From Escherichia phage AV123, in sequence record OR352953.1: a stretch of 64,000 nucleotides of DNA. One strand, 5' to 3'. The notes beneath the pieces were generated by a model. The model worked only from the letters and a program-made list of their open reading frames with translations, was not told where the DNA came from and did not search any database. Shown here piece by piece: positions 1 through 64,000 of this stretch. The position numbers were made by a program, and so were the translations under genes. The stretch's first letter is position 1; every line of letters begins with the position of its first letter.

Positions 1-582
1 ATAATACTCCTCAAACAGTTTAGTAAATGTTTTTACATCAACTACAAACCGATCTTTCCTATATGGAGAATTCTTATGTGCACCATTAATACCACTATTT
101 TCATCGAAGAAAGTAATGTTTTCTTCAGTTGAATACATTAGATAATGATCTGCATTTTTCCAATGTGGTTGTGGACAATGAGGATTACAAACGGAAAGCA
201 AGTAATTAATATTTTCCTCCGTGGCCTCAGTATCCAGGAAACACGTATTATGCACAGTCAGTTGTACTTTTTCAGCCATATCTTTTTCTTTATCCTCTTT
301 AGCAAGATATTCAGTACGAATAATCTCCAGAAAACCTTCAGGTGTTACTTCCATAAATGTATATTCAGGATGAAGCTCCATATATTCAAATCCACAACCA
401 TCTAATTGCTGTAGAAAGTTAGGGTAGAAGAACAAGTCATTAACACTGTGAATCAGATCATTGATTTCTGCTTCGGTTGTGTAACCAAAACTCTTGTGAA
501 TTGCTTCGTTAAGAATATGCAGGATACCCATCTCTTCTGCTGCTTTTTTAACTTCCAGTTTATTAGCGTAAAATGCAATCAT
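1..582 (-). CDS. hypothetical protein, partial (C-terminus beyond window start)
   Basis: ATG at 580-582 with AAGGAG RBS; minus-strand frame open for 194 codons to position 1. Confidence 0.55.
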   Translation of the reverse strand, partial: MIAFYANKLEVKKAAEEMGILHILNEAIHKSFGYTTEAEINDLIHSVNDLFFYPNFLQQLDGCGFEYMELHPEYTFMEVTPEGFLEIIRTEYLAKEDKEKDMAEKVQLTVHNTCFLDTEATEENINYLLSVCNPHCPQPHWKNADHYLMYSTEENITFFDENSGINGAHKNSPYRKDRFVVDVKTFTKLFEEYY

Positions 583-599
583 TATGTTCTCCTTCTAAA

Positions 600-1034
600 T
601 TAGTTTAAAATTTCTTTTGCAATGGTAGAAGCAAGTTTTCCATCATATTGATTCGGATACTCTGCTTTAAGGTGTTTCATCATATCTGGCATTTTCTTGC
701 CTGTCAAGGCAAATTCTTCAGCAATAGCTCGAAGATCATCTTCAGATAGCATTTCTGGCAAATATTTTTCCAGAGTGGTGATATCACGCATAGCTCGCTC
801 ACACTTGCTAATGGAGGCATTAACTTTCTTAAGTGAGTCTAGTTCCTCTTTAGCATGTGCAATACCAATCTTAACAATGTTAATCATAATATCGTCTTCT
901 GATTTATTCAGATTTGCCTTTTGAGTACGAGCAAGGTCAAACTCACCAATAATATTAGTTAACAAAGCAAAAGCACCCTTATCGGTTGTACGTGCTAAGA
1001 TACGATCTGCTTTCATTTGTGTCACAATAGACAT
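600..1034 (-). CDS. GatB/YqeY-domain protein
   Basis: 144 aa ORF; YLP..LSE and DGK..S motifs recalled from YqeY/GatB C-terminal domain proteins. Confidence 0.5.
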   Translation of the reverse strand: MSIVTQMKADRILARTTDKGAFALLTNIIGEFDLARTQKANLNKSEDDIMINIVKIGIAHAKEELDSLKKVNASISKCERAMRDITTLEKYLPEMLSEDDLRAIAEEFALTGKKMPDMMKHLKAEYPNQYDGKLASTIAKEILN

Positions 1035-1046
1035 TCTATTCTCCTC

Positions 1047-1619
1047 TTATTTGCTAATGCTTTGAATCTTATTTACAACACGGTTTATTGCCAGTGAAGC
1101 CCTAGGCTCCGCAATACCTGTTGCATAGATATAAGGATGACCTTTTGGAGACTCCCTCATACCGAATGAACCTAATTCTAAACCATATTCATCCTCTACG
1201 TCAACCCCAATATTAGTGGGTACTAAATATGTTTTAACTCCATAATAAGTAGAGAAGAAACAGCGCATAGAGTTAGCATACTCTTCAATTGTAGCATCAG
1301 GGTAGAACTCAATCAACTCCAATTTCAAGAAAATATTAAAATGGGTATCATCTAAATTTTCTTCTGTGCGGTAACATGGTGTTAGTGCCATATAAGGATT
1401 ACCTGCTGCAAATTCAAAACCATCCTTCTCCATTTGCAGGAAAGATTGTTCTGCACTAGCTACATAGTATTTACCGTTAGGATGCCCTAATGGGCGATCC
1501 TCTTTATTTTCTGGTAGTGTGTACGCCAGTATATCAGCATCCACGAGATATGGAACTTCCAACATTTGTGCAAACCGACCATAGTAATCAATAGCTTGAG
1601 CTATTACTGCAACATTCAT
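1047..1619 (-). CDS. class II aminoacyl-tRNA synthetase-like catalytic core protein (truncated paralog)
   Basis: 190 aa; CYRTEE...HFNIFLKLELIEFY resembles class IIb aaRS motif 2 (FRNE..H..EFT.lEfY); no anticodon-binding domain. Confidence 0.4.
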   Translation of the reverse strand: MNVAVIAQAIDYYGRFAQMLEVPYLVDADILAYTLPENKEDRPLGHPNGKYYVASAEQSFLQMEKDGFEFAAGNPYMALTPCYRTEENLDDTHFNIFLKLELIEFYPDATIEEYANSMRCFFSTYYGVKTYLVPTNIGVDVEDEYGLELGSFGMRESPKGHPYIYATGIAEPRASLAINRVVNKIQSISK

Positions 1620-1867
1620 GATCGACCTCCATTGCGGAATGCACGTTTAGTAATGTTCGACATAGTGATCAAATCTTGAAGCGTCATATCAGGAAAATGC
1701 TGTTCAAGAACACCTTCAACAGCGCCTACAATATCTGATAACTCAATAAGTTGCATCAGCTTGCAATCTTGATCAATAGCATCCTGAAGTTCATAAAGCT
1801 CTTCTTGAATTTTAGCAATAGAACCATATTCCTCTTTGCTAATCTCCTTCAAATGATACCCTGCCAC
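1616..1867 (-). CDS. small acidic helical protein, possibly MazG-like NTP pyrophosphohydrolase
   Basis: 83 aa; EE..E..D helical motif; stop/start overlap with neighbour. Confidence 0.35.
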   Translation of the reverse strand: MAGYHLKEISKEEYGSIAKIQEELYELQDAIDQDCKLMQLIELSDIVGAVEGVLEQHFPDMTLQDLITMSNITKRAFRNGGRS

Positions 1868-1877
1868 TTTAACCCCC

Positions 1878-3614
1878 TTAGTTTACCAGTTTATTTATGT
1901 CTGGTAAAAGATTTATTTCACCTAAAAAATCACCTTCACCTTCCTCTAGCCAACTCTCATATGCTTGTGCATGATTATAGTTACCATCAAAAGAATCTGC
2001 AACAAATTTTTCTACAGTTTTTCGAGATGTGCCAGCGCCAAATACACCAAGTTTAATACCATTGATCGGTAAAGTGGTACTTGTGGGTACTTTCTCTGTT
2101 GCAACACGGTTGATATCTATAATCTCCTGTACGGTTGTGTTCCATTGTAAGCATTTAACACAACGGGTATGCGCTACATACAGTAGGTTTCGCTCTGCCT
2201 CTTCCAGTCCTACCCATTCACCAGTCTTTTTATCATAGTTGGAAGGAAAATCATTAGCAACAATAACCTGATCCCACTCCAAACCTTTAGACTTGTGTGC
2301 TGTAGTCAGTGTGACTTTTGCTGTAGGAGAATTTCTATGCGTTCTAAGTGTATGTGCTATAGTGTTTGCCTTACCAGAAACTACGATGTTTAACAAGCGT
2401 TTAGCATCTGGATCAGCCTCTGCACACTCAACAAATTCATCCCAGTCTGCGTAAGGTAATACAGTTTCATGTTTTACTTTCTCAATATCTCCTCTACGAA
2501 GAGCATTAACACTATCTACCATAGAGATAAAATCCCTGGTATCTACGTTAATAATAATTTCTTCCCCATCTGCAATACGATCCATTGCCTCCATAAGCAA
2601 GGTTAAATTCTTGCGAAAGATGATAGTGTAAGGTTTTGTATAGTCTACAACATCTGATTTGTAGCTACCTACTACAGTATCAAAGCCTTTACCAACCAAA
2701 GGATGACGCAAAGGTTCTTTATCGCTTAAAATCATATTGGCAATGTTTGCCACTTTGGGGCCAAAACGGAAGCAAGCAGTTAATGGAAGCTCTGCCCCAT
2801 ATGTAGAGGTTTCCTTCATCATATTTTGGCTTCCACGGAACTGGTAGATGCTCTGATATTCGTCACCCACCACTACTACTTGTTTTGCAGATTTAGCATT
2901 TCGCAGAATAGACAAGAATGCAGGGTTAACATCCTGGAATTCATCCCCAAAAATAATGTCATAACCAAGATCAGCACCAGACAATTCAAACAATTTTACA
3001 TAGGTGTCATGCGTCATCAAAGTATCTGTATTAGGATCAATGCGCTCTCGCCACAATTGTTTTGCATACTTAACTACTTCTGTAATTAGTTTGTGTTCGT
3101 TAATACCTTTTCTTTTAATATCTGCAAGATGTACACCAGGAAAATGTTTACGGCTGATAAAAGGATCATCCGAAAATTCAAACTTACCTACGGTTTGCTT
3201 GATCATTAAACCAATCATAGCACGAGTTAAAAGTGTTTTCCCTCGCTTATCAATAAGATTATTAATCTTAAATTTCTTTGCTATTTCACTACCTGTACCT
3301 GCAACGTTAACATACTGTCCTTCTGGTCGTGACAGTTTTGCACGTAAACGATGATCCAGGAATTGATAGCAAATAGAATGCAATGTACGGCATTCTACAT
3401 TTAGTGGCATCTTACGTCGTGCTTCTTCTGCCATGCTTTTATTGAAAGCTAAGTAAAGAATGCGATCTTCTGTACTGTTAGCCAGCAAATAAAGTGTTGA
3501 CGTTTTGCCTGATCCAGATTTAGCTTGGATAGTTAAAAAGCGATGGTCTGGAAAAGCCTCCTTAATAGCTGTTTGCTCTTCTGTTGGAGTGAAGCTCAAC
3601 TCTTTCTTAGCCAT
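1878..3614 (-). CDS. UvrD/Rep-like SF1 DNA helicase
   Basis: Walker A AKSGSGKTST, DEFQD, VVVVGDEYQSIYQFRG; start reset to ATG 3612-3614 with GAGAGG RBS. Confidence 0.8.
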   Translation of the reverse strand: MAKKELSFTPTEEQTAIKEAFPDHRFLTIQAKSGSGKTSTLYLLANSTEDRILYLAFNKSMAEEARRKMPLNVECRTLHSICYQFLDHRLRAKLSRPEGQYVNVAGTGSEIAKKFKINNLIDKRGKTLLTRAMIGLMIKQTVGKFEFSDDPFISRKHFPGVHLADIKRKGINEHKLITEVVKYAKQLWRERIDPNTDTLMTHDTYVKLFELSGADLGYDIIFGDEFQDVNPAFLSILRNAKSAKQVVVVGDEYQSIYQFRGSQNMMKETSTYGAELPLTACFRFGPKVANIANMILSDKEPLRHPLVGKGFDTVVGSYKSDVVDYTKPYTIIFRKNLTLLMEAMDRIADGEEIIINVDTRDFISMVDSVNALRRGDIEKVKHETVLPYADWDEFVECAEADPDAKRLLNIVVSGKANTIAHTLRTHRNSPTAKVTLTTAHKSKGLEWDQVIVANDFPSNYDKKTGEWVGLEEAERNLLYVAHTRCVKCLQWNTTVQEIIDINRVATEKVPTSTTLPINGIKLGVFGAGTSRKTVEKFVADSFDGNYNHAQAYESWLEEGEGDFLGEINLLPDINKLVN

Positions 3615-3615
3615 T

Positions 3616-4092
3616 TCAACCTCTCTTAATTTGTTTAACAAGCATAGGAACAAAATCTCGTTTTAAAATTTGTTCAATAATATGATCAGGTAGCTGTTGG
3701 AAATTATAATTAAAAGCTACTGTCTCACCTTTAGGTGTTTCTACCCGCACATATAACATGTTACGAAGTTTATCCACTTGTGCTGTATATTCTAAACCAT
3801 GTAATTGATGCATTGCAAACATCAAATCATCAGTTTCAGTTTGTAATCTATCATTTGCTTGCATCAAGGACAAGGTAAAAGGTAGATTTTCCCTAAGAGC
3901 CACCTTCTTAGGAACTAGTGAAGGAAAATACTCACCAATAACTTCCTGTGTAAGCTGGATACACTCTTTTTCAAGTTGGTTTTGTTCCTTAAGTTCACAA
4001 ACACTTTTTTGTAAAGTGTTAACCTCTTTTTGCAAAGCTGCTAGTTGAGCACTTAACTTTCTTTTTTGATTACGACCAAAACGTTTAGACAT
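3616..4092 (-). CDS. hypothetical protein (coiled-coil N-terminus)
   Basis: 158 aa ORF tightly packed between neighbours. Confidence 0.55.
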   Translation of the reverse strand: MSKRFGRNQKRKLSAQLAALQKEVNTLQKSVCELKEQNQLEKECIQLTQEVIGEYFPSLVPKKVALRENLPFTLSLMQANDRLQTETDDLMFAMHQLHGLEYTAQVDKLRNMLYVRVETPKGETVAFNYNFQQLPDHIIEQILKRDFVPMLVKQIKRG

Positions 4093-4100
4093 ATTTCCCC

Positions 4101-4616
4101 CTAGTAAAACCCTTTAACAATCTGTATTAACTCGGCACAACGGTTGACCAACTTTTCCTCATACAATACACGTTGTGGCATATGTTGTATAATATACTCC
4201 ATTTGCTCATGCCATGTCCACTTTTCTTTTTTGTCTGGGATAACATCACTAGCACGAGAATTATCTTTTAATGTTTGTATAATCCAATTGCTTGGAAAGT
4301 GCTCTCCACCTTTCTTAAATGGTTTATAGTGGCCTAGAGTAAATTGAGAATCCCCTGTTAGAGCACCCAATTTATTTAGATGGATAATCAAACTACGAAA
4401 CACATAGTATTCATAGATGTTATCCACCGTATAGCAAGCATAATATTTCAAGATGCCCTTATCTCGCGGATACTTACCAACATCCAGATTGCACCAGTTG
4501 ACATTTTCTGGATCATAGTGGTGTTCCTTAAGCCATATTTCTCTTTCATCAAAGTCTGGATATATTACCGCTCTGCTTACAGAGTCAACAAGTGGAGATT
4601 GAGCATCAAAAAACAT
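4101..4616 (-). CDS. hypothetical protein
   Basis: 171 aa ORF. Confidence 0.55.
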   Translation of the reverse strand: MFFDAQSPLVDSVSRAVIYPDFDEREIWLKEHHYDPENVNWCNLDVGKYPRDKGILKYYACYTVDNIYEYYVFRSLIIHLNKLGALTGDSQFTLGHYKPFKKGGEHFPSNWIIQTLKDNSRASDVIPDKKEKWTWHEQMEYIIQHMPQRVLYEEKLVNRCAELIQIVKGFY

Positions 4617-4637
4617 TATATTTTCCTTATTGGTTTG

Positions 4638-5003
4638 TTAAACGTTTTCTAAATCTTTTAAGGCATTACCCAACGTTAGAACAATAACATCATTTGCTGC
4701 CTCTTCCCCATTGATATTGGTGAAATTTGGTGTTACAAAAGTAACCATATAAAACTCGTCCACCTGGAAGATAGCAATAACACCATCCATCTTAACATCT
4801 TGACGAAAGGAAAAACCAATCATCTTCTCTTGCAAAGGCATATCCCCTTCCTTCATTACTGCCAGGGAGTCTTCAGGAATGTTATATTTATCTGCTCCGA
4901 TGTAGATGTATGTAATGTTATCTTTATCGTGATGATACAGGGTTGCTTTTTCCATATCTAAACCTGACAGATCAAATACGTTAATTTCTTGTGTAGTCTT
5001 CAT
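4638..5003 (-). CDS. hypothetical protein
   Basis: start reset to ATG 5001-5003 (GGGAGGA RBS); track N-extension overlaps upstream gene. Confidence 0.55.
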   Translation of the reverse strand: MKTTQEINVFDLSGLDMEKATLYHHDKDNITYIYIGADKYNIPEDSLAVMKEGDMPLQEKMIGFSFRQDVKMDGVIAIFQVDEFYMVTFVTPNFTNINGEEAANDVIVLTLGNALKDLENV

Positions 5004-5367
5004 AAATATCCTCCCAAATCCAATAATCATCTGTGTAAGTAGGATGCCTTTTATCCCACTCTGTTCTAGCCCAAGCAACCGCTGCTACCAACACATCACC
5101 ATGACAAGGTTGAGGTGCGCAGAAGCAAACTAAGTCTTTCCCTTCTAATTCTAACAAATCCTCAAGAGTGATTTTACCACAACGAATTTGTTCCCACAAC
5201 CACTCTTTATATCTTTGTATAGTTGACCCTCGTGGTTCATCATCCTTTAACTTAAAAGGATTTGCAAACTTTGAGGCTTTTAACCCCATATGAGGCATAG
5301 CTCTGCCAATGTAAACTGCACCTTCAGGTATTACTTTACCTAAGTGGTAAAAATTTAATACTTTCAT
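4981..5367 (-). CDS. DUF4326-family protein
   Basis: YIGR...NPF...C.C.P.PCHGDVL motifs; start reset to ATG 5365-5367. Confidence 0.5.
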   Translation of the reverse strand: MKVLNFYHLGKVIPEGAVYIGRAMPHMGLKASKFANPFKLKDDEPRGSTIQRYKEWLWEQIRCGKITLEDLLELEGKDLVCFCAPQPCHGDVLVAAVAWARTEWDKRHPTYTDDYWIWEDIYEDYTRN

Positions 5368-5368
5368 A

Positions 5369-5719
5369 TTAACCCAAACACATCTGTGCAATCAAGCCCT
5401 GTATAAATTTATTAGCTTCTTTACTGTCGTAGTCAGTCTCTTCTGGATATCCATCTTCATCGTACACAACTGTACCTTCAATATACCCTGCCTCAATTAA
5501 GGCGCGGATCATATCAAATTGCCAGCATGAGTTACCAAATGGACGTTTACCATTAAAACACTCTTCTTCTCTCCATAACGTAGAGAGTAGTTGTCGGAAA
5601 TATTCCCGTACAGTGACAGTACCAAGATCTGAATCCTCAAACATAACATCCAAGGCATCAGGATTGCTTTTCTCTACATAAGGAATATATTTAACACCAT
5701 TAATAGTTACATCAAGCAT
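5369..5719 (-). CDS. hypothetical protein
   Basis: 116 aa ORF. Confidence 0.5.
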   Translation of the reverse strand: MLDVTINGVKYIPYVEKSNPDALDVMFEDSDLGTVTVREYFRQLLSTLWREEECFNGKRPFGNSCWQFDMIRALIEAGYIEGTVVYDEDGYPEETDYDSKEANKFIQGLIAQMCLG

Positions 5720-6082
5720 TTATTTCTCCTTATCATCATATTCTAGGAACATATCTGCACGATATGCTTTACGCTCTTCAAACTTAGCAGGATCTACAAC
5801 AATAAGCAATACAAGGTTAACATCTAAATACTTCTTAACAAATAGAAATAAATCTTTTCCACAGTTAAAACCTACACCAGTATAGGCATCCCCATATTGA
5901 TCTACTGATTTAATCTTCTTACTAACCGTACACTCTATGCTATTCTTTTCTTCTTGGTATAAGGCTTTCCCACCCCAATATGTAAAGAATTTAGTACCGT
6001 CAGCACCAAGTTTAAAACCCTCTGTTGCATGTCCCGCAAATGAAAGTAAACATAACCAAGTGATCATCAGGTACTTTAGCAT
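5720..6082 (-). CDS. secreted protein with N-terminal signal peptide
   Basis: MLKYLMITWLCLLSFAGHA signal-like N-terminus; ATG 6080-6082 with GGGTGG RBS. Confidence 0.55.
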   Translation of the reverse strand: MLKYLMITWLCLLSFAGHATEGFKLGADGTKFFTYWGGKALYQEEKNSIECTVSKKIKSVDQYGDAYTGVGFNCGKDLFLFVKKYLDVNLVLLIVVDPAKFEERKAYRADMFLEYDDKEK

Positions 6083-6083
6083 T

Positions 6084-6566
6084 TTAACCACCCAATTGTA
6101 AATGTTTAGAAAGAACAATATCCCATTGATCACCACAGCCGTTATCTATGCGGAACATAATGTACGTATCATCTTCTTCTACGACATATAATACCTCATA
6201 GGAATTACAACAACCTTCCCAATTTTTAACAGCCTCTGGTGTATCATGTGTAAGAATTTCATTACCATCGTATGACCAAAACAAAGGGGTAAGGTTTTCG
6301 AAGGTCAGTGAAGTAGGGTTTACTTCATCTTTAACTGCTTCCTCATATTCTTTATGCGTTTGTACTGCTTTAGTTAGTGTACTCATGTCTATCTCCTTTT
6401 CTCCTTCTTGACTATGGAGGATAGCGAACTCTCTAAACTCCACTTCACGCCATGTTTTTAGGTAGTGCTTTATAATTTTATCAACATCTGCCTGTTCAAC
6501 ATTACTTTTCAAGCAATAGTAATCATGGTCTTCGCCCATTCTACCCCATATGCTATACCTTGTCAT
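6084..6566 (-). CDS. hypothetical protein
   Basis: 160 aa ORF. Confidence 0.5.
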   Translation of the reverse strand: MTRYSIWGRMGEDHDYYCLKSNVEQADVDKIIKHYLKTWREVEFREFAILHSQEGEKEIDMSTLTKAVQTHKEYEEAVKDEVNPTSLTFENLTPLFWSYDGNEILTHDTPEAVKNWEGCCNSYEVLYVVEEDDTYIMFRIDNGCGDQWDIVLSKHLQLGG

Positions 6567-6834
6567 CTGATTGATCCTTTACATTGCTCTTGGTATACAC
6601 AGGAATAACATCGTGTTGATCTTTATTACTTTCATCTGTTAAAGCCCAAAACAACTTACCTGCTGGATGTTTAAAGATGTAGGCAATAGGTTCCTCTTCC
6701 TGTGCTTCTTTGCTACGGATACCATCCCGCCAGGCAAGCCAAGTGTAGATCATCACTTCTTGACGTTCTTCTTCGTTAGGCCACATATGTGGTGGGAAGG
6801 TTTTATCAAACCATTGCTTAAATTCTTCGGTCAT
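6553..6834 (-). CDS. hypothetical protein
   Basis: 93 aa ORF. Confidence 0.5.
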   Translation of the reverse strand: MTEEFKQWFDKTFPPHMWPNEEERQEVMIYTWLAWRDGIRSKEAQEEEPIAYIFKHPAGKLFWALTDESNKDQHDVIPVYTKSNVKDQSDDKV

Positions 6835-6844
6835 AATCTACTCC

Positions 6845-7009
6845 TTAACGTACAAAGTTAACCTCTGCTTCTTTCAGCTTTGACACTTCTACATAACCAC
6901 CATGATCATCTTTAATCCATTCTTTTCCTTTACGGATGATAACAGGGTAGGTAGAGTGAGTAAGTTTAGGTACAGATCTTTTTGTTTTAGTGATAGAAAT
7001 GTTTTGCAT
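6845..7009 (-). CDS. small hypothetical protein (54 aa)
   Basis: hand-translated ORF below track threshold; AGGAG RBS 6 nt upstream of ATG 7007-7009. Confidence 0.45.
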   Translation of the reverse strand: MQNISITKTKRSVPKLTHSTYPVIIRKGKEWIKDDHGGYVEVSKLKEAEVNFVR

Positions 7010-7069
7010 AATAATCTCCTTAGTAAACTTTACATAGAGTCTAGATTATTTAGTAGATAGAGTCAATAA

Positions 7070-7336
7070 CTAATTACTGTTAGATCTGTATTCTGTCTTC
7101 CATTCACAATGGTAAACTTCAACAGGTTCTAACTTCCAGTGTTCAGGAACTAGTTCAGGACAATATCTACAAAAGAGAAATAGATAGATAACTAAGACAG
7201 GTATTAAATAGTAAAATGGTATACGATCATAACCATACTTACGAGATAACATGTAGACATATAGATATGGTATAACAATTAAACCTATAACTATAAGTAA
7301 GAAGAGAAGTATAAACCTTAGTGTAGTAACATCCAT
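7070..7336 (-). CDS. small membrane protein
   Basis: 88 aa, two hydrophobic segments. Confidence 0.5.
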   Translation of the reverse strand: MDVTTLRFILLFLLIVIGLIVIPYLYVYMLSRKYGYDRIPFYYLIPVLVIYLFLFCRYCPELVPEHWKLEPVEVYHCEWKTEYRSNSN

Positions 7337-7414
7337 AGTATTCTCCTATACAGTAATATACTCTGTTCCTGCCCCTCCATGAGTGACAGGAACAATATCT
7401 ATAGAGAATACTAA

Positions 7415-7468
7415 CTCGCTTCGCTCGTCACCTTTCAGGTTTAGGGTAGCATGTTTTTCTGAAAAAGT
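7415..7468 (+). other. conserved intergenic element, copy 1 (CTCGCT-CGCTCG...TTAGGGTAGCATGTTTTT..GAAAAAGT)
   Basis: second copy at 34586-34638 with an 18-nt identical core; hairpin immediately upstream in both copies. Confidence 0.5.
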
Positions 7469-7500
7469 CAATACTCTCCACAAAACTTTACAAAATACTT

Positions 7501-7773
7501 TTACATAGGTACAACAGAATCTGTTTTGAAGTCGTACATATGATTTACACCTGTGATTTTTGACATAGAGATTGCACGTTTAGCACCTGCAATTACCTGG
7601 TCTGTCTTCTTAATCTCTTCACGGAACTTACGTACAGTTAAAGAGAAGAAACGATGATCCATCCATTGACGATTCACACGATCACGCTTGAAGTGACGGA
7701 AATCTTCAATCTGCTTATTGCGCAATCGGCGCAGTACATGCAATAGTTGATAGTAAGGGTGTTTATTTTTCAT
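7501..7773 (-). CDS. hypothetical basic protein
   Basis: 90 aa ORF. Confidence 0.5.
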   Translation of the reverse strand: MKNKHPYYQLLHVLRRLRNKQIEDFRHFKRDRVNRQWMDHRFFSLTVRKFREEIKKTDQVIAGAKRAISMSKITGVNHMYDFKTDSVVPM

Positions 7774-7776
7774 AAA

Positions 7777-8205
7777 TTATTCTCCAAATCGAAAATCGTC
7801 AATATCATCAAACCATACACAATGGCGAGTCCTTTCTTTTTCTGTTGCAGACATTGTTTCAACAGCTTTAGGACTAAGCACAACAGGAGTGTAACGAATA
7901 GGTCGTTCATAATAGTAGCCATACTTTTCTGTATTAGCTGCCTCAAAGACTTTACGGCGTTCTTCAAGATCTTCTATGGTGAATCCTACCATATAACCAT
8001 CATGTTTGCTACCCCATCCTTCCTCACTTTCAACAATCGGGATATAAAAGCCGTTACGCGTCCCTGACACTGGTTTTTCTTGAGCCTGAAGGCAAGCCTC
8101 CCATCCTGCTTTAAAGACGTTATAGAGCGATTTACGCACGTTATGAGTGCCGCTTTCGCTTGCTGGATAGAGTTCATTAAATTTGTCTTGAATTTGTTGT
8201 GTCAT
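7777..8205 (-). CDS. hypothetical protein
   Basis: 142 aa ORF. Confidence 0.5.
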   Translation of the reverse strand: MTQQIQDKFNELYPASESGTHNVRKSLYNVFKAGWEACLQAQEKPVSGTRNGFYIPIVESEEGWGSKHDGYMVGFTIEDLEERRKVFEAANTEKYGYYYERPIRYTPVVLSPKAVETMSATEKERTRHCVWFDDIDDFRFGE

Positions 8206-8348
8206 ACTCGCCCCTTAGTGATTATTTGACCAGCTAAACAAATAGCTTGTAGTACAATAAAGAAGTAGCCTAATTTTACACTACCTAATACCCAGAATGC
8301 AATGTTTGCAAACAAACAGAAAGCAATATTAAGTTTAAAGAATAACAT

Positions 8349-8549
8349 TTAATCCCCTTCATATTTAGGTAAAGGCATATATGCCACAATAGGAGGGTAA
8401 TCAAAGTGAAAATGATGGTTCACCACAATAATCTTACCAGACATACTTTTATGCACTTCACAATACCCTTTTTCACCATCTTCCATTACCACCACATACT
8501 CACCTAGTGGGATATCGTATGGATCTTCTACTTTTACCCATCCTGTCAT
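8349..8549 (-). CDS. hypothetical protein
   Basis: 66 aa ORF; ATG overlaps stop of upstream small ORF. Confidence 0.45.
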   Translation of the reverse strand: MTGWVKVEDPYDIPLGEYVVVMEDGEKGYCEVHKSMSGKIIVVNHHFHFDYPPIVAYMPLPKYEGD

Positions 8550-8698
8550 TTTGTAAACTCCTCATAGTAAGGTAAAGCCTTGATCAGTTGTTCTGAAGTG
8601 CCATTTTGCACCCACGTAACACCATTGTCAACAGAAACATACCCTTTTTTGTCAATAAATTTACGCAGACAACCAGTGAACTTATTTTTGTAGATCAT
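8546..8698 (-). CDS. small hypothetical protein (50 aa)
   Basis: hand-translated; stop/start overlap with neighbours on both sides. Confidence 0.4.
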   Translation of the reverse strand: MIYKNKFTGCLRKFIDKKGYVSVDNGVTWVQNGTSEQLIKALPYYEEFTK

Positions 8699-8862
8699 TT
8701 CTTCTTTCCTTTTTTGATTACAGCCCCATCACTTCCTTGCCAAACTTCCGCTCTAAATTCCATCTCAAACCACTCACCACCGCAAAAACGGCTGTGTTCA
8801 ACACGTCTATCTTCCTTCATTGCTTCTTTAGCTTCGATAGAAGTTAGTTCGATGTTTTGCAT
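8695..8862 (-). CDS. small hypothetical protein
   Basis: start reset to ATG 8860-8862 with AAAGGAG RBS; first gene of minus block. Confidence 0.45.
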   Translation of the reverse strand: MQNIELTSIEAKEAMKEDRRVEHSRFCGGEWFEMEFRAEVWQGSDGAVIKKGKKK

Positions 8863-8893
8863 TTGCTTTTCTCCTTTCATTTGGTATGCGCTA

Positions 8894-8921
8894 ATCTTAA
8901 CAAAATAAAAATGTATGTCAA
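8894..8921 (-). promoter_or_regulatory. sigma70-like promoter for the minus-strand block
   Basis: minus strand TTGACA-16-TAAGAT upstream of 8862 gene in the divergent region. Confidence 0.45.
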
Positions 8922-8980
8922 TACTTGATTTGAAATTAGTTTCTGGTACTCTGTGTGTATCGTAACAAAAGAGGTTAGAT

Positions 8981-9271
8981 ATGAACATCACACTAGCAAC
9001 TAAGAATATTACAGAAACTTTCGATGGTTTTGGCATTATTATTGCTGTTCATGGGCATAACGAAAAATGGTTAGCCTCTTTTGAAGAGGACAAAGAACGC
9101 AATGTACGTTTGAATGCACCAATCAAAGTTTTACACCAGGTAGGTGAGAATAAGAAACAATGGAGATCATACAAAGAGTGGAACATTACAAACGAATTAA
9201 TACACAAACTTGACAAAGTGCTAAACATGTTCGACAATGCACCAAGCAGTGCAAAACGTGTTTTACTATAA
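8981..9271 (+). CDS. hypothetical protein
   Basis: 96 aa; AGAGG RBS. Confidence 0.55.
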   Translation: MNITLATKNITETFDGFGIIIAVHGHNEKWLASFEEDKERNVRLNAPIKVLHQVGENKKQWRSYKEWNITNELIHKLDKVLNMFDNAPSSAKRVLL

Positions 9272-9282
9272 AGGAGAGTGAT

Positions 9283-9636
9283 ATGAAAATTGTACACGAT
9301 GAAATTCAATTTGAAGAGAGTGATCTTCTTGATCTGGATGTGACACTAAGTAAACTGATCTACAACGCACTTTCTGCATATCGTGCAAAAGTGATAGCCA
9401 CAAACAATGTTAAAATTCCTAGCGGGTTACTTCGTCGGATGTACCCACACGCTAAAGGTGACTATCTACCTTATATGGAAGAACGAGCAGCAGAACACTG
9501 GTTAGAAATTCTTGAAAAAATGGAGTCCTCTTTTAAGGATTCAACTCCACCTGAAGAAGTTAATGAAAAACAACGGCAAGAGCGTTTAGAAGGTCGTATT
9601 TTGTTTGCTAAGTATTTCCATAATTTGTGGAGCTAA
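9283..9636 (+). CDS. hypothetical protein
   Basis: 117 aa; AAGGAG RBS. Confidence 0.55.
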   Translation: MKIVHDEIQFEESDLLDLDVTLSKLIYNALSAYRAKVIATNNVKIPSGLLRRMYPHAKGDYLPYMEERAAEHWLEILEKMESSFKDSTPPEEVNEKQRQERLEGRILFAKYFHNLWS

Positions 9637-9716
9637 ACATATCTGGTAAAATCACTTATATGTTCTTAGTATACTTGTGTAAAGAAGTTATCGGTCTAAT
9701 TAATTAAGGGGAAGAT

Positions 9717-9968
9717 ATGATTCAGTTTCAAAAAGGTCAAAAGATGACAGTTCACGATGCAGAGGAAATGGAGTTTGCACTTAAACTTCTCGAAAATGCT
9801 GGGTTTGTGTGGATCAACGGTGGAGAGAAGCCTACAGCTTGGCTTCCGCATGAGAAAATAGCCAACCACACCTTCCCTGATAGTATCAATTGGCATTCTG
9901 ATGGTAAGATTTGCCGTGGAAGTTACCCAACAGGTGTTGAGTGGACTATTAAATTAGGAGGGCTTTAA
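9717..9968 (+). CDS. hypothetical protein
   Basis: 83 aa; AAGGGG RBS. Confidence 0.5.
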   Translation: MIQFQKGQKMTVHDAEEMEFALKLLENAGFVWINGGEKPTAWLPHEKIANHTFPDSINWHSDGKICRGSYPTGVEWTIKLGGL

Positions 9969-9969
9969 T

Positions 9970-10308
9970 ATGTTTAGTAAAGAAATGAGAGAAGTAATTG
10001 CCACTTTGGTAGTTGATCATGGTGTTGAAGTTGAGCGTCACGTTTGGAACGATGAACCTCCTTTCTTCGATTTGGCATCACGAGCTAAAAGTCATATGCA
10101 CCTGCTGGAAGACGGTAATGAGTTTGTTCTCCGTATGCGTTATGATCGAGAGTTTCGAATTCCGCTTGACACTGAACCAGATGGTGTAGTAATGTGGTTG
10201 GCAGAACATTTCGCATACGATGCACTACATGGAAGAAGTTTTGGTAATGAGCGTTGGGATGCCATTTGTCGTAAGCATAATATTGAACCAGAGTACGGAG
10301 TTTTATAA
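9970..10308 (+). CDS. hypothetical protein
   Basis: 112 aa. Confidence 0.5.
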   Translation: MFSKEMREVIATLVVDHGVEVERHVWNDEPPFFDLASRAKSHMHLLEDGNEFVLRMRYDREFRIPLDTEPDGVVMWLAEHFAYDALHGRSFGNERWDAICRKHNIEPEYGVL

Positions 10309-10559
10309 TGTTAAGTATCAAACCTAAAATGATAACAGCAGATGAAGCAGACTTTATTTTCAAATGTGGACGTGTATGGAGAGAATTCACAAAAGGGAAT
10401 GAAGTGGTGGTTGTTGTCGAACACAAGATATCTATCCAGGATCTGTTTGGACAATATGTTGATGTTATTAAATTAGGTATTGACAAGGGTTTAGTTGAGG
10501 TGTTAACATTAGATCAAGTTGAAGCAGAGCACCTCGACAAAGTAGTGGTTGAATTTTAA
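10308..10559 (+). CDS. hypothetical protein
   Basis: 83 aa; ATG overlaps upstream stop. Confidence 0.5.
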   Translation: MLSIKPKMITADEADFIFKCGRVWREFTKGNEVVVVVEHKISIQDLFGQYVDVIKLGIDKGLVEVLTLDQVEAEHLDKVVVEF

Positions 10560-10579
10560 AATACAGATGGGAGAAAGGT

Positions 10580-10753
10580 ATGAGTTTCTTTGTTACAGTA
10601 TTTATGGCTATCTGGATTGTAGTCTCACTCGTTCTTTTCCTGGTGGGTTGTCTGGAAGAGATTAAGAAAGCGGTTATTTGCGGTTTCTTTGGCTTTATTA
10701 TCTCTCCTGCCTGGATGTGGTTCTTCATTATGATTGGTTTCCTTAAAAGGTAA
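10580..10753 (+). CDS. small membrane protein (57 aa)
   Basis: hand-translated; GGGAGAAAGG RBS; two hydrophobic helices. Confidence 0.45.
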   Translation: MSFFVTVFMAIWIVVSLVLFLVGCLEEIKKAVICGFFGFIISPAWMWFFIMIGFLKR

Positions 10754-10767
10754 GTGAGGAATAAAGA

Positions 10768-11205
10768 ATGAGTAAAACAAACGCAATCGCAGATAAAGCA
10801 ACTGATGTACTTCTGAACATGGTTAACGTCACTATTCAAACAATGAGTGATGTTGTAGAGTTTGGAAAACAACAAATTCCAGAAGTAATTCATCAATTAT
10901 TAATGTGGAAAGCAGTATCCGCAGGTTTATGGCAACTTTTTAGTATTTGCTTTATGTTTATTACTTTTATTGTTGTGCGGAACCTCATAAAAGCAATTAA
11001 AGATAAAGAATGTCTGTGGTCACGAGATCGCTATGGTGAGGTATCTGCTTTGCCTATTGTTGGTCTTGTTGTCTGTGCTTTCTTTTTCTTTTTAGGATTT
11101 GTTATTTTCTTTTCGAATTTCGATTGGCTAAAAATTATTATTGCACCAAAAGTGTATCTGATTGAATTTGCTGCTGATTTAATTCGTTCATCTCAACAAA
11201 GATAA
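10768..11205 (+). CDS. membrane protein
   Basis: 145 aa, three hydrophobic segments. Confidence 0.55.
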   Translation: MSKTNAIADKATDVLLNMVNVTIQTMSDVVEFGKQQIPEVIHQLLMWKAVSAGLWQLFSICFMFITFIVVRNLIKAIKDKECLWSRDRYGEVSALPIVGLVVCAFFFFLGFVIFFSNFDWLKIIIAPKVYLIEFAADLIRSSQQR

Positions 11206-11217
11206 AAGGGGTTTAAA

Positions 11218-12345
11218 ATGAAATACACGATTTATGGTGATATTGTAAGTGTAAATAAAGATATGGGCGTGGAATCTAACTATCTTCCACCTGGATTCTA
11301 TACTGTTAGTCGTGATCCCCTTGGCAATTACTTTTTAAGCCGTGGTAATCTAACAGGTGTACCGGATGTTCTGTATGGTGAAACAGAAAAACGAGCAAAT
11401 CACGTTATTCGTACATTCCATCGCCGGAGTGCACAAGGTAAAAATACAGGTTTGCTCCTGACAGGCACTAAGGGCAGTGGTAAAACTATGTTAGCCAAAC
11501 TCATTAGTCGTGACCTTGTAGAAGAAGGTATTCCAACTATTATGGTTACTCAAGCCTACAGCGATGCTAATTTCATTGAACTTATTAGCAAGATCACCGA
11601 CAAAGCAGTGATTATTTTTGACGAGTTTGATAAAGTATATGAGAAGAAACAAGATCAAGAAGCACTTCTCACTTTGTTAGATGGTACTGGCAGTGGTAAT
11701 AAACTGTTTATTCTAACTAAAAACAGTGGCTTTATCTCTGAATTCTTTCTAAATCGTCCTAGTCGTGTGTTTTATAATTTTAATTATGATAAAATCTCAC
11801 TAGAAACTATGATTGACTATTTAGATAAAAACCTGGATAACAAAGCACACTTTGATAATTTCCAAAGGCTTTGGGATGTAAGTTTAGAGTTGTCCTTTGA
11901 TGTGATCCAAGGTATAGTAGAAGAACTTAATTTCTACCCTGATTTATCCTTTAAAGAATGCATCTCTATGATGGGCGTTTCTTTGGGTGGTGGTAATAAG
12001 TGGGATATCAGCAGCGTTGTTATTAATGGGAAACTTCAGAAAGTTAGCTGGGTATCTAGTTGGCATAACTTCACACCTGCAATCTTTTTAGGTGGCTCGT
12101 GCACACTAGACGTGTACTTGTCATCTCCAAGTGATGCAGACTCTAAAGAAGCCCTTGCTAATAGCTCTTACGTGGTTTTTGATGATGAAGGAGATGCTCG
12201 AATTCCATTGAATGCGACAAAAATGAAAGCAGATCTTATTACAGGCGGTAAAATCGTTGTGTTTAGTGATGATCCAGAAGATTCTTTCCGTATTGTTCTG
12301 GAACCAACTATCACCAATGGTGCAACTTTGGCAAGCGTGTTTTAA
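11218..12345 (+). CDS. AAA-type ATPase domain protein
   Basis: Walker A GTKGSGKT, Walker B IIFDEFD; 375 aa. Confidence 0.65.
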   Translation: MKYTIYGDIVSVNKDMGVESNYLPPGFYTVSRDPLGNYFLSRGNLTGVPDVLYGETEKRANHVIRTFHRRSAQGKNTGLLLTGTKGSGKTMLAKLISRDLVEEGIPTIMVTQAYSDANFIELISKITDKAVIIFDEFDKVYEKKQDQEALLTLLDGTGSGNKLFILTKNSGFISEFFLNRPSRVFYNFNYDKISLETMIDYLDKNLDNKAHFDNFQRLWDVSLELSFDVIQGIVEELNFYPDLSFKECISMMGVSLGGGNKWDISSVVINGKLQKVSWVSSWHNFTPAIFLGGSCTLDVYLSSPSDADSKEALANSSYVVFDDEGDARIPLNATKMKADLITGGKIVVFSDDPEDSFRIVLEPTITNGATLASVF

Positions 12346-12361
12346 GTAAGCCAGCAAATAA

Positions 12362-12390
12362 AAACCCGCTCCGGCGGGTTTTCTTGTATT
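12362..12390 (+). terminator. rho-independent terminator
   Basis: CCCGCTCCGGCGGG hairpin followed by TTTTCTTG. Confidence 0.6.
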
Positions 12391-12419
12391 GATGCCAGAT
12401 TTAATAAGAGGAGTAATAG

Positions 12420-13409
12420 ATGACAGCACCAAAATCATGGGAACAATATAAAGAAGAGTGTATACCAATAGCAGAGAGTAAGCAAATCCAAATCTTAGGA
12501 TGGACGGGACAATGGAAAGGGGTCCACACAAAACTTGATTTGTTGTGCCATTGTGGTTATAAATGGGATACTACAAGTATTAACAGTTTTAAATGTGGTA
12601 GCGGTTGTCCACAATGTAGGAGGAAGAATATAAGGAAGTCACAAACAATGTCCGACGATCAACATATTGCAGATTTCTTTTCTACAGGGGAATTTAAGGA
12701 AGGCACTATCTTCACTAACACAGGAACACGGGGTAAAGGATGTAGGAATATTATCTGGATGGTTGAATGTCCTGTTTGCTCTCATGATGAATATGTTCAA
12801 GCAGGTGTTTGTGATGGTAAATTTTACTCTGAAGGAGATAACCTTAAACGAGGGTATATTCCGTGTCGTTGTGGGAACTATCGGTATACAGAAGACCAGA
12901 TCACCTATAGGGTAAAAAAGGAAGTAGAAGGGAAAGGGTATGTCTGGGTAGATTGGATTACCAAACCCTCTTCTATAGGTAAGTTTAAATATCTTTGTCT
13001 TGTGCATGGTGAGCAGATAGGGAGTGCTAATAATTTATTAAGCCTCGGTCGAGGTTGTCCTATGTGTGCTGGTCATAGTCAGCAGCAGTTATATATTAAT
13101 ATTGTTAAGGATGATAATATTATAGTTGCTCTTAAGTTTGGTATAGCTAAAGATAGTGATAGGCGATTAAACATTCAAAATAGCCGTAATCTGTTTTTTA
13201 TGGAACGTATTTGTTTATATGATTTTAGCACAGTGAAACAGTGTAAGGCTGCTGAAAGAGCTATAAAGAAAAAATTAAAAACTGGTATTTTAACAGCAAG
13301 AGAGTTGAAAGACGGTCATACAGAAACAGTAAGTGTTTCTGATTTGGAAAATCTTCAAAAAATTATTACACAATATGGTGGCAAGTTAGTATACAATAAG
13401 GAGGTGTAA
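12420..13409 (+). CDS. zinc-ribbon repeat protein with C-terminal T5orf172/GIY-YIG-like domain
   Basis: four C..C pairs; C-terminal YINIV..ALKFGIAKDSDRRL fits T5orf172 pattern. Confidence 0.45.
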   Translation: MTAPKSWEQYKEECIPIAESKQIQILGWTGQWKGVHTKLDLLCHCGYKWDTTSINSFKCGSGCPQCRRKNIRKSQTMSDDQHIADFFSTGEFKEGTIFTNTGTRGKGCRNIIWMVECPVCSHDEYVQAGVCDGKFYSEGDNLKRGYIPCRCGNYRYTEDQITYRVKKEVEGKGYVWVDWITKPSSIGKFKYLCLVHGEQIGSANNLLSLGRGCPMCAGHSQQQLYINIVKDDNIIVALKFGIAKDSDRRLNIQNSRNLFFMERICLYDFSTVKQCKAAERAIKKKLKTGILTARELKDGHTETVSVSDLENLQKIITQYGGKLVYNKEV

Positions 13410-13961
13410 ATGCGGATTACTGATAAGTATGTGTTCTTCTTTTCAGCAAAAGATGAATTTAGCAACTGGTATCTATCATCTTTTATTGAACCTTTAGCAC
13501 CCAAGTATAATAATTCTATTACAAGTTCTGTTGAATTTACTTGTGTGGAACAATATATGATGTGGAGAAAAGCATGTTTGTTTTATGATTACAGTATTGC
13601 ATCTTCTATTTTAACCGGAGATCTAAGATATACAGGAGAAAAAGAACAAGCATATTATAAGCGACTAGGCAGATTAGTTAAAGATTATGATGAAGATACC
13701 TGGACTTCTTTACGGGAGAAGATTGTCAAACGTGGTTTGTATCTTAAATACACACAAAATGAAGATCTCAAAAATAAACTTATAACCTACGCAGATAAGG
13801 AGTTCGTAGAGGCAAGCCCTTATGATTCTATTTATGGTATCAAAATGGGGATGTGGGATCGTGACGTGGAAAATAAGGACTGTTGGAAAGGACAAAATCT
13901 TTTAGGAAAATGGCATACAGACCTTGCTGTTTATCTAAAAGCACAATCTGATATTTCCTGA
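13410..13961 (+). CDS. NADAR (YbiA-like) domain protein
   Basis: 183 aa; FF.S..EFSNW, VEQYMMW.KA, SPYDSIYGIKMG, NLLGK motifs recalled from NADAR/DUF1768. Confidence 0.6.
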   Translation: MRITDKYVFFFSAKDEFSNWYLSSFIEPLAPKYNNSITSSVEFTCVEQYMMWRKACLFYDYSIASSILTGDLRYTGEKEQAYYKRLGRLVKDYDEDTWTSLREKIVKRGLYLKYTQNEDLKNKLITYADKEFVEASPYDSIYGIKMGMWDRDVENKDCWKGQNLLGKWHTDLAVYLKAQSDIS

Positions 13962-14175
13962 TATTTTGAAAATTTTTATTTTTATAAAAAGGGGTGTGGG
14001 TTTCATGTACGGAAATTCACCCTCTGAATAATATATTCAGAGTAAATATTATTTTGTACTCTGTTAATAAATTATTTAATTTGTTTGTTGGATTATGATA
14101 TCTGGTTTTTAAAAGGCATACTATCTCTTAACTACTATTTATAACAGAACAGTAAAATCATTTTTATAAAAAGGA

Positions 14176-14382
14176 CAAAATTATTTAAAGTTTTTACAGA
14201 TTTTTGGATACAAATTTTGAAAATGAAAAGTTCAAGTTTGGTCAAAATTATTTAAAGTTTTTGTATGTATTTCTATCCAGATTTTGAAAATGAAAACTTC
14301 AATTTTTTAAAAATTCCCCAGTTTATTTAAAGTTTTTTTGCCTTTTTCCGTAGAAAAATCAAAAATGAAAAGTTCAATTTCG
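14176..14382. repeat. three tandem ~65 bp AT-rich direct repeats
   Basis: units at 14176, 14243, 14320 sharing ATTTAAAGTTTTT...ATTTTGAAAATGAAAAGTTCAA. Confidence 0.7.
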
Positions 14383-14400
14383 TGTTTTTATAGGTGTGTT

Positions 14401-14513
14401 AATGAGAATCATTTTCGTTTGTAAATGAGAATCATTATCATTTAACTATGTAAGTGATAATCATTCTCACTAAGAGAATGAGAATCATTAGCAAATGAGA
14501 ATTTTTCTCATTT
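14401..14513. promoter_or_regulatory. cluster of five Fur-box-like palindromes (ATGAGAAT-C-ATTCTCAT family)
   Basis: copies at 14401, 14424, 14454, 14474, 14493; one symmetric substitution from E. coli Fur core TGATAATCATTATCA. Confidence 0.5.
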
Positions 14514-14774
14514 AGAGAATAACGCGCAGGGGTGGTGTTTGTCTCGCGCTCCCGTGTCCCCTCGCCATACAATAAGAATAGCATAACCAACAACAAAAGC
14601 AAGCGATTATTTTTATCTTTACATTTCTTTACAAATTTATTTTAGACGAGCTACCAGCGATCAACCTTCCAACCAGTGCCCCCTGGTATGTTAGCCCCGC
14701 CTTTACGCCGTGGGGATGGCGCTTCCTCTTCTGTATGTAAAACAGTATAAGCCCGATCCCTGGGCTTGTCAAGA

Positions 14775-15041
14775 TTATTTTTTGTTTTCTTGCCAGGATA
14801 GGACACCTAACCAAAAATACATGTCGCCCCGCGCCCCTGGCGGGATCTTGCTTTCCCCGCCGCCACTGCAAGCCCATAGATAACCATTTGCGAACGTATC
14901 AAAATGATCTATTTCTTCCACCTTATGATCGCCCAGGTTGAGAACGGTTTCAACCTTTAAGCCCGTTGCGCTTGCTACCTGGTGCACCGTGCCGCCTTGC
15001 CAGCCTAATGAGTGCATGAGGTGTGAAGTAGTATTTGTCAT
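14775..15041 (-). CDS. hypothetical protein in GC-rich island
   Basis: 88 aa; ATG 15039-15041 with AAAGGG RBS; GC-rich unlike surroundings; overlaps a second ORF (14629-14877) in another frame. Confidence 0.35.
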   Translation of the reverse strand: MTNTTSHLMHSLGWQGGTVHQVASATGLKVETVLNLGDHKVEEIDHFDTFANGYLWACSGGGESKIPPGARGDMYFWLGVLSWQENKK

Positions 15042-15152
15042 GGTATCGCCCTTTCTTTGATGTGCGCCCTGGTTGGCGCGGTAGAAAGATAATAGCCCTT
15101 TCCTTTATAGATAGCAAGCAAAAAAGAAATGAAAAAAAGATTAAAAAAGGGG

Positions 15153-15181
15153 TTGACGGTTGGAACGATTAACGCTATTTT
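15153..15181 (+). promoter_or_regulatory. candidate sigma70 promoter
   Basis: TTGACG-17-TATTTT upstream of 15247 ORF. Confidence 0.3.
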
Positions 15182-15246
15182 GTTAGCCGTTCCAGTGTGG
15201 ATCACTGTAGCAATTGTTGTTTCAATCATTCTATAAGGCGCACACT

Positions 15247-15387
15247 ATGAGCAAGGTAATTAATCATAAAGAGTTAAACCCTACCCTTTCAATGAGTGAA
15301 TGTACCGATGGTTTTTGGCTGTATGATGATACGCGCGGTATGAATTTAGCCATGCGTGAAAAAAACAGAAGAGGCGGCGTATATTAA
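15247..15387 (+). CDS. small ORF (46 aa), possibly 5' part of a frameshifted gene
   Basis: ATG 15247; ends shortly after an A7 tract (15359-15365). Confidence 0.35.
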   Translation: MSKVINHKELNPTLSMSECTDGFWLYDDTRGMNLAMREKNRRGGVY

Positions 15388-15529
15388 AGCCCTGGGCTAC
15401 TATCAGGAGCGATTAAAGGAAGTAGAAAACAATTATAATAACCTAAAAGCAAAAGTAGATCACTTTATCAGCCAGGTAGCTCATGACGACGATGATCACT
15501 ACTGCGAACAATGTGGATCATATAGTTAA
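15356..15529 (+). CDS. small ORF in +1 frame, possibly 3' part of a frameshifted gene
   Basis: open from 15350; GTG at 15356; coiled-coil-like sequence; overlaps upstream ORF at the A7 tract. Confidence 0.35.
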   Translation: MKKTEEAAYIKALGYYQERLKEVENNYNNLKAKVDHFISQVAHDDDDHYCEQCGSYS

Positions 15530-15547
15530 AATTATCTAAAAATATTC

Positions 15548-15607
15548 TTGACAACGTTTTTTAATCTGATAAGATGTAACAAATAAGGCGGGAAGTGGTT
15601 TCCCACC
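15548..15607 (+). promoter_or_regulatory. promoter plus leader stem-loop cassette 1
   Basis: TTGACA-16-TAAGAT then GGCGGGAAGTGGTTTCCCACC hairpin, RBS, ATG 15633. Confidence 0.6.
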
Positions 15608-15632
15608 AGGCAATCAAAGAAAGGGTAACACA

Positions 15633-15995
15633 ATGAGCAAGCAAATCAATACTATCATGTTAAACCTGGTATCTTTCCGCGATGACGTGAAAAACCTTCC
15701 GCGTGATGCAGTGGATGCACGGATCGAAAGCTATCGCACACAGATCGCAACATTACCGTTAAAACGTGATCAACATGCCGCTAATATGATGCTTGATGCT
15801 ATGATTAAAAAGATGATTCAGTGTGATATTACCCTGGCTTATGAATATGCTGGCGATCTATTTGTAACATACAATAAACCCGTTCCAGGTATGAGCACAA
15901 CCGAAGAATTGCATGCCTTAAATCTGAGACAAGATGCATGGGATAACATGCGCCGTGTTATGGTATGGGTAGAAAGCGGCAAAATTTACGCGTAA
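15633..15995 (+). CDS. hypothetical early protein
   Basis: 120 aa; AAAGGG RBS. Confidence 0.6.
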   Translation: MSKQINTIMLNLVSFRDDVKNLPRDAVDARIESYRTQIATLPLKRDQHAANMMLDAMIKKMIQCDITLAYEYAGDLFVTYNKPVPGMSTTEELHALNLRQDAWDNMRRVMVWVESGKIYA

Positions 15996-15998
15996 AGA

Positions 15999-16052
15999 TT
16001 GACATTGCACTAAAACCTGATAAGCTATCTTAAAGCGGGAACTATTCCCGCT
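15999..16052 (+). promoter_or_regulatory. promoter plus leader stem-loop cassette 2
   Basis: TTGACA-16-TAAGCT then AGCGGGAACTATTCCCGCT hairpin. Confidence 0.55.
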
Positions 16053-16070
16053 TACATAGGATAAAACTTT

Positions 16071-16217
16071 ATGAAACAATATGTAATGAGTATTCACACC
16101 AAAAACGGCGCTACTGTTACGACTCCGGCACGGTTTGCACTTGTAAACCGTTGCAAAAGACTAAAACGAGAGCTAAAAAACAACCGTGCAACGGGCTTTA
16201 AACGCTGGGGAGGATAA
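16071..16217 (+). CDS. small basic protein (48 aa)
   Basis: hand-translated; AGGA RBS. Confidence 0.4.
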   Translation: MKQYVMSIHTKNGATVTTPARFALVNRCKRLKRELKNNRATGFKRWGG

Positions 16218-16219
16218 TC

Positions 16220-16480
16220 TTGTTTTTTCTAAAAGTTTTTGATAATGTGATCGCTTTTGAACATGCTACAACGTTCGACCTGGCGAGATACGCTATCAGG
16301 TTTAAAGATAATGTTTATCCCCGTGCTGGCGGCGGTTACACTATTTTTAATCATCGCAACGCGCAACTAACTGATATAACTAATCCAGATCCTGGAGTGT
16401 ATCGGATAGGCTGGCTACCGTCAAAAGATGCGGCAAGCATGTTTAAGGTATGTAAACTACTAACAGAAGAGGCGAACTAA
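16220..16480 (+). CDS. hypothetical protein (TTG start)
   Basis: 86 aa; GGAGGA RBS 5 nt before TTG; no in-frame ATG near N-terminus. Confidence 0.4.
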   Translation: MFFLKVFDNVIAFEHATTFDLARYAIRFKDNVYPRAGGGYTIFNHRNAQLTDITNPDPGVYRIGWLPSKDAASMFKVCKLLTEEAN

Positions 16481-16481
16481 C

Positions 16482-17036
16482 ATGGGGCGTGAATATGTGA
16501 TCCAGTCCTGGGTAAAGCATGATGCTAATGATCCGCGCATAATACCAGATGACATGATCGATCACATGGTAGGGTATAGCGGGGAGCAGATAGGAAATCG
16601 AGCGGCAAAGAGCAACGGCAACACCAGGACGCGATCCGTTCGCCCTGGATGGCTGGCAAATGGTAACGCTGACATTGCAAGCGCCGCAGATCCAAGCGAT
16701 GACGCTAAAAATAATCCCTTATACAGTATTGATCCGGCTTTTAAGGTGTTGGAAGAGTATCCCGCTAAATTAGCCGCACTAGATAAAGCATACGAAGAAA
16801 AACGGGTGGCATGGACTGTATACAACACCGCTAAAATGGTGCTAGATGCAAAATTGATTAAAGCCCAGGAGAAGATCAATAAACTTGTTACCATAGCGCG
16901 AGAGGAAGACCAGGACGACCAGGAGGAAGAGGAAGAAATCATGCCTAACCTGGAAGAGGAAGAGATCCAGCCATACACGCCGACAGAAGAGGAAAAAATA
17001 CAAGCCTTAAAAAATTATAAAAATTGTATTGTGTAA
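16482..17036 (+). CDS. hypothetical protein with strongly acidic C-terminus
   Basis: 184 aa; EEDQDDQEEEEEIMPNLEEEEIQ tail. Confidence 0.55.
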   Translation: MGREYVIQSWVKHDANDPRIIPDDMIDHMVGYSGEQIGNRAAKSNGNTRTRSVRPGWLANGNADIASAADPSDDAKNNPLYSIDPAFKVLEEYPAKLAALDKAYEEKRVAWTVYNTAKMVLDAKLIKAQEKINKLVTIAREEDQDDQEEEEEIMPNLEEEEIQPYTPTEEEKIQALKNYKNCIV

Positions 17037-17117
17037 GGCTTGACATATGCAAACAAGCCCCGTAATATGTACCACATAAAGCGGGGCAACGCCCCATAAG
17101 GTGAAATAAAAAATCAC

Positions 17118-17145
17118 TTGACACCTGAAATCAGTAAGCTATAAT
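17118..17145 (+). promoter_or_regulatory. sigma70 consensus promoter
   Basis: TTGACA-16-TATAAT. Confidence 0.6.
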
Positions 17146-17182
17146 GCTTATATAGATTGAAACATTACTAAGGAATAAAAGC

Positions 17183-17362
17183 ATGGCTATTATTGCAAAG
17201 ACTGAGATCGTAGGTTTAGATTCTATCATCCTGGCATATGAGGAAGCTATAGAAATGTATGTGGTTTCCTATGGTGATTATATCCGTGAATATAAATCTA
17301 TTGATCTAGCTTTTGAATGCTATATTCGCCAGGTCAATAAAGCATATGATGATTATCGTTAA
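17183..17362 (+). CDS. small hypothetical protein (59 aa)
   Basis: hand-translated; AAGGAA RBS. Confidence 0.45.
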   Translation: MAIIAKTEIVGLDSIILAYEEAIEMYVVSYGDYIREYKSIDLAFECYIRQVNKAYDDYR

Positions 17363-17457
17363 AAGTTTTAGTCTTGTGCTATTGACAACGAACGATAGTA
17401 CAAGCATAATAACTTTTATCGGGAATACTCCTAACTAATCAAAAGAGATTAAAGACT

Positions 17458-17823
17458 ATGGCTAAAAATATCAATGTTTCTGCTTATGCTACCCTGGCTA
17501 ACACTGCTAAAATTGAACTATCCAGCATTGAAGCGGTACATATTAGCGCCCGTCGCTGGTTTCAAAAGTCTTATGGTAATACTTATTTCTCTTTGATGGT
17601 TGACGTTGAGATCGGCGGTAAACTGATTGAAGTCGTTAACGTTCCGTTTCAATATGGTTATGGTGATCATTTTGATACCGTTGCCCTAGAAGAGTTTAGC
17701 AAGGTTATCAACCTGGAAGGTAAAGAGTTTTCAAATTATGCATACCTTTCCCGTTTTTGCCGTGATAATGGGATCGCTGTATACAGTCATGCAAGCGATG
17801 TTAAACGTAAAAAAGATTTATAA
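17458..17823 (+). CDS. hypothetical early protein
   Basis: 121 aa; own promoter TTGACA-18-CATAAT at 17382. Confidence 0.55.
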   Translation: MAKNINVSAYATLANTAKIELSSIEAVHISARRWFQKSYGNTYFSLMVDVEIGGKLIEVVNVPFQYGYGDHFDTVALEEFSKVINLEGKEFSNYAYLSRFCRDNGIAVYSHASDVKRKKDL

Positions 17824-17829
17824 AAAGCA

Positions 17830-17887
17830 TTGACAGCACGAATAAAAAGCATATAATACTTATATCGAGAGCGGGAATAGTTCCCGC
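17830..17887 (+). promoter_or_regulatory. promoter plus leader stem-loop cassette 3
   Basis: TTGACA-16-TATAAT then GCGGGAATAGTTCCCGC. Confidence 0.6.
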
Positions 17888-17911
17888 CTCACTGAAAAAG
17901 AGATTAACATC

Positions 17912-18151
17912 ATGGCTAAATCTAAAATGTTCTTAGGTCACAAAAACAAAACTCATTGGAATGTAAGCCTTTGGATCAACAACGATGAAGGTTTTTATAA
18001 TCTTGCGCGTGAATTTATCGCAGCTAACACCAATAAGAATGACGCAGCGCGGGATATGATGTTATTTCTTGAAAGTATGGATCAAGATAAAACGCCAGAC
18101 GGATTCAAGTTCAGTAAAACCGCGATCCGTGCCGCTATGGTTGGAATGTAA
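17912..18151 (+). CDS. hypothetical early protein
   Basis: 79 aa. Confidence 0.55.
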   Translation: MAKSKMFLGHKNKTHWNVSLWINNDEGFYNLAREFIAANTNKNDAARDMMLFLESMDQDKTPDGFKFSKTAIRAAMVGM

Positions 18152-18246
18152 AGGAGGTATAAAAATGAAACATCGTTCGACCTATCTCACAAAACGTTTT
18201 AGCTTAGATCATAAGTTAGGCTATTACGGAAGAAATAGAAAATAAT

Positions 18247-18306
18247 TTGACACTGTTTAAAATTCTGGTATAGTTTATCACATAGGGCGGGAAATGGTTT
18301 CCCGCC
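18247..18306 (+). promoter_or_regulatory. promoter plus leader stem-loop cassette 4
   Basis: TTGACA-16-TATAGT then GGCGGGAAATGGTTTCCCGCC. Confidence 0.6.
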
Positions 18307-18328
18307 AAATCAAAGAAAGGTTATCATT

Positions 18329-18556
18329 ATGGCTATCGTTATTGTTCGCGTATCCGGTACGGTTGGAAGCTCCCAGGTAGTAGCAGTTATCACAGAGAAG
18401 AAAGGGGATGATCTTCACTCCTCCTTGAATAGCTGGGCGGTCGCTAACTTTGGGCAATGGTCGAGCGTTGAGTACATCGAATCCTACCAGGTGCCAACGA
18501 TTAGCCTAACCGATCTAAATGTTGATCGCTTGTTGTGCCTGGATCAATTAAACTAA
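18329..18556 (+). CDS. hypothetical early protein
   Basis: 75 aa. Confidence 0.55.
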   Translation: MAIVIVRVSGTVGSSQVVAVITEKKGDDLHSSLNSWAVANFGQWSSVEYIESYQVPTISLTDLNVDRLLCLDQLN

Positions 18557-18564
18557 AAATAATA

Positions 18565-18620
18565 TTGACAAGATAACTAAAATCAGTAAAATGTAATGCA
18601 TAGGGCGGCAATAGTGCCGC
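18565..18620 (+). promoter_or_regulatory. promoter plus leader stem-loop cassette 5
   Basis: TTGACA-16-TAAAAT then GCGGCAATAGTGCCGC. Confidence 0.55.
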
Positions 18621-18643
18621 TCCTAGTGAGAGAGATTATCAAG

Positions 18644-18859
18644 ATGGCTAATATCCGCACACTGTTAAAAAATGCAAGTCAAGTTTTATTTTCAGATGAC
18701 GAGTATTTCAACAAAGACATTACAGGCGTGAAAAATTTAAAAGACGTGAAGGATGTTATCGGTATCCGTGGATCTTTACGTAAAGGTGACATATACGGTA
18801 ACAAGGTGCAATATAAACTGTCAAAAGATTATGATTTTACTTTGACATTTATTTCATAA
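18644..18859 (+). CDS. hypothetical early protein
   Basis: start reset to ATG 18644 downstream of the hairpin. Confidence 0.5.
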   Translation: MANIRTLLKNASQVLFSDDEYFNKDITGVKNLKDVKDVIGIRGSLRKGDIYGNKVQYKLSKDYDFTLTFIS

Positions 18860-18864
18860 AACCG

Positions 18865-18926
18865 CTTGCAATACTGCAAAAATAAAGTAAACTGTATTCA
18901 TCAAGGCGGTGGAATAGCCCACCGCC
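18865..18926 (+). promoter_or_regulatory. promoter plus leader stem-loop cassette 6
   Basis: TTGCAA -35-like, weak -10, GGCGGTGGAATAGCCCACCGCC hairpin. Confidence 0.4.
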
Positions 18927-18949
18927 TAACAAAGAGAAGAGGAAACATC

Positions 18950-19120
18950 ATGATCACTTTCGCTACCCGTGAAGCCGCTCGCAACGTTGCACGTAAAGTT
19001 AACGCCGCCAACCTGGGCGCTACGCTTAAAGCCCCGGTAAAAGATGAATCAGGTAAATGGATCTTCCCTGGTCTGCGTCACGCTGATAAGCTGGGAACGT
19101 TAACGCTAAAAAATAAATAA
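18950..19120 (+). CDS. small hypothetical protein
   Basis: start reset to ATG 18950 after hairpin; AGAGGA RBS. Confidence 0.5.
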   Translation: MITFATREAARNVARKVNAANLGATLKAPVKDESGKWIFPGLRHADKLGTLTLKNK

Positions 19121-19127
19121 AATCCGC

Positions 19128-19186
19128 TTGACAGTAGCATCATTTATAAGTAAAGTAACAACAACGGCGGGAAATGGTTTCCCGCC
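19128..19186 (+). promoter_or_regulatory. promoter plus leader stem-loop cassette 7
   Basis: TTGACA-17-TAAAGT then GGCGGGAAATGGTTTCCCGCC. Confidence 0.6.
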
Positions 19187-19206
19187 ATCAATAAAGAGAT
19201 AAGATC

Positions 19207-19566
19207 ATGAAATCAGTAAAAGCAATTAAAACTTACATTGTGTCGGCTATTTCTTTTGATGGTACTACAACCGAAAAAGAAAAGATCACCGAACTGATGC
19301 GCCGTTTTAACTCTGAATACTGGTATCCCGATAATCAAAAACGTTACAATTATAACGTGATCAAGGCGATAGCCTCATGGTTACAAGGTTTACCGTCAGA
19401 CATTAACATCGCCTTTGATTATAACGAGATTGATCATTTATTAATTGAATGGAAGTACATAAAAGAAACAAGCAAAGAAACAACCGTTACCCGTGAGCGG
19501 GAAAATTATTGGTTATATATTGCAAGCATGATCGTAATCCTGGCAAAACAGCATAACGTGGCGTAA
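19207..19566 (+). CDS. hypothetical early protein
   Basis: 119 aa. Confidence 0.55.
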   Translation: MKSVKAIKTYIVSAISFDGTTTEKEKITELMRRFNSEYWYPDNQKRYNYNVIKAIASWLQGLPSDINIAFDYNEIDHLLIEWKYIKETSKETTVTRERENYWLYIASMIVILAKQHNVA

Positions 19567-19581
19567 TTAAGAGGAAGAAAC

Positions 19582-19719
19582 ATGAACGCATCACAGCAGA
19601 TCGAAAAATTCAACCGCAGCAAGGCGCGTAAAGATTGGAACGAAGAGATCACCAAAAAAGGCGACAAGCGGAACAAAACAAAGAGAGATCGCAGCACAAA
19701 AAGATACTGGAACGAATAA
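19582..19719 (+). CDS. small lysine/arginine-rich protein (45 aa)
   Basis: hand-translated; AAGAGGAAG RBS. Confidence 0.45.
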   Translation: MNASQQIEKFNRSKARKDWNEEITKKGDKRNKTKRDRSTKRYWNE

Positions 19720-19723
19720 CAAA

Positions 19724-19747
19724 AAAGGGCGCAATAAGCGCCCTTTT
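19724..19747 (+). terminator. rho-independent terminator
   Basis: GGGCGCAATAAGCGCCC then TTTTAGC. Confidence 0.55.
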
Positions 19748-19838
19748 AGCTTATATAGAGGCTTGTTACCCATAGGCAATGGTAACGCCAGGATAAGCCT
19801 ATAAATCAACGTTAGACGGCTTTACAGGAGCTTTAAAA

Positions 19839-20021
19839 ATGAAATTAGACGAAATAAGCAAGGCACTAGCCCAGGGGCAAAGGTTATGCGCCCGATATCG
19901 TGATCAATATGGCTTCATAACTAGCGGCGTGATCCTGGGGATTGAAGGCAATAAGATTTTTATTGACACGTTGAAAAACGTTGTATATAGTGACAATATA
20001 ATCTCAATAAAACATATATGA
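19839..20021 (+). CDS. hypothetical protein
   Basis: 60 aa; AGGAG RBS. Confidence 0.45.
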   Translation: MKLDEISKALAQGQRLCARYRDQYGFITSGVILGIEGNKIFIDTLKNVVYSDNIISIKHI

Positions 20022-20029
20022 GGCAAGAA

Positions 20030-20431
20030 ATGAAAAAATTATTGATCGCTGGTTTAATCTCTTTTGGCATGGTTGGAACATCTAGCGCGGCGATATCCTC
20101 CACAGTAGCAGAATTAAGCGCCGTTGATGCAATGGAAAACGTCATGCTTATTAATAATGCGATCCCCGATGAAATCATGGAGGATTCACACATGATCGCT
20201 TATGGTGCTGTTACACAACTAACGGCAAAAATAGATAAATCTATTGTTAACGGCTTAAATGAAGATGTGCCATGTGAAATTATTACCAGTGTGCTGACTA
20301 CTCAAAATTTTACGCCGTGGTTAAAAAGTATTCAAAAAGTACACAGTACAGCCGCAGATCGTAGCAATGAAAAACTAGTGTCAGCACTTGCAACGTATAC
20401 CCTAGCAAAATGCACCGAGATAAAAGATTGA
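20030..20431 (+). CDS. secreted protein with signal peptide
   Basis: MKKLLIAGLISFGMVGTSSAA; start reset to ATG 20030. Confidence 0.55.
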   Translation: MKKLLIAGLISFGMVGTSSAAISSTVAELSAVDAMENVMLINNAIPDEIMEDSHMIAYGAVTQLTAKIDKSIVNGLNEDVPCEIITSVLTTQNFTPWLKSIQKVHSTAADRSNEKLVSALATYTLAKCTEIKD

Positions 20432-20478
20432 CAACATAGAAAGCACGTTATAAGATACACACAACAAAGGAGAACTAC

Positions 20479-20781
20479 ATGAACGGCATAGCTAAAACGT
20501 TTTTTCTTTTTTCTGGTGTAAATGATCCATCAATAAAAGTCGATAGTGTAAAAGAAAACAATACTATCACCGCTAAATTGTTTCAAGATGAAACAAATAA
20601 CGTGCTAATCATTAATCTTAAAGAAATAACGAAAGGTTATTATACTATTGCTTACCATGCAATCTATCGTGCTGGTACTAGTGAGGAAGTGCAAACAAGC
20701 AACAACGAAAGCGCGGCACTACCTGGTGATCTGGTGCTGGGCGTTATCAGTTTAATTGTCAATGATTTTTTTAAGGAGTAA
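20479..20781 (+). CDS. hypothetical protein
   Basis: 100 aa; promoter TTGACA-17-TAAGAT at 20428. Confidence 0.55.
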   Translation: MNGIAKTFFLFSGVNDPSIKVDSVKENNTITAKLFQDETNNVLIINLKEITKGYYTIAYHAIYRAGTSEEVQTSNNESAALPGDLVLGVISLIVNDFFKE

Positions 20782-20785
20782 AACC

Positions 20786-20881
20786 ATGCCCTATTTACAT
20801 TTATTTTTCGGTATCTTATTGACAGGATCTTTTTTCTTCTGTATGCTTGTTTCTATTGTAAACCACGTTTTAAGACATTAA
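20786..20881 (+). CDS. hydrophobic micro-protein (31 aa)
   Basis: hand-translated; strong TAAGGAG RBS. Confidence 0.4.
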   Translation: MPYLHLFFGILLTGSFFFCMLVSIVNHVLRH

Positions 20882-20890
20882 GGAAACAGC

Positions 20891-21010
20891 ATGAAAATTA
20901 TTCCCGTACAATATAGCGTAATAAATCCAGCATACGAGGAAGGAAGGAAAACAAGCATGGCTTTATGTTGTATTGCTACTATAGCCATGTTGTTATACAT
21001 TGTGTTTTAA
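20891..21010 (+). CDS. hydrophobic micro-protein (39 aa)
   Basis: hand-translated; AAGGAAA RBS. Confidence 0.35.
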   Translation: MKIIPVQYSVINPAYEEGRKTSMALCCIATIAMLLYIVF

Positions 21011-21110
21011 TAGGTTTTATAGTTGTACGCTTTAAAGGCTTGACAATTTTTTGTTATGCTTTAAACTATATCTTGAAAACGGCAAAGGCCGCAAACAAAA
21101 GGGTAAAATT

Positions 21111-21434
21111 ATGAAATCTGTGATCGGTGTTTATTTGGATAACTCTGATTTTTTCTATCATCGCGCGCGTTTACTTGATGCTATTGAAATGATAGAATCA
21201 GGCTTTAAAGAGTATCGCCTTGCACATGATGACCTGGAAGCATTACAGGGCAATAGTGTTTTTACATTGCAAGCGAAAGCACTATGCAAAAGCCGGATCG
21301 AGATTGCAAGTAAAAAGATACAACGCGGCATGTCCTGGTTGCGCACCGCAGAAATCAACATGGGGCAATGGTACGGCGAAAACTTAGAAAATAAACGCAC
21401 TTTTGTAAATGTAGAAAATCTTAAAGATTATTGA
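21111..21434 (+). CDS. hypothetical protein
   Basis: start reset to ATG 21111. Confidence 0.5.
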   Translation: MKSVIGVYLDNSDFFYHRARLLDAIEMIESGFKEYRLAHDDLEALQGNSVFTLQAKALCKSRIEIASKKIQRGMSWLRTAEINMGQWYGENLENKRTFVNVENLKDY

Positions 21435-21496
21435 TTGACAGCACACCTAACAGATAGTATATTGTATCTCATAGAGCGGGGAAATGGTTTCCCCGC
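21435..21496 (+). promoter_or_regulatory. promoter plus leader stem-loop cassette 8
   Basis: TTGACA-17-TATATT then GCGGGGAAATGGTTTCCCCGC. Confidence 0.6.
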
Positions 21497-21516
21497 CTTA
21501 ACAGAAGAGATAAGCT

Positions 21517-21801
21517 ATGAAGATCACAAAAGCACTTTCCAACTATGCAGCACGTCGCGGATTATGTTTAACCGTTGAAAATTTAGGGAAAGAAGATTTT
21601 TTGTGCTTTTGGGAGCTTGAGAATGATAATGAGTGGATCTTCTCTTATTCTATCTGCGAAGATCAAAACGGTTGTTTATTAACCTGGCGCGGTAATATCT
21701 ATCTACCGGAAGAAATCAAAGAAGAATTACCAGGCACGATCATGACTGAGAAACAGCTTAAGGAAGTGATCAATTTTGTAGGGCAAAACATTAAAAAATA
21801 A
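21517..21801 (+). CDS. hypothetical early protein
   Basis: 94 aa. Confidence 0.55.
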   Translation: MKITKALSNYAARRGLCLTVENLGKEDFLCFWELENDNEWIFSYSICEDQNGCLLTWRGNIYLPEEIKEELPGTIMTEKQLKEVINFVGQNIKK

Positions 21802-21802
21802 T

Positions 21803-21862
21803 TTGACACTAGGCAAACAACGTAGTAAAGTTTATCACATAGGGCGGGAAATGGTTTCCCGC
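21803..21862 (+). promoter_or_regulatory. promoter plus leader stem-loop cassette 9
   Basis: TTGACA-17-TAAAGT then GGGCGGGAAATGGTTTCCCGC. Confidence 0.6.
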
Positions 21863-21885
21863 TCACAACAGAAGAGAAACAAATC

Positions 21886-22056
21886 ATGATCCCAACTATG
21901 TTTTATGTATCGCGCAAAGGTCACAATATTTTTTGGTCTGAAGATTTAAATGAAGCCATGACGTTTGCCCGTGATCGTGTTGCTATCGGTGGCGTTAACA
22001 TTACTGTAACCGATGAAAACGGCATTGAATACTATAACGGCGACGATGAAGAGTAA
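21886..22056 (+). CDS. small hypothetical protein (56 aa)
   Basis: hand-translated; follows cassette 9. Confidence 0.45.
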   Translation: MIPTMFYVSRKGHNIFWSEDLNEAMTFARDRVAIGGVNITVTDENGIEYYNGDDEE

Positions 22057-22063
22057 TTAATAA

Positions 22064-22084
22064 GGCGGGGGAGTATTCCCCGCC
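22064..22084 (+). promoter_or_regulatory. leader stem-loop 10 (no obvious promoter)
   Basis: GGCGGGGGAGTATTCCCCGCC just upstream of RBS of 22104 gene. Confidence 0.5.
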
Positions 22085-22103
22085 GTCAATAAAGAGGTAA
22101 ATC

Positions 22104-22373
22104 ATGAAAATATCTTTGGACGTTGCAATCAAGGCCATTGAATCCGGTTACACCCTGGTAAAAGATGATAAGGCTAAAACCGTGCACCACGTTAACAAGG
22201 AAACAGGCGAAAGCATGATCACATATAAAACCGCCTATTTTCTCCAATCAGTAGCAGATCCGCGCGTACAACGCCAGGTTACGGCGGCTATTGCTAAAAA
22301 ATTATGTGCTTTACAGGGTACAAGTTTTAACGAGATCGCCCCGTGTTTTGACTGGTCGAGCTTGAAAAAATAG
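22104..22373 (+). CDS. hypothetical early protein
   Basis: 89 aa. Confidence 0.55.
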   Translation: MKISLDVAIKAIESGYTLVKDDKAKTVHHVNKETGESMITYKTAYFLQSVADPRVQRQVTAAIAKKLCALQGTSFNEIAPCFDWSSLKK

Positions 22374-22374
22374 T

Positions 22375-22430
22375 TTGACAACAATTATAAATCGGGTAGA
22401 ATGTATTTCGTAGGGCGGCAATAGTGCCGC
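22375..22430 (+). promoter_or_regulatory. promoter plus leader stem-loop cassette 11
   Basis: TTGACA-17-TAGAAT then GGCGGCAATAGTGCCGC. Confidence 0.6.
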
Positions 22431-22453
22431 TCACAACTAAAAGAGAAATCAGC

Positions 22454-22648
22454 ATGGCGCTTAAAAAACTAACAAGCAATACTCGTTGGGATGAAATCGA
22501 CGGAGAAGTTTACATTTTCGCCCGTAAACCAGGTGATCAAAAATGGTCTAAGGCTTTTACTTGCCACCCTGCAACAATAGACCTGATAAAAAGGGAAGGT
22601 TTACGTGAAGCGGTAGCAAGAAGTTTACTGATCCCTTATAAAAAATAG
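22454..22648 (+). CDS. hypothetical early protein
   Basis: start reset to ATG 22454 after hairpin. Confidence 0.5.
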   Translation: MALKKLTSNTRWDEIDGEVYIFARKPGDQKWSKAFTCHPATIDLIKREGLREAVARSLLIPYKK

Positions 22649-22649
22649 T

Positions 22650-22711
22650 TTGACAATACGCGGTTATCTGGTAAAGTGTACGACATAGGGCGGGGCAATA
22701 AGGCAACGCCC
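22650..22711 (+). promoter_or_regulatory. promoter plus leader stem-loop cassette 12
   Basis: TTGACA-16-TAAAGT then GGGCG...CGCCC hairpin. Confidence 0.55.
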
Positions 22712-22729
22712 ATTAATGAGGGTAGAATC

Positions 22730-22834
22730 ATGTTAGAGAAAATTTTCACGGTTGTAATAGTTGGCCTGGCGTTATCGGTTGGATTGGTTGCAACTATGGC
22801 TAACATGATCCTATCTTCCCACGGTATTGGATAA
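22730..22834 (+). CDS. hydrophobic micro-protein (34 aa)
   Basis: hand-translated; GAGGG RBS. Confidence 0.4.
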   Translation: MLEKIFTVVIVGLALSVGLVATMANMILSSHGIG

Positions 22835-22844
22835 GGTGAATCAA

Positions 22845-23060
22845 ATGATCACGAATAAGACAGGTAAAACAGAATTTTTACGCGGCTTGCAAATAGGTAA
22901 ACCTGAGATCTGGCATTGCACTAAATCCGCGCATAATGAAATGAAAGATTTTACCGCTACTTTACAACGTGTTAAAATATCTATCACGCAGAAAAAAGCC
23001 TTGTTAGTAGTAGAAAACGAGATACCGCAAACCATTATTATTGTCGAGCGTACAGCATGA
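22845..23060 (+). CDS. hypothetical protein
   Basis: start reset from TTG 22827 to ATG 22845. Confidence 0.45.
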   Translation: MITNKTGKTEFLRGLQIGKPEIWHCTKSAHNEMKDFTATLQRVKISITQKKALLVVENEIPQTIIIVERTA

Positions 23061-23443
23061 AAACTGAAATCATTATTGAAATCATCAACGGTTATAAAGA
23101 AGCCTTTATTTTTGCTGAATCAGCCAGGGATCATGAAGGCTATTTTATTGATAACTTAGACGATTATGATTTTTCAGATCAAGCCCATCAGCGGATCATT
23201 CATGACGTAGCGGCTTATTGTGATGCCAATGATGCTGCTATCTCTGAGGCAATGAGCGACGGCGCTACAGCAAACCAGATCGGGAATGATTTACATTTTA
23301 CCCGTAACGGTCACGGCGTAGGCTTTTGGGATCGCCCTGAAATATACACTACTAACACCGCCAACCGCCTAACAAATGCAGCTAAATTAATGCCATCGGT
23401 GCATGCTTACATTGGTGAAGATAATTTGATTTATATTGAATAA
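23057..23443 (+). CDS. hypothetical protein
   Basis: 128 aa; ATG overlaps upstream stop. Confidence 0.55.
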   Translation: MKTEIIIEIINGYKEAFIFAESARDHEGYFIDNLDDYDFSDQAHQRIIHDVAAYCDANDAAISEAMSDGATANQIGNDLHFTRNGHGVGFWDRPEIYTTNTANRLTNAAKLMPSVHAYIGEDNLIYIE

Positions 23444-23449
23444 AAAGTA

Positions 23450-23508
23450 TTGACACCGATCCCCAATATGTTATTATTTACCACGTAGGCGGGAAATGGT
23501 TTCCCGCC
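23450..23508 (+). promoter_or_regulatory. promoter plus leader stem-loop cassette 13
   Basis: TTGACA-16-TATTAT then GGCGGGAAATGGTTTCCCGCC. Confidence 0.6.
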
Positions 23509-23531
23509 AGGTAATCAAAAAGGTAAATACT

Positions 23532-23921
23532 ATGCGCAACCTGGTTTCTGTTTCTAACGTTGAAAAATTCCAATCTTTACAGGGTATCGTTAACAACGTA
23601 GCGCCTTTTTTAGTCAATGGCTTGATTGCAAAGATGAAAAATAAACATCATGCGGCATGGTCTGCTTACTGCTTTGATAATGATGAAAAAGCGGCTGAAA
23701 TGATGTTAAATATGCTGTTAGACAGTGTAGAATCATCTTTACCGGAAAACATCGCAGAAGAGATCACCTATCGTTATAATATGGCGATCACTTACCAGGA
23801 GGTTGCGCAATTTAATATGATGGATGATGACGAACAACAGGATCAGGAAATGTTCTGGGAGTATGCAGATCGTCAATCGGCTTTTGATGAAAAGTTAGCG
23901 ATGTATTATAACGAATATTAA
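23532..23921 (+). CDS. hypothetical acidic protein
   Basis: start reset to ATG 23532; track start lay inside the hairpin. Confidence 0.55.
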   Translation: MRNLVSVSNVEKFQSLQGIVNNVAPFLVNGLIAKMKNKHHAAWSAYCFDNDEKAAEMMLNMLLDSVESSLPENIAEEITYRYNMAITYQEVAQFNMMDDDEQQDQEMFWEYADRQSAFDEKLAMYYNEY

Positions 23922-23933
23922 TACACGGTAAAA

Positions 23934-23961
23934 GAAAGGGGCGCACTAAGCGCCCTTTTTT
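23934..23961 (+). terminator. rho-independent terminator
   Basis: GGGCGCACTAAGCGCCC then TTTTTTG. Confidence 0.65.
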
Positions 23962-24305
23962 GTATTCTTTTTCACAATGGAAGCGACACGTAAAGAATAG
24001 GCGTAAAGGTGGCGTAAAACCATCTAAAACCGACTGTAACCGCTTAAACAAGGTAGGAATGATTAATCACCTTACCAGGATGAAAAAGCTGTTATAAAGC
24101 TATCTAGAGCGTTTAAAGCACATAGGAAATAATTTGCTTTTTATCTTGCCTTTTATCCTGCTTTTGATTATTATTATGGAACGGGCGGCACCTGGGGACA
24201 GGGGAAGATAATCACCGGAAGATCCCGCTATATATTAATAGCTAATACCTATCAAACAACAAAACATCAAAGGAATAAACTATCAAATCTTTACAATCCT
24301 ACCTA

Positions 24306-24365
24306 TTGACACCGGATCGCCCTTATACTAAGATGTATCACGTAAGGCGGGAAGTGGTTTCCCGC
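24306..24365 (+). promoter_or_regulatory. promoter plus leader stem-loop cassette 14
   Basis: TTGACA-17-TAAGAT then GGCGGGAAGTGGTTTCCCGC. Confidence 0.6.
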
Positions 24366-24384
24366 TCAATATAGGAATCATATC

Positions 24385-24615
24385 ATGATCGAACAAATTA
24401 AACGCGCTGAAGCTATTAACGGCAATGTGATCTATTCTGTCAGCAATAACGAAAAAGGCGTACCCTATGCAGCGGTGATAGTACAGCCTGACGGTGATTA
24501 TTGGTTTACTGTATACGGATCTTATTCTTTTGGGCGTCCAGTACATGATAAAATTTTGAAAGTAGCTAATCCCACTGGGAAGAATATCACAGTAGAAAAA
24601 TTTTTTGAAAAATAA
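24385..24615 (+). CDS. hypothetical early protein
   Basis: 76 aa. Confidence 0.55.
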   Translation: MIEQIKRAEAINGNVIYSVSNNEKGVPYAAVIVQPDGDYWFTVYGSYSFGRPVHDKILKVANPTGKNITVEKFFEK

Positions 24616-24690
24616 CTTGCTTTATAGCCTCTGTTAACTTATAGTTATCGTGTAGGGCAAACAATTTTAAACGGTAAACGAGGAATCACC

Positions 24691-25074
24691 ATGAGCAATA
24701 TCATCAACCTGGCGGCTACTGTAAACGGTAAAGACTTTAACGGCGCTGTAGACCGTGATCCTATGTGGTGCTTGTCAGTGTTTAAAGGTGACTTGGTTGA
24801 AGTTAGAACAACCGAAGGGTATAGCGATGATTATAAATGCGAGATCCATTTACACAACTGGTACACGGGTAAAACTTATGCACTGAATCATGCGTTTATC
24901 GGCAAGGTTGAATATAGAGAAATGATCGACGAAGAAACGGGGCAAGATTTTAGCGAGCATGTTTATATTCGTTCAGAAACATTAGCCGAACGTTTGATCG
25001 AGAAAATGAAAGCAAAAAATAAAATTAATTTATCTCATTGGATTGATATAACAAACGATCCAGCTTATCAGTAA
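24691..25074 (+). CDS. hypothetical protein
   Basis: 127 aa; promoter TTGCTT-17-TATAGT at 24617; GAGGAA RBS. Confidence 0.55.
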   Translation: MSNIINLAATVNGKDFNGAVDRDPMWCLSVFKGDLVEVRTTEGYSDDYKCEIHLHNWYTGKTYALNHAFIGKVEYREMIDEETGQDFSEHVYIRSETLAERLIEKMKAKNKINLSHWIDITNDPAYQ

Positions 25075-25087
25075 ATAACATTTCAAA

Positions 25088-25116
25088 CAAGGGCGCTTAT
25101 TGCGCCCTTTCTTTTT
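25088..25116 (+). terminator. rho-independent terminator
   Basis: GGGCGCTTATTGCGCCC then TTTCTTTTT. Confidence 0.65.
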
Positions 25117-25321
25117 ACCTAAATAAAGATGATAGCTTTTACCTATCAAAAACGTTCACCGAAAAAAGTGAATAGATCGCGGTATCGAGCTAATCAAGGA
25201 GCAGATGAACAACCATACCATGAAGATCATAAGGCGCTTACAACGTGTTTTAGACCGCTTATTTTTAATTTCTTCATGTAATTACCTGGCAAAAACAGCC
25301 TTTTTCTTGTCTTTCCTCTTA

Positions 25322-25392
25322 AATGATAATCATTCTTATTTATAGCTGATTATTTATGCAATAAATTGCATAATGCAATAATGAGAATCATT
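25322..25392. promoter_or_regulatory. two Fur-box-like palindromes
   Basis: AATGATAATCATTCTTAT at 25322 and AATGAGAATCATT at 25380. Confidence 0.45.
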
Positions 25393-25801
25393 CTTAACTT
25401 AAGACCATCTAACCTATAAAATAATAAGTTATCTAACTAAATTAAAACTAATTATCTCACCTTTATTTATAACTTACTGTTACTATCTCATTGATAACAT
25501 TGTATTAAACAATAATAACTAATATAAATCATTACTAAGCTAAATATAATCTATCTAACCCTTAAAACTACAATTATAATCTATCGAATTGTTGCACAAA
25601 GTAACTATTAAATTGTTAGTAACATTACTAAATAATTCACATCCTATCTATTTATGATCTAATCTTTACCTTCCTATCTATTACTTAGATAATCATTTCA
25701 TACAGTAACCATTTCATGTAGTAATCATTCCATACAATAACTATAACAAGAAATATAATTCGCAAGCGTATCATTAGCAGCCTATGCCGGACACATAGGC
25801 G

Positions 25802-25948
25802 GCTAATAATAACGCAACTACACACCCCACATAATAACCATCACCGATAGTTATTATTTGTGCTTATGTAGCTTGCAACAATTGCAAGCGCAACAATATA
25901 CTAGGGTATATTGTATCCCTTACATTGTTGCGGTGCGTTATTATTAGC
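25802..25948. repeat. long-range inverted repeat with internal palindromes
   Basis: GCTAATAATAACGCAAC at 25802 versus GTTGCG(GTG)CGTTATTATTAGC at 25927; inner ACAATATAC..GTATATTGT. Confidence 0.6.
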
Positions 25949-26241
25949 TAATGTTTAGAACATTGGCTATAATATAAGCTATCCAATAATAAACATGGTG
26001 AATAATGACACTGATGATCATAATGCGCCACCCTCCAGGGGGCGCTATGTGAACACAAAGAAATCTTTCTTGTCAAGAAAAATATCACCATTATTGCGCA
26101 AAATTATTTATATCTGAATAGATGATTTTTCATACTATTGCCCCCTTGATTATTACCATTTGTTGAGCCTACTTTCTTAAAAGCGCAATAAAATAGAATT
26201 ATATTGATTTTTAGTCGGTTTTATAGTACAGAAAGTATGCA

Positions 26242-26456
26242 AATGATAATCATTATCAGCTATCTTCCACGGGTGGCACTATTTCACACCAGATCATTTC
26301 ATTTGGCAAGGTGTATATAGATGTTTAGACTTGCCAAGCCATTGATTTCCTTAGAATTTATCTGTTTTGTTGTGAGTAGTACCTTTCTTGCTTAGAAAAT
26401 AATCAAAAGTCTTATAAGTCATTGAATGATAATACAAATGATAATTATTCTCATTG
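26242..26456. promoter_or_regulatory. Fur-box-like sites
   Basis: AATGATAATCATTATC at 26242 (15/15 to Fur core) and GAATGATAAT..ATGATAATTATTCTCATTG at 26424. Confidence 0.5.
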
Positions 26457-26814
26457 ATATTTGAGGGGGACGGTCGGCAGAAATCGGGGGGTGCTGAAAA
26501 TCGCGTTAAGCACCTCTCGCAAGCGAGCAGTATTTTGCGGCAAGTTATTGATATTATTGACTTTACGCTTATGAAAAGGGGGTGTGTCGAAATAAATCGG
26601 GTATACCGGAAAATTTTTGTGGCATAGATATTTATTTGTCTATATTATGTACAAAGGGGTGTGTTAAAAATAATAGGTATATATAGAATAATTGATAGGG
26701 AATATCTATACTAATTCCTCCATTAATGATATTCCTATGCTACTGCTCTTGTAATAGATGAAAAGACGCTGTATGATGTGTGGCATGAAACGTAAACTTA
26801 TAAAGGAGTCTGAT

Positions 26815-27180
26815 ATGTGTGTTCCTCTTAGCAGTCCACTGCTGTTAGAATTTTACAAAGCATGGATGCAAGATCATTCCTCAATGCATCGTGAGAATGT
26901 TGGTTTGTGTATTTGCCTTATGGATTATCTGGCAACCACTATGTCAAAGAAAAAACCTACGCGAGAAGATATAGAACATTTCAAAATGGTTCGCAGTAAA
27001 ACGCTGGAAGAGATGAAATTGCAATTCACGTGTGCTGGGCTATCCTCCTTCCTGCCCTTTAATGATGATCTTCTGTGTTATGAAGATGAAGGTAAGAAAC
27101 ATTCTTGCCATACTAACCCAGGGAGATTGCAGTGGGTGAAAGACAGACTCGAAGATGCAAATAATGCTTGCATTGAATAG
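26815..27180 (+). CDS. paralog family A protein (copy 1)
   Basis: LLEFY, GLCICL, PFN, RLQWVKDR motifs shared with 28961 and 29953; start reset to ATG 26815 (AAAGGAG RBS). Confidence 0.6.
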   Translation: MCVPLSSPLLLEFYKAWMQDHSSMHRENVGLCICLMDYLATTMSKKKPTREDIEHFKMVRSKTLEEMKLQFTCAGLSSFLPFNDDLLCYEDEGKKHSCHTNPGRLQWVKDRLEDANNACIE

Positions 27181-27250
27181 AAATGCCTGTACACTGTGTT
27201 CCATAAGATATGCAATATCGCGCATAACAAACTACTAATGAGAGGTGTAA

Positions 27251-27568
27251 ATGAGAACCTTAGCTTTGTATATTGATCCTCACTCCATTCGAGAAATGCG
27301 AGATGTACAACAGGATTATGAATTCTACCCAGAAATTTGTGAACGCTATGAAACTATTCTTAGTTCTGTAGAAGATCCAGATACTAGTGAAACAGGTGTT
27401 TCCCACTTACTGTGGATGTTGAATGAAATTCAGGATGGGTGTAATGATATGTCTGAAACCAAACGCCATCGTTGGCTAGGCTATATTCAGGGTGTTATGG
27501 TTATGAAAAACCTTATTACAGTGAATGATGAACGTAATGCTACACGCCCCGTCTTTAATGGAGCATAA
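27251..27568 (+). CDS. hypothetical protein
   Basis: 105 aa; GAGAGG RBS. Confidence 0.55.
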   Translation: MRTLALYIDPHSIREMRDVQQDYEFYPEICERYETILSSVEDPDTSETGVSHLLWMLNEIQDGCNDMSETKRHRWLGYIQGVMVMKNLITVNDERNATRPVFNGA

Positions 27569-27569
27569 C

Positions 27570-27785
27570 ATGAAAAGCATTCAGGTGTGTATTGAAAATA
27601 ATTGTGGTTATCTGGGATTGACACATGTTGCTTTCCCTCTTATGTTAGATGCCGATATCGCTTACAGCGGAGTTGCTTATGTGTCATTCAAGACAATGAG
27701 CCAAGTACCTGGCTGGAAGTGGGAAGTAGTTGATGTTGTTGAAGGAGAAGACTATGTTTTCCTTCCACACGAATATACTGTTTAA
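27570..27785 (+). CDS. hypothetical protein
   Basis: start reset to ATG 27570. Confidence 0.5.
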   Translation: MKSIQVCIENNCGYLGLTHVAFPLMLDADIAYSGVAYVSFKTMSQVPGWKWEVVDVVEGEDYVFLPHEYTV

Positions 27786-27799
27786 AAGAGGAAAAGAAG

Positions 27800-27976
27800 A
27801 TGGATAAAGAGACTACTGTGTACTTAGTAACAAAGAATACCCCAGGCTGGAGCCAATGCAGCACTGTACCTTACAAAATCTGTGCAACACTAGAACTAGC
27901 ACAACGTGCAGAAGCAGAAGTGAATGCCATGCAATACAGCTATGGTGAAATCATTCCTTTTACTCTTGAACAATAA
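27800..27976 (+). CDS. small hypothetical protein (58 aa)
   Basis: hand-translated; AAGAGGAAAAG RBS. Confidence 0.45.
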   Translation: MDKETTVYLVTKNTPGWSQCSTVPYKICATLELAQRAEAEVNAMQYSYGEIIPFTLEQ

Positions 27977-27987
27977 GGAGTTGTGTA

Positions 27988-28440
27988 ATGTTTGAAATTG
28001 GTAAAGTGTATCGTTTTAAAAACCCATCTTATATCCGTAAGTTTGCTAACGTGTCTGAGTGCAATAGCAGGATTGCTTCTTTTTTAGGTGATTCCTATTT
28101 TCGTGTATTAGATGTGGATGATTGGTATGGTGTCACTGCTTTGCAATCCTTAGCAGGAGAACAAGAAATTATCGCTCAAAATGAAGGAGACTTTCTTCAG
28201 TGTTACACGTTGCTTGCAAAAAGTGAGTTTGAGTATTTTGTAGAAGTTTTAGAGGAAGCACCAAAAAGTAAACACGAAGAGAAATACCTGCTTGTAGTGG
28301 ATGGAGTTCCGATCATGGAAACCATCTCCCGTGAGGAAGTTGAAAAAGAGGCGAAACGTTACAAGCTGAATCGTACACAGAGTGTAGTTGAAGTCTATTC
28401 TCTTGTTGGTGTTGCAGATATTAGTGTGAACATTGTATAA
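27988..28440 (+). CDS. hypothetical protein
   Basis: 150 aa; AAGGAG RBS. Confidence 0.6.
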   Translation: MFEIGKVYRFKNPSYIRKFANVSECNSRIASFLGDSYFRVLDVDDWYGVTALQSLAGEQEIIAQNEGDFLQCYTLLAKSEFEYFVEVLEEAPKSKHEEKYLLVVDGVPIMETISREEVEKEAKRYKLNRTQSVVEVYSLVGVADISVNIV

Positions 28441-28651
28441 TATATGTGTAATGACAGATACATTCTTCGTGTATCTGATAAGTCCCCTATGTTTGACTGG
28501 CGGGCTGGTGGCTACTAGCTCCGATGCAAGGTCTGACAGACGTGGAAAAGGAGGCTTATGTGTATACAAAAGAAGAGATAGAAAGTAGCCTTTATTTGAC
28601 AGATAACATTAAGAATGGTATCTTTGAGTGTAAATTGAAAGGAGAGGAAGA

Positions 28652-28951
28652 ATGACTATTACAGAAAAACTGCGCTGTATTGCAAAGCAAAGTGGAGAAG
28701 GCTTATGGTTTCCTATTGAGGAAATTATTCAGGACTGTTATGATCAGGCTAAGACTGGCAAATACTCCAAAGCATTTAAACCATCTGTTTTCGGTTTGGA
28801 TGATTATCCAAAAAATGAACAAGCAAAGAAACGACAAGTTGATTTGATTGATCTGGCTATGGAAGCACTACGAGAGCATGGACTTAGTAAGGTGTATGCT
28901 TTAAACACCAAAGAGGGCTTTGTAGATTCAGTGATCGTAGACTGGTATTAA
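28652..28951 (+). CDS. hypothetical protein
   Basis: 99 aa; AGGAGAGGAAG RBS. Confidence 0.55.
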
Positions 28952-28960
28952 GGAGAAGTC

Positions 28961-29329
28961 ATGCAAGAGAATAGTAAAGTGTGTAGCATGAAAAGCAGCC
29001 CCTATTTGCTACAATTTTATGAGTGGTGGTTAGAACAAGAAGATACAAACTTTAGCAAAAAGCATTATGGTCTTTGCACGTGTCTTGTAGACTTCTTATA
29101 CAATATTGCTTGGATAAAAGATGTTGAGAATGTAGCAAACCTCCAGTCCTCTGTACGAGAGGAAATGAAGGAACAGTTTAAGAAAGCGGGTTTGAACCAT
29201 TTACACCCATTTAATACAGATTTCTCACATTACTTTACGGAAACAGAGTTAGGCATTGCACACCTTAACAAAGAACGTGTACAATGGGTGATTGATCGTA
29301 TTCGTGATATGGAGGAATACAATGGTTAA
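28961..29329 (+). CDS. paralog family A protein (copy 2)
   Basis: YLLQFY, GLCTCL, HPFN, RVQWVIDR. Confidence 0.6.
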   Translation: MQENSKVCSMKSSPYLLQFYEWWLEQEDTNFSKKHYGLCTCLVDFLYNIAWIKDVENVANLQSSVREEMKEQFKKAGLNHLHPFNTDFSHYFTETELGIAHLNKERVQWVIDRIRDMEEYNG

Positions 29330-29540
29330 GTTTAAAACTTTCTGTGCGATTACTGTTTGCCTTATTCTTGCATACGTGTTATTCTCTGGTATCGTTCGTT
29401 TAGGCGAGTATATGGCAAGAGAAGCTCGTGAAAGTGCAGCTAAAAAAGAACAGTGTATTGTGTTCAAGCATCAAAGAGATGCTGAAAAGTTTCTCGCACT
29501 TGATTGTAATCGCTATGTATCTTATCAAATGTATGAGTAA
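29322..29540 (+). CDS. paralog family B small membrane-anchored protein (copy 1)
   Basis: TM helix then KEQCIVFKHQRDAEKFL; start reset to ATG 29322 (GGAGG RBS). Confidence 0.5.
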   Translation: MVKFKTFCAITVCLILAYVLFSGIVRLGEYMAREARESAAKKEQCIVFKHQRDAEKFLALDCNRYVSYQMYE

Positions 29541-29549
29541 GGAGGATTT

Positions 29550-29774
29550 ATGGTAAAACGTCTGGAATGGGATGCGTGTACTGCTCACGCTTGTCACTGT
29601 GATATTGTTGAAGACCCTAATGGAGAAATGGTGTATTATGAGGATTACGAAGCATTGCATAATGCTGTGATCGCTTTACTGGATGATATTAGCTCACGCT
29701 ATCCAGGACAACAGTTTACGTGTCCACATATCCAACTGTTAGCCAAACTTACGGAGTATCCAAGTGTTCCATAG
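29550..29774 (+). CDS. paralog family C protein (copy 1)
   Basis: CDIVEDPNGEMVYYEDYEAL shared with 34910 ORF. Confidence 0.5.
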   Translation: MVKRLEWDACTAHACHCDIVEDPNGEMVYYEDYEALHNAVIALLDDISSRYPGQQFTCPHIQLLAKLTEYPSVP

Positions 29775-29775
29775 T

Positions 29776-29943
29776 ATGGGTATCCCTGAACAACTGCTAT
29801 TTATTGTAGGATTAGTAGGTTTATTGGCGGCTGGCGCTAAAGCCGCTTCTCACACGCATCACATAATGTTAAGATTTCTATTCCTACTCCCTTCTATCCT
29901 TGTATTATTAGTCATACTGATTGATAACATTTTTCACAATTAA
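29776..29943 (+). CDS. small membrane protein (55 aa)
   Basis: hand-translated; two hydrophobic helices. Confidence 0.4.
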   Translation: MGIPEQLLFIVGLVGLLAAGAKAASHTHHIMLRFLFLLPSILVLLVILIDNIFHN

Positions 29944-29952
29944 GGAGAGGCT

Positions 29953-30537
29953 ATGAGTAAAGTTATACCAAGCAGTTATGAATTATTACAGTTTTATGTG
30001 TATTATATAGACTGGGTTAGTAGATCGAATGTTAAAGACAATGCGATGTTTAGTAAAAACATCTGTTTAACAGAAAGTATCTTCCGTTACTGGCACACAG
30101 GTAGAAAGTGTACACACAGTGAAGCTATGCGCATTGTAGGAGAATATCTGGAGCAATTGCAAAAAGCAGAGCTACCTGTCCTTCACCCATTCAATGAATC
30201 TAAAGAAGAATTAGAACAAGAATGTAGGGAAGGTAAGTGCCATTTGAATGAAAAACGTATCGAATGGGTGAGGCAACGTTTAGCCGATGCAGGGAATCCT
30301 CCTAGTGACTCTGACTATACGTGGTATGATGTAGAGGGTTTAGTTCAAGGTTTTGAGGCTTGTGCTATAGGTAATACCAACTTTGCCAAAGTTTTATGCG
30401 AGGTTTATGATCTGGCAGATAAAATCCGAAATCACGGATGGAAACAAGAGCATAAAGAATCATATGAACGCCTTGACAAGATTTTCAAACAGATCTATTC
30501 TAACCACAAAGAGATGTTCCAAATGGAGGATGTGTAA
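29953..30537 (+). CDS. paralog family A protein (copy 3, extended C-terminus)
   Basis: LLQFY, HPFN, RIEWVRQR; 194 aa. Confidence 0.6.
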   Translation: MSKVIPSSYELLQFYVYYIDWVSRSNVKDNAMFSKNICLTESIFRYWHTGRKCTHSEAMRIVGEYLEQLQKAELPVLHPFNESKEELEQECREGKCHLNEKRIEWVRQRLADAGNPPSDSDYTWYDVEGLVQGFEACAIGNTNFAKVLCEVYDLADKIRNHGWKQEHKESYERLDKIFKQIYSNHKEMFQMEDV

Positions 30538-31223
30538 TGAAAGAGATTATGTTTGAAGGGCATCGTTACGAAGTTCCAGACAATGCAAATTTCATGGCTC
30601 GTGATATCACTGGAGATGTGTTCTGGTTTGAAGATGAACCTGTGTTTTCTTCGAACAAACACTGGTTTTCACAACAATCTTCTTCGGAAAATATGACTTT
30701 TGGCTACGTAGAGCCTAAAGTGCGCTGCAAAGCAGCTTCTTCTTTGGTAAAAATTTCCCAAGATGATCAAGAAAATACTCCAGATGTTGTTAGTGCACTA
30801 CTGAAATACATTGCAGAACTTGAGAATAAAATTAAAGAAGCAGAAACTAAGGTGAAAGCACGATCAGCCATCATTGAAGCTATGTCTGAACGTATCTTAG
30901 AGCTAGAAGATTTGTGTGGAGAGGCTTATCAAGTGGTCGGTGCACTGGCTTATGAAGCACAAATGTTTGAAACTTCAGAACAAGTTTCACATATGTTAGA
31001 TAATTTAAGTGAATGTAAAATGATTCATGATGATGTATTGCCATTTTGTTGCAATGTTAACAAAACAGAGCAAACAGAAGATTCAGAAACAGTTTATGTT
31101 CCGCTGATGTGTGTTCCAGATCATTTAAAAGGTGTATTCTCTTGTAAATGGTCACTGTTGAGCGTTACTAATTGTGGTGAAAACTATTCTGCCAACATTG
31201 AATTGCTAAAACACGTTAAATAA
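30537..31223 (+). CDS. hypothetical protein with central coiled coil
   Basis: 228 aa. Confidence 0.6.
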   Translation: MKEIMFEGHRYEVPDNANFMARDITGDVFWFEDEPVFSSNKHWFSQQSSSENMTFGYVEPKVRCKAASSLVKISQDDQENTPDVVSALLKYIAELENKIKEAETKVKARSAIIEAMSERILELEDLCGEAYQVVGALAYEAQMFETSEQVSHMLDNLSECKMIHDDVLPFCCNVNKTEQTEDSETVYVPLMCVPDHLKGVFSCKWSLLSVTNCGENYSANIELLKHVK

Positions 31224-31233
31224 GGAGAGTAAT

Positions 31234-31638
31234 ATGTGGTCTGTTAAAATCAAATATAATGCGCAGTATTATGGTGGAAAGCCTTACGAAGTTGTTATTT
31301 GTGACTGTATCTCTAAAGAAGTTGCACAGCTTTGTGGCACTGGTGTTAGTGAAGCTATGAACAAAATGCATAACTCGACTGTGCGTTACCTGGATCAAGA
31401 TATTCCAGAAGATGTAAATGACTATGCTTACGAAGTTATTTACAGTGAAGGTAAGAAGCTCTCTATTGAAGATGCACTTAAAGCACTACCTGCTATGTGC
31501 AGCCCAACACCAGAAGCAGTTAAAGAGATTTTACCAGAATCCAACCCCGATGAATATGCCTCTATGGTTGCTTCAGACATGTGGAATCTCTGTCGAGAAA
31601 CTATGATTAAAAATCTTGTGGAAATGGCGCATGAGTAA
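31234..31638 (+). CDS. hypothetical protein
   Basis: 134 aa; AAGGAGAG RBS. Confidence 0.6.
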   Translation: MWSVKIKYNAQYYGGKPYEVVICDCISKEVAQLCGTGVSEAMNKMHNSTVRYLDQDIPEDVNDYAYEVIYSEGKKLSIEDALKALPAMCSPTPEAVKEILPESNPDEYASMVASDMWNLCRETMIKNLVEMAHE

Positions 31639-31849
31639 AACACACTTTATACATCCGTTTGATCCAAAGAACAAGGCGGTTATACACCGCCGTTGGACTG
31701 AAACGCGCATTACAAAATGTCCTGTGCCAGCAGCACAGGAATATAACAAAACATATAAAGCAGAATTTGTGGAGTACACCTTTGTAAATAACAAAGGGAA
31801 GGAGGTTTATGTTCCAGAATACTGCCTTTGGATAAAATGGGAGGAATAA
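31631..31849 (+). CDS. hypothetical protein
   Basis: start reset from TTG 31616 to ATG 31631. Confidence 0.45.
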   Translation: MSKTHFIHPFDPKNKAVIHRRWTETRITKCPVPAAQEYNKTYKAEFVEYTFVNNKGKEVYVPEYCLWIKWEE

Positions 31850-32016
31850 TGCAAACATTTTTTATCGACAAGTTCAATAAAAGTATGAATACGTGGATGG
31901 CAACATTCACTATGCAATTTGCGTCATTTAAAGAAGCTCAAGAATGGTGCGATCAACACAAGGATTTTGATTTTTACTATCAAGTTAATGCAAACCTTTC
32001 TCCAGAGGAGAAATAA
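31849..32016 (+). CDS. small hypothetical protein
   Basis: start reset to ATG 31849 (GGGAGGAATA RBS). Confidence 0.45.
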   Translation: MQTFFIDKFNKSMNTWMATFTMQFASFKEAQEWCDQHKDFDFYYQVNANLSPEEK

Positions 32017-32017
32017 T

Positions 32018-32362
32018 ATGTTGGCTGATATTGAAATCCTTATGTACCGACAAGGTATGATCAAAATGTGGCTAGATTCTTTTAGCAACATATACTGCAC
32101 AGTACGATCAGCAGACGAGCGTAAAACGCTTATTTTATCTGCTATTGTTGACAAACAACGTTTCTTCAAAGAAGTTTTGCAAACAGGCTTCTCCGATGCA
32201 GGAGTAGAGATTGCAACGCTTAGTCTTGGAGTGCTGTCTTACTTGGAATCCGTTGTTTTATATGTCTTCTCTTTAGAAGAACACTTGCAATTCAAAGCAT
32301 TAAAACTTATCTTAGATGCTGCAATTGACATAGAACAAAATCGAATTGATTCTTTTGAATAA
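32018..32362 (+). CDS. hypothetical protein
   Basis: start reset to ATG 32018 (GAGGAG RBS). Confidence 0.5.
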   Translation: MLADIEILMYRQGMIKMWLDSFSNIYCTVRSADERKTLILSAIVDKQRFFKEVLQTGFSDAGVEIATLSLGVLSYLESVVLYVFSLEEHLQFKALKLILDAAIDIEQNRIDSFE

Positions 32363-32378
32363 AAATAAGGAGGAAACT

Positions 32379-32837
32379 ATGCAAGAGGTTAAACATTATC
32401 CACATGGTCGTAGTTTTGTAGCTGTATGGCATGTTCCTGCTCGTAATGAACTATTTTGTGCATCTTTTCATTACAAAGATGGACAATATTTCACCTATGA
32501 CGAAACGATGGATGATTTTATCCCAGAGTGCGATCATGGGTATACACCAATGTTCTTTAAACGTATGAAAGCTCGTTTCTTCGTTACAGATGTTGATGGT
32601 GAACCTACTTGGCACATCGAAGAAGATTGGCAAGATTCTGTAGATATTAAAGAAGCCCCAGAATGGGCTACATTACTGGTACACGTCAAAACCCCTACTC
32701 TTGACGTTATGGCGTGGGTTAATCATGATGATACCCATTACCAATACATAAATGGTAGCACAGAGATTTCTGGTGAGATTATTGGTCGTTGGAAGCCTAC
32801 GAATCAGGTTGCTATTGTCGGGTATAAGACAGTATAA
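32379..32837 (+). CDS. hypothetical protein
   Basis: start reset to ATG 32379 (AAGGAGG RBS). Confidence 0.55.
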   Translation: MQEVKHYPHGRSFVAVWHVPARNELFCASFHYKDGQYFTYDETMDDFIPECDHGYTPMFFKRMKARFFVTDVDGEPTWHIEEDWQDSVDIKEAPEWATLLVHVKTPTLDVMAWVNHDDTHYQYINGSTEISGEIIGRWKPTNQVAIVGYKTV

Positions 32838-32838
32838 T

Positions 32839-33033
32839 ATGAAAAATAGTGTAGATTGGGATGATTTATCCGATTTTGAAAAATGGTTCTTAGGTAGTGG
32901 TTGTTATGCAGATGGGGATCTCGAAAGAGATCCTTCTGGAAATTACATTATGCCATTAACCCAAGGTTTTTATGAGTGCTGGTGCGCAGCACAAAACAAC
33001 GTACTGAATAAGGAGACAACACAATGCAATTAA
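32839..33033 (+). CDS. small hypothetical protein
   Basis: start reset to ATG 32839. Confidence 0.45.
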   Translation: MKNSVDWDDLSDFEKWFLGSGCYADGDLERDPSGNYIMPLTQGFYECWCAAQNNVLNKETTQCN

Positions 33034-33263
33034 ACATCGGACAACCAATTTTTGATGCAGATACTGGTCAATATGCAGTGATTGTTGCTCGTATGAGCGG
33101 TGATGACCTTATTGTTTCAGAACTACTCGGATCAGATCCGCAACTGCGCGTAGTATGTGATCTATATCTTCGAGACGAAAGTGATCGCATTGCACTGAAA
33201 GAAGATGGTATGCTCTACTATACCTGGACTAGAGATCCTGGGGTAACGGAGGTAGAGGTATAA
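33024..33263 (+). CDS. hypothetical protein
   Basis: 79 aa; AAGGAG RBS. Confidence 0.55.
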   Translation: MQLNIGQPIFDADTGQYAVIVARMSGDDLIVSELLGSDPQLRVVCDLYLRDESDRIALKEDGMLYYTWTRDPGVTEVEV

Positions 33264-33562
33264 TGGTAAGGAATAGGGGTTTACATAAAAGAAGACACCT
33301 TACTTACTGGCATCGTAAAGTACATGAACCTGTATCAAAGAAAGAATGGCAATATCTGCCTTATGGGAAGGAGCGAAGAAAGTATCTGTTAGCTCACTTA
33401 AGGGTACATGGTTCTCTTCCTGTTAACAGTAAGTGGCAATTGCAAACAGCTTATGACGAAGATATGAAATATCTGTTAAAGAGAGGCATTATTTGCCTTG
33501 TTAAGATCGGACGATGGAAATCTCGTCAATCTTATATCGTACTTAAACAGGAGAAACGATGA
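33263..33562 (+). CDS. highly basic small protein
   Basis: 99 aa, K/R-rich. Confidence 0.5.
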   Translation: MVRNRGLHKRRHLTYWHRKVHEPVSKKEWQYLPYGKERRKYLLAHLRVHGSLPVNSKWQLQTAYDEDMKYLLKRGIICLVKIGRWKSRQSYIVLKQEKR

Positions 33563-33810
33563 ATATCAAAGATGTTGTAGCATACGTAGAAGATGAAGTT
33601 AAAAACCATACAAGTTTACTGAAAGTAATGGTTGTGGTTAAAGATGGTATTGGACAAGTAAACGTACAACATGTCTTATCTGACACTGTATACAATGTGT
33701 TTGAATGTAAAGAAACACCTCATGGAGTACGTGTGGTTTATATTGATAACAATTTCAAAGAATGTGTGAGACATACCTTAGAAAATGAACTAAGGATCAC
33801 AATCTTATGA
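33559..33810 (+). CDS. hypothetical protein
   Basis: 83 aa. Confidence 0.5.
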   Translation: MNIKDVVAYVEDEVKNHTSLLKVMVVVKDGIGQVNVQHVLSDTVYNVFECKETPHGVRVVYIDNNFKECVRHTLENELRITIL

Positions 33811-33980
33811 GTTATTATGTTGTACCTTATGCCAATAAGTGGAGAGTAAGAGAAACTTGTTTTCTATTCTCCTGGTGGGCTACGTTCGGAGATGGTTGTG
33901 GAAATGATACAGGAAAGCCTGTAGAGTACGACACAAAAGAAGAATGTGAACAATGGATAAAATTAACACAAAGATGTTGA
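33807..33980 (+). CDS. small cysteine-containing protein (57 aa)
   Basis: hand-translated; overlapping stop/start. Confidence 0.4.
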   Translation: MSYYVVPYANKWRVRETCFLFSWWATFGDGCGNDTGKPVEYDTKEECEQWIKLTQRC

Positions 33981-34033
33981 CACGATCTTAACTTCTTGTT
34001 AGTATCAATGTGTACTAACGATAAGGAGGGTTT

Positions 34034-34258
34034 ATGAAGTCTGTAAACAAGTTGCAACAATTTTTGTTATCAACAGCAATCTTTTTGCTTTTGTTAATTG
34101 GTATTCTGTATGGTGCATCTAACTTATACAATCTACATAGTGATGTAGAACAGAATAAAGAGAAGTGCATCATTCTAAAACACAAGAAACAAGCAGAAGA
34201 TTTCTTAAAGAATAAGTGTTACAACTACATTGATTATGAGGAGACAAACAATGATTAA
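34034..34258 (+). CDS. paralog family B small membrane-anchored protein (copy 2)
   Basis: TM helix then KEKCIILKHKKQAEDFL. Confidence 0.5.
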   Translation: MKSVNKLQQFLLSTAIFLLLLIGILYGASNLYNLHSDVEQNKEKCIILKHKKQAEDFLKNKCYNYIDYEETNND

Positions 34259-34493
34259 AGAATTAGGTATGCGAGTATACAGTGAGTGGACTCCAAGCAA
34301 TGGCCCAGGAGTTGTTGCAGCTAAATGTATCAATGGTCGTATTGAGTACCTGGAAGGGTATGAAGATAATGAAGAGTTAGTAGATTATGCTAAATCTTTT
34401 ATTGAAGATGATACAGACTTTATTGTATTATATGATACAGGAGAGTTAGAGTATGGATATGATGGAGATGGGGATATCTTTGAACTTCAATAA
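34251..34493 (+). CDS. acidic hypothetical protein
   Basis: start reset to ATG 34251 (GAGGAG RBS). Confidence 0.5.
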   Translation: MIKELGMRVYSEWTPSNGPGVVAAKCINGRIEYLEGYEDNEELVDYAKSFIEDDTDFIVLYDTGELEYGYDGDGDIFELQ

Positions 34494-34585
34494 GAGTAGT
34501 AAGTAAGGTATAAAGAGTATATAGTTAGTTATAGAGTTAGTAACATTACATATACTCTTTCCATGTATAACATGGAATATTCTCT

Positions 34586-34638
34586 ACCTCGCTATCGCTC
34601 GGTATATAAGATTAGGGTAGCATGTTTTTTACGAAAAG
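34586..34638 (+). other. conserved intergenic element, copy 2
   Basis: matches 7415-7468 including identical TTAGGGTAGCATGTTTTT. Confidence 0.5.
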
Positions 34639-34700
34639 TAAAACTGTTTATACCGATTGATAGCAGGTTTTTAATAGATTCTATCTATGAGGAGTAGAAA

Positions 34701-34919
34701 GTGTACAAATTATATAAAGGAAAAGATAAGTTTACGGGTAATACATCTGGTTTCTATGTAACACCACGTGGCGTTGCCGTATTTGATTGGATTCCTGGTA
34801 CTCCAGATCGTGAAATGATCTCTCTTGTAAAACTGTCGGAACAAGAGTACACTTACGGTGACATTACAACATTCTATTCTCGTGCAGAAAATCCAAAACT
34901 GATTGCGGAGTGGGAATAA
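34701..34919 (+). CDS. hypothetical protein (GTG start)
   Basis: 72 aa; GAGGAG RBS 7 nt upstream of GTG. Confidence 0.45.
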   Translation: MYKLYKGKDKFTGNTSGFYVTPRGVAVFDWIPGTPDREMISLVKLSEQEYTYGDITTFYSRAENPKLIAEWE

Positions 34920-35182
34920 TGGTTACACGATATGATTTAGAGGTGTACAGCCAAGGTGCTGCTGGTCAATGTGATATTGTACCAGATCCAGAAGGAGACT
35001 ATGTTCTTCTTGCTGATTACAACAAGCTAGAAGAAAGACTTCTGGCTGTGTATGCTAAAGAGAACAAAACAATCTGTCCTTATTGCAATGGAATGGGTTG
35101 GGTTGTTGCAGATGTTGGACAAATGTATGAATGTGTGCCTTGTAAAACCACAGGATTTATTGAAAAGGATACTGACAAATGA
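34910..35182 (+). CDS. paralog family C protein (copy 2) with C-terminal Cys cluster
   Basis: CDIVPDPEGDYVLLADYNKL; CPYCNG..CVPC. Confidence 0.5.
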   Translation: MGIMVTRYDLEVYSQGAAGQCDIVPDPEGDYVLLADYNKLEERLLAVYAKENKTICPYCNGMGWVVADVGQMYECVPCKTTGFIEKDTDK

Positions 35183-35427
35183 CTGTAGCAGATAAAATGA
35201 GAGAACTGGCAGAAAACGCAGAACTTAACAAAGCAAAGGAGAGTTTACAAAATATCTACGCGTATATTGAGAGAGCAGCTAAAGATGGAGACAGAGAAGT
35301 TGCTATATACACGCTTTATCCAACTTTCGCAAAAGTTAGCTTGGATGCTGAAGGTTTTTCAACTTTTATTGATACAGAAACATCTCATTACGATGAAAAC
35401 TTTACTCGAATAGTTATTCGATGGTAA
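35179..35427 (+). CDS. hypothetical protein
   Basis: 82 aa. Confidence 0.5.
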   Translation: MTVADKMRELAENAELNKAKESLQNIYAYIERAAKDGDREVAIYTLYPTFAKVSLDAEGFSTFIDTETSHYDENFTRIVIRW

Positions 35428-35532
35428 ATTTCTGATATTTATGCGCCCTGGCTACCTGGGCGTAATAAATTCAGCTTATATTTGATCCGCGCCTTCGGCG
35501 CTTAGGCAAAGCCACGCCACACAGGAGAGTTT

Positions 35533-35943
35533 ATGTTCAAATGGTTAAAAGAGTTTCTAACATCTTTGGCAGAACCTAAGCAAGATGTTATTAAAAGCTC
35601 TATCACAGGAAAACCGCTTGTTATAGTTACAGGCGGTTTTGGTCATGGGTTTTCTCTTAAACAAACAGATATAGGTTTACAGGGATCTTTGATTAGTTTT
35701 AGAATCACCCAACTAGGAGATAATAGACAAACAATCTTAGACCTTTTCAATGGGGAATTTGATGACTATTTATCCAAGAGTGGTAAAGAACGTCTGATCG
35801 AGCATATAAAACACCGCTATGAGCATGGTGGTTACTACTTAGATACAAAACGTAATGCACAAGGTGATCTTGACATAGTTCGTATAGCGTGGGATAATGA
35901 ATTTAAAACTAAACTTGGTAAACTTCTGGAGGAGTTATGGTAA
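35533..35943 (+). CDS. hypothetical protein
   Basis: 136 aa; AGGAGAG RBS; preceded by two GC hairpins. Confidence 0.55.
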   Translation: MFKWLKEFLTSLAEPKQDVIKSSITGKPLVIVTGGFGHGFSLKQTDIGLQGSLISFRITQLGDNRQTILDLFNGEFDDYLSKSGKERLIEHIKHRYEHGGYYLDTKRNAQGDLDIVRIAWDNEFKTKLGKLLEELW

Positions 35944-36119
35944 ATATTAAAACAGGTGATATTGTACGTCTTGCCAGTGAAGAAATGTTAATGACTGTAA
36001 TGGTATCTACCTATGATACTTGCGAAGTGGTATGGTTTGATGTTAATGAACAACTACAGAAAGCTACATTTGATAAACGTATGCTTCGTAAAGTTGAAGA
36101 AGTGAAGGAGGAAGAATAA
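35937..36119 (+). CDS. small hypothetical protein
   Basis: 60 aa; GGAGGAG RBS. Confidence 0.45.
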   Translation: MVNIKTGDIVRLASEEMLMTVMVSTYDTCEVVWFDVNEQLQKATFDKRMLRKVEEVKEEE

Positions 36120-36120
36120 T

Positions 36121-36333
36121 ATGACAATGTTGCTTCGTATGTTTGTGTTTCTTATGTTCTGGATTATCGTTGGTAACGGTATTGTGTTTTTGATTTTTCC
36201 TGAAGTAATGACAGGTAATGAAAATAAGGCAGTGCCTTACATTATGCTTATCGGTTACGGTATTGGTACACTTGGATTACTGTTTGCTGACTGGTTAGTC
36301 AATACTTTGTTCTCTAAGTACAGGAACAACTAA
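36121..36333 (+). CDS. small membrane protein
   Basis: 70 aa, two hydrophobic helices. Confidence 0.5.
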   Translation: MTMLLRMFVFLMFWIIVGNGIVFLIFPEVMTGNENKAVPYIMLIGYGIGTLGLLFADWLVNTLFSKYRNN

Positions 36334-36334
36334 T

Positions 36335-36607
36335 ATGTCGGAAAAATTACCTAATGTTTTCTTTTGTTTTGTAGATTGTGTTACACAAGAAATTATAGTT
36401 GACGAAGAAGGTATGTTTACTTATTTTGCATCTGAAGAAGAGGCAAAACTATCAGCTATGAAATGTATAAGCCAATTGTCAGTACCTGCTGTCAACAGGT
36501 TCGGTATTGCACAGGTGTATAAAACAGTAACAGAGTTTACACCAGATCGAAAACTAACTTTTCTTAACGTTCACTTTGTTTGTAAGTTTAGTGAACTACG
36601 ACATTAA
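36335..36607 (+). CDS. hypothetical protein
   Basis: 90 aa. Confidence 0.5.
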   Translation: MSEKLPNVFFCFVDCVTQEIIVDEEGMFTYFASEEEAKLSAMKCISQLSVPAVNRFGIAQVYKTVTEFTPDRKLTFLNVHFVCKFSELRH

Positions 36608-36620
36608 ATCAGGAGTAAAA

Positions 36621-37220
36621 ATGAAAGAATATTGGAGTGGTGAGAAGGGCTTACTAAAGCCAGGAATGCTTTTGCGAGTGAAGAACATGTTGATCACACA
36701 AGATTACATAATGCCTAATCCTGGAGCATTAGTAGAATTCCTTACTGCGCGAGATCAACCTGGGGTTGGTGAAATGTGGATAGTAACGTGGATATCTCTC
36801 GATGGTAAATTGCGCGTTGCTCCTATTGACCCAAAACACCTAGAATCTCCTTACGCCAGTATTGATCCTCGGATCATAGATTTGGCTAGAGTTTATAAAG
36901 CTCGTACTGGTGTAGAATTAAATGTGGAAATTTTAAATCAATGTATTGACTTCTTACCGGAAAAAGTGCATAATGCACAACAAGAAGGTAACGGTTTAGA
37001 AGTTGTTCTTCTTAATGATGGGATGTTCTCTGGTTTGGCATCCGTAGATTTTCCAATAACATTAAGATTGTTACCTGGAGAATATGTACTGGATGAAGAT
37101 ACTATTGCTATATCCTCTAAAATTTTAGAACTCATTCCAGGTGCAAGGTGTGTTGGTGATACATCTTCCTTGCTGTTTACTCTGAATGAAGAAGCCATTA
37201 TAGTTAAAAAGGAGAAGTAA
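36621..37220 (+). CDS. hypothetical protein
   Basis: start reset to ATG 36621 (AGGAG RBS). Confidence 0.55.
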   Translation: MKEYWSGEKGLLKPGMLLRVKNMLITQDYIMPNPGALVEFLTARDQPGVGEMWIVTWISLDGKLRVAPIDPKHLESPYASIDPRIIDLARVYKARTGVELNVEILNQCIDFLPEKVHNAQQEGNGLEVVLLNDGMFSGLASVDFPITLRLLPGEYVLDEDTIAISSKILELIPGARCVGDTSSLLFTLNEEAIIVKKEK

Positions 37221-37325
37221 ATGATGACGTTTATTGTTGGTGTTGTTGTTGGTTATTTTGGTCACAAGTACCAGGATGTTATCATCGCTAAAGTTGACGA
37301 AGTAATCGAAAAATTTAAACACTAA
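37221..37325 (+). CDS. hydrophobic micro-protein (34 aa)
   Basis: hand-translated; AAAGGAGAAG RBS. Confidence 0.35.
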   Translation: MMTFIVGVVVGYFGHKYQDVIIAKVDEVIEKFKH

Positions 37326-37333
37326 TTTTTTAA

Positions 37334-37362
37334 AAGGCTGTACTGCTGTGCAGCCTATCTTT
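37334..37362 (+). terminator. candidate terminator or RNA hairpin
   Basis: GGCTGTACTGCTGTGCAGCC then TATCTTTC. Confidence 0.35.
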
Positions 37363-37376
37363 CAAAGGAGAGTAAA

Positions 37377-37550
37377 ATGTTCAAAGATACCAATTATAAA
37401 TGTGTACATTGTGGTAAATCTTTTGGTGATCACAAAGCTAAAACATTCAATTGTCCACGAAAAGGGCGGGGTAGCTTTAAAGGTTTTAATCCATCCCACG
37501 TTTATTCTCCCAACTACGAGAAACCAGAAGAAGAAAAATTTGTAATCTGA
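37377..37550 (+). CDS. small zinc-ribbon protein (57 aa)
   Basis: hand-translated; CVHCG...NCPRKG; AAAGGAGAG RBS; track ORF 37348-37545 is the wrong frame. Confidence 0.45.
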   Translation: MFKDTNYKCVHCGKSFGDHKAKTFNCPRKGRGSFKGFNPSHVYSPNYEKPEEEKFVI

Positions 37551-37559
37551 GGAGGCAAT

Positions 37560-37847
37560 ATGGAACTAGTGCAAGAAGTTTATGAAAAACTGAAAGAAGA
37601 GAATCTTGATTGGCCTGAACATGCTCTTATTGTCGTCAAAGATACTAATGGTGAAATAAAATTCTCAAGTGTAAGTGAAGATGATGTTGTTTTAAGTCCT
37701 ACAGGATATTATATGAGAGGTGTTACGTGTCTATTCAACACCAAAGTGTATCCTGAAATTAAACTTAGTTACGGTGAACCTGATCATCCAGAAATCGTTA
37801 CACGTAATGAATATGAAAATTATTATTTTGCTCGTGAAAGCAAATAA
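37560..37847 (+). CDS. hypothetical protein
   Basis: 95 aa; GAGGAGG RBS. Confidence 0.55.
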   Translation: MELVQEVYEKLKEENLDWPEHALIVVKDTNGEIKFSSVSEDDVVLSPTGYYMRGVTCLFNTKVYPEIKLSYGEPDHPEIVTRNEYENYYFARESK

Positions 37848-37855
37848 GGAAAACT

Positions 37856-38179
37856 ATGCAAAAAATAAACACTGGTTCTCGTCATAAACAGAAGCAAACA
37901 AAAGCAAGGGTATCTTATGTTGACAACTCTTGTTATAATTTCAAAAATGTTAAAGAAGTTATCATTGATGAAAAAGAAGGTTTGATTCACATTTCATCTG
38001 AACGTTTGAAAGGTAGTGTTACTCTTCGTGAGAATGTATCTATACCTATGAAAGTTGTGGCTACACTCTGTGTTGATAAACCAGATGTTGTTAACTACTA
38101 TGTGTTCCGTGATAGTTGTATTTCATTACATAATAAGATTTTTAAATCTTCGCACGTTAAAACAAAACACATTGTATAA
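37856..38179 (+). CDS. hypothetical protein
   Basis: 107 aa. Confidence 0.55.
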   Translation: MQKINTGSRHKQKQTKARVSYVDNSCYNFKNVKEVIIDEKEGLIHISSERLKGSVTLRENVSIPMKVVATLCVDKPDVVNYYVFRDSCISLHNKIFKSSHVKTKHIV

Positions 38180-38185
38180 CACATA

Positions 38186-38208
38186 AACCCGCTTCGGCGG
38201 GTTTTCTT
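38186..38208 (+). terminator. rho-independent terminator
   Basis: CCCGCTTCGGCGGG then TTTTCTT. Confidence 0.65.
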
Positions 38209-38253
38209 GTATGTGTGTTTTTATTTGTCTTAGCATAAACAATAGGAGGTATT

Positions 38254-38475
38254 ATGTCTGTAGTTGTAGAAGGTAGTATTGGTTTCTTAGTAGATAACCC
38301 TCACCCTTTCGTGGTTAAGGTTCATATTCAAGAAAAGGTAAGCAACAATACGTGGTTGTGCTTGTTAGATAGTAAGATACACTCTTATACAGAGGTTTAT
38401 CTTCATACTTGGCAAATTGGTACGATAACAGCAGAGGATGAATTGATAATTGAATTATATGAACGAGATCTATAG
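38254..38475 (+). CDS. hypothetical protein
   Basis: 73 aa; AGGAGG RBS. Confidence 0.55.
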   Translation: MSVVVEGSIGFLVDNPHPFVVKVHIQEKVSNNTWLCLLDSKIHSYTEVYLHTWQIGTITAEDELIIELYERDL

Positions 38476-38549
38476 ATGACTTTACTAGAGAGTATCGTAG
38501 TGTTAATCATCTTTATCATTGTTGTCATAGGATATTTTACAGAGGACTA

Positions 38550-38588
38550 AAATAAAGCCCCTAGAATCACTTCTAGGGGCTTTTGTTT
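38550..38588. terminator. bidirectional terminator between convergent blocks
   Basis: AGCCCCTAGAATCACTTCTAGGGGCT flanked by A-run and T-run. Confidence 0.6.
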
Positions 38589-38650
38589 GCATTAGATAGG
38601 GAAACGTATTACTAAAATAAAAAGTGCGTTAGAATGCGTTACAGGAGGTT

Positions 38651-38908
38651 TTAGGAATGCATAAAATCTTCTTCAGGGCAGGTTGAGAGATAAGAGATGC
38701 ACGTTGGGACAACAACAACATTATCTTTAAGGTTTGCAACCAAGCCTTTTGTAATTCCAGCCACTGCTCCGTTAATATCTGCTTGACGGATACCAAAACC
38801 TTGTTGTGCGGATAGATAACAAAATCCCTCACCTTTCTGTTGATTATTATTGAAGTAATAAACGTAGTGCATCATAAAATGGTCTTTAACGATTTGTTCT
38901 GTGGTCAT
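38651..38908 (-). CDS. hypothetical protein
   Basis: 85 aa; AGGAG RBS. Confidence 0.5.
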   Translation of the reverse strand: MTTEQIVKDHFMMHYVYYFNNNQQKGEGFCYLSAQQGFGIRQADINGAVAGITKGLVANLKDNVVVVPTCISYLSTCPEEDFMHS

Positions 38909-38917
38909 AATATTCTC

Positions 38918-38945
38918 CTATAAGAAAAGGGGCTTTCGCCCCTTG
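38918..38945 (-). terminator. rho-independent terminator (minus strand)
   Basis: GGGGCGAAAGCCCC then T-run on minus strand. Confidence 0.5.
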
Positions 38946-38951
38946 GTCAAG

Positions 38952-39764
38952 TTACTTAGTCAAATGATCTTCTATCATTTTTATGAAAGCAGGATTGCTA
39001 AAAGCATCTGCTGCCTTTTCTCTATAAACAAAGACTCCTCTATCTTCGTAAAGAAGAGTTTCTTCGTAATTAATTCCTGGGTTAACAACAATCATTTTTG
39101 TACCCATAGTAAGTGCAGGGAATAATTCCCAATTAAAATTGATAACTTGGTTTGAACATCCTACTACAACAACCAAATCTTGCATGGTCAAAGTATCAAA
39201 CAAGTGAGCCATATCTGCATACAAAGGTGCAGCCTCACCAAAAAATACAACATTAGGCTTCACCCAGTTATAATCATCTATGTTTATACTATTGTAACCA
39301 ATGTCTACCAGTGTTTTGTAATCTCCAGGATGCATACGGTAAACTACTTCAGGGAGATACCCGTGCACGTGAATAACAGAATCCCTGTCCACACCTGCTC
39401 GCTCTAGTAGATCATCGACGTTTGTTGTCAAGTTTACTACTTGGTTAGGATATTCCTTAAACCACTTTGCTATTTGAATATGTGCAGCATTAGGTTGTAC
39501 ATCTTTAAGCTCAACACGTCTTTTGTTATAAAATTCGTGTGTTTTGGCATATAAGTCCATACCGTTCTCGTCTACACCACCGACCACTGGAAGATCTGGA
39601 GATGTTCTCACACGATAACCTGCTTGGAAAGCTCCAATATCGCAGACCTCTTCTAAGTCATATTCTTCCCATAAGGCACGACCACTATCTGTGTCTGTTC
39701 GGAACGTTCGAATCCCACTGTCTGCACTTAAACCTGCGCCACTAACAAAAATTACTCTTCGCAT
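38952..39764 (-). CDS. Sir2-family NAD-dependent deacylase/ADP-ribosyltransferase-like protein
   Basis: GAGLSADSGIRTFR, TTNVDDL, HVHG, VVVVGCS sirtuin motifs; 270 aa. Confidence 0.7.
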   Translation of the reverse strand: MRRVIFVSGAGLSADSGIRTFRTDTDSGRALWEEYDLEEVCDIGAFQAGYRVRTSPDLPVVGGVDENGMDLYAKTHEFYNKRRVELKDVQPNAAHIQIAKWFKEYPNQVVNLTTNVDDLLERAGVDRDSVIHVHGYLPEVVYRMHPGDYKTLVDIGYNSINIDDYNWVKPNVVFFGEAAPLYADMAHLFDTLTMQDLVVVVGCSNQVINFNWELFPALTMGTKMIVVNPGINYEETLLYEDRGVFVYREKAADAFSNPAFIKMIEDHLTK

Positions 39765-39775
39765 TCAATATCCTC

Positions 39776-40306
39776 TTAGTAATCATCATCCCAAGAAGAT
39801 GCGTCGTAACGCTCTTCCTCTTCGAAATCCCAATTAATTTCTACTCCAAAATCTAAAAACAATTTAACAATGTTTTCTGTAGAGTAGTATTTATCATAAG
39901 CATTAGCTAGTTCCCAATACTTGTCACTCAATTTTTTATATTTAGGATCATTATAGTCATAATCTACTTTATAACCATAATCATACATCTCTTGTTCAGC
40001 TTTAAGCATAGCTTCTGGTGTAAGAAGATTAGGGAACGGACGATTTCTTTCTTTTAACTTAGAAGCAATCCAGTTTGCAACATTCGCCACTTCACCATCT
40101 CGATTATCACCTAAACAACTTGCATAATCTCCATCTTCGTAAGTGCCTAAATCCCCACTAACTTCATGTACAATAGACGAATACGATCCACACGTTTCAC
40201 AATCTGAAAAAGTGTCTACTGTTGTAATATCAATAGATAAAACTGGTAAAGCCATAGCTTCTTTCACACAAGCCTCCTCATATAATAACATGTCATCAAA
40301 ACCCAT
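39776..40306 (-). CDS. acidic hypothetical protein
   Basis: start reset from TTG 40321 to ATG 40304-40306 (GGAGGA RBS). Confidence 0.5.
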   Translation of the reverse strand: MGFDDMLLYEEACVKEAMALPVLSIDITTVDTFSDCETCGSYSSIVHEVSGDLGTYEDGDYASCLGDNRDGEVANVANWIASKLKERNRPFPNLLTPEAMLKAEQEMYDYGYKVDYDYNDPKYKKLSDKYWELANAYDKYYSTENIVKLFLDFGVEINWDFEEEERYDASSWDDDY

Positions 40307-40320
40307 ATATCCTCCAGACA

Positions 40321-40345
40321 AATAAAGCCCCTGCTTGGGGCTTTG
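40321..40345 (-). terminator. rho-independent terminator (minus strand)
   Basis: AGCCCCAAGCAGGGGCT then TTATTT on minus strand. Confidence 0.5.
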
Positions 40346-40360
40346 GTTAAGTTTTACGGA

Positions 40361-40972
40361 TTATACCAGACTTTTAAGGTACTTGTCAAGGGCTTCTTGA
40401 TCACCTTGACAAACATAGCAACGGAAGTCTTGAGCAGAAGGTTCTTTGTCCTCGTCCCAATCCCAATAGACAGTACCTTTATAGCGTGAGCCTGGGAACT
40501 CGAAGTATGCCACATGAGTAATATGGTGTGGGCCACCCCAAAATTCTGTAAAAGTAAATTGAGGATACGCTGCTTTAACTGTATTCTCAAACCAAGTTTT
40601 ACGATCTAATGCTTCGTTTATAAAATAAGCATGGCGTTCCATTTCATCCCAATCTTTCCAAACGCATTTTTCATCCAGAGAAAAAACAAAATCTTCACTG
40701 TTAAAATCGTCTGTATCTGATTCCAAAATATCATAATCATGTGCACTAGGTATCCACCATCCAGCTTCTAATAGTGCTTTTGCAGGTACAAAACCTTTTT
40801 CAGCATATTGATCAAATTCTTTTACTCTACGTACAGTGCAGTATTCATCTTCACCACCAATGTCCAGTAGACAAGCACCTTTGCGTCTTGCTGCAAGACC
40901 ATGTGTATCAAAAACTACAACACTACCTTCACCGTCTTCACGATCTACTTGATATGCAACTTTTTGAGTCAT
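40361..40972 (-). CDS. hypothetical protein
   Basis: 203 aa; GGGGG RBS. Confidence 0.6.
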   Translation of the reverse strand: MTQKVAYQVDREDGEGSVVVFDTHGLAARRKGACLLDIGGEDEYCTVRRVKEFDQYAEKGFVPAKALLEAGWWIPSAHDYDILESDTDDFNSEDFVFSLDEKCVWKDWDEMERHAYFINEALDRKTWFENTVKAAYPQFTFTEFWGGPHHITHVAYFEFPGSRYKGTVYWDWDEDKEPSAQDFRCYVCQGDQEALDKYLKSLV

Positions 40973-40973
40973 A

Positions 40974-41111
40974 TTACCCCCAATGTATATGGGAAATTAA
41001 CCAAAAGATAAATTCCCAAAAACACCAACCAAGAAAAGTTAATGGAATTATAAAGGCTATCAGAGCAGTCTTCCAGCCTTTCCACAATGTTTCCACTATT
41101 CCTCCATACAT
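40974..41111 (-). CDS. small membrane protein (45 aa), tentative
   Basis: hand-translated; overlaps 3' end of methyltransferase gene by 16 nt; weak RBS. Confidence 0.3.
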   Translation of the reverse strand: MYGGIVETLWKGWKTALIAFIIPLTFLGWCFWEFIFWLISHIHWG

Positions 41112-42085
41112 TTAAGAATATGTGCAATGACAGGTATAGTCCAACCGTTACCTAACATCTTATATGCTTGTGTGTTACTACTCACTTTAAAGTAGTCATC
41201 TGGCACACCTTGCAAACGGCAACACTCTTTAACGGTTAACTTTCTATAATGTACGCCTTCACTCAATTTTTCAAAAGCATCTAAATATCTTCCAGGTGGA
41301 ATGTAAGCTAATAGTACGTCTTTCGGCACAGTCGTGAGGCAACGAGTTTTTTCACTGTCCTGAACTTCCAAACAATGTACCAAACGATCAGTTTTAGATG
41401 TACTACGTTTGCCATTTTCATTAATTCTACGCCCATATATTGCTGCTGGATAAAAAACCAGTTGTCTGCGACTCTTTTCAAAATACTGTTCTATATTGCC
41501 ACCTTTGGCATAATTTGCATCTATGCAATAAGCCTTATCTCTGTCTACAATACTATCATCTTCAATGATATCTTGCAATACTTCATTGGTAATCTCCCAG
41601 GGTTTTATTTCCCAGTTGCACCAGTATAAACGTTGTCTATTCTGTGCCGTGAAATCTGCGGAGTTAATGAATACGGGATCAACACCTAAGTAACTTGTGA
41701 TCACGTTTTCCCACTCCACTTTCATCTTAACGTTTTCAAGCATGAACTTAACATTAGGGTTAAACTTTTTAATATGTTCAAGAATTTCAACATATTCGAA
41801 GAATAGCTTAGATCGCGGATCTTGAAAGTTCAAACCCTTACCAGAAGAAGAGAAGCCTTGACACGGACTACCACCTAACAAAAGATCAATTTCTCCCCAC
41901 GGGATATCCCATTCTCTCCATTTTGTAACATCACCTAACTGAATAATATCTGGAAAATTTGCTTGGCTTTCAGCTATGGCAAATTTGTCTAATTCTGAAG
42001 CATAATATGTATCTACTTCAATACCTGCACTTTTTAGCGCAAGCATTCCTCCTGACATACCATCAAAAAGACTTAAAACTTTCAT
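41096..42085 (-). CDS. DNA cytosine-5 methyltransferase
   Basis: motif I LFDGMSGG, motif IV GGSPCQGFS, motif VI ENV; 329 aa. Confidence 0.85.
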   Translation of the reverse strand: MKVLSLFDGMSGGMLALKSAGIEVDTYYASELDKFAIAESQANFPDIIQLGDVTKWREWDIPWGEIDLLLGGSPCQGFSSSGKGLNFQDPRSKLFFEYVEILEHIKKFNPNVKFMLENVKMKVEWENVITSYLGVDPVFINSADFTAQNRQRLYWCNWEIKPWEITNEVLQDIIEDDSIVDRDKAYCIDANYAKGGNIEQYFEKSRRQLVFYPAAIYGRRINENGKRSTSKTDRLVHCLEVQDSEKTRCLTTVPKDVLLAYIPPGRYLDAFEKLSEGVHYRKLTVKECCRLQGVPDDYFKVSSNTQAYKMLGNGWTIPVIAHILKCMEE

Positions 42086-42087
42086 TA

Positions 42088-42498
42088 TTACTTCTTCTCC
42101 TTAACACTAGCTGGTAATTCTGCCTTGAGGCAGAAGTTTAAACGGTAAGCCTCATTCTCATTTAAAAGTACAGATTCACACGATAACCAGAACAAGAGAT
42201 CCTCAATACTAGGACTGTTAAGCCAACAGTGCAGAAGAGAATGTTGTTCTATATCAATGTAATTTAGTAACAAGGCTTGTAAGGCGTAACTAGTTCCTGT
42301 CGTTTTTGCTTTTTCAAGGATGATATTGTGTTTATTAACAACTTTCTTCCTAAGACCAAACCATTTATTAACAACAACAGTCTCTTCTTGTAGTTGTTTT
42401 CTTATTTTCTCACATTCTTTAACTACAATCTGCATCTTATCCACTGCTGATTGAAGTTGTTCTTTTGTTGGGTTTACAAAATAATCACTATAATACAT
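42088..42498 (-). CDS. hypothetical protein
   Basis: 136 aa; GAGGAG RBS. Confidence 0.55.
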   Translation of the reverse strand: MYYSDYFVNPTKEQLQSAVDKMQIVVKECEKIRKQLQEETVVVNKWFGLRKKVVNKHNIILEKAKTTGTSYALQALLLNYIDIEQHSLLHCWLNSPSIEDLLFWLSCESVLLNENEAYRLNFCLKAELPASVKEKK

Positions 42499-42551
42499 GC
42501 TAATCTCCTCTTCTGTTTTTCTGTAGTTTATTCGAAAAAACTGGTGTTGTC

Positions 42552-42578
42552 AACAAAAAACCCGCCGAAGCGGGTTTA
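42552..42578 (-). terminator. rho-independent terminator (minus strand)
   Basis: AACCCGCTTCGGCGGGTT then TTTTTT on minus strand. Confidence 0.65.
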
Positions 42579-42580
42579 TA

Positions 42581-42838
42581 TTATTCTACAGGAACTTCTT
42601 CACCAAAAGAAACTTCTAAACGGAATGCTTTACTTTCAATACACTCACTACCTTTTAGAAAATCAAATTGCACTATAGACTGACTTAATAGGATAGATAG
42701 AATCACATCGCAATCTTCACTAGGAGCTAGATGTTTGTATTCTTCCTTCAAGGTAACATCATAAAAACATAAATCCCCTACTCCTAGTTCATCCCATCCT
42801 TCCCACGCATCTACAAAGTTAAACTCTAAACCTTTCAT
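42581..42838 (-). CDS. hypothetical protein
   Basis: 85 aa; GAGGAGG RBS. Confidence 0.55.
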   Translation of the reverse strand: MKGLEFNFVDAWEGWDELGVGDLCFYDVTLKEEYKHLAPSEDCDVILSILLSQSIVQFDFLKGSECIESKAFRLEVSFGEEVPVE

Positions 42839-43359
42839 ACAACCTCCTCGTAGTTGTTATTGTGTTTTACTGTCTCAACATACAATAAAGATTCCATCTG
42901 TAATACATTACCAGAAATAATAAACCCATAAGCCATTTCAGATGTGTCTATATCATATGCCCCGTCTTCCGGTTTAGCAAAGTGTAAAACTATTTCATCC
43001 GGGTTTTCTTCATCCCATAGTTTAGAAATTTTCCGAACCAGAATGTTAGCTAAAATAGTTGACATTCGGGATAAAGCTGTATCCTCATATCTTTTAAAAC
43101 CTAGCCAATAGAGGTTAAGAATTTCTACTTCTTCTTGTGTTAAGTTTTTGTCTAAAGTAATCAGATCTGTAGAGCACGGCGTTTTTGTTGAACCTACTGT
43201 TACAAAACCTGGAGTGTTATGAAAAACAATCTTAACTTTATCACGTATAAAGTTTAAACCTTGTGCCTCAACTATATATTGTATTGTAGGTACAATATCG
43301 TTTGTTACATCAATAAAACTATCTTTAATGACGCTTATATTATTTCTGGACAAGACCAT
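42835..43359 (-). CDS. hypothetical protein
   Basis: 174 aa; AGAGGAGA RBS. Confidence 0.55.
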   Translation of the reverse strand: MVLSRNNISVIKDSFIDVTNDIVPTIQYIVEAQGLNFIRDKVKIVFHNTPGFVTVGSTKTPCSTDLITLDKNLTQEEVEILNLYWLGFKRYEDTALSRMSTILANILVRKISKLWDEENPDEIVLHFAKPEDGAYDIDTSEMAYGFIISGNVLQMESLLYVETVKHNNNYEEVV

Positions 43360-43918
43360 TCTCCTCTAAAATAGGCTTAATAAACTCGAAAATTTGTTTT
43401 TTACTTTTACCTCTAATATTAAAACAAGGAACATTAAACTTTTTAGCCAACATCCAAGCTGTTCTTGTACCACCTAAAGGATCTCCATTTTTATCTGTAT
43501 TTGCACAAGCTAAAAGAAAACAAGATGGTTTTGGATTCTCAAGATCTCTGCCAAGAACTTGGTGGATATTCCTTTGATGTAATTTTTTAGCACCTTGAGA
43601 TAATCTGTCCCAAGCCGGATGCAATTCTTTTGCATATTGTAAGGTTAAAGCATAGTTTACACTATCTGGTCTGTCAAGAACAATAACCTCTCCCTCTATT
43701 TCATTACCTTTAAACGAGAGCCAAGGGATGTATATTTCTTTCTTTGTATTGTTCCCACTATCATATACCCCGCATTCAAATGCGGAATCTGCACCTTCTG
43801 CTTTACCAGATCGCAAAATGAACCATGTAGATAACCATTTTGCAACAGATACCATAGTATCCCATTCTTCGTCTGTAATATCTCTGCTACCAACACCTGT
43901 GTAGAATAAATCGCTCAT
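43340..43918 (-). CDS. DprA/Smf-like Rossmann-fold (SLOG-type) protein
   Basis: GVGSRD...SGKAEGADSAFECG resembles DprA SGgA.G.D motif; start reset to ATG 43916-43918 (AAGGAG RBS). Confidence 0.4.
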   Translation of the reverse strand: MSDLFYTGVGSRDITDEEWDTMVSVAKWLSTWFILRSGKAEGADSAFECGVYDSGNNTKKEIYIPWLSFKGNEIEGEVIVLDRPDSVNYALTLQYAKELHPAWDRLSQGAKKLHQRNIHQVLGRDLENPKPSCFLLACANTDKNGDPLGGTRTAWMLAKKFNVPCFNIRGKSKKQIFEFIKPILEENGLVQK

Positions 43919-43928
43919 GGTTTTCTCC

Positions 43929-44249
43929 TTAACAAGTAATATTGGGAGTAACAATTGGATTAACAATTGGAGTAATAGGGTACGTAAACCAAGGGCTTCC
44001 AATTTCCCAAGGATTATAAGGTCTACGAGGATCAAATGGGGGAGTTACTTCAGGCTTTTTCCAAATCTCCGCTAGTTGTTTCTTCCATTTATCCCTTGCT
44101 GTCTCATTATCTTCATCCAACTGTTCATCATTATCTTTTATTTCTGGTTTTGGAAATAAAAGCTCTTTGACTAACTCAACATCTTCCGTCTCAATAGTAG
44201 TTTCTTTCGTAAGTTCTCCTACTGTTTCTTTAATTGTGATTTTATACAT
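43929..44249 (-). CDS. hypothetical protein
   Basis: 106 aa; GAGGAGG RBS. Confidence 0.55.
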   Translation of the reverse strand: MYKITIKETVGELTKETTIETEDVELVKELLFPKPEIKDNDEQLDEDNETARDKWKKQLAEIWKKPEVTPPFDPRRPYNPWEIGSPWFTYPITPIVNPIVTPNITC

Positions 44250-44992
44250 TAGTCCTCCTCTAAAGTAGAATAAAATTGTAACGTATTTGAATCATCAAAA
44301 TATGCAAAGGTTAAATTACCATTGAAGCAAGATCCTGTGTCCATATATACCCTATTACTGCTAATCACAGGTTTAGGAACATAAGAATGCCCGTGAAATA
44401 CATAATCTACTCCTGAAACCCTAGGAAGAAGAATTCCTTCAAGTGCGCAATCTATCATATCACGATCCCACATTAAAGATTCTGTGAATCGAGAAACTTG
44501 CTCTTTATTCATATTCAAACAAAATGGCAAAACTTCTGTCACTGGTAAATGTTCCAAAACTGAAGGATACCCACCGTGAATAAAGCCTAGTTTCATATTA
44601 CGATAATTGACAACAAGTACAACAGGTAAATCTTCTAGCATCAAAGCAAGAGCAGTTGCACCCTCTTCTCCACACTCGTCTAGAACTGTATGGCCTCCGT
44701 TCTGAAACCAACATTCGTAATATCGTCTATCACCTTCTAGCAACCCTTTAATCATCATATCTTCATGATTTCCACGAATACCATAACGATTTAGCTTTCT
44801 GGTGAATTCAACAACACAACGAAAATTCTGCTTGCCGCGATCTGTAAGATCTCCTAAAGATACAACAACATCTTGATCTCGGATACCTAAAGTATTAACA
44901 CCTTTCTGGTACAAATCAAAGCAACCATGTAAATCACCAATAATAAACAGGTCTTGATCATCTTTTACACTAATTTCTTGATATACTAGCAT
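44249..44992 (-). CDS. lambda-type Ser/Thr metallophosphatase
   Basis: GDLHG, GDLTDRG, GNHE motifs; start reset from TTG to ATG 44990-44992. Confidence 0.8.
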   Translation of the reverse strand: MLVYQEISVKDDQDLFIIGDLHGCFDLYQKGVNTLGIRDQDVVVSLGDLTDRGKQNFRCVVEFTRKLNRYGIRGNHEDMMIKGLLEGDRRYYECWFQNGGHTVLDECGEEGATALALMLEDLPVVLVVNYRNMKLGFIHGGYPSVLEHLPVTEVLPFCLNMNKEQVSRFTESLMWDRDMIDCALEGILLPRVSGVDYVFHGHSYVPKPVISSNRVYMDTGSCFNGNLTFAYFDDSNTLQFYSTLEED

Positions 44993-45318
44993 CAACTCTC
45001 CTCAAAATCCATAAGTATAAAGATATTAACTTTACCTTCTATATTATGTTCTACAACAAGATCTGCAAATTCTTTGTAGGCTTTTTCTTCTATTTGTTCA
45101 ATGTGAGACGCTACATCTTTGTATATAGCGTCACCATCTACTTTAACAAGGAGGAATAGAGATCTTACTTCAATCTCTTTATTTTTGCGGGGTAGAAAAT
45201 CGACGGCTTCTTGTATACGCCAGCCGAGATACCCTGGAGTCCTTTGAATATCCTCCAAATGACTTTCTAAGATTTCCCTTCCTTTGTCTATTAAAGCCTG
45301 TTCTGTCGTTATTTTCAT
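44992..45318 (-). CDS. hypothetical protein
   Basis: 108 aa. Confidence 0.5.
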   Translation of the reverse strand: MKITTEQALIDKGREILESHLEDIQRTPGYLGWRIQEAVDFLPRKNKEIEVRSLFLLVKVDGDAIYKDVASHIEQIEEKAYKEFADLVVEHNIEGKVNIFILMDFEES

Positions 45319-45328
45319 CCCCTTCTCC

Positions 45329-45901
45329 TTAATGTGTTAATGAAACTGCGTAGCTAAACACAGGTTCAGATATTACATCGGCTACAGTAATAAAAACGTC
45401 TTCGTCTTGAGTTGTTTCTACACGACATACAGTTACACCATTCACCACAAATTCAACGCAATGTGGAATATCTTCACAAACGAAGGTAGTGTAAGTAACA
45501 CCCAAAGCATCATACAAAGATTTAACAGTGTTTGCAAGTGCCGCAGTTTCTTCTTTTTCTGAGACAATGAATGCTGTAACAATAAGATTGTTTGCATAGT
45601 TTAAACTGTCCTCTATAGCCAATGATTTACAAGGTAGTAATGCAAAATATTTACCTGGTTTAATCAGACCTGCTTCCCATTGATTCAAAATTGCCTGGGA
45701 TGGTTTAGTAATATAAAACAGATTTTCACTTGGGTTATCAATATTACTTCTGGCGATACAACGTGAAGGATTATTAATATCAAATACATGATCAAAATCT
45801 ACACAAACAGGTAAACTGAAAGGTGTGAATTTTTTACCTAATAATCCTATGGCTGATAATATGTTTGCTGTGCTTATCTTCCCGTTAAAAGCTAAACGCA
45901 T
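45329..45901 (-). CDS. hypothetical protein
   Basis: 190 aa. Confidence 0.55.
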   Translation of the reverse strand: MRLAFNGKISTANILSAIGLLGKKFTPFSLPVCVDFDHVFDINNPSRCIARSNIDNPSENLFYITKPSQAILNQWEAGLIKPGKYFALLPCKSLAIEDSLNYANNLIVTAFIVSEKEETAALANTVKSLYDALGVTYTTFVCEDIPHCVEFVVNGVTVCRVETTQDEDVFITVADVISEPVFSYAVSLTH

Positions 45902-45912
45902 ACTTAACTCCT

Positions 45913-46116
45913 TTAACTAGCAACCGTAACTTCCGAACTTTCTTCTTTCGTACTGTCTACGATATGCCTGGTGGCAATATACGAGACTTGCCAGTTACCA
46001 TCTGGTGTAGTCTCAATAAGTACCCTATCTACTTCGAGAAAATGCAAAAATTCAACCATCGCTCGCTTCGATAGGAATTGTTTTTTAACAGTCTCCTCAA
46101 AAGATTGAACTGCCAT
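45913..46116 (-). CDS. small hypothetical protein
   Basis: 67 aa. Confidence 0.45.
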   Translation of the reverse strand: MAVQSFEETVKKQFLSKRAMVEFLHFLEVDRVLIETTPDGNWQVSYIATRHIVDSTKEESSEVTVAS

Positions 46117-46125
46117 GTTTCCTCC

Positions 46126-46788
46126 TTATTTAATATTCAATTTTGCACAAAGACGTTGTACCGCTTTGGCATCGAACAAACTCCCACGAATAGTTCTCTT
46201 TCCTGATTCATTCAGATGCTTTGCAATCGTCATATATGGCGTTTTACAAGCTCTGTATGCAACTAAAGAATCTTTTAAAGAAAGCGCAAACTCTCTTGAG
46301 CGTTTTGCTTCTTCCGTTTTCGTATAATCTGTTCTTTTGTATTTAGGGTTTGCTGCACCAAGAAGCGTTCCCTTCGCTTTTGCTACCTTAAGGCTCTTCT
46401 TAACACGATCAGATATTGCACGAGCCTCTTCTTCTGCCAGAACTGCTAAAATATTTATTATCATATTTTCAGCGGAGGGCATAGTTGCTATTCGTACATT
46501 AATCATCTCTAATAAGGTTGCAACAGAGGCTGTGTTACGTCCAAGACGGTCAACCTTAGCAACAACAAGTGTAGCACCTGTTTCTTTGCAAAGATTAACA
46601 GCTTTTACAAGCTCTCTACGTTGCTTCCAATCGCCTTTACCCGAATAAAACTCTGCAAAGCTACCTACAATAGTATAATTTTCTTGTGAATCCAGGAAGC
46701 GTTGAATATCTGCTTCCTGTGATTCTATACCATACTGGTTGCCTTGTTGTTTCTTCTTAGAAAGTCGATGATATAGTACAAACTTCAT
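46126..46788 (-). CDS. serine recombinase (resolvase/invertase family)
   Basis: N-terminal YHRLSKKKQ catalytic-Ser context, resolvase-like core; GGAGGG RBS; 220 aa. Confidence 0.7.
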   Translation of the reverse strand: MKFVLYHRLSKKKQQGNQYGIESQEADIQRFLDSQENYTIVGSFAEFYSGKGDWKQRRELVKAVNLCKETGATLVVAKVDRLGRNTASVATLLEMINVRIATMPSAENMIINILAVLAEEEARAISDRVKKSLKVAKAKGTLLGAANPKYKRTDYTKTEEAKRSREFALSLKDSLVAYRACKTPYMTIAKHLNESGKRTIRGSLFDAKAVQRLCAKLNIK

Positions 46789-46845
46789 AATACCCTCCTG
46801 TTCTGTTACAGGAAGTATGCACTACCTTAATGTTAAAGTCAACAG

Positions 46846-47049
46846 TTAAGTAGTGGTAATATCATCCTCTTGAATACTAGGGTCAACTTCTGCAAAGATA
46901 GCCTCTACAGGAATTTCTTCACCTGCTATTCTAGAAAGAAGCACTGAACCAATAGCTTTTGCGTGTTCTTCGGATTCCGCATAAACATTAGTTCCTGTGT
47001 CTTTTTTCTTAGTTTCGTTAAAATATACCAGATAGTAATTGTATGCCAT
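46846..47049 (-). CDS. small hypothetical protein
   Basis: 67 aa. Confidence 0.45.
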   Translation of the reverse strand: MAYNYYLVYFNETKKKDTGTNVYAESEEHAKAIGSVLLSRIAGEEIPVEAIFAEVDPSIQEDDITTT

Positions 47050-47300
47050 TATTCATCCCAATCGCCGTTACGAGCACTTTCAAGAACCTTGACAACTTCT
47101 GCATACTCTACAGCTAAACCAGCACATACTTCAGCTTGTTTTGCAATTGCTTGTTTAAAGAACATAGCGATTGCAACACTCTGTGTTGTGTGAATGTTAT
47201 CTGCTTTAGTTGATACATGAAGATCAAAATCTTCTTCATCAAAGGTGAGTTCCATAGTAACAATAAATTTCTCGGTCATAAAAATGCTCCTCTTAAACAA
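47049..47300 (-). CDS. small acidic protein
   Basis: 83 aa. Confidence 0.45.
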   Translation of the reverse strand: MFKRSIFMTEKFIVTMELTFDEEDFDLHVSTKADNIHTTQSVAIAMFFKQAIAKQAEVCAGLAVEYAEVVKVLESARNGDWDE

Positions 47301-47802
47301 AATAGAAAGGTTGAGTTAAACCCAGCCTGTTTTTTGGGTCGTAGACGTACCAAGCATATGCTGTCTTATCAGTACCACCTGCAACAAAAGATGGTCGTTC
47401 AGAAAGAACAATTAAATTTGTTGGTGGATTCTGTTTATGGAATTCCCTTCGTTTAATAGACTCTAGGAACCCAAGACGCAACAAGTATATGCAAACGTCT
47501 GCTTCTTTTAAGCTCTTTTGCAAGAACTCAAGTGCAAGTTTGAATGGGGGATTTGTGATTATAATATCCGGCTTAGTATGCCATTCGTGGTTAAAATAAT
47601 CTTTCCCTTCTTCTAACTCACAATATTCTGATCCTTCTGGAAAATGTTGATAAATTGCAGCAGCAGCGCCTTTACACGGTTCTGCAAAAATAAAACCTTC
47701 TTCTTTAAGGTTATTAAAATCTATTACACTAAATAATGCATTTATACATTTTTGTGGAGTAGGATAGTAATCAGTTGGTGGACGATCATACTTATTTGCC
47801 AC
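47293..47802 (-). CDS. DNA N6-adenine (or N4-cytosine) methyltransferase
   Basis: DYYPTP near N-terminus and NPPF motif IV; GTG start per track. Confidence 0.6.
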   Translation of the reverse strand: MANKYDRPPTDYYPTPQKCINALFSVIDFNNLKEEGFIFAEPCKGAAAAIYQHFPEGSEYCELEEGKDYFNHEWHTKPDIIITNPPFKLALEFLQKSLKEADVCIYLLRLGFLESIKRREFHKQNPPTNLIVLSERPSFVAGGTDKTAYAWYVYDPKNRLGLTQPFYFV

Positions 47803-48220
47803 TACTTAAAATCTCCTCTTTTGTGATTTCAGGGTCTTCTTCAAAAACCATAATATCTCTTAAGAACGTTAATTCTTCCATAGATACTGGTATTGTATCT
47901 TCTTCTGTTTTTCGTTTACATAAATCGTCAAGAAAGTTTTTAAAGTTTTCTGACAAATCGTAAAATTTTAACAGTTGATAATCACAGGAGGAGATCCTAT
48001 CTAGTTCTAACATTCTTTCTAAGATATTTTCTGTGTTGCCGTACAACACACGAACTTCTCCGAAAGGGTTAACTGAATATTGTGAAGTTCTGAACCATCC
48101 CTTTTTAGATACAGTGTAACGCTGTTCTGCTAAACTTTCAATAAAATTTTTAGCTCTTTTACAGTTTTGTTCTAAAGAGTAGTAGGCTTTTTCTACAAAG
48201 GTTACAGGTACTGGTAACAT
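47792..48220 (-). CDS. hypothetical protein
   Basis: 142 aa; AGGAGG RBS. Confidence 0.55.
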   Translation of the reverse strand: MLPVPVTFVEKAYYSLEQNCKRAKNFIESLAEQRYTVSKKGWFRTSQYSVNPFGEVRVLYGNTENILERMLELDRISSCDYQLLKFYDLSENFKNFLDDLCKRKTEEDTIPVSMEELTFLRDIMVFEEDPEITKEEILSSGK

Positions 48221-48231
48221 ATCTCCTCCTA

Positions 48232-48252
48232 ATAACCCCCTTGCGGGGGTTT
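48232..48252 (-). terminator. candidate terminator (minus strand)
   Basis: AACCCCCGCAAGGGGGTT hairpin; weak T-run. Confidence 0.4.
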
Positions 48253-48260
48253 ATACTAGA

Positions 48261-48914
48261 TTAATTATCAGAGGACACTTTATCAAGTTTTTCAGAGACT
48301 GTCAATACTTTTTCTTGTGATTCTTTCATTTCTGCTAAAATACTTTCAGCTTCATCACTATCAGGATCACCAGTCAACAGCATACTAATTAGTTGCTCCT
48401 TGCTGAAGTTCAGAATATCTTCCGCTGTTAACTCCAGTTGTTCTTCGATCTCTTCGATAAAAGTTTCACCGCCTGAAAAAGCATCTCGCAGTTTTGCAAC
48501 TTCCATCGCTTCTTCTGGGGTTGCCCCAGCGTCTAAAGCTGCTAAAGCAAAATCTGCCCCACTACCAACAGCATAATAATCTTCAGTTAAAGGATATGCT
48601 CGCGTTGGATTGTTACCCTCGTGCATATAAATTTTACCGTCTGGGTGAACAACTAATGCCACAAACTCTTCATCTTCTTTATCAGGATCTGACTGGATCA
48701 CCAAACCTGGGATTGTCTCTTGTGCTGCTTGGCATTGTAAGTTTTGTTCGAACCAAGAAAAGAAAGTCAGGATAGAAGACAGACGTCCTGCACCACCAAC
48801 AAGGTAATCCCCAATTTTACGCACTTTCTTGAAATTTAAAGTGTCTACACGACTACCTACTGTTACTTTACCATCAGATAGAATTTTGTTATGTGTTGCA
48901 ATAATTGTTGTCAT
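48261..48914 (-). CDS. hslV: HslV-like N-terminal-Thr peptidase with acidic C-terminal extension
   Basis: MTTII N-terminus, KKVRKI, LVGGAG, GSGADFALAA align to HslV/ClpQ pattern; about 45 aa acidic tail. Confidence 0.6.
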   Translation of the reverse strand: MTTIIATHNKILSDGKVTVGSRVDTLNFKKVRKIGDYLVGGAGRLSSILTFFSWFEQNLQCQAAQETIPGLVIQSDPDKEDEEFVALVVHPDGKIYMHEGNNPTRAYPLTEDYYAVGSGADFALAALDAGATPEEAMEVAKLRDAFSGGETFIEEIEEQLELTAEDILNFSKEQLISMLLTGDPDSDEAESILAEMKESQEKVLTVSEKLDKVSSDN

Positions 48915-49405
48915 TGTACTTCCTCCTGTAGTGTTTTAAGGACTGCTTTACCACCGCTTACATATTTACGGAGGTAATCAATAGCTCTTAGTGTTTCTTT
49001 ATCCACAAGAATTTTATTAGTTCTTGTCAATGGATGATTCAGTAAGTCACTGCAATTTCTTACTAACATAGATTTCTTGTGAAAGATACTGCTAAGAAAA
49101 AGAAGTTTAGAATCTTCTTCATCAATCAGGAGTAATTCTGAATTAGACCCAGCTACATTTATTATACACTCAAACAAGCCTTCTTGACTATCAGATAATT
49201 CCTGGTAATATTTAGTTAGCCAATCCTCTCCTTTTAACCAACTAAAAAACATCTGAACTTTTTGCAAAGTTGTCATGTTCTCTAAACGAAGAGATATTTC
49301 TTTTTCAATCTTGTCAATATAAATCTGTCTAAACTCATTCGGCTTAACTAAGCCAGCTTGATAGCATTCATCAATACCATTGCGATCAATCTCAATTAGC
49401 GTCAT
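48911..49405 (-). CDS. hypothetical protein
   Basis: 164 aa. Confidence 0.55.
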   Translation of the reverse strand: MTLIEIDRNGIDECYQAGLVKPNEFRQIYIDKIEKEISLRLENMTTLQKVQMFFSWLKGEDWLTKYYQELSDSQEGLFECIINVAGSNSELLLIDEEDSKLLFLSSIFHKKSMLVRNCSDLLNHPLTRTNKILVDKETLRAIDYLRKYVSGGKAVLKTLQEEVQ

Positions 49406-49441
49406 TTAACCTCCATAATAGGCATCCTTGCCTTGTAATTA

Positions 49442-50194
49442 TTAATATACTTCCGTGATGAACTGAGACAAACGGGAACGTTGGTTATCAGCAGTTGTCA
49501 TTTCAACATAACCAATAAAATCTACAATAGCTTCCCTTTCTCCTTCTTCGTTAATAGGAACAACACGATCTAACAAATCACCTAACCCGTTAGCTCTTCG
49601 TTTAATTGCATATGTTTGATTAACATCGCCCATAATGACAATACGTGTATTAAGACCTGCTCGCTCAAGGAGAAGTTTTACTGTGTTTGGTGACATAAGT
49701 TGAACTTCATCAATAAGAATAATGCTGTTATCCCACGTAGCACCTAGTGCATAGTTCGGAATATTAAGTTCAATTTTGCCACTTGCAATATCGTTTTCCA
49801 ATTTATTTGCAGTCATAAACTGTTGGAAAATTCTTTTAGTTGACTCGTAGTGTGCTGCTAGTTTATCAGTCTTATCTCCAGATAAGAAACCGATTTGGTC
49901 ATCACCTACTTCTGTCGGGTTTTTAAGGAAAATCAACTTTCTGAAGTCACCAGCTTTAAGCATTTGCAATGCTTTCCATAGTGCTGTTGTCGTTTTTCCT
50001 GTTCCTGCTGGGGCATTAACAATGGTTAAATCATTCCAAACCATGCTTCTTACAATAGCTTCTTGATTCCCAACAGGGGTAAATTCATCAAGACGGTAAT
50101 CATCATTTCCTACTGCTTTAGCCGCATAACGACTGGCACGTTTGTCATCATTGGCTGTTGATTGACGACGAGCCTTTGCGGTTTTATTTCCCAT
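49442..50194 (-). CDS. phoH: PhoH-like ATPase
   Basis: Walker A APAGTGKTT, Walker B ILIDEVQ; 250 aa. Confidence 0.8.
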   Translation of the reverse strand: MGNKTAKARRQSTANDDKRASRYAAKAVGNDDYRLDEFTPVGNQEAIVRSMVWNDLTIVNAPAGTGKTTTALWKALQMLKAGDFRKLIFLKNPTEVGDDQIGFLSGDKTDKLAAHYESTKRIFQQFMTANKLENDIASGKIELNIPNYALGATWDNSIILIDEVQLMSPNTVKLLLERAGLNTRIVIMGDVNQTYAIKRRANGLGDLLDRVVPINEEGEREAIVDFIGYVEMTTADNQRSRLSQFITEVY

Positions 50195-50207
50195 GTTTGC
50201 ACTCCTT

Positions 50208-50231
50208 ATAAAAGGGGCTTTCGCCCCTTTG
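50208..50231 (-). terminator. rho-independent terminator (minus strand)
   Basis: AAAGGGGCGAAAGCCCCTTTT. Confidence 0.6.
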
Positions 50232-50232
50232 T

Positions 50233-50733
50233 TTAGTTATAAGCGTCTAATGTTCCAGTTTTAAGCACCTGAATTACACGCTCTGCGCGATTAGGCGTTT
50301 GGCGATACCATTTACTTTTACGTAAATTTATAGAGGCTTGAGTATAATATGAATTACTCACTAAAGTCAAGCTATTTTTGAAAGATTCTGCACCTTTCAA
50401 TCCCATTTGAAATACCATATTAATAATAGCCATTTTACGATTAGGACTTACTTTATCGTAAATAGGAGATAATATGGTGCTTGAATGGATTTGTTGTATC
50501 GCTTTCTTTACGTCACTCTCAAAGATTCTTCTAGCTTCCGCTTCAGTAATAACTCCATTGGTTTTTCTACCTACTAAGTTATCAAGAATGCGTATAGCTT
50601 CTGCTTTATCTTTGAGTTTTGTCAGAAGGTGTCCAATACCAACTGTCCAATACCCTTCGGTATCAGGATATACAGTTAGCTTTAGTCCTTCATCAAAACG
50701 TAACATATCAAACACATCAACTACTTTAGCCAT
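50233..50733 (-). CDS. T4-type lysozyme (GH24 endolysin)
   Basis: FDMLRFDEGLKLTVYPDTEGYWTVGIGHLL matches T4 lysozyme catalytic region. Confidence 0.85.
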   Translation of the reverse strand: MAKVVDVFDMLRFDEGLKLTVYPDTEGYWTVGIGHLLTKLKDKAEAIRILDNLVGRKTNGVITEAEARRIFESDVKKAIQQIHSSTILSPIYDKVSPNRKMAIINMVFQMGLKGAESFKNSLTLVSNSYYTQASINLRKSKWYRQTPNRAERVIQVLKTGTLDAYN

Positions 50734-50745
50734 GTTTTCCTTATA

Positions 50746-50889
50746 TTAGTCGCCCTCCCCATGATCTAGCTCTTGAAACAGTAGGTGTTCAGGAGACATT
50801 TCACGTTTAGGCTTCGTCTTTTTAGTTTGGGACTTAAGCTCTGTTGCCAAAGCACGAGAAAAGATCTTACGTTTCTGTTTACCTTTCAT
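50746..50889 (-). CDS. small basic protein (47 aa)
   Basis: hand-translated; GGAG RBS. Confidence 0.4.
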   Translation of the reverse strand: MKGKQKRKIFSRALATELKSQTKKTKPKREMSPEHLLFQELDHGEGD

Positions 50890-50893
50890 ATTG

Positions 50894-51154
50894 TTACTCC
50901 GCAATCTGAGCCATGAATTCACGTAGTTCAGAAAAACCTCCTACGTGGGTTAGCTGTTCACCATCTTCCACAAAAATCTGAGGAAATGTGCGTGGTAGAA
51001 CACCTGTTTTCTCTACAACCAGATTCTGAATCTGATCTAAAGAATAGTCTTCATCTAAGGTAAGATATTTAAAATCCTGTTCACGCTGTTCTAGTAGAAT
51101 CTTAGCGTTAGTGCAGAAAGGACAATTTGGTTTACCGTAGATAATAAAATTCAT
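50894..51154 (-). CDS. glutaredoxin/thioredoxin-like redoxin
   Basis: CPFC active site; start reset from GTG to ATG 51152-51154 (AAGGAG RBS). Confidence 0.75.
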   Translation of the reverse strand: MNFIIYGKPNCPFCTNAKILLEQREQDFKYLTLDEDYSLDQIQNLVVEKTGVLPRTFPQIFVEDGEQLTHVGGFSELREFMAQIAE

Positions 51155-51156
51155 TT

Positions 51157-51987
51157 TCACTCCTTGTTTAAAAGTATAGTTAAAGTTCTTACAATACCGC
51201 TATCAACACTTCGCGGATTTAAAGTAGGATCTGTTTTTAAATAAGATGTTGCTGGTCTGACTGCTTTGGAATTATAGGTTGAAGCAGATACAGGATTAAC
51301 TGTAACAGACAAATCTACAACAAGAAATATCTTTCGTGCAAAATCATACCAAGAAATATAATCTGCACCTGCATAGTGTACAATTTTACTATTTACACCA
51401 TCTTTTACAAGTTTAAAAATTGTTTCTGCAAGATCAGGTGCATAAGTAGGACATGATAAATGATCACATACTACATTAAATTCTTTTTGACCACCGTTGT
51501 AGCGTTCCAACATAGTTTTCAAAAAGTTATGTCCAAATTCACTATAAACAGAAGCTGTTCTGATAATAAGTGCTGTAGGACAAACTGTTTGTACTAAAGT
51601 TTCACCTAATTGTTTACTGTAACCGTAGGTGTTCAAGGGGTTTGTTTTACTATCTTCTGTGCCAGCAACATGCCCATCAAAAACATAGTCTGTTGAAATA
51701 TGTACAAACTGTATCAGTAAATCATTACATGCTTTGGCAATGTTTGTTGCACCGTATGCATTAACATTTATACAGGTGTTAACATCTTCTTCAGCTTTAT
51801 CTACTGCCGTGTAAGCCGCACAATTCACAACAACATCAGGCACATGCTGTACAAGACTATTCATAACATCTTTAAAGTTGGTAATGTCTACATCACTTGC
51901 TTCAATCAAAATAACATCTTCGGGCGCAACTTTTGCCAAAGACTGTCCTAATTGACCTTTTGAACCAAAGATTAAAAATTTTGTCAA
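51157..51987 (-). CDS. rmlD: dTDP-4-dehydrorhamnose reductase
   Basis: FGSKGQLG Rossmann motif, RmlD-like length; TTG start overlapping rmlC stop. Confidence 0.75.
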   Translation of the reverse strand: MTKFLIFGSKGQLGQSLAKVAPEDVILIEASDVDITNFKDVMNSLVQHVPDVVVNCAAYTAVDKAEEDVNTCINVNAYGATNIAKACNDLLIQFVHISTDYVFDGHVAGTEDSKTNPLNTYGYSKQLGETLVQTVCPTALIIRTASVYSEFGHNFLKTMLERYNGGQKEFNVVCDHLSCPTYAPDLAETIFKLVKDGVNSKIVHYAGADYISWYDFARKIFLVVDLSVTVNPVSASTYNSKAVRPATSYLKTDPTLNPRSVDSGIVRTLTILLNKE

Positions 51988-52538
51988 AATATGATCTCCT
52001 TTAGTGTTTTGGCTTGCTGATCTTTTTGTGACAAGATAGGTTTAAAATTAATATCATTAAAGATTAAATCAAAACCCCAATCAATATTGATATCTGGATC
52101 ATTCCACGCAAGACTACACTCTGAAGTCGGATCGTAATACTCTGTACATTTATATTCAAAATCAGCAATGTCACTAATCACAACAAAGCCATGAGCGAAA
52201 CCAGGAGGAATCCAAAATTGTGTTTTATTCTTTTCAGATAAGAGAACACCTACCCATTCTCCAAATGTTGGACTACCAACCCTAATATCTACAGCAACAT
52301 CATAAACTTCACCACGAACACAACGTACTAACTTCCCTTGTGGGTTTTTCTTTTGAAAATGAAGCCCACGTAGAACTCCTCGAATAGAACGTGAATGGTT
52401 GTCTTGGACAAAGTTTTGTTTACCTATGTATTGATCATATAAAGCCTGATTAAAACTTTCTAAGAAAAAACCACGTTCATCTCCGTAAACGTCAGGTTGA
52501 ATGATCAACAAATCTTCGATTTTTGTTGCTTGAATCAT
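51984..52538 (-). CDS. rmlC: dTDP-4-dehydrorhamnose 3,5-epimerase
   Basis: GDERGFF..F and RGLHFQ cupin motifs; 184 aa. Confidence 0.8.
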   Translation of the reverse strand: MIQATKIEDLLIIQPDVYGDERGFFLESFNQALYDQYIGKQNFVQDNHSRSIRGVLRGLHFQKKNPQGKLVRCVRGEVYDVAVDIRVGSPTFGEWVGVLLSEKNKTQFWIPPGFAHGFVVISDIADFEYKCTEYYDPTSECSLAWNDPDINIDWGFDLIFNDINFKPILSQKDQQAKTLKEIIF

Positions 52539-52550
52539 TTAATTCCCCCT

Positions 52551-53420
52551 TTATTTTAATTTAAGTAAATACTTACCGTAGTCTGTTTTACTTAAAACCT
52601 CTCCAGAACTTTTTACAGAGTCTAAAGTAATCCATTCATTTTTAAAAGCAATCTCTTCCAGGCATGCAACCTTCATACCTTGTTGCTTTTCTATTGCATG
52701 AACAAATTGAGATGCTTCCATAAGACTTTCATGTGTTCCTGTATCCAGCCAAGTGAAACCTCTTCCTAGTTTACAGACACGTAAAGCCTTTTCTTTCCAG
52801 TACATATCATTTATATCTGTAATCTCTAACTCCCCTCTAGCAGAAGGTTTAACGCTTTTAGCTTTCTGTATAACAGAATTATCGTAAAAGTACAAGCCTG
52901 TGATTGCATAGTTGCTTTTTGGTGCTTTTGGTTTTTCTTCAATACTCACCACTGTACCTTCAGAATCAAACTCAACAACACCAAATCTTTCAGGATCATT
53001 TACGTGATACCCAAAAATATTAGCTCCACCATTCTTCTCAATATGTTCTTTAGCAGAATCTAAAATGCTACCAAAACTCTGACCAAAGAATAAATTATCA
53101 CCTAGCACAAGTGCTACAGAATCTTCACCAATAAAGTTCTCACCAATAATAAACGCTTCTGCTAAACCTCTTGGGCTATCCTGTATTGCATACTGTAGGG
53201 AAATACCAAAAGAGGAACCATCACCTAGAAGATTTACAAAATTAATTTGATCTTCTGGTGTTGTAATTATTAGTATTTCCCTAATTCCAGAAAGCATTAG
53301 GACAGAGAGTGGATAATAAATCATAGGCTTATCATAAATTGGTAATAGTTGTTTACTAACCCCTTTAGTAACTGGGTAAAGTCTTGTTCCACTACCACCT
53401 GCTAAGATAATACCTTTCAT
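52551..53420 (-). CDS. rmlA: glucose-1-phosphate thymidylyltransferase
   Basis: [19 protein letters not shown]-terminus; 289 aa. Confidence 0.85.
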
Positions 53421-53428
53421 ACTCCTCC

Positions 53429-54418
53429 TTAAACTTTATTTTCCCACCACTCTTTGTTATCTACATACCAATCAATGGTTGAATAAAGTTTTTCTTCAAA
53501 TGTGCCTTTAGCTTTCCACCCTAATTCCTTTTCAATCTTATAAGGATTCACTTCATATCTTAGATCATGTCCAGGTCTATCTGTAACCATCTCAATTAGG
53601 CTACAAGCATCTGTTTCAGATGGATACACCGCATCCATATAATCACAAATCATATAGATTACATCAATATTAGTTCTAGGGTTTCTGCTCCCAATATTAT
53701 ATGTTTCTCCAGATTTGCCTTTAGTTACTACTAGGTGTAATGCTTCTGCGTGATCGTCAACGTATAACCAGTCTCTTACTTGAAGACCATTGCCATAAAC
53801 AGGGATTGGTTTATTCATCAAGATATTTGTTATCGTTTTAGGTATTAGTTTTTCTGGATGATGATATGCTCCAAAATTATTTGAACAATTTGTTATAACT
53901 GTCGGAATACCATAAGTACGATGCCACGCTCTTACCAAATGATCGCTTGCTGCCTTAGATGCAGCATATGGACTACTTGGCTTATAAGGATTCTGTTCTG
54001 TAAACGGATAATCCCCTTCTTCCATATCACCATATACTTCATCTGTTGAAATATGATGGAACATTTTAAGATTTGATTTATCTCCCATTAAACGAACAGC
54101 TTCTAGGAGATTAAATGTCCCAACAATATTTGAATTTATAAAAACACTCGGTGATGCTATTGAATTATCTACGTGACTTTCTGCTGCAAGATGCATTATA
54201 TAATCTGGATTAACATCTGCCACAATCTTAGCAGTTAACTGCGCATTTGTCAAGTCAACACGACAAAACTTTACATTGGGTGTTTCTGATAAATTTCTAG
54301 GGTCTGAAGCGTAACCCCATTTATCTATAACGTAAATATCATTTTTAGTATTTTTAGCCAGGAAACGAACTACCGCACTTCCAATAAAGCCTAAACCACC
54401 TGTTACTAAGTATTTCAT
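53429..54418 (-). CDS. rmlB: dTDP-glucose 4,6-dehydratase
   Basis: TGGLGFIGS Rossmann motif, YAASKAASD catalytic YxxxK; 329 aa. Confidence 0.85.
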
Positions 54419-54612
54419 TTAGTCTCCTTCCAATTATTCCCTTCAGTAAAAATAATACCTTCATAAAACAACCATCTGGAACCTTTTTCAACAGGAACAG
54501 GAAGCTCTTCTTCAGTAAAGTTATAAACCTCTCTAGCATCTTCTAAAAGTGATGCAAATGTTTTTGGACTTACTGTTACGCGAGGAGCATTGATCAGTTG
54601 ATCTAGCATCAT
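54415..54612 (-). CDS. small hypothetical protein
   Basis: start reset to ATG 54610-54612 (AAGGAGG RBS). Confidence 0.45.
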   Translation of the reverse strand: MMLDQLINAPRVTVSPKTFASLLEDAREVYNFTEEELPVPVEKGSRWLFYEGIIFTEGNNWKETK

Positions 54613-54625
54613 TCTACTATCCTCC

Positions 54626-54952
54626 TTACCAAACGTGTTGAGAAATAATAGTTTCCGTTTCAATGTTATATTTTTCAAGAAGTTGTGCATAGGCTTCTTT
54701 TGCATTCTTATTTAGTTGCTCAAGATCTACAGCTACACTTCCTTCGCCACCTTCTAAATAAATGCCATATATGCAATAAGATTCATCAGCGTCATAGAAA
54801 GGAGAGATACGACTTAAATCAAGACCTTCTTGTAAGAACCAGTTAAAATCTCCATCAAATTCTTCTTCAATTCTAGGATCTTCTCCTACAGCCTCTTCCC
54901 ATTTATTAAAAGGCGCACCCTGTAACATACGCCATTCAATATTAGTTCCCAT
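54626..54952 (-). CDS. acidic hypothetical protein
   Basis: start reset to ATG 54950-54952 (AGGAGG RBS). Confidence 0.5.
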   Translation of the reverse strand: MGTNIEWRMLQGAPFNKWEEAVGEDPRIEEEFDGDFNWFLQEGLDLSRISPFYDADESYCIYGIYLEGGEGSVAVDLEQLNKNAKEAYAQLLEKYNIETETIISQHVW

Positions 54953-55088
54953 TATCTTCCTCCTCTTCTTTTTCTTCCGTATGAACGAAACATAAACCGT
55001 TACAATTCCAACAAGGAATAAATTGTTCCATACTAACAATAAAATTCCCAGTGCCACCACAGACAGGACAAATACTTACATCATCCAT
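54942..55088 (-). CDS. small zinc-ribbon protein (48 aa)
   Basis: hand-translated; CPVCGG...CWNC; GAGGAG RBS. Confidence 0.4.
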   Translation of the reverse strand: MDDVSICPVCGGTGNFIVSMEQFIPCWNCNGLCFVHTEEKEEEEDNGN

Positions 55089-55090
55089 TA

Positions 55091-55273
55091 TTAAAGCTCC
55101 TCAATCTTTTCTAACATCTGTTTTAACTCGTTCTCTGTTAACAGAATTTCTGTGATACCATCATAAGTTTCTACCATCAGAGTAAAACATTTTTCCCCAT
55201 CTGAACACACAAAAGCGCCACCTTCATCTTCTGTTAAGTCAGAATTAATATCTACATCAACAAAATCAATCAT
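55091..55273 (-). CDS. small acidic protein
   Basis: start reset to ATG 55271-55273 (AAGGAG RBS). Confidence 0.45.
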   Translation of the reverse strand: MIDFVDVDINSDLTEDEGGAFVCSDGEKCFTLMVETYDGITEILLTENELKQMLEKIEEL

Positions 55274-55484
55274 CTTTTTCTCCTTTGATAATTTCAAACT
55301 TGGCTACACCATTAACTATGATATGACCGCAAGACATAACTCCTAGCCAATGATCACCATTCTTTTTTAAACGTTTGCCGTAAACATCACAGAAACCATT
55401 CTGTAATTCGGAAGCCTCGTAAGAGGCTCCCTTTTCGAAAACGTCTTTGAAGTCAGAAATTAATCCAACACAAAGTAGTTTCAT
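55266..55484 (-). CDS. small hypothetical protein
   Basis: 72 aa. Confidence 0.45.
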   Translation of the reverse strand: MKLLCVGLISDFKDVFEKGASYEASELQNGFCDVYGKRLKKNGDHWLGVMSCGHIIVNGVAKFEIIKGEKDD

Positions 55485-56569
55485 TAAAAGTCTAACTCCT
55501 CGTCATCACTTACATCTTTATTTGCTGAATTCAGTTTGTAAGCTGTAATTTGGATCTCCTGTGCTGCTGCTTGAATTTGATCTGGGTTTAACCAAACATC
55601 CATCCAAGGCAGTGGACTTTTCTTCGGTGCACGGAATTTGTGTTTCATTTTCAGTCTGCGATAGATAGGTGCAGCATTGAAGTAAACCCAAAGTTTGAAC
55701 AACTCTGCGTTACCACCAACGATAACCCTTCCTTCACTAAACAGATAGTCACACCAATCTTCCTCTTGTCCAACTACCGTGTCAAGAATTTCTGTCAGAA
55801 CGTCGATATTATCTTCGTATACTTTTCTCCAAACAGGATCTTTCAGCAGTGCATCAATAATAGCATAATCCATTTTAACGTGCAATAGTTCATCCAACAT
55901 AATTTTTTGAATGAGTTTAGCTGCACCTACAAACAATTGCTGCTCTGCTAAGGCAAATGTTGCAGCAAAAGAGGAGATGAACTGAATACCTTCCAGACCG
56001 ATAAGTGCAATCATTCCTTTCAGGATCAGTAGACGAAGGTTATCATCCTTCTCAATCAGACCTAGAGCATATTTATGTCCTGCCTCTGCCAGATCACTCA
56101 TTATCTCTTCAACTATACCCATCCTCTGGAAGATTCTTTCATTCTCCATGATCTGATCGATAACTTCATTTGGATTAGGGATACACTGACGAATAATTTC
56201 AGAATATGTTAAAGCGTGTAAAACTTCCATTTCTGATTGCTTCATCATCATTGCACATGCTTCGTTGTTGCTTAAAAATGGTGCAAACAAAGTGATGATT
56301 GATTTAGCAAGTGAATCATTTTCCCATTGGAAAGATAGGTTTTTGATCATAACATCATAGTTGCTTTTAGAACAAGCTACGAAATCTTTTCGTGTCTGAT
56401 CTAAGTTTACTTCGTTTTCATCCCAATCTTGCTGTTTTTGTAGTTTGTACAGACGATGCATTTCTGGGTATGTTACGTTAATAGAATCAAAAATACCTAA
56501 CTGTTCGCCCAAAAATACAGGGTAGAAACCTTCTTTGTAAGTGTCGTTGTATAAATTAATTGCTGCCAT
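55484..56569 (-). CDS. nrdB: ribonucleotide reductase class Ia beta subunit
   Basis: 361 aa; di-iron ligand context and C-terminal acidic tail typical of R2. Confidence 0.8.
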   Translation of the reverse strand: MAAINLYNDTYKEGFYPVFLGEQLGIFDSINVTYPEMHRLYKLQKQQDWDENEVNLDQTRKDFVACSKSNYDVMIKNLSFQWENDSLAKSIITLFAPFLSNNEACAMMMKQSEMEVLHALTYSEIIRQCIPNPNEVIDQIMENERIFQRMGIVEEIMSDLAEAGHKYALGLIEKDDNLRLLILKGMIALIGLEGIQFISSFAATFALAEQQLFVGAAKLIQKIMLDELLHVKMDYAIIDALLKDPVWRKVYEDNIDVLTEILDTVVGQEEDWCDYLFSEGRVIVGGNAELFKLWVYFNAAPIYRRLKMKHKFRAPKKSPLPWMDVWLNPDQIQAAAQEIQITAYKLNSANKDVSDDEELDF

Positions 56570-56891
56570 TTAAATCCTCCACAATATCACACATTGCTTT
56601 TATTGTATCAATGTGTTCTCTCTCCATACCATTCTCTATGTAAGCCTTCTCTAATGCGTTCCATACACTCTTTGTGAGTAGTACAGTAACCTCTCCCTCA
56701 TATCTTGCCCTGGTTAAAGCATACCAGGTAGCTTCGGGATCATTGGAAGCCCATATTTCAACACTGGAAAATTGAAAACCTGCAATATGATGACAACACC
56801 AATCGAATGTAAAATCTTTACTATCTACCAGTGTATAATTGCCCCAACGCCTTTGTGGTGTTGCCCCAGGTAATACAACTAATGTAGGCAT
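56556..56891 (-). CDS. hypothetical protein
   Basis: start reset to ATG 56889-56891 (AAGGAGG RBS). Confidence 0.5.
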   Translation of the reverse strand: MPTLVVLPGATPQRRWGNYTLVDSKDFTFDWCCHHIAGFQFSSVEIWASNDPEATWYALTRARYEGEVTVLLTKSVWNALEKAYIENGMEREHIDTIKAMCDIVEDLNGSN

Positions 56892-56904
56892 ATTCCTCCT
56901 TAAG

Positions 56905-56926
56905 AAATGGGGGACAAAGCCCCCTA
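56905..56926 (-). terminator. candidate terminator/attenuator (minus strand)
   Basis: GGGGGCTTTGTCCCCC then ATTTCTT on minus strand. Confidence 0.45.
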
Positions 56927-56932
56927 GCTTCA

Positions 56933-59194
56933 TTACATCTTACAAGCCTCACAACCGGATTCTTCATCCTCTTGAGCGAGTGAGGTTGCTGATTTTGTTC
57001 GACTATTTAGATAGTACAAAGATTTACCACCAAGTTTTGCAAACTGAAGGATATATTGCATTTCTGATTTAATGGATAAACGACCACCTTCCATCTTAGA
57101 ATAGTCAATCCACTTGTCACATGATGCACCTTGATCTAAGAATTTAGTCAACAGTCCATATGCTTCAGCCATATCTTTATCTGGCGTATCCCAAGCCGAT
57201 TGGTAAATATCTTTTAGTTTATCGTAATCTGGCACAATAAACAAGACATTACCTTTTTGGCTTTGTTTATAAACTATAGTATCACGTACAGGATACACAG
57301 AGTTAGTCGTATTACTTACAAGACTACTGGACTCATTCGGAGCAATAGCTGCTAATACACTATTTCGGATACCACCTTGTGCAATTATATCTTGTCGTAA
57401 ACCTTCCCAATCCATTTTAAGTTTAAAATTGCCAATATCGTCTACAGCTTTAGCGTAGGTATCAATAGGCAACCATCCTTCAGGCCATTTGGTTTTATGC
57501 ATCCATTCTGCATTACCTTTCTCTTTTGCCAAACGAAGAGAAGCTCTTGCTAACCAGTAATAATGTCTTTCTGCTAATTCGTGAATTAGTTTTTTGCCGT
57601 AAGGATCTGAATAAGTAACAAAATTACTTGCCAGATAATGTGCCAGGTTTGTAATACCTACACCGATAGACCTACGTGCTTTAGCAGTGATTTCGTTATG
57701 TTTAAACGGATACTGCATTGTTTCAATAACATTATCAATAGTTAGAACGGTATAATATGCAACATCTTCATATTCTTCTGGTGTAACACGACCAGCTACA
57801 ATAGAAGACAGGAAACATAATGCCAATTCTTGATCTTCTGTATTCTCACCTGTGAAAAGATCAGTCATACTGTGAAATGCTTTCGTAGGCAAGAAAATTT
57901 CTTGGCACAAGTTTGACTGATAAATAACATCCTTAAACGGAGTATGCTTATTAGCATTATCCGCAAAGAACATATAAATACGTCCTGTCTCTGCTCTTTG
58001 TGTAATAATTTCTGCCAGAAGATCTCGTGCTTTTACAAACTTCTTCTTAATTCGTTTGCGACTAACTTTTTCATATACTTCTTCAAACTCTTCCTCGCTT
58101 TTATAAAGCGCCTCATAGAGTTCTGGTGCTTCGTCATAACTAACTAGCATCCAATCTTTACCTTTTGCTGCACGGCGCAGGAAAGCATTGTTTACTACGA
58201 TAGAGTAATCAAGTTTATCTACTCGTTTTTCACTAACAGTAGTTGGGTTTTTCAAACGTACCAGATCTTCAAAATCAGGTTCTAATATTGTAAACGTTAC
58301 TGTTGCACTTCCACCACGACTTGCTTGTTTTGATGCTCCAACACTTGTCTCCATCCATTTCAGATATGGTAAAAGACCACCGTGAACAATACGGTTGTTC
58401 TTAACACCTTGTCCTGTAGCACGGGTTTGGAGGTTAACACCAATACCTGCATTATTCAATGTATATTCATGAGCAAGATAGTTAGCAATTGCTAAAGATT
58501 CTGCTGTATCATCTGCTCTAAACAGACAACAAGAAGCACTACCTTTAATCTTAGTACGCAACGTTGTTAAATAAGGTGATGGTAAATTAATCTTAAGATC
58601 ACTTACGTAGGTATATAGACGTTTAATGTCTTCTACTCTGCGATCTTTTGGTTGGATTTCCATTACCTTCATTGCTACACCAATGAATAAAAATTGTGGT
58701 GATTCAAAAACCACATCATTGATCGCATCTTTCACAAGATACTTATCAACCATCTGGCGCAGTACGGAATAACCATAAGTTAGGTTTTTATCATGATTGA
58801 TAATTTTACCAATCTCAATAATTTCTTCTTCTGTATAATTCATTTTCCCCCAATAGCCTTTACTTACAGACATATTGTAGAAATCCAGGAGGGAGGGGAT
58901 ATTGTGATATCCCCCATGAGCCTGTTTATAGATCATACCAAGAAGTAACCGACCTGCCATATCACTATATGCCTGATCTTTCTTATCAATACATGCTGCT
59001 ATCATAGCTTTATGTAAATCACGAGTAGGCACACCGTCGTAACAACGTTTAACAGCTTCGAGTTCGATTTCAGACCAATTTAATTTACCAGCAGCAAACT
59101 CTGACCATTTACGAAGTTTTTCTGGATTAAATTCTTCTTTCTTGCCGTTTGTTTTTGTTACATAACGGATAGATTTGCTTAGATACTGAGTCAC
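56933..59194 (-). CDS. nrdA: ribonucleotide reductase class Ia alpha subunit
   Basis: 753 aa, N-terminal ATP-cone-like region, C-terminal CEACKM tail; GTG start with AGGAGAGG RBS. Confidence 0.85.
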   Translation of the reverse strand: MTQYLSKSIRYVTKTNGKKEEFNPEKLRKWSEFAAGKLNWSEIELEAVKRCYDGVPTRDLHKAMIAACIDKKDQAYSDMAGRLLLGMIYKQAHGGYHNIPSLLDFYNMSVSKGYWGKMNYTEEEIIEIGKIINHDKNLTYGYSVLRQMVDKYLVKDAINDVVFESPQFLFIGVAMKVMEIQPKDRRVEDIKRLYTYVSDLKINLPSPYLTTLRTKIKGSASCCLFRADDTAESLAIANYLAHEYTLNNAGIGVNLQTRATGQGVKNNRIVHGGLLPYLKWMETSVGASKQASRGGSATVTFTILEPDFEDLVRLKNPTTVSEKRVDKLDYSIVVNNAFLRRAAKGKDWMLVSYDEAPELYEALYKSEEEFEEVYEKVSRKRIKKKFVKARDLLAEIITQRAETGRIYMFFADNANKHTPFKDVIYQSNLCQEIFLPTKAFHSMTDLFTGENTEDQELALCFLSSIVAGRVTPEEYEDVAYYTVLTIDNVIETMQYPFKHNEITAKARRSIGVGITNLAHYLASNFVTYSDPYGKKLIHELAERHYYWLARASLRLAKEKGNAEWMHKTKWPEGWLPIDTYAKAVDDIGNFKLKMDWEGLRQDIIAQGGIRNSVLAAIAPNESSSLVSNTTNSVYPVRDTIVYKQSQKGNVLFIVPDYDKLKDIYQSAWDTPDKDMAEAYGLLTKFLDQGASCDKWIDYSKMEGGRLSIKSEMQYILQFAKLGGKSLYYLNSRTKSATSLAQEDEESGCEACKM

Positions 59195-59205
59195 TTCCTC
59201 TCCTA

Positions 59206-59466
59206 TTAATTGTGCATGTTTAGAACATCTACATCATAACCGCCACGCATCTCATTATATAAGCCATTTGCGTATAGAAAACCTTCAAAATGATCTATAC
59301 CTTCAAAACCTTTTGCCTTTGCTTTGCGGTCTGCTTCTTGTCTTTTTGGGGATAATCTTTTAGATGTATCAAGGATAACTGTTACATTGCAACCTAATGT
59401 TTCATCAAAATAGACTTCAATTTCACAGCCTTCATATTTATTACTTTCTGTCATTTGGCCTCTCAA
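59206..59466 (-). CDS. hypothetical protein
   Basis: 86 aa. Confidence 0.5.
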   Translation of the reverse strand: MRGQMTESNKYEGCEIEVYFDETLGCNVTVILDTSKRLSPKRQEADRKAKAKGFEGIDHFEGFLYANGLYNEMRGGYDVDVLNMHN

Positions 59467-59877
59467 TTAGAATTCAGAATCATCATCTCGTGATGGATCA
59501 TGTTCATTTCCGAAGTCTTCCATTTTGATATGAGAGCTACCCCAACCTGTAAAATCTTCTTCTCCAAAGTGCAAAATATCTACACCTTGATAGATTCGCT
59601 TATATTTATAGTCTTGTCGAACTGGGAAAGTATACAATGTAGTATTTGCAAACACCACACGTCGATTGTTGTTACTACGAATATTAACACCACGTTCTAC
59701 TGTATAATGTCCATCGGTAGACATACCAAGCATTACTAATGCTGCTCTCAATGTAGTGTTATGATACTCGTGAGGAATTTTTCCTCCGTGCTTTTTAGCC
59801 ATTTCTTTCCAGATCGGTGTAGCCTTAATGGTAGACATACTTACGGTCGCCCAAATGGTTGTATTAATTAGTGACAT
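59467..59877 (-). CDS. hypothetical protein
   Basis: 136 aa; GAAGGAGAA RBS. Confidence 0.55.
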   Translation of the reverse strand: MSLINTTIWATVSMSTIKATPIWKEMAKKHGGKIPHEYHNTTLRAALVMLGMSTDGHYTVERGVNIRSNNNRRVVFANTTLYTFPVRQDYKYKRIYQGVDILHFGEEDFTGWGSSHIKMEDFGNEHDPSRDDDSEF

Positions 59878-59899
59878 AAATTCTCCTTCTCTCTTTTAA

Positions 59900-59957
59900 G
59901 GAGAGCATAGCTCTCCTAACGTTAGCCTATACTACACGAATCTCAATTAAAAGTCAA
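59900..59957 (-). promoter_or_regulatory. minus-strand promoter with leader stem-loop
   Basis: minus strand TTGACT-17-TAGTAT followed by AGGAGAGCTATGCTCTCCT hairpin upstream of 59877 gene. Confidence 0.4.
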
Positions 59958-59974
59958 CTATAATTTTAAGTTGA

Positions 59975-60946
59975 TCACCATTTTGTATGGTTAGTCAAAA
60001 GTTGACGATGTTGAATCCAACCACAGAAGTTTCCACTCCACAAACGATGTTTACGATCCATATGTGTAATACCTTCTTCCCAAGAAGTAGGGAACGGAGG
60101 AATATTAATACCACCTTTCTGTTGTTTTAATCCTGACAAATCCATTTCTTTCATTGGTGTTGCCTGGTGTTCAAACGGAGATGCATGTACCTTCTGTCCA
60201 GACAGCAAACGAGAATAGATATCCAATGCTTTATCTTTAGTATCATTCAATTTACGATAACTTACCTGAGCGCAACAAGAAGCTGAGATAGCTTTTGCTT
60301 CATCTTCTGTCAACATTTTCTCGTTGGAGAAGGTTTCACCCAAGAAATAACGGATCATACCAGTTTCTGGATCTCGATCACGATTAACGTAAGGTGTATG
60401 CCATTCCCCTGGGAAAAGAAGATATGGTTCAGAAGATTCATACAATTTTTTAATTTCTTTAGCAAGAGCCTCAATAGTAGGATCTGCATCAGCATCTACG
60501 CGCAACCACAAGAAGTTTTCTAGCTCTGTAGTGGTTACTACAGTCTTCATACGCTGGAATGGTTCTAGTAGGCGGTTTGCAACCTGTTTATGATAACCAG
60601 CAAGGGCAAACTCTTCTGCAAAACGTGCAGCACTTAGCGCAGCCAAGTCCCACCATTCTTTTGCAGTGTAACCTGCATCAATCAGGGCATCGTGATCTGT
60701 GCCTTTATCTTGCATACCTGGTTGGTTAGCACCAAAACGATAAGGACGTGCTGGAGATTGCCGTACCATTTCAATTAGAGTTTTAACAGGGATAGCTCGA
60801 CTTGATGCGGCATTACGAGAAAACAAACGATGCGTCATCAATTCAGAGTGAATGATTCGAGGATATTCAAGTTCAAAGGTAACAATATCCTTACCTTCAG
60901 ATGTTTGAGAGTGTGCAATAATTTTTGCTGAAATAGAATTTGTCAT
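59975..60946 (-). CDS. thyX: flavin-dependent thymidylate synthase
   Basis: ThyX motif HRLFSRNAASSRA (RHR...S.R); 323 aa. Confidence 0.8.
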   Translation of the reverse strand: MTNSISAKIIAHSQTSEGKDIVTFELEYPRIIHSELMTHRLFSRNAASSRAIPVKTLIEMVRQSPARPYRFGANQPGMQDKGTDHDALIDAGYTAKEWWDLAALSAARFAEEFALAGYHKQVANRLLEPFQRMKTVVTTTELENFLWLRVDADADPTIEALAKEIKKLYESSEPYLLFPGEWHTPYVNRDRDPETGMIRYFLGETFSNEKMLTEDEAKAISASCCAQVSYRKLNDTKDKALDIYSRLLSGQKVHASPFEHQATPMKEMDLSGLKQQKGGINIPPFPTSWEEGITHMDRKHRLWSGNFCGWIQHRQLLTNHTKW

Positions 60947-60955
60947 TATTTCTCC

Positions 60956-61546
60956 TTAAGGTAGTAAAATACTTTCAATTTCTTCCCACTGATTATCTAA
61001 ACCAGTGATAATTACATTAGGAAGTTTCTTTAACTCTTCCAAGTATGGATCTTCGTAAATAGTGTTGAAATATATTTTCAACGTTTCATCTGGAAATAGG
61101 ACAAGATTTTCAGCCCTATCGTCAATAGTTACGTCGCAAGGTAATAAGTATTTTTCTTTTGTTGCGAAAAAGCCATTACCAGATGTTCTACTAAAGTCCA
61201 CTTTATCTAAAGATCGTGTTACGTGTCTATATTTAGAACTAAGGTGTCCACCCTTAGTGTGGCTTGCTATAGATATATTAGCTCCATTTGCAATTATACG
61301 ATGAACAACATCTGTACTATTAGGTACTACTCCCATAGTATCATATAGATGTTGGTTATCCCAAAAAGAGTAAGGATCTACACCAAATTGCTTTTTAAAA
61401 TCAGGAAAATATTTCGTAATATCATAATGCACAGTCTTTTGTGTCTTATCAAACTTGATATTAGATCTACTTACCGCATTTAACCAACTCAACCATTCTA
61501 CATCGGCAGGGGCTATTACTAAATCCCAATCACATACTAGACGCAT
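60956..61546 (-). CDS. HAD-family 5'(3')-deoxyribonucleotidase-like protein
   Basis: DWDLV (DxDxV) and downstream IDDRAEN motifs; start reset to ATG 61544-61546 (AGGAG RBS). Confidence 0.5.
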   Translation of the reverse strand: MRLVCDWDLVIAPADVEWLSWLNAVSRSNIKFDKTQKTVHYDITKYFPDFKKQFGVDPYSFWDNQHLYDTMGVVPNSTDVVHRIIANGANISIASHTKGGHLSSKYRHVTRSLDKVDFSRTSGNGFFATKEKYLLPCDVTIDDRAENLVLFPDETLKIYFNTIYEDPYLEELKKLPNVIITGLDNQWEEIESILLP

Positions 61547-62093
61547 TATTTCTCCTGTTATAACATTTTCTACACATTGTTTCGTAAATGTCTTCTCCTC
61601 CAATAACAATCTGTTCTTTAGAGTCGATAAGTCTAGCATTGAAAATAGCTTTTCTTCCACATTTACAAATGCTTTTCAATTCTGTAATTGAATCTGCTAT
61701 GGCTAATAACCGTTCAGAACCTTCAAACAATTCTGTAGCAAAATCTGTTTTAAGCCCATAACAGAATACAGGAATATCGTAATTATCTACCACATCTCCA
61801 AGAATGTCAACCATATCTTTAGTTAGGAATTGTGATTCGTCCACAAATACTGCATCTACTGGATTTTCTTTAAGTTGTGTATAAATTTCCAGCATATCTT
61901 CTTTTGTTTTAACTGGTTTTGCTTCCTCTTTAATACCTATCCTAGAAGCAATAGCACAACCAGATCTGGTATCTAAAGCTGAAGTTAAAAGAAGAACTTT
62001 CATATTTCTTTCTTTATAGTTCCAAGCTGTTTGTAGCAGATGTGTGCTTTTACCACTGTTCATCGGACTATATCGGAAATAAAGTTTAGCCAT
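61530..62093 (-). CDS. tdk: thymidine kinase
   Basis: MAKLYFRYSPMNSGKST P-loop, C-terminal CxxC zinc motif; 187 aa. Confidence 0.85.
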   Translation of the reverse strand: MAKLYFRYSPMNSGKSTHLLQTAWNYKERNMKVLLLTSALDTRSGCAIASRIGIKEEAKPVKTKEDMLEIYTQLKENPVDAVFVDESQFLTKDMVDILGDVVDNYDIPVFCYGLKTDFATELFEGSERLLAIADSITELKSICKCGRKAIFNARLIDSKEQIVIGGEDIYETMCRKCYNRRNNASSM

Positions 62094-62138
62094 ATTTTCT
62101 CCTCTAACGCTCCCATTTGTGGGAGCGATAATACTTTA

Positions 62139-62714
62139 TTATTTCTCTTCGTCAAGAAGAATTTTTACTATTTGTTTTCTTCGCTTACTTACTGTACTTT
62201 CTGGTGAAATTCCGCGCTTCGTTAGCCAATTTTTATCCTTTTTAGACTGGCATAAAGCTATCGCTTCCTTCTCCGCTTTTGCTTCCCTGAATGTCATATC
62301 GTGCTTGTCAGCATAAGCCAGGATAGCGTTACACTGCTTACAAACTACACGCAGGTCGTCTTCTGTTACGTACAATAAGCGTAAAACAAAACTTGGAATA
62401 TCTTCATAACAGGTTAATGTACCTGCTGCATTAATATGGTCTACTTGAAAGTCTTTCATACCTCCTGTATGTCCACACAATTCACATTTACAATTCCAAA
62501 CCTGTTTCGGTTTGCCTGTTTTCTTATCTAAGACTATATTTCCATCTTTATCCAACCTATCCGCTTTAAATCGTACAGATTGGATCTTTTTTATCTTATT
62601 CGGGTGTCTCACCCATGCTTTCCTTAAGCAACCCCTTAAATATGTATAAAAGGCTGCTTGAGTTTTCCAAGGTGTTCCATCTCCCCAAATAACTTTAGGT
62701 TCTTTATTTTCCAA
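62139..62714 (-). CDS. HNH endonuclease
   Basis: CELCGH...VDHIN...CKQCN HNH motif; TTG start per track. Confidence 0.65.
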   Translation of the reverse strand: MENKEPKVIWGDGTPWKTQAAFYTYLRGCLRKAWVRHPNKIKKIQSVRFKADRLDKDGNIVLDKKTGKPKQVWNCKCELCGHTGGMKDFQVDHINAAGTLTCYEDIPSFVLRLLYVTEDDLRVVCKQCNAILAYADKHDMTFREAKAEKEAIALCQSKKDKNWLTKRGISPESTVSKRRKQIVKILLDEEK

Positions 62715-62898
62715 TAGTGCTCACCTTTTTAGCTACATAATCTCCTGGTGGAATGTTATATTTAAAGAAAAGCATACGGTCTAAACCAGCCTTACACATG
62801 TTTTCTGGGATTGTGATTGTATATAAGAGTTTATCTCCACGTTTATTGTATATTTTATATACTTCACCCTCTCCGTATTGTTTACCGTGAGAAGCCAT
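62704..62898 (-). CDS. small hypothetical protein
   Basis: 64 aa. Confidence 0.45.
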   Translation of the reverse strand: MASHGKQYGEGEVYKIYNKRGDKLLYTITIPENMCKAGLDRMLFFKYNIPPGDYVAKKVSTIGK

Positions 62899-63283
62899 CT
62901 ACGCTCTCCTTCAATGTTTCAATAGCATCTGCTGCTTCAATATACTTACCTTTGTACATTGCTTTTAAAGCCTTACGAACAAGATCATCGTCTGTGTATA
63001 AATCAATTAGCTGATTAGCTAACTCAATTTTTACAGGATTTTTTAAGTTAGGGTAGGCTTCATACAACATATTGTAATACTTATCACTTAATTCTTTTTC
63101 AATATGAATAACGTGAATCGCTTTGTTTAGGTTGATCACACGATCACCTTTGTTTCGACAAGCATACTTAGCTAACTTAGTGAAACAAGGAGTTGCACCA
63201 ATTAGATATGCAAGTTCCAAAGGTTGCATACGCATACGTTTGTAGTGATCACCATCAATTTGAATATCCAGTGCTGTAGTCAT
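62882..63283 (-). CDS. DUF3310-like phage protein
   Basis: DHYK, KYACRNKG, NLNKAI motifs recalled from DUF3310. Confidence 0.45.
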   Translation of the reverse strand: MTTALDIQIDGDHYKRMRMQPLELAYLIGATPCFTKLAKYACRNKGDRVINLNKAIHVIHIEKELSDKYYNMLYEAYPNLKNPVKIELANQLIDLYTDDDLVRKALKAMYKGKYIEAADAIETLKESVDGFSR

Positions 63284-63294
63284 AAATCCTCCAA

Positions 63295-63322
63295 AAATAA
63301 AGGGGCTTTCGCCCCTTTTTTA
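63295..63322. terminator. bidirectional terminator-like hairpin
   Basis: AAAGGGGCTTTCGCCCCTTTTTT. Confidence 0.55.
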
Positions 63323-64000
63323 TTAAATTCCAATAACAGTGTTTACACGCTTCTCTTTGCTACGCAAATTAACACGTCCACGAGACAGGCTATTACATGA
63401 TGTGCATCTTAGCACTTGGAATGTACTAACCGCTGTTGTGTAAACCTTACCAGGAACAACTTCAAGGTGCTCTTTACCGCAACGAGGACAACGAAGTTTT
63501 TCATCGTCATAGAATGCAGATACGTTAGGATGTTGTGGAATCCATGCACGAAGTTTGATGTAAAGATCTCTAAGAGAAACAACATCACCATCATTGTATG
63601 TTTGCATACGGAAGAAGGCATGTCTATCTCCTTCACAACATGCTTTCCACAAAGGAAAACCTTCATTGTCAAGTTTAAAGTTTTCTGTATCAAAATACAA
63701 ACACATTTCTTTAAGCGCATTAGAAGGTAGTGCAAACTGCTTCTTAGCTGCCTTGAGTGTATCAATTACAACATAATGTGATGGTGGCTCCATACCGTGA
63801 AAAGCAAAACGTTGGTTAATATAAGCCTTATCAAACTTAATACCGTTGTGCGCGATCACAATATCTGCATCGTCAAGCAAGTGCCAGAGATCTTGACATA
63901 ATTCCCAATCATCTGTATGATCTATGTCAAACAAAGGGTAATTGCTAAGGTTCTTACCTTCTACTTCCCCTGTTTCTAAATCAGCAGATGAATAGGAAAG
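63323..64000 (-). CDS. DnaQ-like (DEDD) 3'-5' exonuclease with C-terminal zinc ribbon, partial (N-terminus beyond window end)
   Basis: frame open to window edge; ADLETG (Exo I) near edge, HNGIKFDKAYI (Exo II), C-terminal CPRCG...CTSCN. Confidence 0.6.
   Translation of the reverse strand, partial: LSYSSADLETGEVEGKNLSNYPLFDIDHTDDWELCQDLWHLLDDADIVIAHNGIKFDKAYINQRFAFHGMEPPSHYVVIDTLKAAKKQFALPSNALKEMCLYFDTENFKLDNEGFPLWKACCEGDRHAFFRMQTYNDGDVVSLRDLYIKLRAWIPQHPNVSAFYDDEKLRCPRCGKEHLEVVPGKVYTTAVSTFQVLRCTSCNSLSRGRVNLRSKEKRVNTVIGI

Follow-up and report, generated by a model that had tools for sequence, protein, structure and literature searches.

The analysis showed that two neighbouring genes of the phi92-like E. 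coli phage AV123, located on the minus strand at positions 1616-1867 and 1047-1619 of the window (the whole 64-kb stretch of DNA that was analysed), are the two parts of one conserved putative enzyme, which is mostly phage-borne. In some phages, DPANN archaea and bacteria the same two parts are joined in one polypeptide. The first is a core of ~180 aa derived from a class II aminoacyl-tRNA synthetase (aaRS) of the seryl-tRNA synthetase (SerRS) type, and the other is a Mg2+/nucleotide module of ~80 aa of the HisE/MazG type. Our reading of the whole, which is possible but tentative, is that the core activates an amino acid and, together with its MazG-like partner, passes it to a non-canonical nucleotide-type acceptor.

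Positions 600-1867 contain three closely packed minus-strand genes. The HisE/MazG-like gene (1616-1867, 83 aa, GTG start) matched phrog_6408 with E=2e-43, the aaRS-like gene (1047-1619, 190 aa, ATG start) matched phrog_4806 with E=2.7e-71 and the gene for a YqeY/GatB-C-terminal-domain protein (600-1034, 144 aa, ATG start) matched phrog_1460 with E=1.5e-36. The first-pass annotation had described three tightly linked genes here; the ORFs were found at exactly these coordinates and, according to the ORF listing, with the sizes given there, their PHROG matches lie far beyond chance, and 55 near-identical phage genomes carry gene annotations for all three. Inspection of the sequence revealed a Shine-Dalgarno-like site before each of the three starts. 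The stop of the MazG-like gene and the start of the aaRS-like gene share an ATGA overlap (1616-1619, minus strand), and GGAGG is located 7 nt upstream of the aaRS-like ATG, which together suggest that the two genes are translationally coupled. The aaRS-like and YqeY genes are separated by 12 nt. No terminator-like sites were found on the minus strand between positions 600 and 1900, and no tRNA genes within the 64-kb window.

In 92 of 96 loci (79/81 viral loci and 13/15 MAG loci) the MazG-like and aaRS-like genes lay side by side or were fused, with the same orientation, down to 29% identity and in either gene order. In most related loci the junction was tight, ranging from -5 to +19 nt. Fused versions occurred in 8 loci and in 16 distinct proteins; the order was invariably aaRS::MazG, with a linker of 5-10 aa. 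The phage distributions of the two genes were nearly identical (262 versus 272 records, with equal counts per genus). The family comprises ~1,600 clusters at 50% identity and 272 sequenced phage isolates, among them well-studied phages of E. coli, Acinetobacter and Caulobacter; its members are mostly viral, but some stem from bacteria and DPANN archaea. The median pI of both proteins is about 5.1, so that they are acidic. The pair is thus a conserved unit, widespread in large phages and sometimes fused, and the 83-aa protein is an obligate partner of the aaRS-like core.

When all ORFs within 4 kb of the pair were clustered by blastp, only lineage-restricted families emerged as possible third partners, and Pfam scans of 267 flanking ORFs returned nothing that recurred as a partner. 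In one bacterial-looking contig the fused gene stands alone. Since no other conserved gene surrounds the pair and the fused gene can occur alone, the two-domain unit looks self-sufficient. A CDO-like cupin (phrog_4784) was considered as third partner and rejected; it lies beside the pair in only about 6 loci and has no PDB relative. No published description of the pair was found in the full-text literature, a search that did not extend to the 2016 RNA-repair survey of Burroughs and Aravind, and comparative-genomics papers on jumbo phages and on viral NAD/RNA-repair systems do not mention it.

The evidence supports the 190-aa protein being a minimal class II aaRS catalytic core of the SerRS type, with SerRS and PylRS as nearest relatives. 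Its AF2 model (pLDDT 95, pTM 0.89) matched PylRS and SerRS catalytic domains in the PDB when searched with Foldseek (E 5e-10 to 1e-8, TM up to 0.74); with a threshold of E<=1e-3 it recovered 568 PDB chains, of which the 50 best were without exception PylRS or SerRS catalytic domains. The best PDB match of the phrog_4806-family profile was SerRS 2dq3 (E=9e-5), and the 34 PDB sequences matched by this profile were exclusively SerRS, AspRS, PylRS and AsnRS. The PHROG label of phrog_4806, 'histidyl tRNA synthetase', was rejected, as neither HisRS nor HisZ was among these 34. Profiles were needed for such comparisons; single-sequence PDB searches with the 190-aa and 83-aa proteins gave no match, and neither protein matched NCBIfam. 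The class II aaRS fold suggested by the first-pass annotation was thus borne out by profile and structure, as was the absence of an anticodon-binding domain, whereas its label class IIb is not the best fit, SerRS (class IIa) being the closest relative.

All three class II motifs are present in the core, and the first two can be aligned with their counterparts in E. coli SerRS. In the hhalign comparison with this enzyme (probability 89%, E=2.4e-6) the SAE of the core was paired with the TAE of SerRS, and TPCYRxE...FxKxE with TPCFRSE...FDKVE; the correspondence rests on hhalign in the N-terminal half and on pattern matching only in the C-terminal half. Motif 1 is represented by P23 (96% of 389 family sequences), the SerRS TAE-type motif by S55-A-E57, motif 2 by R84 (100%), E86 (E/D, 93%), F97 (100%) and E101, the Mg2+/serine site by E148xxS151, and motif 3 by T167...R173 (G168 94%, R173 100%). 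Conservation in the 389 sequences was ~100% for S55, E57, C82, R84, F97, K99 and E101 and, in the C-terminal part, for E148, G150, S151, T167, P172 and R173. With the catalytic domain of bacterial-type SerRS the core shares the class II fold with motifs 1, 2 and 3, and the motifs SAE (TAE-like), TPC(F/Y)RxE, FxKxE, ExxS and (S/T)GxAxxR. The residues that bind serine and adenylate in SerRS-type enzymes are kept, namely the TAE motif, the Glu of FxKxE, ExxS and the Thr/Ser before the motif-3 Arg; we take their roles to be those of the corresponding residues in T. thermophilus SerRS.

The core differs from SerRS in size (190 versus about 430 aa) and in needing a MazG-like partner, which SerRS is not known to have. 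The N-terminal coiled-coil arm, which in SerRS binds the long variable arm of tRNASer, is absent: the core has 13 residues ahead of the position that pairs with SerRS residue 186. The motif-2 loop is 6 residues shorter than in SerRS according to hhalign, and the core lacks the hairpin and the insertion that precede motif 3 in SerRS. Since both the arm and the 6 missing loop residues read tRNASer, the core is probably not a stand-alone SerRS.

For the 83-aa protein, assignment as HisE/MazG-like, of the all-alpha NTP pyrophosphohydrolase type, was supported, in line with the MazG-like label it had received earlier. The EExxE...ExxD signature of HisE/MazG pyrophosphohydrolases (E22, E23, E26, E42 and D45) was invariant in 69 homologues, together with Y4, H5, I9, K19 and R82, and D29 was replaced by E or S in a few members. 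The AF2 model (pLDDT 90) consists of three helices, with the signature residues on helices 17-32 and 36-57, and its seven best PDB matches in Foldseek were all HisE or MazG, with probabilities up to 0.95 and E about 1. The characteristic fold of these enzymes is a four-helix bundle. The Pfam model PRA-PH matched 53 of the 69 homologues at E<=0.1 (best E=2.4e-5) and the MazG model matched 7; the window protein itself scored 14.5 bits against the PRA-PH/MazG models, under the cut-off of 21.3 bits. The family profile also found HisE and MazG in the PDB, weakly (E about 0.08). A reading of the 83-aa protein as a carrier protein, in which ELSD would resemble the DSL motif of ACP, was rejected, because several homologues have Ala or Cys in place of S44, the acidic residues of the MazG motif never vary and the top profile and fold matches are HisE/MazG.

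The 144-aa protein (600-1034) is a genuine full-length YqeY/GatB-tail protein. Pfam YqeY (PF09424, GatB_Yqey clan) was its sole match above threshold (E=5.3e-7, 30.3 bits, cut-off 27 bits; best stretch residues 38-143), and its PDB matches were B. subtilis YqeY 1ng6 (E=1.1e-4) and YqeY 8xjg (E=0.01), in agreement with the earlier assignment; NCBIfam gave only chance-level matches (E>0.01, far under cut-off). With this protein, all three proposed folds withstood the profile and structure tests. A YqeY domain forms the tail of GatB and the C-terminal appendage of Deinococcus GlnRS, where it binds tRNA. Unlike these, the phage-encoded YqeY stands alone and lacks an amidotransferase catalytic domain; Pfam detected neither GatB_N nor another catalytic domain. 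Identity as a GatB-type amidotransferase was therefore rejected, the suggested role in transamidation has no support, and the database name 'tRNA amidotransferase' overstates what is known.

The three genes had also been regarded as one module, and this did not hold when conservation across related phages was analysed, since the conserved unit is not the trio but the pair, to which the first-pass annotation had given no special attention. Iterated HMM searches placed YqeY next to the pair only in loci of the L001-L003 type, i.e. in Justusliebigvirus (phi92-like) and a few Klebsiella phages; it is missing from Phapecoctavirus, the sister genus of Justusliebigvirus. Its phage distribution in tblastn (151 records, including Vibrio, Sinorhizobium and T5-like phages) differs from that of the pair. 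YqeY is a lineage-specific neighbour outside the core machine, predicted to be co-transcribed, and it possibly serves the pair as a tRNA-binding accessory.

The retained motifs 1-3, SAE and E148xxS151 lead us to infer that the core most likely binds L-serine or a close analogue together with ATP, from which it would form an aminoacyl-adenylate and PPi. The activated amino acid would then be transferred to a nucleotide-type acceptor that is bound or made by the MazG-like subunit. This subunit might produce the acceptor, e.g. by converting an NTP to NMP and PPi; the substrates known for HisE/MazG enzymes are, to our knowledge, exclusively free nucleoside triphosphates. Candidate purposes are modification of nucleotides or RNA ends, salvage and counter-defence. 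Canonical tRNA charging, which had been suggested earlier, is unlikely because the core lacks tRNA-recognition elements; the alternative offered with it, an ATP-dependent amino-acid ligase, agrees with our findings. Genes of nucleotide metabolism recur near the pair (RNR, thymidylate synthase, dCMP deaminase, a dATP/dGTP diphosphohydrolase domain), and a P-loop AAA_28 gene lies directly upstream of it in one DPANN contig. Downstream of it, in three DPANN loci, is a small radical-SAM gene with weak matches to MoaA, viperin and NrdG.

We propose that the reaction logic of the pair may match that of MazZ-PurZ in the 2-aminoadenine (Z-genome) phages, in which the gene for a MazG-like NTP pyrophosphohydrolase (MazZ) neighbours that for an ATP-dependent amino-acid-nucleotide ligase (PurZ), and MazZ supplies the NMP to PurZ. 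PurZ, however, is an adenylosuccinate-synthetase homologue and not a class II aaRS, there is no evidence of modified DNA in pair-carrying phages, and we know of no MazZ-PurZ fusion. The amino acid:[carrier protein] ligases of Bradyrhizobium and Agrobacterium are likewise truncated SerRS homologues without a tRNA-binding domain that occur beside a helical protein of ~80 aa, but they derive from the methanogen-type zinc-dependent SerRS, and the 80-aa partner in the present pair is not a carrier protein. That core and helper represent the smallest natural class II aminoacyl-adenylate enzyme, which would move serine (or an amino acid related to it) onto a nucleotide or an RNA/tRNA end independently of tRNA identity, in a hitherto undescribed reaction, is a reading that we consider somewhat doubtful.

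Other functions were weighed against transfer to a nucleotide-type acceptor. It appears rather unlikely that the pair constitutes a minimal synthetase in split form, for seryl-tRNA or another aminoacyl-tRNA, or an enzyme directed at the tRNA 3' end, with the MazG-like subunit assisting at the acceptor end. Such an enzyme would rely on helpers to bind RNA, which would be YqeY in phi92-like phages and HhH or alpha-CTD-like domains in phiCbK-like phages, in parallel to the split PylRS (PylSc and PylSn) of Desulfitobacterium, likewise a small stand-alone class II core with a separately encoded small helper. The SerRS-type active-site residues are fully conserved, and PylSc, a catalytic domain that stands alone, is among the best structural matches (2znj and 3dsq), but the core shares only about 16% of its sequence with PylRS, and whereas PylSn is a tRNA-binding domain, the invariant partner here is an acidic module of the nucleotide-hydrolase type, not an RNA-binding one. 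YqeY, a GatB-tail-type domain, is located directly downstream in AV123, yet most pair-carrying phages have no YqeY; an alpha-CTD-like domain is fused N-terminally in two loci (L066 and L080). In several large phages the pair lies inside or beside tRNA arrays, with a tRNA within 1.5 kb in 11 of 85 loci and at least 5 tRNAs in 8 loci; these counts lack a proper null, and the adjoining tRNAs show no preference for tRNASer. Genes for PTH2, RlaP and RNA ligases occur near the pair in some loci, and RtcA, Trm1, a tRNA_bind protein and AlaX in a Woesearchaeota contig. Weighing against all this are the missing coiled-coil arm, the shortened motif-2 loop and the acidity of both proteins.

Improbable, in our judgement, is a role of the aaRS-like protein as a non-catalytic amino acid/ATP sensor that regulates the MazG-like NTP pyrophosphohydrolase and so tunes nucleotide pools, as HisZ does for HisG. 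HisZ, a HisRS-like regulator, works in histidine biosynthesis, the same pathway as HisE, so that a class II aaRS-like protein is functionally linked with a HisE-type pyrophosphohydrolase there too; the small partner fits PRA-PH/HisE best, and there are known phage enzymes of the MazG type that act on nucleotide pools. However, the catalytic residues of HisZ are degenerate, while R84, F97, E148, S151 and R173, the residues of adenylate chemistry, are ~100% conserved in the 389 core sequences, down to 29% identity, which would be unexpected in a purely regulatory paralogue. Moreover, the core profile found no HisRS or HisZ in the PDB, and HisG is not conserved near the pair. Quite improbable is also aminoacylation of a protein, e.g. 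a translation factor, with the MazG-like module as adaptor. EpmA (PoxA/GenX) sets the precedent, as it is a class II aaRS paralogue without anticodon-binding domain whose aminoacyl-adenylate modifies a non-tRNA acceptor, a protein; it is, however, LysRS-derived and about 325 aa long, and it was not among the PDB matches of the core profile. In three DPANN loci a radical-SAM gene follows the fused gene, recalling EpmB beside EpmA, but the encoded protein is small (227 aa) and not a KamA-type aminomutase; it resembled KamA/EpmB only weakly, and just across the generic Fe-S core. NCBIfam assigned neither this gene nor its 272-aa neighbour. Translation genes lie nearby in the Woesearchaeota contig, yet the radical-SAM gene is absent from phage loci and the flanking ORFs contain no conserved candidate protein substrate. 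Finally, it is highly improbable that there is no module at all, the three genes being unrelated accessory genes that became neighbours by chance in an early-gene region of variable content. As regards YqeY and the pair this is probably true, given adjacency in one genus and a few Klebsiella phages and the different distribution, and the neighbouring genes are otherwise highly variable; for the pair itself it is excluded by the co-oriented adjacencies, the independent fusions and the matching phyletic patterns.

The aaRS paralogues with non-translational jobs, such as HisZ, AsnA, EpmA and the amino acid:carrier-protein ligases, each revealed new chemistry. The present family is large, has a strictly conserved active site and an unprecedented obligate partner of the MazG/HisE type, and these genes carry conflicting automated names in public records ('histidyl tRNA synthetase', 'seryl-tRNA synthetase', 'tRNA amidotransferase'). 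A natural class II core of 180 aa bears on ideas about minimal synthetases ('urzymes'), and the presence of the pair in tractable coliphages (phi92 and phages of the BASEL collection) makes direct testing feasible. If core and helper were indeed the smallest enzyme of their kind, they would imply a new class of aminoacyl-nucleotide metabolites, a nucleic-acid modification or a step in tRNA repair or counter-defence. Since phages, DPANN archaea and CPR bacteria all have members of the family, its function may be one that benefits genome-reduced parasites.

The first-pass annotation had placed three tightly linked genes at 600-1867 and tentatively read them, from motifs, as a class II aaRS core without anticodon-binding domain, a YqeY/GatB C-terminal-domain protein and a small MazG-like protein. 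Three minus-strand ORFs lie exactly there, every one could be placed in a phage protein family, and all three readings held up: a YqeY/GatB-tail protein (600-1034, 144 aa; phrog_1460, E=1.5e-36), an aaRS-like core (1047-1619, 190 aa; phrog_4806, E=2.7e-71) and a HisE/MazG-like protein with GTG start (1616-1867, 83 aa; phrog_6408, E=2e-43). In the window sequence a Shine-Dalgarno-like site precedes every one of these ORFs, the 83-aa gene overlaps the 190-aa gene by ATGA, and a search for minus-strand terminator-like sites between the three genes found none. The gene directly upstream (1878-3653) encodes a UvrD-type helicase; a further minus-strand gene, with its ribosome-binding site 8 nt past the YqeY stop, starts at 580 and runs off the left window end. 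Its version in relatives encodes 316 aa (L001:5236-6183; L-numbers denote fetched loci with aaRS-like homologues, coordinates running within each locus) and gave no Pfam match.

The phage is a phi92-like coliphage (Stephanstirmvirinae, Justusliebigvirus). Over window positions 400-4200 its identity to Escherichia phage Nernie is 99.1%, and 55 phage records match this segment at 95% identity or more. In phages Antha, arall, muut, ALITA and ESCO32 the match falls into two pieces that span some 4.84 kb rather than 3.80 kb, so these phages have about 1 kb inserted within the segment, outside the YqeY/aaRS-like junction; the insertion is possibly a homing endonuclease, given an HNH gene that the KMB37 annotation lists nearby. 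The region just past the left window end, represented by phage vB-Eco-KMB37 (L001:1-2856), lies downstream of the three genes and of anaerobic RNR genes. In relatives it encodes a ComF-like PRTase (PF15610, E=1e-35), a HAD hydrolase and an AAA ATPase, a set recalling predicted ('Ter-associated') biosynthesis systems for nucleoside-like metabolites. The YqeY and aaRS-like genes in two records labelled 'Campylobacter phage A150/C3' (MG065639.1, MG065656.1; 146,366 bp) match those of E. coli phi92-like phages at 99.5-100% identity, which suggests that these records are mislabelled or contaminant.

A single-sequence PDB search with the 190-aa protein gave no match. The alignment profile of its family (58 diverse homologues, lowest identity 32%) retrieved SerRS 2dq3 on top (E=9e-5), followed by AspRS, PylRS and AsnRS. 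Its AlphaFold2 model (pLDDT 95, pTM 0.89) was closest to PylRS and SerRS catalytic domains (E 5e-10 to 1e-8, TM up to 0.74), with no biotin or lipoate ligase among the top 50 PDB neighbours, so that the check for an unrelated fold also came out in favour of an aaRS core. An hhalign comparison with E. coli SerRS (probability 89%, E=2.4e-6) placed VPYLV at motif 1, SAE over TAE and, in motif 2, TPCYRTE...H..FLKLE over TPCFRSE...HQFDKVE, with a motif-2 loop 6 residues shorter than in E. coli. By pattern match, ELGS in the C-terminal half resembles the SerRS EISS site and TGIAEPR resembles motif 3 (SGLAVGR). Residues S55, E57, C82, R84, F97, K99, E101, E148, G150, S151, T167, P172 and R173 are about 100% conserved in 389 family sequences; we take them to be ATP, Mg2+ and serine binders, as in T. 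thermophilus SerRS, and the adenylate-forming site is therefore kept intact. The protein has no coiled-coil arm and no anticodon-binding domain. Assignment to the SerRS type is only moderately secure: in single-sequence Pfam searches, family members matched class IIb and PheRS-type models and not the SerRS-type model.

Across 69 loci, homologues of the 83-aa protein share invariant Y4, H5, I9, K19, E22, E23, E26, E42, D45 and R82, comprising the K..EExxE...ExxD signature of HisE/MazG enzymes. Pfam PRA-PH was matched by 53 of the 69 (best E=2.4e-5) and MazG by seven; against PDB, the family profile reached a Sulfolobus MazG and a HisE at E about 0.08. The AF2 model consists of three helices (pLDDT 90), and the HisE/MazG assignment draws on motif and profile rather than on fold alone. 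A carrier protein was excluded, as S44 varies. The 144-aa protein exceeded the Pfam YqeY threshold, matched the YqeY structures 1ng6 and 8xjg, and consists of the YqeY/GatB-tail domain only, without the amidotransferase part.

Conservation was followed in 80 viral and 15 genome/MAG loci with aaRS-like homologues down to 29% identity; one GenBank relative brings the viral count to 81. A MazG-like homologue adjoins the aaRS-like gene on the same strand in 79/81 viral loci (upstream in 62, downstream in 12, same ORF in 5) and in 13/15 MAG loci, three of them fused. All 16 distinct fused proteins have the order aaRS::MazG with a linker of 5-10 residues. In sequenced phages the aaRS-like and MazG-like genes have matching distributions (272 versus 262 records, with equal counts per host genus), and no other gene is conserved around them across the loci examined. 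YqeY, in contrast, adjoins them in the closest relatives only, is absent from the sister genus Phapecoctavirus (L004) and is spread differently among phages, with 151 records that come chiefly from Vibrio, Sinorhizobium and T5-like phages. Therefore the conserved unit is the MazG-like/aaRS-like pair and not the trio, which the first-pass annotation had proposed as one module.

With clustering at 50% identity, a full HMMER scan of the aaRS-like family counted 1,598 clusters at E<=1e-3 and 1,068 at E<=1e-30; most members are on contigs of 140-580 kb that are phage or phage-like. Viruses are not the only carriers: the pair is present in a Mesorhizobium chromosome, one fused gene stands alone on a bacterial-looking contig, and fused genes occur in DPANN archaea (regions L101:6577-9474; L086:5033-7457; L093:4996-7454; L088:5072-5941), in Woesearchaeota contig L101 amid archaeal housekeeping and translation genes. 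In three DPANN loci a 227-aa radical-SAM gene, with weak generic matches only (MoaA, viperin, NrdG), lies downstream, and in four a divergent 272-aa ORF without assigned family lies upstream.

Further domains are attached in some lineages. In five loci (L034:5070-6014; L047:5175-5999; L050:4953-5855; L044:6567-7433; L100:7196-8014) the MazG-like module carries an N-terminal cupin domain (phrog_4784), which one other locus encodes as a separate gene (L089:6516-7211). The invariant residues of this cupin are H43, H59-D-H61, C96, Y129 and H137, the 3-His metal site (IHDH...H) resembles that of cysteine dioxygenase, and Pfam and PDB yielded no relatives. In phiCbK-like phages (Caulobacter phage CcrPW-like; L066:5743-6594 and L080) an RNA-polymerase alpha-CTD-like helix-hairpin-helix domain (RNA_pol_A_CTD, E=3e-6, above threshold) precedes the core and hints at nucleic-acid binding. 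In Acinetobacter T4-like phages the pair is located in the nrdC region of the T4-type map, and the MazG-like protein is 207 aa long (L099:4357-4980 in phage AM101; also L021, L035, L041), with a conserved C-terminal extension of ~127 aa.

The pair is thus a conserved, sometimes fused two-component protein that combines a minimal core of SerRS type with a module of HisE/MazG type; both proteins are acidic, and both active-site signatures are under strict conservation. The core would form an aminoacyl-adenylate, probably seryl, and the amino acid would then pass to a non-canonical acceptor, because the tRNASer-recognition elements are lost. Our tentative preference is for an acceptor of nucleotide type, with the MazG-like partner handling it, since the family of the sole invariant partner acts on free NTPs (to our knowledge, its only known substrates), the fused enzyme appears self-sufficient and a phage precedent exists in MazZ-PurZ, the Z-genome pair in which a MazG-like enzyme supplies NMP to an ATP-dependent amino-acid-nucleotide ligase. 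Nucleotide-metabolism genes (RNR, thymidylate synthase, dCMP deaminase) are among the neighbours.

The main rival, a role directed at tRNA or RNA ends, is rather unlikely in our estimate; it is favoured by the YqeY neighbour in the window phage and by a context of tRNA arrays and RNA-repair genes. As raw counts without a proper null, 21 of 85 non-redundant loci have a tRNA gene no more than 6 kb from the pair, 11 have one within 1.5 kb, and eight have at least five tRNAs. Arrays enclose or flank the pair in L026, L028, L038, L040, L043, L055, L057, L058 and L071 (around position 6000 of each locus), where as many as 18 tRNAs fall within 6 kb and one case includes a tmRNA; the adjacent tRNAs showed no preference for tRNASer. 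RlaP, PTH2 and RNA ligases, as well as DSP phosphatases, also occur nearby. HisZ-like regulation by the core appears improbable, and EpmA-like protein modification by the pair slightly more improbable.

The three gene types are not new, because database records already name them ('histidyl tRNA synthetase', 'putative seryl-tRNA synthetase', 'tRNA amidotransferase', 'MazG-like'), two of these four automated names being misleading. In the literature we found no paper on the obligate pairing and fusion of the aaRS-like and MazG-like genes, on the size of the aaRS-like family or on its reach into DPANN archaea and bacteria. The pair would join the aaRS paralogues with non-canonical roles that are already known; its pairing and fusion, family size and spread beyond viruses appear to be the new part.

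What the first reader, a model, noticed from the sequence alone, without database searches (positions are those of the whole stretch)
4981..5367. DUF4326-family protein: a second ADP-ribose/NAD-linked candidate
YIGR...NPF...C.C.P.PCHGDVL is the signature I recall for DUF4326, a family found with NADAR and macro domains in ADP-ribose-processing contexts. With the NADAR and Sir2-like genes, this window holds three genes plausibly acting on NAD or ADP-ribose, consistent with a distributed counter-defence or host NAD-manipulation toolkit.
Basis: partly seen in the sequence, partly recalled or inferred. Interest (0 to 1): 0.45.

Follow-up and report, generated by a model that had tools for sequence, protein, structure and literature searches.

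The report
Phage DUF4326 protein, function untested

Summary
The ORF at 4981-5367 (minus strand, 128 aa) exists and carries the quoted motifs. It matches Pfam DUF4326 at E 1.5e-21 (77 bits, cutoff 25). The window is a phi92-like E. coli myophage (Justusliebigvirus), and the gene is the Phi92_gp202 orthologue. Non-synonymous divergence from orthologues is modest while synonymous sites are saturated, so the gene is under purifying selection.

Public records call it "NrdA-like ribonucleotide reductase". That name was carried over from the T4 ORF nrdA.1, which is itself DUF4326. The protein has no reductase domain.

My own census confirms the recalled associations. Among 47 long family members, NADAR occurs in 8, SLOG-type domains in 4-5 and Macro in 1-2. 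In viral contigs I found NADAR and SLOG fusions and adjacent genes. In two relatives the gene lies between orthologues of this window's metallophosphatase and SLOG genes.

NADAR (13410-13961) and Sir2 (38952-39764) are in the window, but 8 and 34 kb away in other gene arrays. Sir2 was never a neighbour in other phages.

The chemistry is unknown. The signature R22, N36, R46 and C81-x-C83-x(4-8)-C88-H89 is near-invariant. The high-confidence model has no significant solved relative. An ADP-ribose or ribose-phosphate substrate is an inference, already published by Iyer, Burroughs and Aravind.

The parts
4981..5367 (-). CDS of the stand-alone DUF4326 protein (128 aa plus stop); orthologue of Phi92_gp202
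   Evidence: ORF list and translation. Pfam PF14216 E 1.5e-21. 99-100% identical proteins in phi92-like phages. dN well below dS.
5086..5340 (-). DUF4326 domain proper (residues 10-94). The C-terminal ~20 residues (from about residue 108) are a low-confidence acidic/aromatic tail.
   Evidence: Pfam envelope. AF2 pLDDT is at least 90 through about residue 110 and 53-58 for residues 111-128.
5302..5313 (-). YIGR motif (Y19 I20 G21 R22), directly after strand beta2; R22 is near-invariant
   Evidence: R22 is conserved in 144 of 154 representative domains.
5254..5262 (-). NPF motif (N36 P37 F38) in the loop before helix alpha1
   Evidence: N36 and P37 are each conserved in 149 of 154 domains.
5230..5232 (-). 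R46 codon, at the N-terminal cap of helix alpha1
   Evidence: R46 is invariant in 69 viral domains and conserved in 141 of 154 representatives. The helix spans residues 46-62.
5089..5127 (-). C81-F-C83-A-P-Q-P-C88-H89-G-D-V-L: end of strand beta3, loop and start of helix alpha3; the putative catalytic or metal centre
   Evidence: C81 153/154, C83 153/154, C88 154/154, H89 152/154. Strand 79-81 and helix 89-107. The loop between C83 and C88 is 4 or 8 residues long in homologues.
13410..13961 (+). NADAR-domain gene; a possible partner acting in trans. It is the last gene of the rightward array that diverges from the same intergenic region (9229-9282) as the leftward array holding DUF4326.
   Evidence: Pfam PF08719 E 5.8e-36. 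ORF map. NADAR-DUF4326 fusions or adjacency elsewhere.
43340..43918 (-). SLOG/DprA-like gene (100% identical to Phi92_gp047); a possible partner acting in trans
   Evidence: phrog_768 E 8.6e-60. hhalign to YAcAr-type SLOG gives E 8.8e-5 with the GSR...SG.A.GAD motifs aligned. Its orthologues lie 0.7-0.8 kb from DUF4326 in L018 and L013.
44249..44992 (-). Calcineurin-like metallophosphatase gene, 10 nt upstream of a 106-aa ORF that precedes the SLOG gene
   Evidence: Pfam PF00149 E 3.1e-13. Its orthologue ends 162 nt before the DUF4326 gene in L018.
38952..39764 (-). Sir2-family gene named in the finding; no contextual link to DUF4326 was found
   Evidence: Pfam PF02146 E 1.3e-22. No Sir2 homologue occurs near DUF4326 in 53 diverged loci.

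Best explanation
The gene encodes a stand-alone DUF4326 domain. This is a compact alpha/beta module of about 95 residues. Its near-invariant residues sit where Rossmann-like enzymes place their active sites, at the C-terminal ends of strands and the N-termini of helices. Those residues are R22 (after beta2), N36-P37 (loop), R46 (N-cap of alpha1), C81 (end of beta3), C83, C88 and H89 (N-cap of alpha3).

I infer that the two arginines and the helix dipoles hold a phosphate or ribose-phosphate group. I infer that the C-x-C...C-H cluster supplies either a thiol/His catalytic centre or a bound metal.

The same domain is repeatedly fused to, or encoded next to, NADAR (N-glycosidase of ADP-ribosyl adducts), SLOG/LOG-like domains (nucleotide binding or phosphoribohydrolase) and Macro domains. 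It therefore most likely carries out a complementary step on the same class of substrate: ADP-ribose or ribose-phosphate moieties on free nucleotides or on nucleic acids. Removing or transferring a ribose-linked phosphate is one example.

In this phage it would act in trans with the phage's own NADAR and SLOG/metallophosphatase genes, to undo or pre-empt host NAD+-based defence chemistry or to recycle its products.

Shown here: the gene, family membership, purifying selection, the signature residues and the domain and neighbour associations. Inferred: substrate class, chemistry and the counter-defence role.
For: Family membership: Pfam E 1.5e-21. Family size: 22,199 representatives at 50% clustering with E <= 1e-3, and homologues in 1,828 of 50,697 phage records.

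Signature: C81, C83, C88 and H89 are conserved in at least 152 of 154 domains; N36 and P37 in 149; R22 in 144; R46 in 141. Their positions relative to strands and helices come from a confident model (pLDDT 90.3, pTM 0.79).

Fusion census of 47 long members: NADAR 8 (2 also match the DarT1-associated NADAR model), YAcAr SLOG 4, DNA_processg_A 3, Macro 1, ThsA_Macro 1.

Viral loci:
- L062 is a 3,582-aa protein with NADAR, an AlkB-like dioxygenase, DUF4326 and an SF1 helicase.
- L005 is a DUF4326+NADAR fusion.
- L042 has a NADAR gene overlapping the DUF4326 start by 4 nt.
- L067, L068 and L075 are DUF4326+YpsA SLOG fusions.
- L065 and L076 are YAcAr+DUF4326 fusions.
- L033, L048 and L084 have a YAcAr gene within 300 nt.

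Synteny: in L018 and L013 the DUF4326 gene lies between orthologues of this window's metallophosphatase and SLOG genes.

Literature: independent published predictions reach the same conclusion (PMC7824862, PMC9503650), and SLOG-DUF4326 fusions are reported in amoeba viruses (10.1101/2025.06.06.658234).
Against: No DUF4326 protein has a measured activity or a solved structure.

All 120 listed closest homologues, and most of the viral-locus and representative hits, are single-domain proteins. In 44 dereplicated viral loci no neighbour family dominates.

In this window the gene's immediate neighbours are all of unknown function. The NADAR, SLOG and Sir2 genes lie 8-38 kb away.

In T4-like phages the homologue sits among nucleotide-synthesis genes.
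Confidence: 0.5

Rival explanations
1. It is an accessory enzyme of nucleotide-precursor metabolism. It would act on free nucleotides or ribose phosphates to feed or balance the phage dNTP supply, with no role in defence evasion.
For: The T4-like homologue nrdA.1 is a DUF4326 protein (E 1.3e-21) and lies between td/nrdA.2 and nrdA. Ribonucleotide reductase large-subunit homologues lie 2-6 kb from DUF4326 in L054, L018 and L077. NadR-like neighbours (CTP_transf_like plus AAA_28) occur in 2 loci. The leftward array of this window continues into NrdD/NrdG in phage Paula. LOG-like SLOG enzymes release ribose 5-phosphate from nucleotides (10.1101/2025.06.06.658234).
Against: The recurrent covalent partners are NADAR and Macro, whose known substrates are ADP-ribosyl adducts. 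Proximity to reductase genes may only reflect the general clustering of early and metabolic genes in large phages. No nucleotide-metabolism family dominates the neighbour census.
Confidence: 0.2
2. It is a nucleic-acid repair or end-processing enzyme. It would act on damaged or modified DNA or RNA, for example by removing a terminal phosphate or a residual adduct, alongside helicases and dealkylating or de-ADP-ribosylating enzymes.
For: L062 fuses NADAR, an AlkB-like 2OG-Fe(II) oxygenase, DUF4326 and an SF1 helicase in a single 3,582-aa protein. Two fused NADARs match the DarT1-associated NADAR model, and that class reverses DNA guanine ADP-ribosylation (own knowledge of Schuller et al. 2023). 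Neighbours in the census include DNA polymerases, helicases, an amino acid:DNA transferase and a 5-hmdU DNA kinase. A UvrD-type helicase lies 1.4 kb downstream in this window. Iyer et al. 2021 note fusions to replication and restriction-modification components.
Against: These contexts are single instances. No nucleic-acid-binding domain or motif is detected in the 128-aa protein. This rival overlaps the best explanation if the substrate is ADP-ribosylated DNA.
Confidence: 0.15
3. It is a non-catalytic small zinc-binding protein. It would serve as a ligand sensor, adaptor or inhibitor, with the C-x-C...C-H cluster holding a structural metal.
For: Three Cys and one His are all near-invariant. 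The loop between C83 and C88 tolerates a 4-residue insertion. Both features are typical of structural zinc sites and atypical of a phosphate-binding loop. No enzyme fold is matched in the PDB. One family member, P0361, carries three tandem copies of the domain.
Against: R22, N36, P37 and R46 are also conserved, and they sit at the strand ends and helix N-termini typical of active sites. Fusion to enzymes as an extra domain suits a catalytic or substrate-binding role equally well. Adjacent C88-H89 is an unusual ligand pair for one metal (own knowledge).
Confidence: 0.1
4. It is a ribonucleotide reductase alpha-subunit-like protein, as labelled in several GenBank records and in phrog_24867.
For: Only the labels: 'NrdA-like ribonucleotide reductase' and 'ribonucleoside-diphosphate reductase 1 alpha subunit'.
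Against: The protein is 128 aa with a single DUF4326 domain and no reductase domain. The real NrdA homologue is a separate gene at 56933-59005. The label traces to the T4 ORF name nrdA.1, a positional name.
Confidence: 0.01

Closest known systems
Phi92_gp202 and its orthologues in Justusliebigvirus and other Stephanstirmvirinae phages
   Same: The protein is the same gene: 99-100% identical in phage arall and vB_vPM_PD06, and 83-93% in related phages. It has the same position in the same gene array.
   Different: Nothing of substance differs. The public records call it hypothetical or wrongly 'NrdA-like'.
T4-type NrdA.1 (Tequatrovirus ORF between nrdA.2 and nrdA)
   Same: It matches the same Pfam family (E 1.3e-21) and has the same R, N, R and C-x-C-x4-C-H-G-D signature. 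It too is a small stand-alone protein with no known function.
   Different: Only about 39% identity over the C-terminal half. The N-terminal motifs differ (IHRG and WGNY in place of YIGR and ANPF). It lies inside the nucleotide-synthesis cluster, whereas the window gene sits among unknown small genes.
[quoted passage not shown]
   Same: It is a small alpha/beta domain with a conserved strand-loop-helix element bearing Cys/His. One close homologue hits Pfam DUF488-N3a at E 0.002 and one long member at E 2.6e-6. By eye, the order of motifs is collinear with YeaO.
NADAR domain (E. coli YbiA; DarT1-associated NADAR)
Cys-dependent phosphatases and rhodaneses (CX5R active-site loop)
   Same: A conserved Cys lies at the end of a beta-strand, followed by a loop and a helix N-terminus, with arginines nearby. 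This is the chemistry predicted in PMC9503650.

Membership tests
DUF4326 (Pfam PF14216) | Score above the Pfam gathering threshold over most of the model | tested here: met
   77.3 bits against a cutoff of 25, E 1.5e-21, model positions 5-81 of 82. All 69 aligned homologues also match.
DUF4326 (Pfam PF14216) | Family signature: G-R after strand 2, N-P-F/Y, a conserved Arg at the start of helix 1, and C-x-C-x(4-8)-C-H-G | tested here: met
   All are present in the window protein. They are conserved in 141-154 of 154 domains from representatives clustered at 50% identity.
Rhodanese-phosphatase superfamily (RapZ-C-DUF488-DUF4326 clade, as published) | Rossmann-like alpha/beta fold detectably similar to solved phosphatase, rhodanese or RapZ-C structures | tested here: inconclusive
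Rhodanese-phosphatase superfamily (RapZ-C-DUF488-DUF4326 clade, as published) | Canonical C-X5-R phosphate-binding loop | tested here: not met
   The sequence is C81-F-C83-A-P-Q-P-C88-H89, with no Arg. The C83-C88 spacing is 4 or 8 residues among homologues. The published clade is described as having variant active sites, so this does not exclude distant membership.
Rhodanese-phosphatase superfamily (RapZ-C-DUF488-DUF4326 clade, as published) | Sequence-profile link to DUF488 | tested here: inconclusive
   Pfam DUF488-N3a at E 0.002 and DUF488 at E 0.1 in single close homologues. E 2.6e-6 and 8.5e-5 in one long member, which could be a separate domain. hhalign against YeaO and its orthologues is negative, but that profile is shallow.
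NADAR (Pfam PF08719) | Profile match and the conserved NADAR catalytic residues | tested here: not met
Ribonucleotide reductase alpha subunit (the database label 'NrdA-like') | Reductase barrel or ATP-cone domains in a protein of about 750 aa | tested here: not met
   The protein is 128 aa and DUF4326 is its only domain. The phage's real large subunit is at 56933-59005.
Co-located NAD/ADP-ribose gene module in this window | DUF4326, NADAR and Sir2 adjacent, or in one gene array, or recurrently neighbouring across phages | tested here: not met
   The genes lie at 4981-5367 (-), 13410-13961 (+) and 38952-39764 (-). NADAR neighbours or fuses with DUF4326 in some other viruses. Sir2 never does in the loci examined.
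Enzymes acting on NAD+ or ADP-ribose | Demonstrated binding or turnover of NAD+, ADP-ribose or a derivative | not testable with these tools
   No DUF4326 structure or assay was found in the PDB or in the literature searches.

The most novel reading that the evidence does not exclude
DUF4326 is the third enzyme of a split SLOG-metallophosphatase-DUF4326 pathway. The pathway is contiguous in some relatives (L018, L013) and dispersed in phi92-like phages. It would dismantle a nucleotide- or ADP-ribose-derived host immune product, using a previously undescribed Cys/His or metal centre on a ribose-linked phosphate. A DprA/LOG-like phage protein (ORF83) is reported to inhibit type III Avs. If the window's SLOG gene (Phi92 gp047) is its counterpart, this module would be an anti-defence pathway.
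Probability: 0.15. Interest if true: 0.65.

Novelty: already known. Interest (0 to 1): 0.33.

Why it matters
DUF4326 is a large family: about 22,000 clusters at 50% identity, and homologues in 1,828 of 50,697 phage records. It occurs in T4-like phages, giant viruses and archaeal viruses. No member has a known activity or a solved structure.

It is wired by fusion to NADAR, SLOG and Macro domains, which act in NAD+- and ADP-ribose-based host-virus conflict. Determining its chemistry would therefore fill a recurring gap in that network. A phi92-like coliphage with a stand-alone copy is a convenient system for that work.

For this window in particular, the result is a correct but routine annotation. 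The only immediate practical output is a correction of the widespread 'NrdA-like ribonucleotide reductase' label.

Tried and rejected

2. Confirming the published rhodanese-phosphatase placement.
- The AlphaFold database library was not available.
- PDB sequence and profile searches gave only chance hits: a GST, the Der p 1 allergen and GrpE.

3. Profile link to DUF488 through E. coli YeaO. The last large homology search returned only close enterobacterial orthologues of a clade that lacks the Cys motif. hhalign was therefore uninformative. In hindsight this was a poor choice of seed.

4. A dominant conserved neighbour. The Pfam census of 150 neighbours from 44 dereplicated loci showed none. 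The top families were Metallophos (3) and YAcAr (3).

5. Promoter and terminator scan of 500-9800. Counts were no better than in shuffled sequence, 29 against 31.8 expected.

6. PADLOC, NCBIfam and E. coli genome DNA searches for the DUF4326 gene found nothing.

7. Reading Burroughs and Aravind 2023. The paper is not held.

8. Literature searches for nrdA.1, PF14216 and DUF488 gave no functional data.

9. Metal-site geometry could not be checked, because model coordinates are not exposed by the tools.

Full report
**1. Observation**

The region 4981-5367 holds a minus-strand ORF of 128 codons plus a TAA stop. All three recalled motifs are present exactly:
- YIGR, residues 19-22.
- NPF, residues 36-38.
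- C-F-C-A-P-Q-P-C-H-G-D-V-L, residues 81-93.

Pfam assigns the protein to PF14216 (DUF4326) at E 1.5e-21. The score is 77.3 bits against a gathering score of 25, and the match covers almost the whole model. NCBIfam and PADLOC have no match. PHROGs places it in phrog_464 (unknown function, E 1.5e-42) and in phrog_24867, which is labelled 'NrdA-like'.

The gene is tightly packed. The upstream ORF's stop lies 1 nt before the ATG, and the 3' end overlaps the next ORF by 23 nt. Compared with orthologues that are 58-82% identical, dN is 0.12-0.36 while synonymous sites are saturated. It is therefore a real gene under purifying selection.

**2. Where the window comes from**

A 3-kb stretch around the gene is 98.5-99.3% identical to phi92-like E. 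coli myophages of the genus Justusliebigvirus, subfamily Stephanstirmvirinae, with genomes of about 146 kb. In phage Paula the gene is annotated as the counterpart of Phi92_gp202.

Several records call it 'NrdA-like ribonucleotide reductase' or 'ribonucleoside-diphosphate reductase 1 alpha subunit'. This is a naming artefact. A tblastn search links the protein to the T4-type ORF nrdA.1. That ORF is named only for its position next to nrdA, and it is itself a DUF4326 protein (E 1.3e-21). The window protein contains no reductase domain. The phage's true large subunit lies elsewhere, at 56933-59005.

**3. Anatomy of the protein**

*Conserved residues.* An alignment of 69 homologues shows G21, R22, N36, L74, C81, C83, C88 and H89 invariant. 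Conservation holds over 67 diverged viral domains plus T4 NrdA.1. It also holds over 154 domains taken from 147 representatives clustered at 50% identity:

| Residue | Conserved in (of 154) |
|---|---|
| C88 | 154 |
| C81 | 153 |
| C83 | 153 |
| H89 | 152 |
| N36 | 149 |
| P37 | 149 |
| R22 | 144 |
| R46 | 141 |

*Predicted structure.* AlphaFold2 gives a confident model (pLDDT 90.3, pTM 0.79). It has strands at residues 3-5, about 18-19 and 79-81, and helices at 46-62, 68-72 and 89-107. The last ~20 residues are a low-confidence tail.

*Where the conserved residues sit.* They lie at the C-terminal ends of the strands and the N-termini of the helices: R22 follows strand 2, R46 caps helix 1, C81 ends strand 3 and H89 caps helix 3. 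This is where Rossmann-like enzymes place their active sites. That the residues form one pocket is my inference, because I could not inspect the coordinates.

*The Cys/His loop.* The loop between C83 and C88 is 4 residues long in some homologues and 8 in others. This argues against a rigid phosphate-binding CX5R loop. It is at least as compatible with a metal-binding cluster.

**4. Fold and superfamily**

- No solved structure is related by sequence.
- Foldseek against the PDB finds nothing better than E 2.4.

[quoted passage not shown] I could not read that paper and summarise it from memory.

My tests neither confirm nor refute the placement:
- The strand-loop-helix element is compatible with it.
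- One close homologue hits Pfam DUF488-N3a at E 0.002, and one long member at E 2.6e-6.
- No phosphatase, rhodanese or RapZ structure is matched.
- The canonical CX5R motif is absent.
- hhalign against the E. coli YeaO clade is negative, though that profile is shallow and the clade lacks the Cys motif.

Foldseek against predicted viral structures returns 32 hits at E < 1e-3. Nearly all are named DUF4326 proteins, from phages, pithoviruses, pandoraviruses, marseilleviruses and haloarchaeal viruses.

**5. Context in this window**

The gene sits in a leftward array of small genes running from about 9228 down to about 600. Its immediate neighbours have no Pfam family. A UvrD-type helicase lies 1.4 kb downstream.

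| Gene | Position and strand | Evidence | Distance from DUF4326 |
|---|---|---|---|
| NADAR | 13410-13961 (+) | PF08719, E 5.8e-36 | 8 kb |
| Sir2 | 38952-39764 (-) | PF02146, E 1.3e-22 | 34 kb |
| SLOG/DprA-like | 43340-43918 (-) | phrog_768, E 8.6e-60 | 38 kb |
| Metallophosphatase | 44249-44992 (-) | PF00149, E 3.1e-13 | 39 kb |

NADAR is the last gene of the rightward array that diverges from the same intergenic region (9229-9282) as the leftward array.

The SLOG protein is 100% identical to Phi92 gp047. hhalign relates it to YAcAr-type SLOG domains at E 8.8e-5, with the GSR...SG.A.GAD motifs aligned.

**6. Context elsewhere**

I retrieved 80 viral loci encoding DUF4326 and analysed them locally.

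Most copies are stand-alone proteins of 85-160 aa.

Fusions, confirmed with Pfam:
- L067, L068 and L075: DUF4326 plus YpsA SLOG, 1,468 aa.
- L065 and L076: YAcAr SLOG plus DUF4326.
- L062: NADAR, an AlkB-like 2OG-Fe(II) oxygenase, DUF4326 and an SF1 helicase in one 3,582-aa ORF.
- Bacillus phage AgentSmith (L005): DUF4326 plus a sub-threshold NADAR.

Adjacent genes:
- L042: a NADAR gene overlaps the DUF4326 start codon by 4 nt.
- L033, L048 and L084: YAcAr SLOG genes lie within 300 nt.

Synteny with this window: in L018 (56% identical DUF4326) and L013, the gene lies between orthologues of this window's metallophosphatase (E 8e-76) and its SLOG gene (E 3e-32). There it is 162 nt from the former and 0.7-0.8 kb from the latter. 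In some relatives, then, DUF4326 sits inside the module that in this window lies 38 kb away.

Neighbour census: 150 neighbours from 44 dereplicated loci show no dominant family. The counts were Metallophos 3, YAcAr 3, DNA_processg_A 2, NadR-like 2, plus polymerases and helicases. No Sir2 homologue was found near DUF4326 in 53 diverged loci.

**7. Family-wide fusion census**

A full HMMER search finds 22,199 representative proteins at E <= 1e-3 and 8,231 at E <= 1e-10. Among the 47 longest of the best 150, the partner domains are:
- NADAR in 8 (2 members also match the DarT1-associated NADAR model).
- YAcAr in 4.
- DNA_processg_A in 3.
- SLOG cluster 4 in 1.
- Macro in 1 and ThsA_Macro in 1.
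- ASCH in 1.

One protein, P0361, has three tandem DUF4326 copies.

This reproduces, independently, the associations reported by Iyer, Burroughs and Aravind (PMC7824862, PMC9503650). It also matches the SLOG-DUF4326 fusions in amoeba viruses reported in a 2025 preprint.

**8. Mechanism**

*Best-supported reading (confidence about 0.5).* DUF4326 is a small catalytic, or at least substrate-binding, module. It works on the same substrates as its partners: ADP-ribose or ribose-phosphate groups on nucleotides or nucleic acids. It would perform a step that complements N-glycosidic cleavage by NADAR or SLOG, such as handling a ribose-linked phosphate. The arginines would bind phosphate and the Cys/His cluster would serve as a thiol or metal centre. 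In the phage it would act in trans with the NADAR and SLOG/metallophosphatase genes, against NAD+-based host defences.

*Shown.* The gene, the family, purifying selection, the signature and the associations.

*Inferred.* The substrate, the chemistry and the biological role.

*Rivals.*
- A nucleotide-pool enzyme, suggested by the T4 nrdA.1 context and reductase proximity: 0.2.
- A nucleic-acid repair or end-processing enzyme, suggested by the AlkB-helicase fusion, the DarT1-type NADAR partners and DNA-modification neighbours: 0.15.
- A non-catalytic zinc protein, suggested by the variable loop and the four conserved ligand-type residues: 0.1.
- A reductase subunit: refuted.

**9. Novelty and verdict**

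The protein is identical or nearly so to catalogued phage proteins. Its family is in Pfam, and the ADP-ribose link is already published as a prediction. Its interpretation is right about the family and its associations, but the 'three-gene toolkit' is only co-presence in one genome. NADAR (by fusion) and SLOG, not Sir2, are the contextual partners seen in this survey.

Small additions from this work:
- The misannotation is traced to T4 nrdA.1.
- A synteny link ties the gene to this phage's own SLOG-metallophosphatase pair.
- The fold has no significant solved relative, so the proposed phosphatase-like chemistry remains unverified.

Interest is modest. DUF4326 is a good experimental target as a family, but this instance is ordinary.

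Noticed in passing
window 43340-43918 (-), with 43929-44249 and 44249-44992 (-): A SLOG/DprA-like protein lies next to a 106-aa ORF and a calcineurin-like metallophosphatase. It is 100% identical to Phi92 gp047 and matches phrog_768 at E 8.6e-60. It has no Pfam hit, but hhalign relates it to YAcAr SLOG at E 8.8e-5. Homologues occur in 1,508 phage records. A 2025 preprint describes the anti-type III Avs protein ORF83 as a DprA-annotated, LOG-like protein. Whether gp047 is its orthologue was not tested, because I had no ORF83 sequence.
   Followed up: partly
L018 7072-9735 and L013 (IMG/VR contigs): In these relatives the DUF4326 gene is inserted between orthologues of the window's metallophosphatase and SLOG genes. 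The surrounding PhoH, HslV-like and invertase genes keep the same order as in the window.
   Followed up: yes
window 4981-5367; GenBank records OM386654.1, LR865361.1, PP925835.1 and others: The gene is widely labelled 'NrdA-like ribonucleotide reductase' or 'RNR 1 alpha subunit', and phrog_24867 carries the same label. The name was transferred from the positional T4 ORF name nrdA.1. No reductase domain is present.
   Followed up: yes
L062 57-10805 (IMGVR_UViG_3300035670_000022): A single 3,582-aa ORF combines NADAR, an AlkB-like 2OG-Fe(II) oxygenase, DUF4326 and an SF1 (AAA_30) helicase. The first ~2,300 residues have no Pfam domain above threshold.
   Followed up: partly
protein P0361 (352 aa, metagenomic): Three tandem DUF4326 domains in one polypeptide (Pfam 200.8 bits, 3 stretches).
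   Followed up: no
window 9283-13961 (+): A rightward gene array ends in an AAA+/STAND-like ATPase (11218-12345), a CapR-homology plus T5orf172 protein (12420-13409) and the NADAR gene (13410-13961). The NADAR start directly abuts the preceding stop. The NADAR protein also matches the PADLOC candidate-defence model PDC-M42C (E 2.1e-34).
   Followed up: partly
window 600-1619 (-) and 45329-45901 (-): Small proteins are annotated in relatives as tRNA-synthetase or amidotransferase fragments. One is YqeY-like (PF09424, E 5.3e-7, at 600-1034). Two are 190-aa paralogue-like ORFs labelled 'seryl-' or 'histidyl-tRNA synthetase' with no Pfam hit. These labels look doubtful.
   Followed up: no
window 38952-40972 (-): The Sir2-family gene is followed by two ORFs of 176 and 203 aa with no Pfam family. 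A cytosine-methyltransferase-like gene lies beyond them at 41096-42085. The role of a phage-encoded Sir2 here is open.
   Followed up: no

Follow-up and report, generated by a model that had tools for sequence, protein, structure and literature searches.

A predicted sigma-70 extended -10 promoter coupled to a 5′-terminal hairpin recurs on the minus strand of a phi92-like Escherichia phage

Read on the minus strand, the repeated element described here is probably a sigma-70 extended -10 promoter coupled to a hairpin at the 5′ end of the transcript, as judged from sequence comparison. The window, i.e., the whole 64,000-nucleotide stretch of Escherichia phage AV123 (OR352953.1) that was analysed, contains two of the three cassettes found per complete genome (copy 1 and copy 2, Table 1). 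All three genomic copies present the same minus-strand order: TTGACT, TTTACT or TTGACA, a spacer ending in TGC, TACCCT, AA, a short variable stretch, and CGAGCG-N1-2-AGCGAG. Host RNA polymerase with sigma-70 would recognise TTGACT, the 17-18 bp spacer ending in TGn, and TACCCT, and transcription would start approximately 7 nt past the -10, the distance that is usual in sigma-70 promoter geometry. The 5′ end of the RNA would then fold into a small hairpin with an invariant tip, beginning within the first ~10 nt. A promoter had already been among the candidates of the sequence-only reading; the promoter stands, but on the minus rather than the plus strand, and of the sigma-70 extended -10 rather than the late or middle type.

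The 18-mer TTAGGGTAGCATGTTTTT is present exactly at 7441-7458 and 34612-34629, on the plus strand in both cases. With up to three mismatches allowed, these were the only two matches within the window, where 0.10 would be expected by chance, and none of 100 shuffles gave two. The accompanying box, CTCGCT(N1-2)CGCTCG, reads CTCGCTTCGCTCG at 7415-7427 and CTCGCTATCGCTCG at 34588-34601, and local alignment of the two copy regions gave a score of 45, compared with a shuffle maximum of 24. The pair of copies sharing a box and an identical 18-mer, first noticed from the letters alone, is therefore exact in place and above chance. A GAAAAGT said to follow the 18-mer is found in copy 2 but not in copy 1, which reads GAAAAAGT. 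The local hairpin said to precede each copy is present on the plus-strand side, as GTTCCTG..CAGGAAC at 7365-7393 for copy 1 and as TTCCATGT-ATA-ACATGGAA at 34559-34577 for copy 2. For the suggestion of a recombination hotspot, no evidence was found.

Table 1. Features of the two cassettes in the window and of the flanking genes. Coordinates are those of the window.
Feature	Position	Strand	Basis
Copy 1, whole cassette	7412-7471	-	sequence
Copy 1 -35, TTGACT	7466..7471	-	sequence
Copy 1 17-bp spacer, T-run then A-run, TGC at 7449-7451	7449..7465	-	sequence
Copy 1 -10, TACCCT (7443-7448), and AA (7441-7442)	7441..7448	-	reverse complement of TTAGGGTA
Copy 1 predicted start, +/-2 nt	7436	-	inferred from sigma-70 geometry
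Copy 1 hairpin, UGA-CGAGC[GAA]GCGAG-UUA	7412..7430	-	fold, covariation; complement of CTCGCTTCGCTCG
Copy 1 leader hairpin 2, GUUCCUG..CAGGAAC and inner stem	7365..7393	-	RNAalifold, single-sequence fold z = -4.2
Copy 1 Shine-Dalgarno, GGAG	7344-7347	-	sequence
Copy 1 putatively driven gene, 88-aa phi92 gp208 homologue	7070-7336	-	ORF list, homology
ORFs flanking copy 1	7501..7773 and 7070..7336	-	ORF list
Copy 2, whole cassette	34585-34642	-	sequence
Copy 2 -35, TTTACT	34637..34642	-	sequence; Phapecoctavirus orthologues TTGACT
Copy 2 17-bp spacer ending TGC (34620-34622), -10 TACCCT (34614-34619), AA (34612-34613)	34612..34636	-	sequence
Copy 2 predicted start	near 34607	-	inferred
Copy 2 hairpin, UAC-CGAGC[GAUA]GCGAG-GUA	34585..34604	-	z = -3.95, covariation
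Copy 2 candidate ~100-nt non-coding transcript, 3′ end approximate	34500..34607	-	fold, no ORF, conserved layout
Copy 2 hairpins 2 and 3	34559-34577 and 34513-34559	-	fold
ORFs flanking copy 2	34230..34493 and 34701..34919	+	ORF list

By megablast, 55 phage genomes match both regions at 95-99% identity, all of them phi92-like (Justusliebigvirus, Stephanstirmvirinae) and including muut, cardinal, and phi92 itself. This similarity places the window among the phi92-like Escherichia phages (Justusliebigvirus). On the phi92 map, copy 1 falls in the gap from gp209 to gp208, two minus-strand genes, and copy 2 in that from gp023 to gp024, two plus-strand genes. The strands of the flanking ORFs in the window are those given in the sequence-only reading. 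Ribosome-binding sites are the sole annotation of the phi92 record at both loci.

A whole-genome search for more copies, carried out on the muut genome (NC_052657), identified a third copy outside the window (L003, 14945-15000) in the opposite orientation. There, the prs/nadV genes and the neighbouring operon diverge from a region of 410 bp that houses the copy; behind the copy come a stretch very rich in AT and another sigma-70-like promoter. The copy also coincides with the global minimum of the cumulative GC skew, a measure confounded by gene orientation. Exactly three cassettes each were found in muut and in Phapecoctavirus 536P1, and Stephanstirmvirinae genomes would keep three such cassettes. 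The copy-3-type heads prs/nadV, with a tRNA cluster next in muut and, in the Klebsiella-phage lineage, a small acidic ORF before the prs homologue. Copy-1-type and copy-3-type cassettes always point at co-oriented genes. In the region of the third copy (L003 14930-15045, minus strand) there is an Rfam match to GA-cis RNA (RF02987) of 21.3 bits against a gathering threshold of 34.7 (E = 0.05), which is probably due to chance; the window copies were unmatched.

In a phage collection searched with blastn, 134 phage records carry the cassette, essentially all of them Stephanstirmvirinae-like. Judged by these alignments, the element outlasts its flanking genes, which megablast no longer detects. 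When the Klebsiella-lineage locus was the query, three of the six matching phage records aligned over the 144-nt element only, at ~93% identity. The phiWec-like locus retrieved 65 of 71 records at 80-90% identity, and both of the records from those 65 that are among the matches listed align only over ~200 nt around copy 2. Further copies and conservation in related phages, whose absence would have spoken against the element in the sequence-only reading, were thus both found.

The promoter part was compared across 18 distinct copies from several phage lineages, the additional copies being drawn from IMG/VR, INPHARED, one complete Phapecoctavirus genome, and metagenomes. The -35 is TTGACT, TTGACA, TTGGCA, or TTTACT in 16 of the 18; the spacer is 17 or 18 bp long and divergent in sequence; the TG before the -10 is kept in 17 copies, with C, G, or A as the next base, as expected for TGn; and TACCCT-AA is invariant. 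Fixed hexamer spacing, free spacer sequence, a kept TG, and an invariant TACCCT-AA together form the conservation signature of a sigma-70 extended -10 promoter, and at the level of sequence the promoter part has every feature expected of that class. Twenty more distinct metagenomic copies fit the same pattern, with TTGACT in all 20 demanded by the search pattern itself. Whereas the -35 and -10 keep a fixed distance, the box lies 4-14 nt from TACCCT in copies with the promoter and 24 nt from it in L020. L020 lacks both the -35 and the TG, and the remote contigs L020 and L025 possess TACCCTAA and the box but no recognisable -35.

The TACCCT hexamer fits TAnnnT (T-12, A-11, T-7) and agrees with TATAAT at only three of six positions, which is why consensus promoter and terminator scans around both copies did not call the element. 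A scan with the -35 and TGnTACCCTAA alone was discarded as too unspecific. The invariant CCC and the following AA go beyond plain sigma-70 needs and hint at an extra constraint. Literature searches found no transcriptome of these phages. The related rV5 genome is reported to have sigma-70-like promoters throughout, 11 of them with an extended -10 (PMC3606486).

Downstream of the -10, the tip of the modelled hairpin is invariant, CGAGC-[G(N1-3)A]-GCGAG, with a C-G pair, tandem sheared G.A/A.G, and G-C and C-G pairs. The loops start with G and end with A (GAA, GCA, GAUA, GUAA, GAAA, GUCUA) and are of the GNA/GNRA type. Beyond the tip, the stem is lengthened by 3-6 variable base pairs. In 15 copies, 80% of the cells at the 3-5 positions flanking the invariant 13-mer are paired, compared with 26-45% when the partner columns were slid, and none of 500 shuffles reached the observed flank pairing or covariation. 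The closing flank pair is seen as AU, CG, GC, and UA. In copy 3, L011, and L021, the stem continues beyond the tip for a single base pair, the second position being mismatched. The minus-strand RNA folds at -5.3 (copy 1) and -7.9 kcal/mol (copy 2), the plus strand at 0 and -4.9. G.U pairs and purine-purine mismatches are possible on the minus strand only, and the G.U pairs and tandem G.A favour that strand.

The hairpin starts at approximately +4 to +8 of the predicted RNA and extends to about +30, and it would act at the RNA 5′ end. No U-tract follows the stem, which would be needed for an intrinsic terminator. Its most likely role is that of a 5′-terminal stem-loop shielding the transcript from 5′-end-dependent decay, and it could also be a recognition site for a factor. 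Neither sigma-70 recognition nor stem stability accounts for the invariance of CCC-T-AA and of the 13-nt tip. A search of the whole window with Rfam 15 gave no match at the gathering threshold, and permissive Rfam searches with the three copies and one island leader (see below) returned only sub-threshold GA-cis and chance miRNA/snoRNA matches. The cassette was not described in any paper retrieved from the literature with phage names or the literal hairpin sequence. The pairing of this promoter with a specific leader hairpin is undescribed; the promoter itself is a known kind of element.

For copy 1, RNAalifold analysis of 10 copy-1-type leaders from different phages gave the 5′ hairpin and a two-tier hairpin 2. 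The inner stem of the latter exhibits compensatory changes (AU, UA, CG), and its U.G pairs, present in 9 of the 10 leaders, again favour the minus strand. Copy-1-type leaders are 91-107 nt long and all end at a Shine-Dalgarno sequence and a gene beginning ATGGAT(GT/AC), and the cassette sits within a co-oriented operon. On this sequence evidence, copy 1 would serve the gp208-like gene, and the rest of the operon after it, as an internal promoter with a structured 5′ UTR. It had been argued that the element was unlikely to be a simple promoter for the adjacent genes. For copy 1 that argument fails, because the minus-strand reading would drive the adjacent minus-strand gene; for copy 2, which is discordant with its neighbours, it holds. 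The leader lengths differ by non-multiples of three, which makes annotated small ORFs across the element spurious, and the window ORFs 7346..7483(-), 7383..7508(+), and 34563..34697(+) were dismissed as candidates. Deposited 'hypothetical protein' CDSs over the cassette are found in Klebsiella phage FKP3 (L019, 1503-1601) and in several Justusliebigvirus records.

Both genes beside copy 2 lie antisense to it in Justusliebigvirus as well as in the phiWec-like phages (L015) and Phapecoctavirus (L017, 536P1). In every case, the copy-2-type immediately precedes the gp024 homologue and faces the other way. In 536P1, a separate promoter, TTGACA-N18-TACATT, belongs to gp024 and stands back to back with copy 2. 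Copy 2 itself is directed at the hairpins closing the upstream operon and would fire towards these terminator hairpins. The predicted RNA has three hairpins (-27.3 kcal/mol, z = -3.07), with a U-rich stretch, UUUAUACCUU, after hairpin 3 and just before the stop codon of the upstream gene. No clean U-tract or scanner-grade terminator was found after these hairpins on the minus strand, and hairpin 2 (34559-34577) is terminator-like only when read on the plus strand, for the upstream operon. No minus-strand ORF with room for it was found downstream of copy 2. Given its antisense direction towards the terminators of the upstream operon, copy 2 most likely produces a short structured non-coding or antisense RNA, perhaps of ~100 nt, or acts by convergent transcription. 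The 3′ UTR of the upstream operon is the one part that this candidate RNA certainly overlaps. Of the possibilities raised by the sequence-only reading, a small RNA survives for copy 2 only.

The complete cassette, comprising -35, TGn, TACCCTAA, the hairpin, and a hairpin-2-like TTTCATGTTAGTCATGAAAGAGAG, was also detected downstream of integrase genes in three places: the viral contig L023 (identical to L287; 4691-5650), a Scandinavium chromosome (L165, about 4400-5411), and an uncultured bacterium (L177, 7113-7417). There it heads an operon encoding a DUF5906 primase-like protein and endonuclease VII. The cassette is followed by ~800 nt without convincing ORFs, containing repeated CTGTTCCTGT(TAC) motifs, and then by the primase-like operon. 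These islands may be phage satellites with a long non-coding leader. In the available DNA, no specific protein common to the phages and the islands was found, only generic methyltransferases, and this points to a portable, host-read cassette or a purely structural role more than to a factor specific to the phages. The island leader gave no match in 5,426 complete E. coli genomes.

In bacterial genomes, TACCCTAA together with the box gave at least 120 matches, compared with ~500 expected by chance according to our own estimate, and most of these matches look like chance. A multi-copy family in Planctomycetaceae was rejected because it represents the left end of an insertion sequence, with the box as a terminator tip. 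At least eight near-identical left ends of this kind are present in a Planctomycetaceae MAG (L156, L163, L166, L180, L196, L202, L210) and in L155; each starts with TGTTGTCAACCAATAGAAATGTCCC and has a duplicated subterminal repeat, TACCCTAA, and a long terminator tipped with GGCGAGCGCAGCGAGCC. A recurrent bacterial hairpin, (T)GTCAT(T/C)CCGAGCG-N-AGCGAGG(A/G)ATCT, has the same GA/GNA tip and occurs at 11 loci (L176, L198, L199, L222, L230, L248, L249, L255, L260, L262, L266) in MAGs labelled Bacteroidia, Bacteroidales, Acidoferrales, Chthoniobacterales, and several others. Rfam matched no family at the hairpins in nine recurrent-hairpin loci, a set that leaves L266 and L168 outside, and gave nothing at the hairpins in 18 bacterial loci.

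The window contains other repeats. A second, larger family of promoter cassettes has copies at 15565-15623, 18264-18322, 18555-18622, 19148-19202, 21453-21494, 21821-21879, 22052-22100, 22365-22432, 22667-22694, 23470-23524, and 24328-24382. Several of them consist of TTGACA-N17-TAnAAT or TGnTAnAGT followed directly by a GC-rich hairpin (GGGCGGGAAATGGTTTCCCGCC or GGGCGGCAATAGTGCCGCTC). This family (15.5-24.4 kb) probably represents early promoters with their own 5′-terminal stem-loop; that their hairpin after the -10 is a different, GC-rich one fits a general 5′-terminal stem-loop strategy. The non-coding region 14160-14455 contains three ~70-75-nt tandem-like, iteron-like repeats (ATTTTTATAAAAAGGACAAAATTATTTAAAGTTTTT...) and is a candidate origin or regulatory region; in muut, repeat_regions are annotated in the corresponding non-coding region. 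Palindromes of the AATGAGAATCATT type are repeated near 25319-25342 and 26005-26468. Three families of GC-rich hairpins, near-identical within each family and bordered by runs of A and T, resemble bidirectional intrinsic terminators employed repeatedly: AAAACCCGCCGAAGCGGGTTT, AAAGGGCGCAATAAGCGCCCTTTT, and AAAAGGGGCTTTCGCCCCTT, with sites at 12357-12382, 38183-38205, and 42557-42582; at 19717-19747, 23929-23959, and 25081-25119; and at 38925-38954, 50210-50239, and 63298-63327.

Several other explanations of the element were weighed. The hairpin may have a small chance of being the site for a trans-acting factor, either in nut/put-like antitermination or as a translational or stability regulator, in which case the three transcripts would form a regulon and copy 2 would read antisense through early genes once the polymerase was modified. 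Very divergent copies all share the same 13-nt tip in changing surroundings, the G..A loops resemble boxB loops, each genome has three promoter-proximal sites, and the invariant TACCCTAA suggests more than sigma-70 contacts. Set against this, there is no conserved boxA-like sequence past the hairpin (a CGCUCUUA-like boxA beside it is not conserved, and the post-hairpin sequences differ between copy types), no candidate binding protein was identified, and the islands share only generic methyltransferases with the phages. Copy 2 considered by itself is unlikely to be a functionless relic, i.e., a duplicated copy-1-type promoter and leader whose gene was lost. It does share the promoter, hairpin 1, AGAGTATAT, and hairpin 2 (shortened in copy 2) with copy 1, and has no ORF behind it, but Justusliebigvirus, phiWec-like phages, and Phapecoctavirus all retain its position beside the gp024 homologue, its antisense direction, and intact promoter hexamers, and ~200 nt around it are conserved at ~83% where the neighbouring genes are undetectable.

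A signal on the plus strand is extremely unlikely, be it a variant of a late or middle promoter (T4-late-like, TATATAAGA) or a signal of another kind. Two of the three genomic copies (copies 2 and 3) have a plus-strand gene downstream, and TAGGGT and TAGCAT are TAnnnT hexamers on that strand, but neither a -35 nor a TG occurs at a fixed distance, and the variable spacing between the box and TTAGGG rules out a plus-strand promoter built from both blocks. Plus-strand hairpins are weaker, and the U.G pairs would turn into A.C. The T4-late-like TATATAAGA pointed out by the sequence-only reading is indeed present in copy 2, but neither copy 1 nor copy 3 contains it, nor is it kept in the copy 2 orthologues of other genera, that of Phapecoctavirus lacking it as well: copy 1 has CACCTTTCAGG at this place and the Phapecoctavirus copy 2 has AAACATATGT. 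Being unique to one copy, it cannot carry the T4-late idea. A DNA-level element, such as a replication origin, a primer promoter, or a hairpin extruded from single-stranded DNA, is also very unlikely. The tip contains GNA mini-hairpins of the d(GCGAAGC) type, a type also known from phiX174/G4 origins and N4 promoters; copy 3 lies in an AT-rich divergent region at the global cumulative GC skew minimum; and the orientation of copy 2 is independent of its neighbouring genes. However, the skew merely tracks gene orientation and was dropped as origin evidence, copy-1-type leaders exhibit RNA-type covariation up to the ribosome-binding site, and an origin would more plausibly lie in the repeat-rich non-coding region at 14.1-14.5 kb.

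The minus-strand promoter with its 5′ hairpin remains our preferred reading. It would fix the exact positions of three promoters and leaders in phi92/phAPEC8-type phages, which are widely used in collections for phage therapy; annotation pipelines overlook these features or overlay them with spurious 'hypothetical protein' ORFs. It also predicts one unannotated antisense or non-coding transcript beside the putative regulator genes gp024-gp027. A compact, portable promoter and 5′-hairpin cassette common to unrelated mobile elements could serve as an expression part, and if a factor reads the hairpin, a new regulatory circuit would be exposed. More speculatively, and with little likelihood in our estimate, the GA-hairpin and TACCCTAA may constitute an RNA 'address tag' for a host or phage factor, marking three transcripts per Stephanstirmvirinae genome, with the same tag heading the main operon of Enterobacteriaceae satellite-like islands and copy 2 being an orphan regulatory non-coding RNA gene. 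If so, the islands could plug into the phages' own control circuit.

Among known systems, the likeness to T4 late promoters (TATAAATA) is limited to the A/T-rich octamer TATATAAG in copy 2, which is unconserved and falls in the stretch transcribed first from the minus-strand promoter; homologues of gp33/45/55 are reportedly missing from rV5-type phages (PMC3606486). Copy 2 resembles lambda OOP in that a promoter of constitutive appearance, without an ORF of its own, is aimed at the 3′ end of an operon and would give a short structured RNA, but its hairpins end ~7-20 nt before the upstream stop codon, and it has no clean terminator and no known target. With lambda nut boxB and HK022 put, the cassette shares a small hairpin with a GNRA-like loop near a few key promoters. 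This boxB-like hairpin is a resemblance only: here there is no boxA and no identified N-like protein, the phage is a virulent myovirus and not lambdoid, and the hairpin lies at ~+4 to +30, whereas nut and put lie tens to hundreds of nucleotides downstream. E. coli extended -10 promoters, e.g., galP1 (TGCTATGGT), have the same TTGACA-like -35, free spacer of 17-18 bp, TG at -15/-14, and T-12, A-11, and T-7. The cassette differs from them in that the -10 is always TACCCT-AA and is always coupled to one leader hairpin. Stabilising stem-loops of the ompA 5′ UTR type are similar in that the hairpin is positioned a few nucleotides from the predicted 5′ end. In contrast to those stabilisers, which need only a stem, the cassette has a tip of 13 invariant nucleotides with tandem G.A and a G..A loop, and this invariance beyond the needs of a stem suggests specific recognition.
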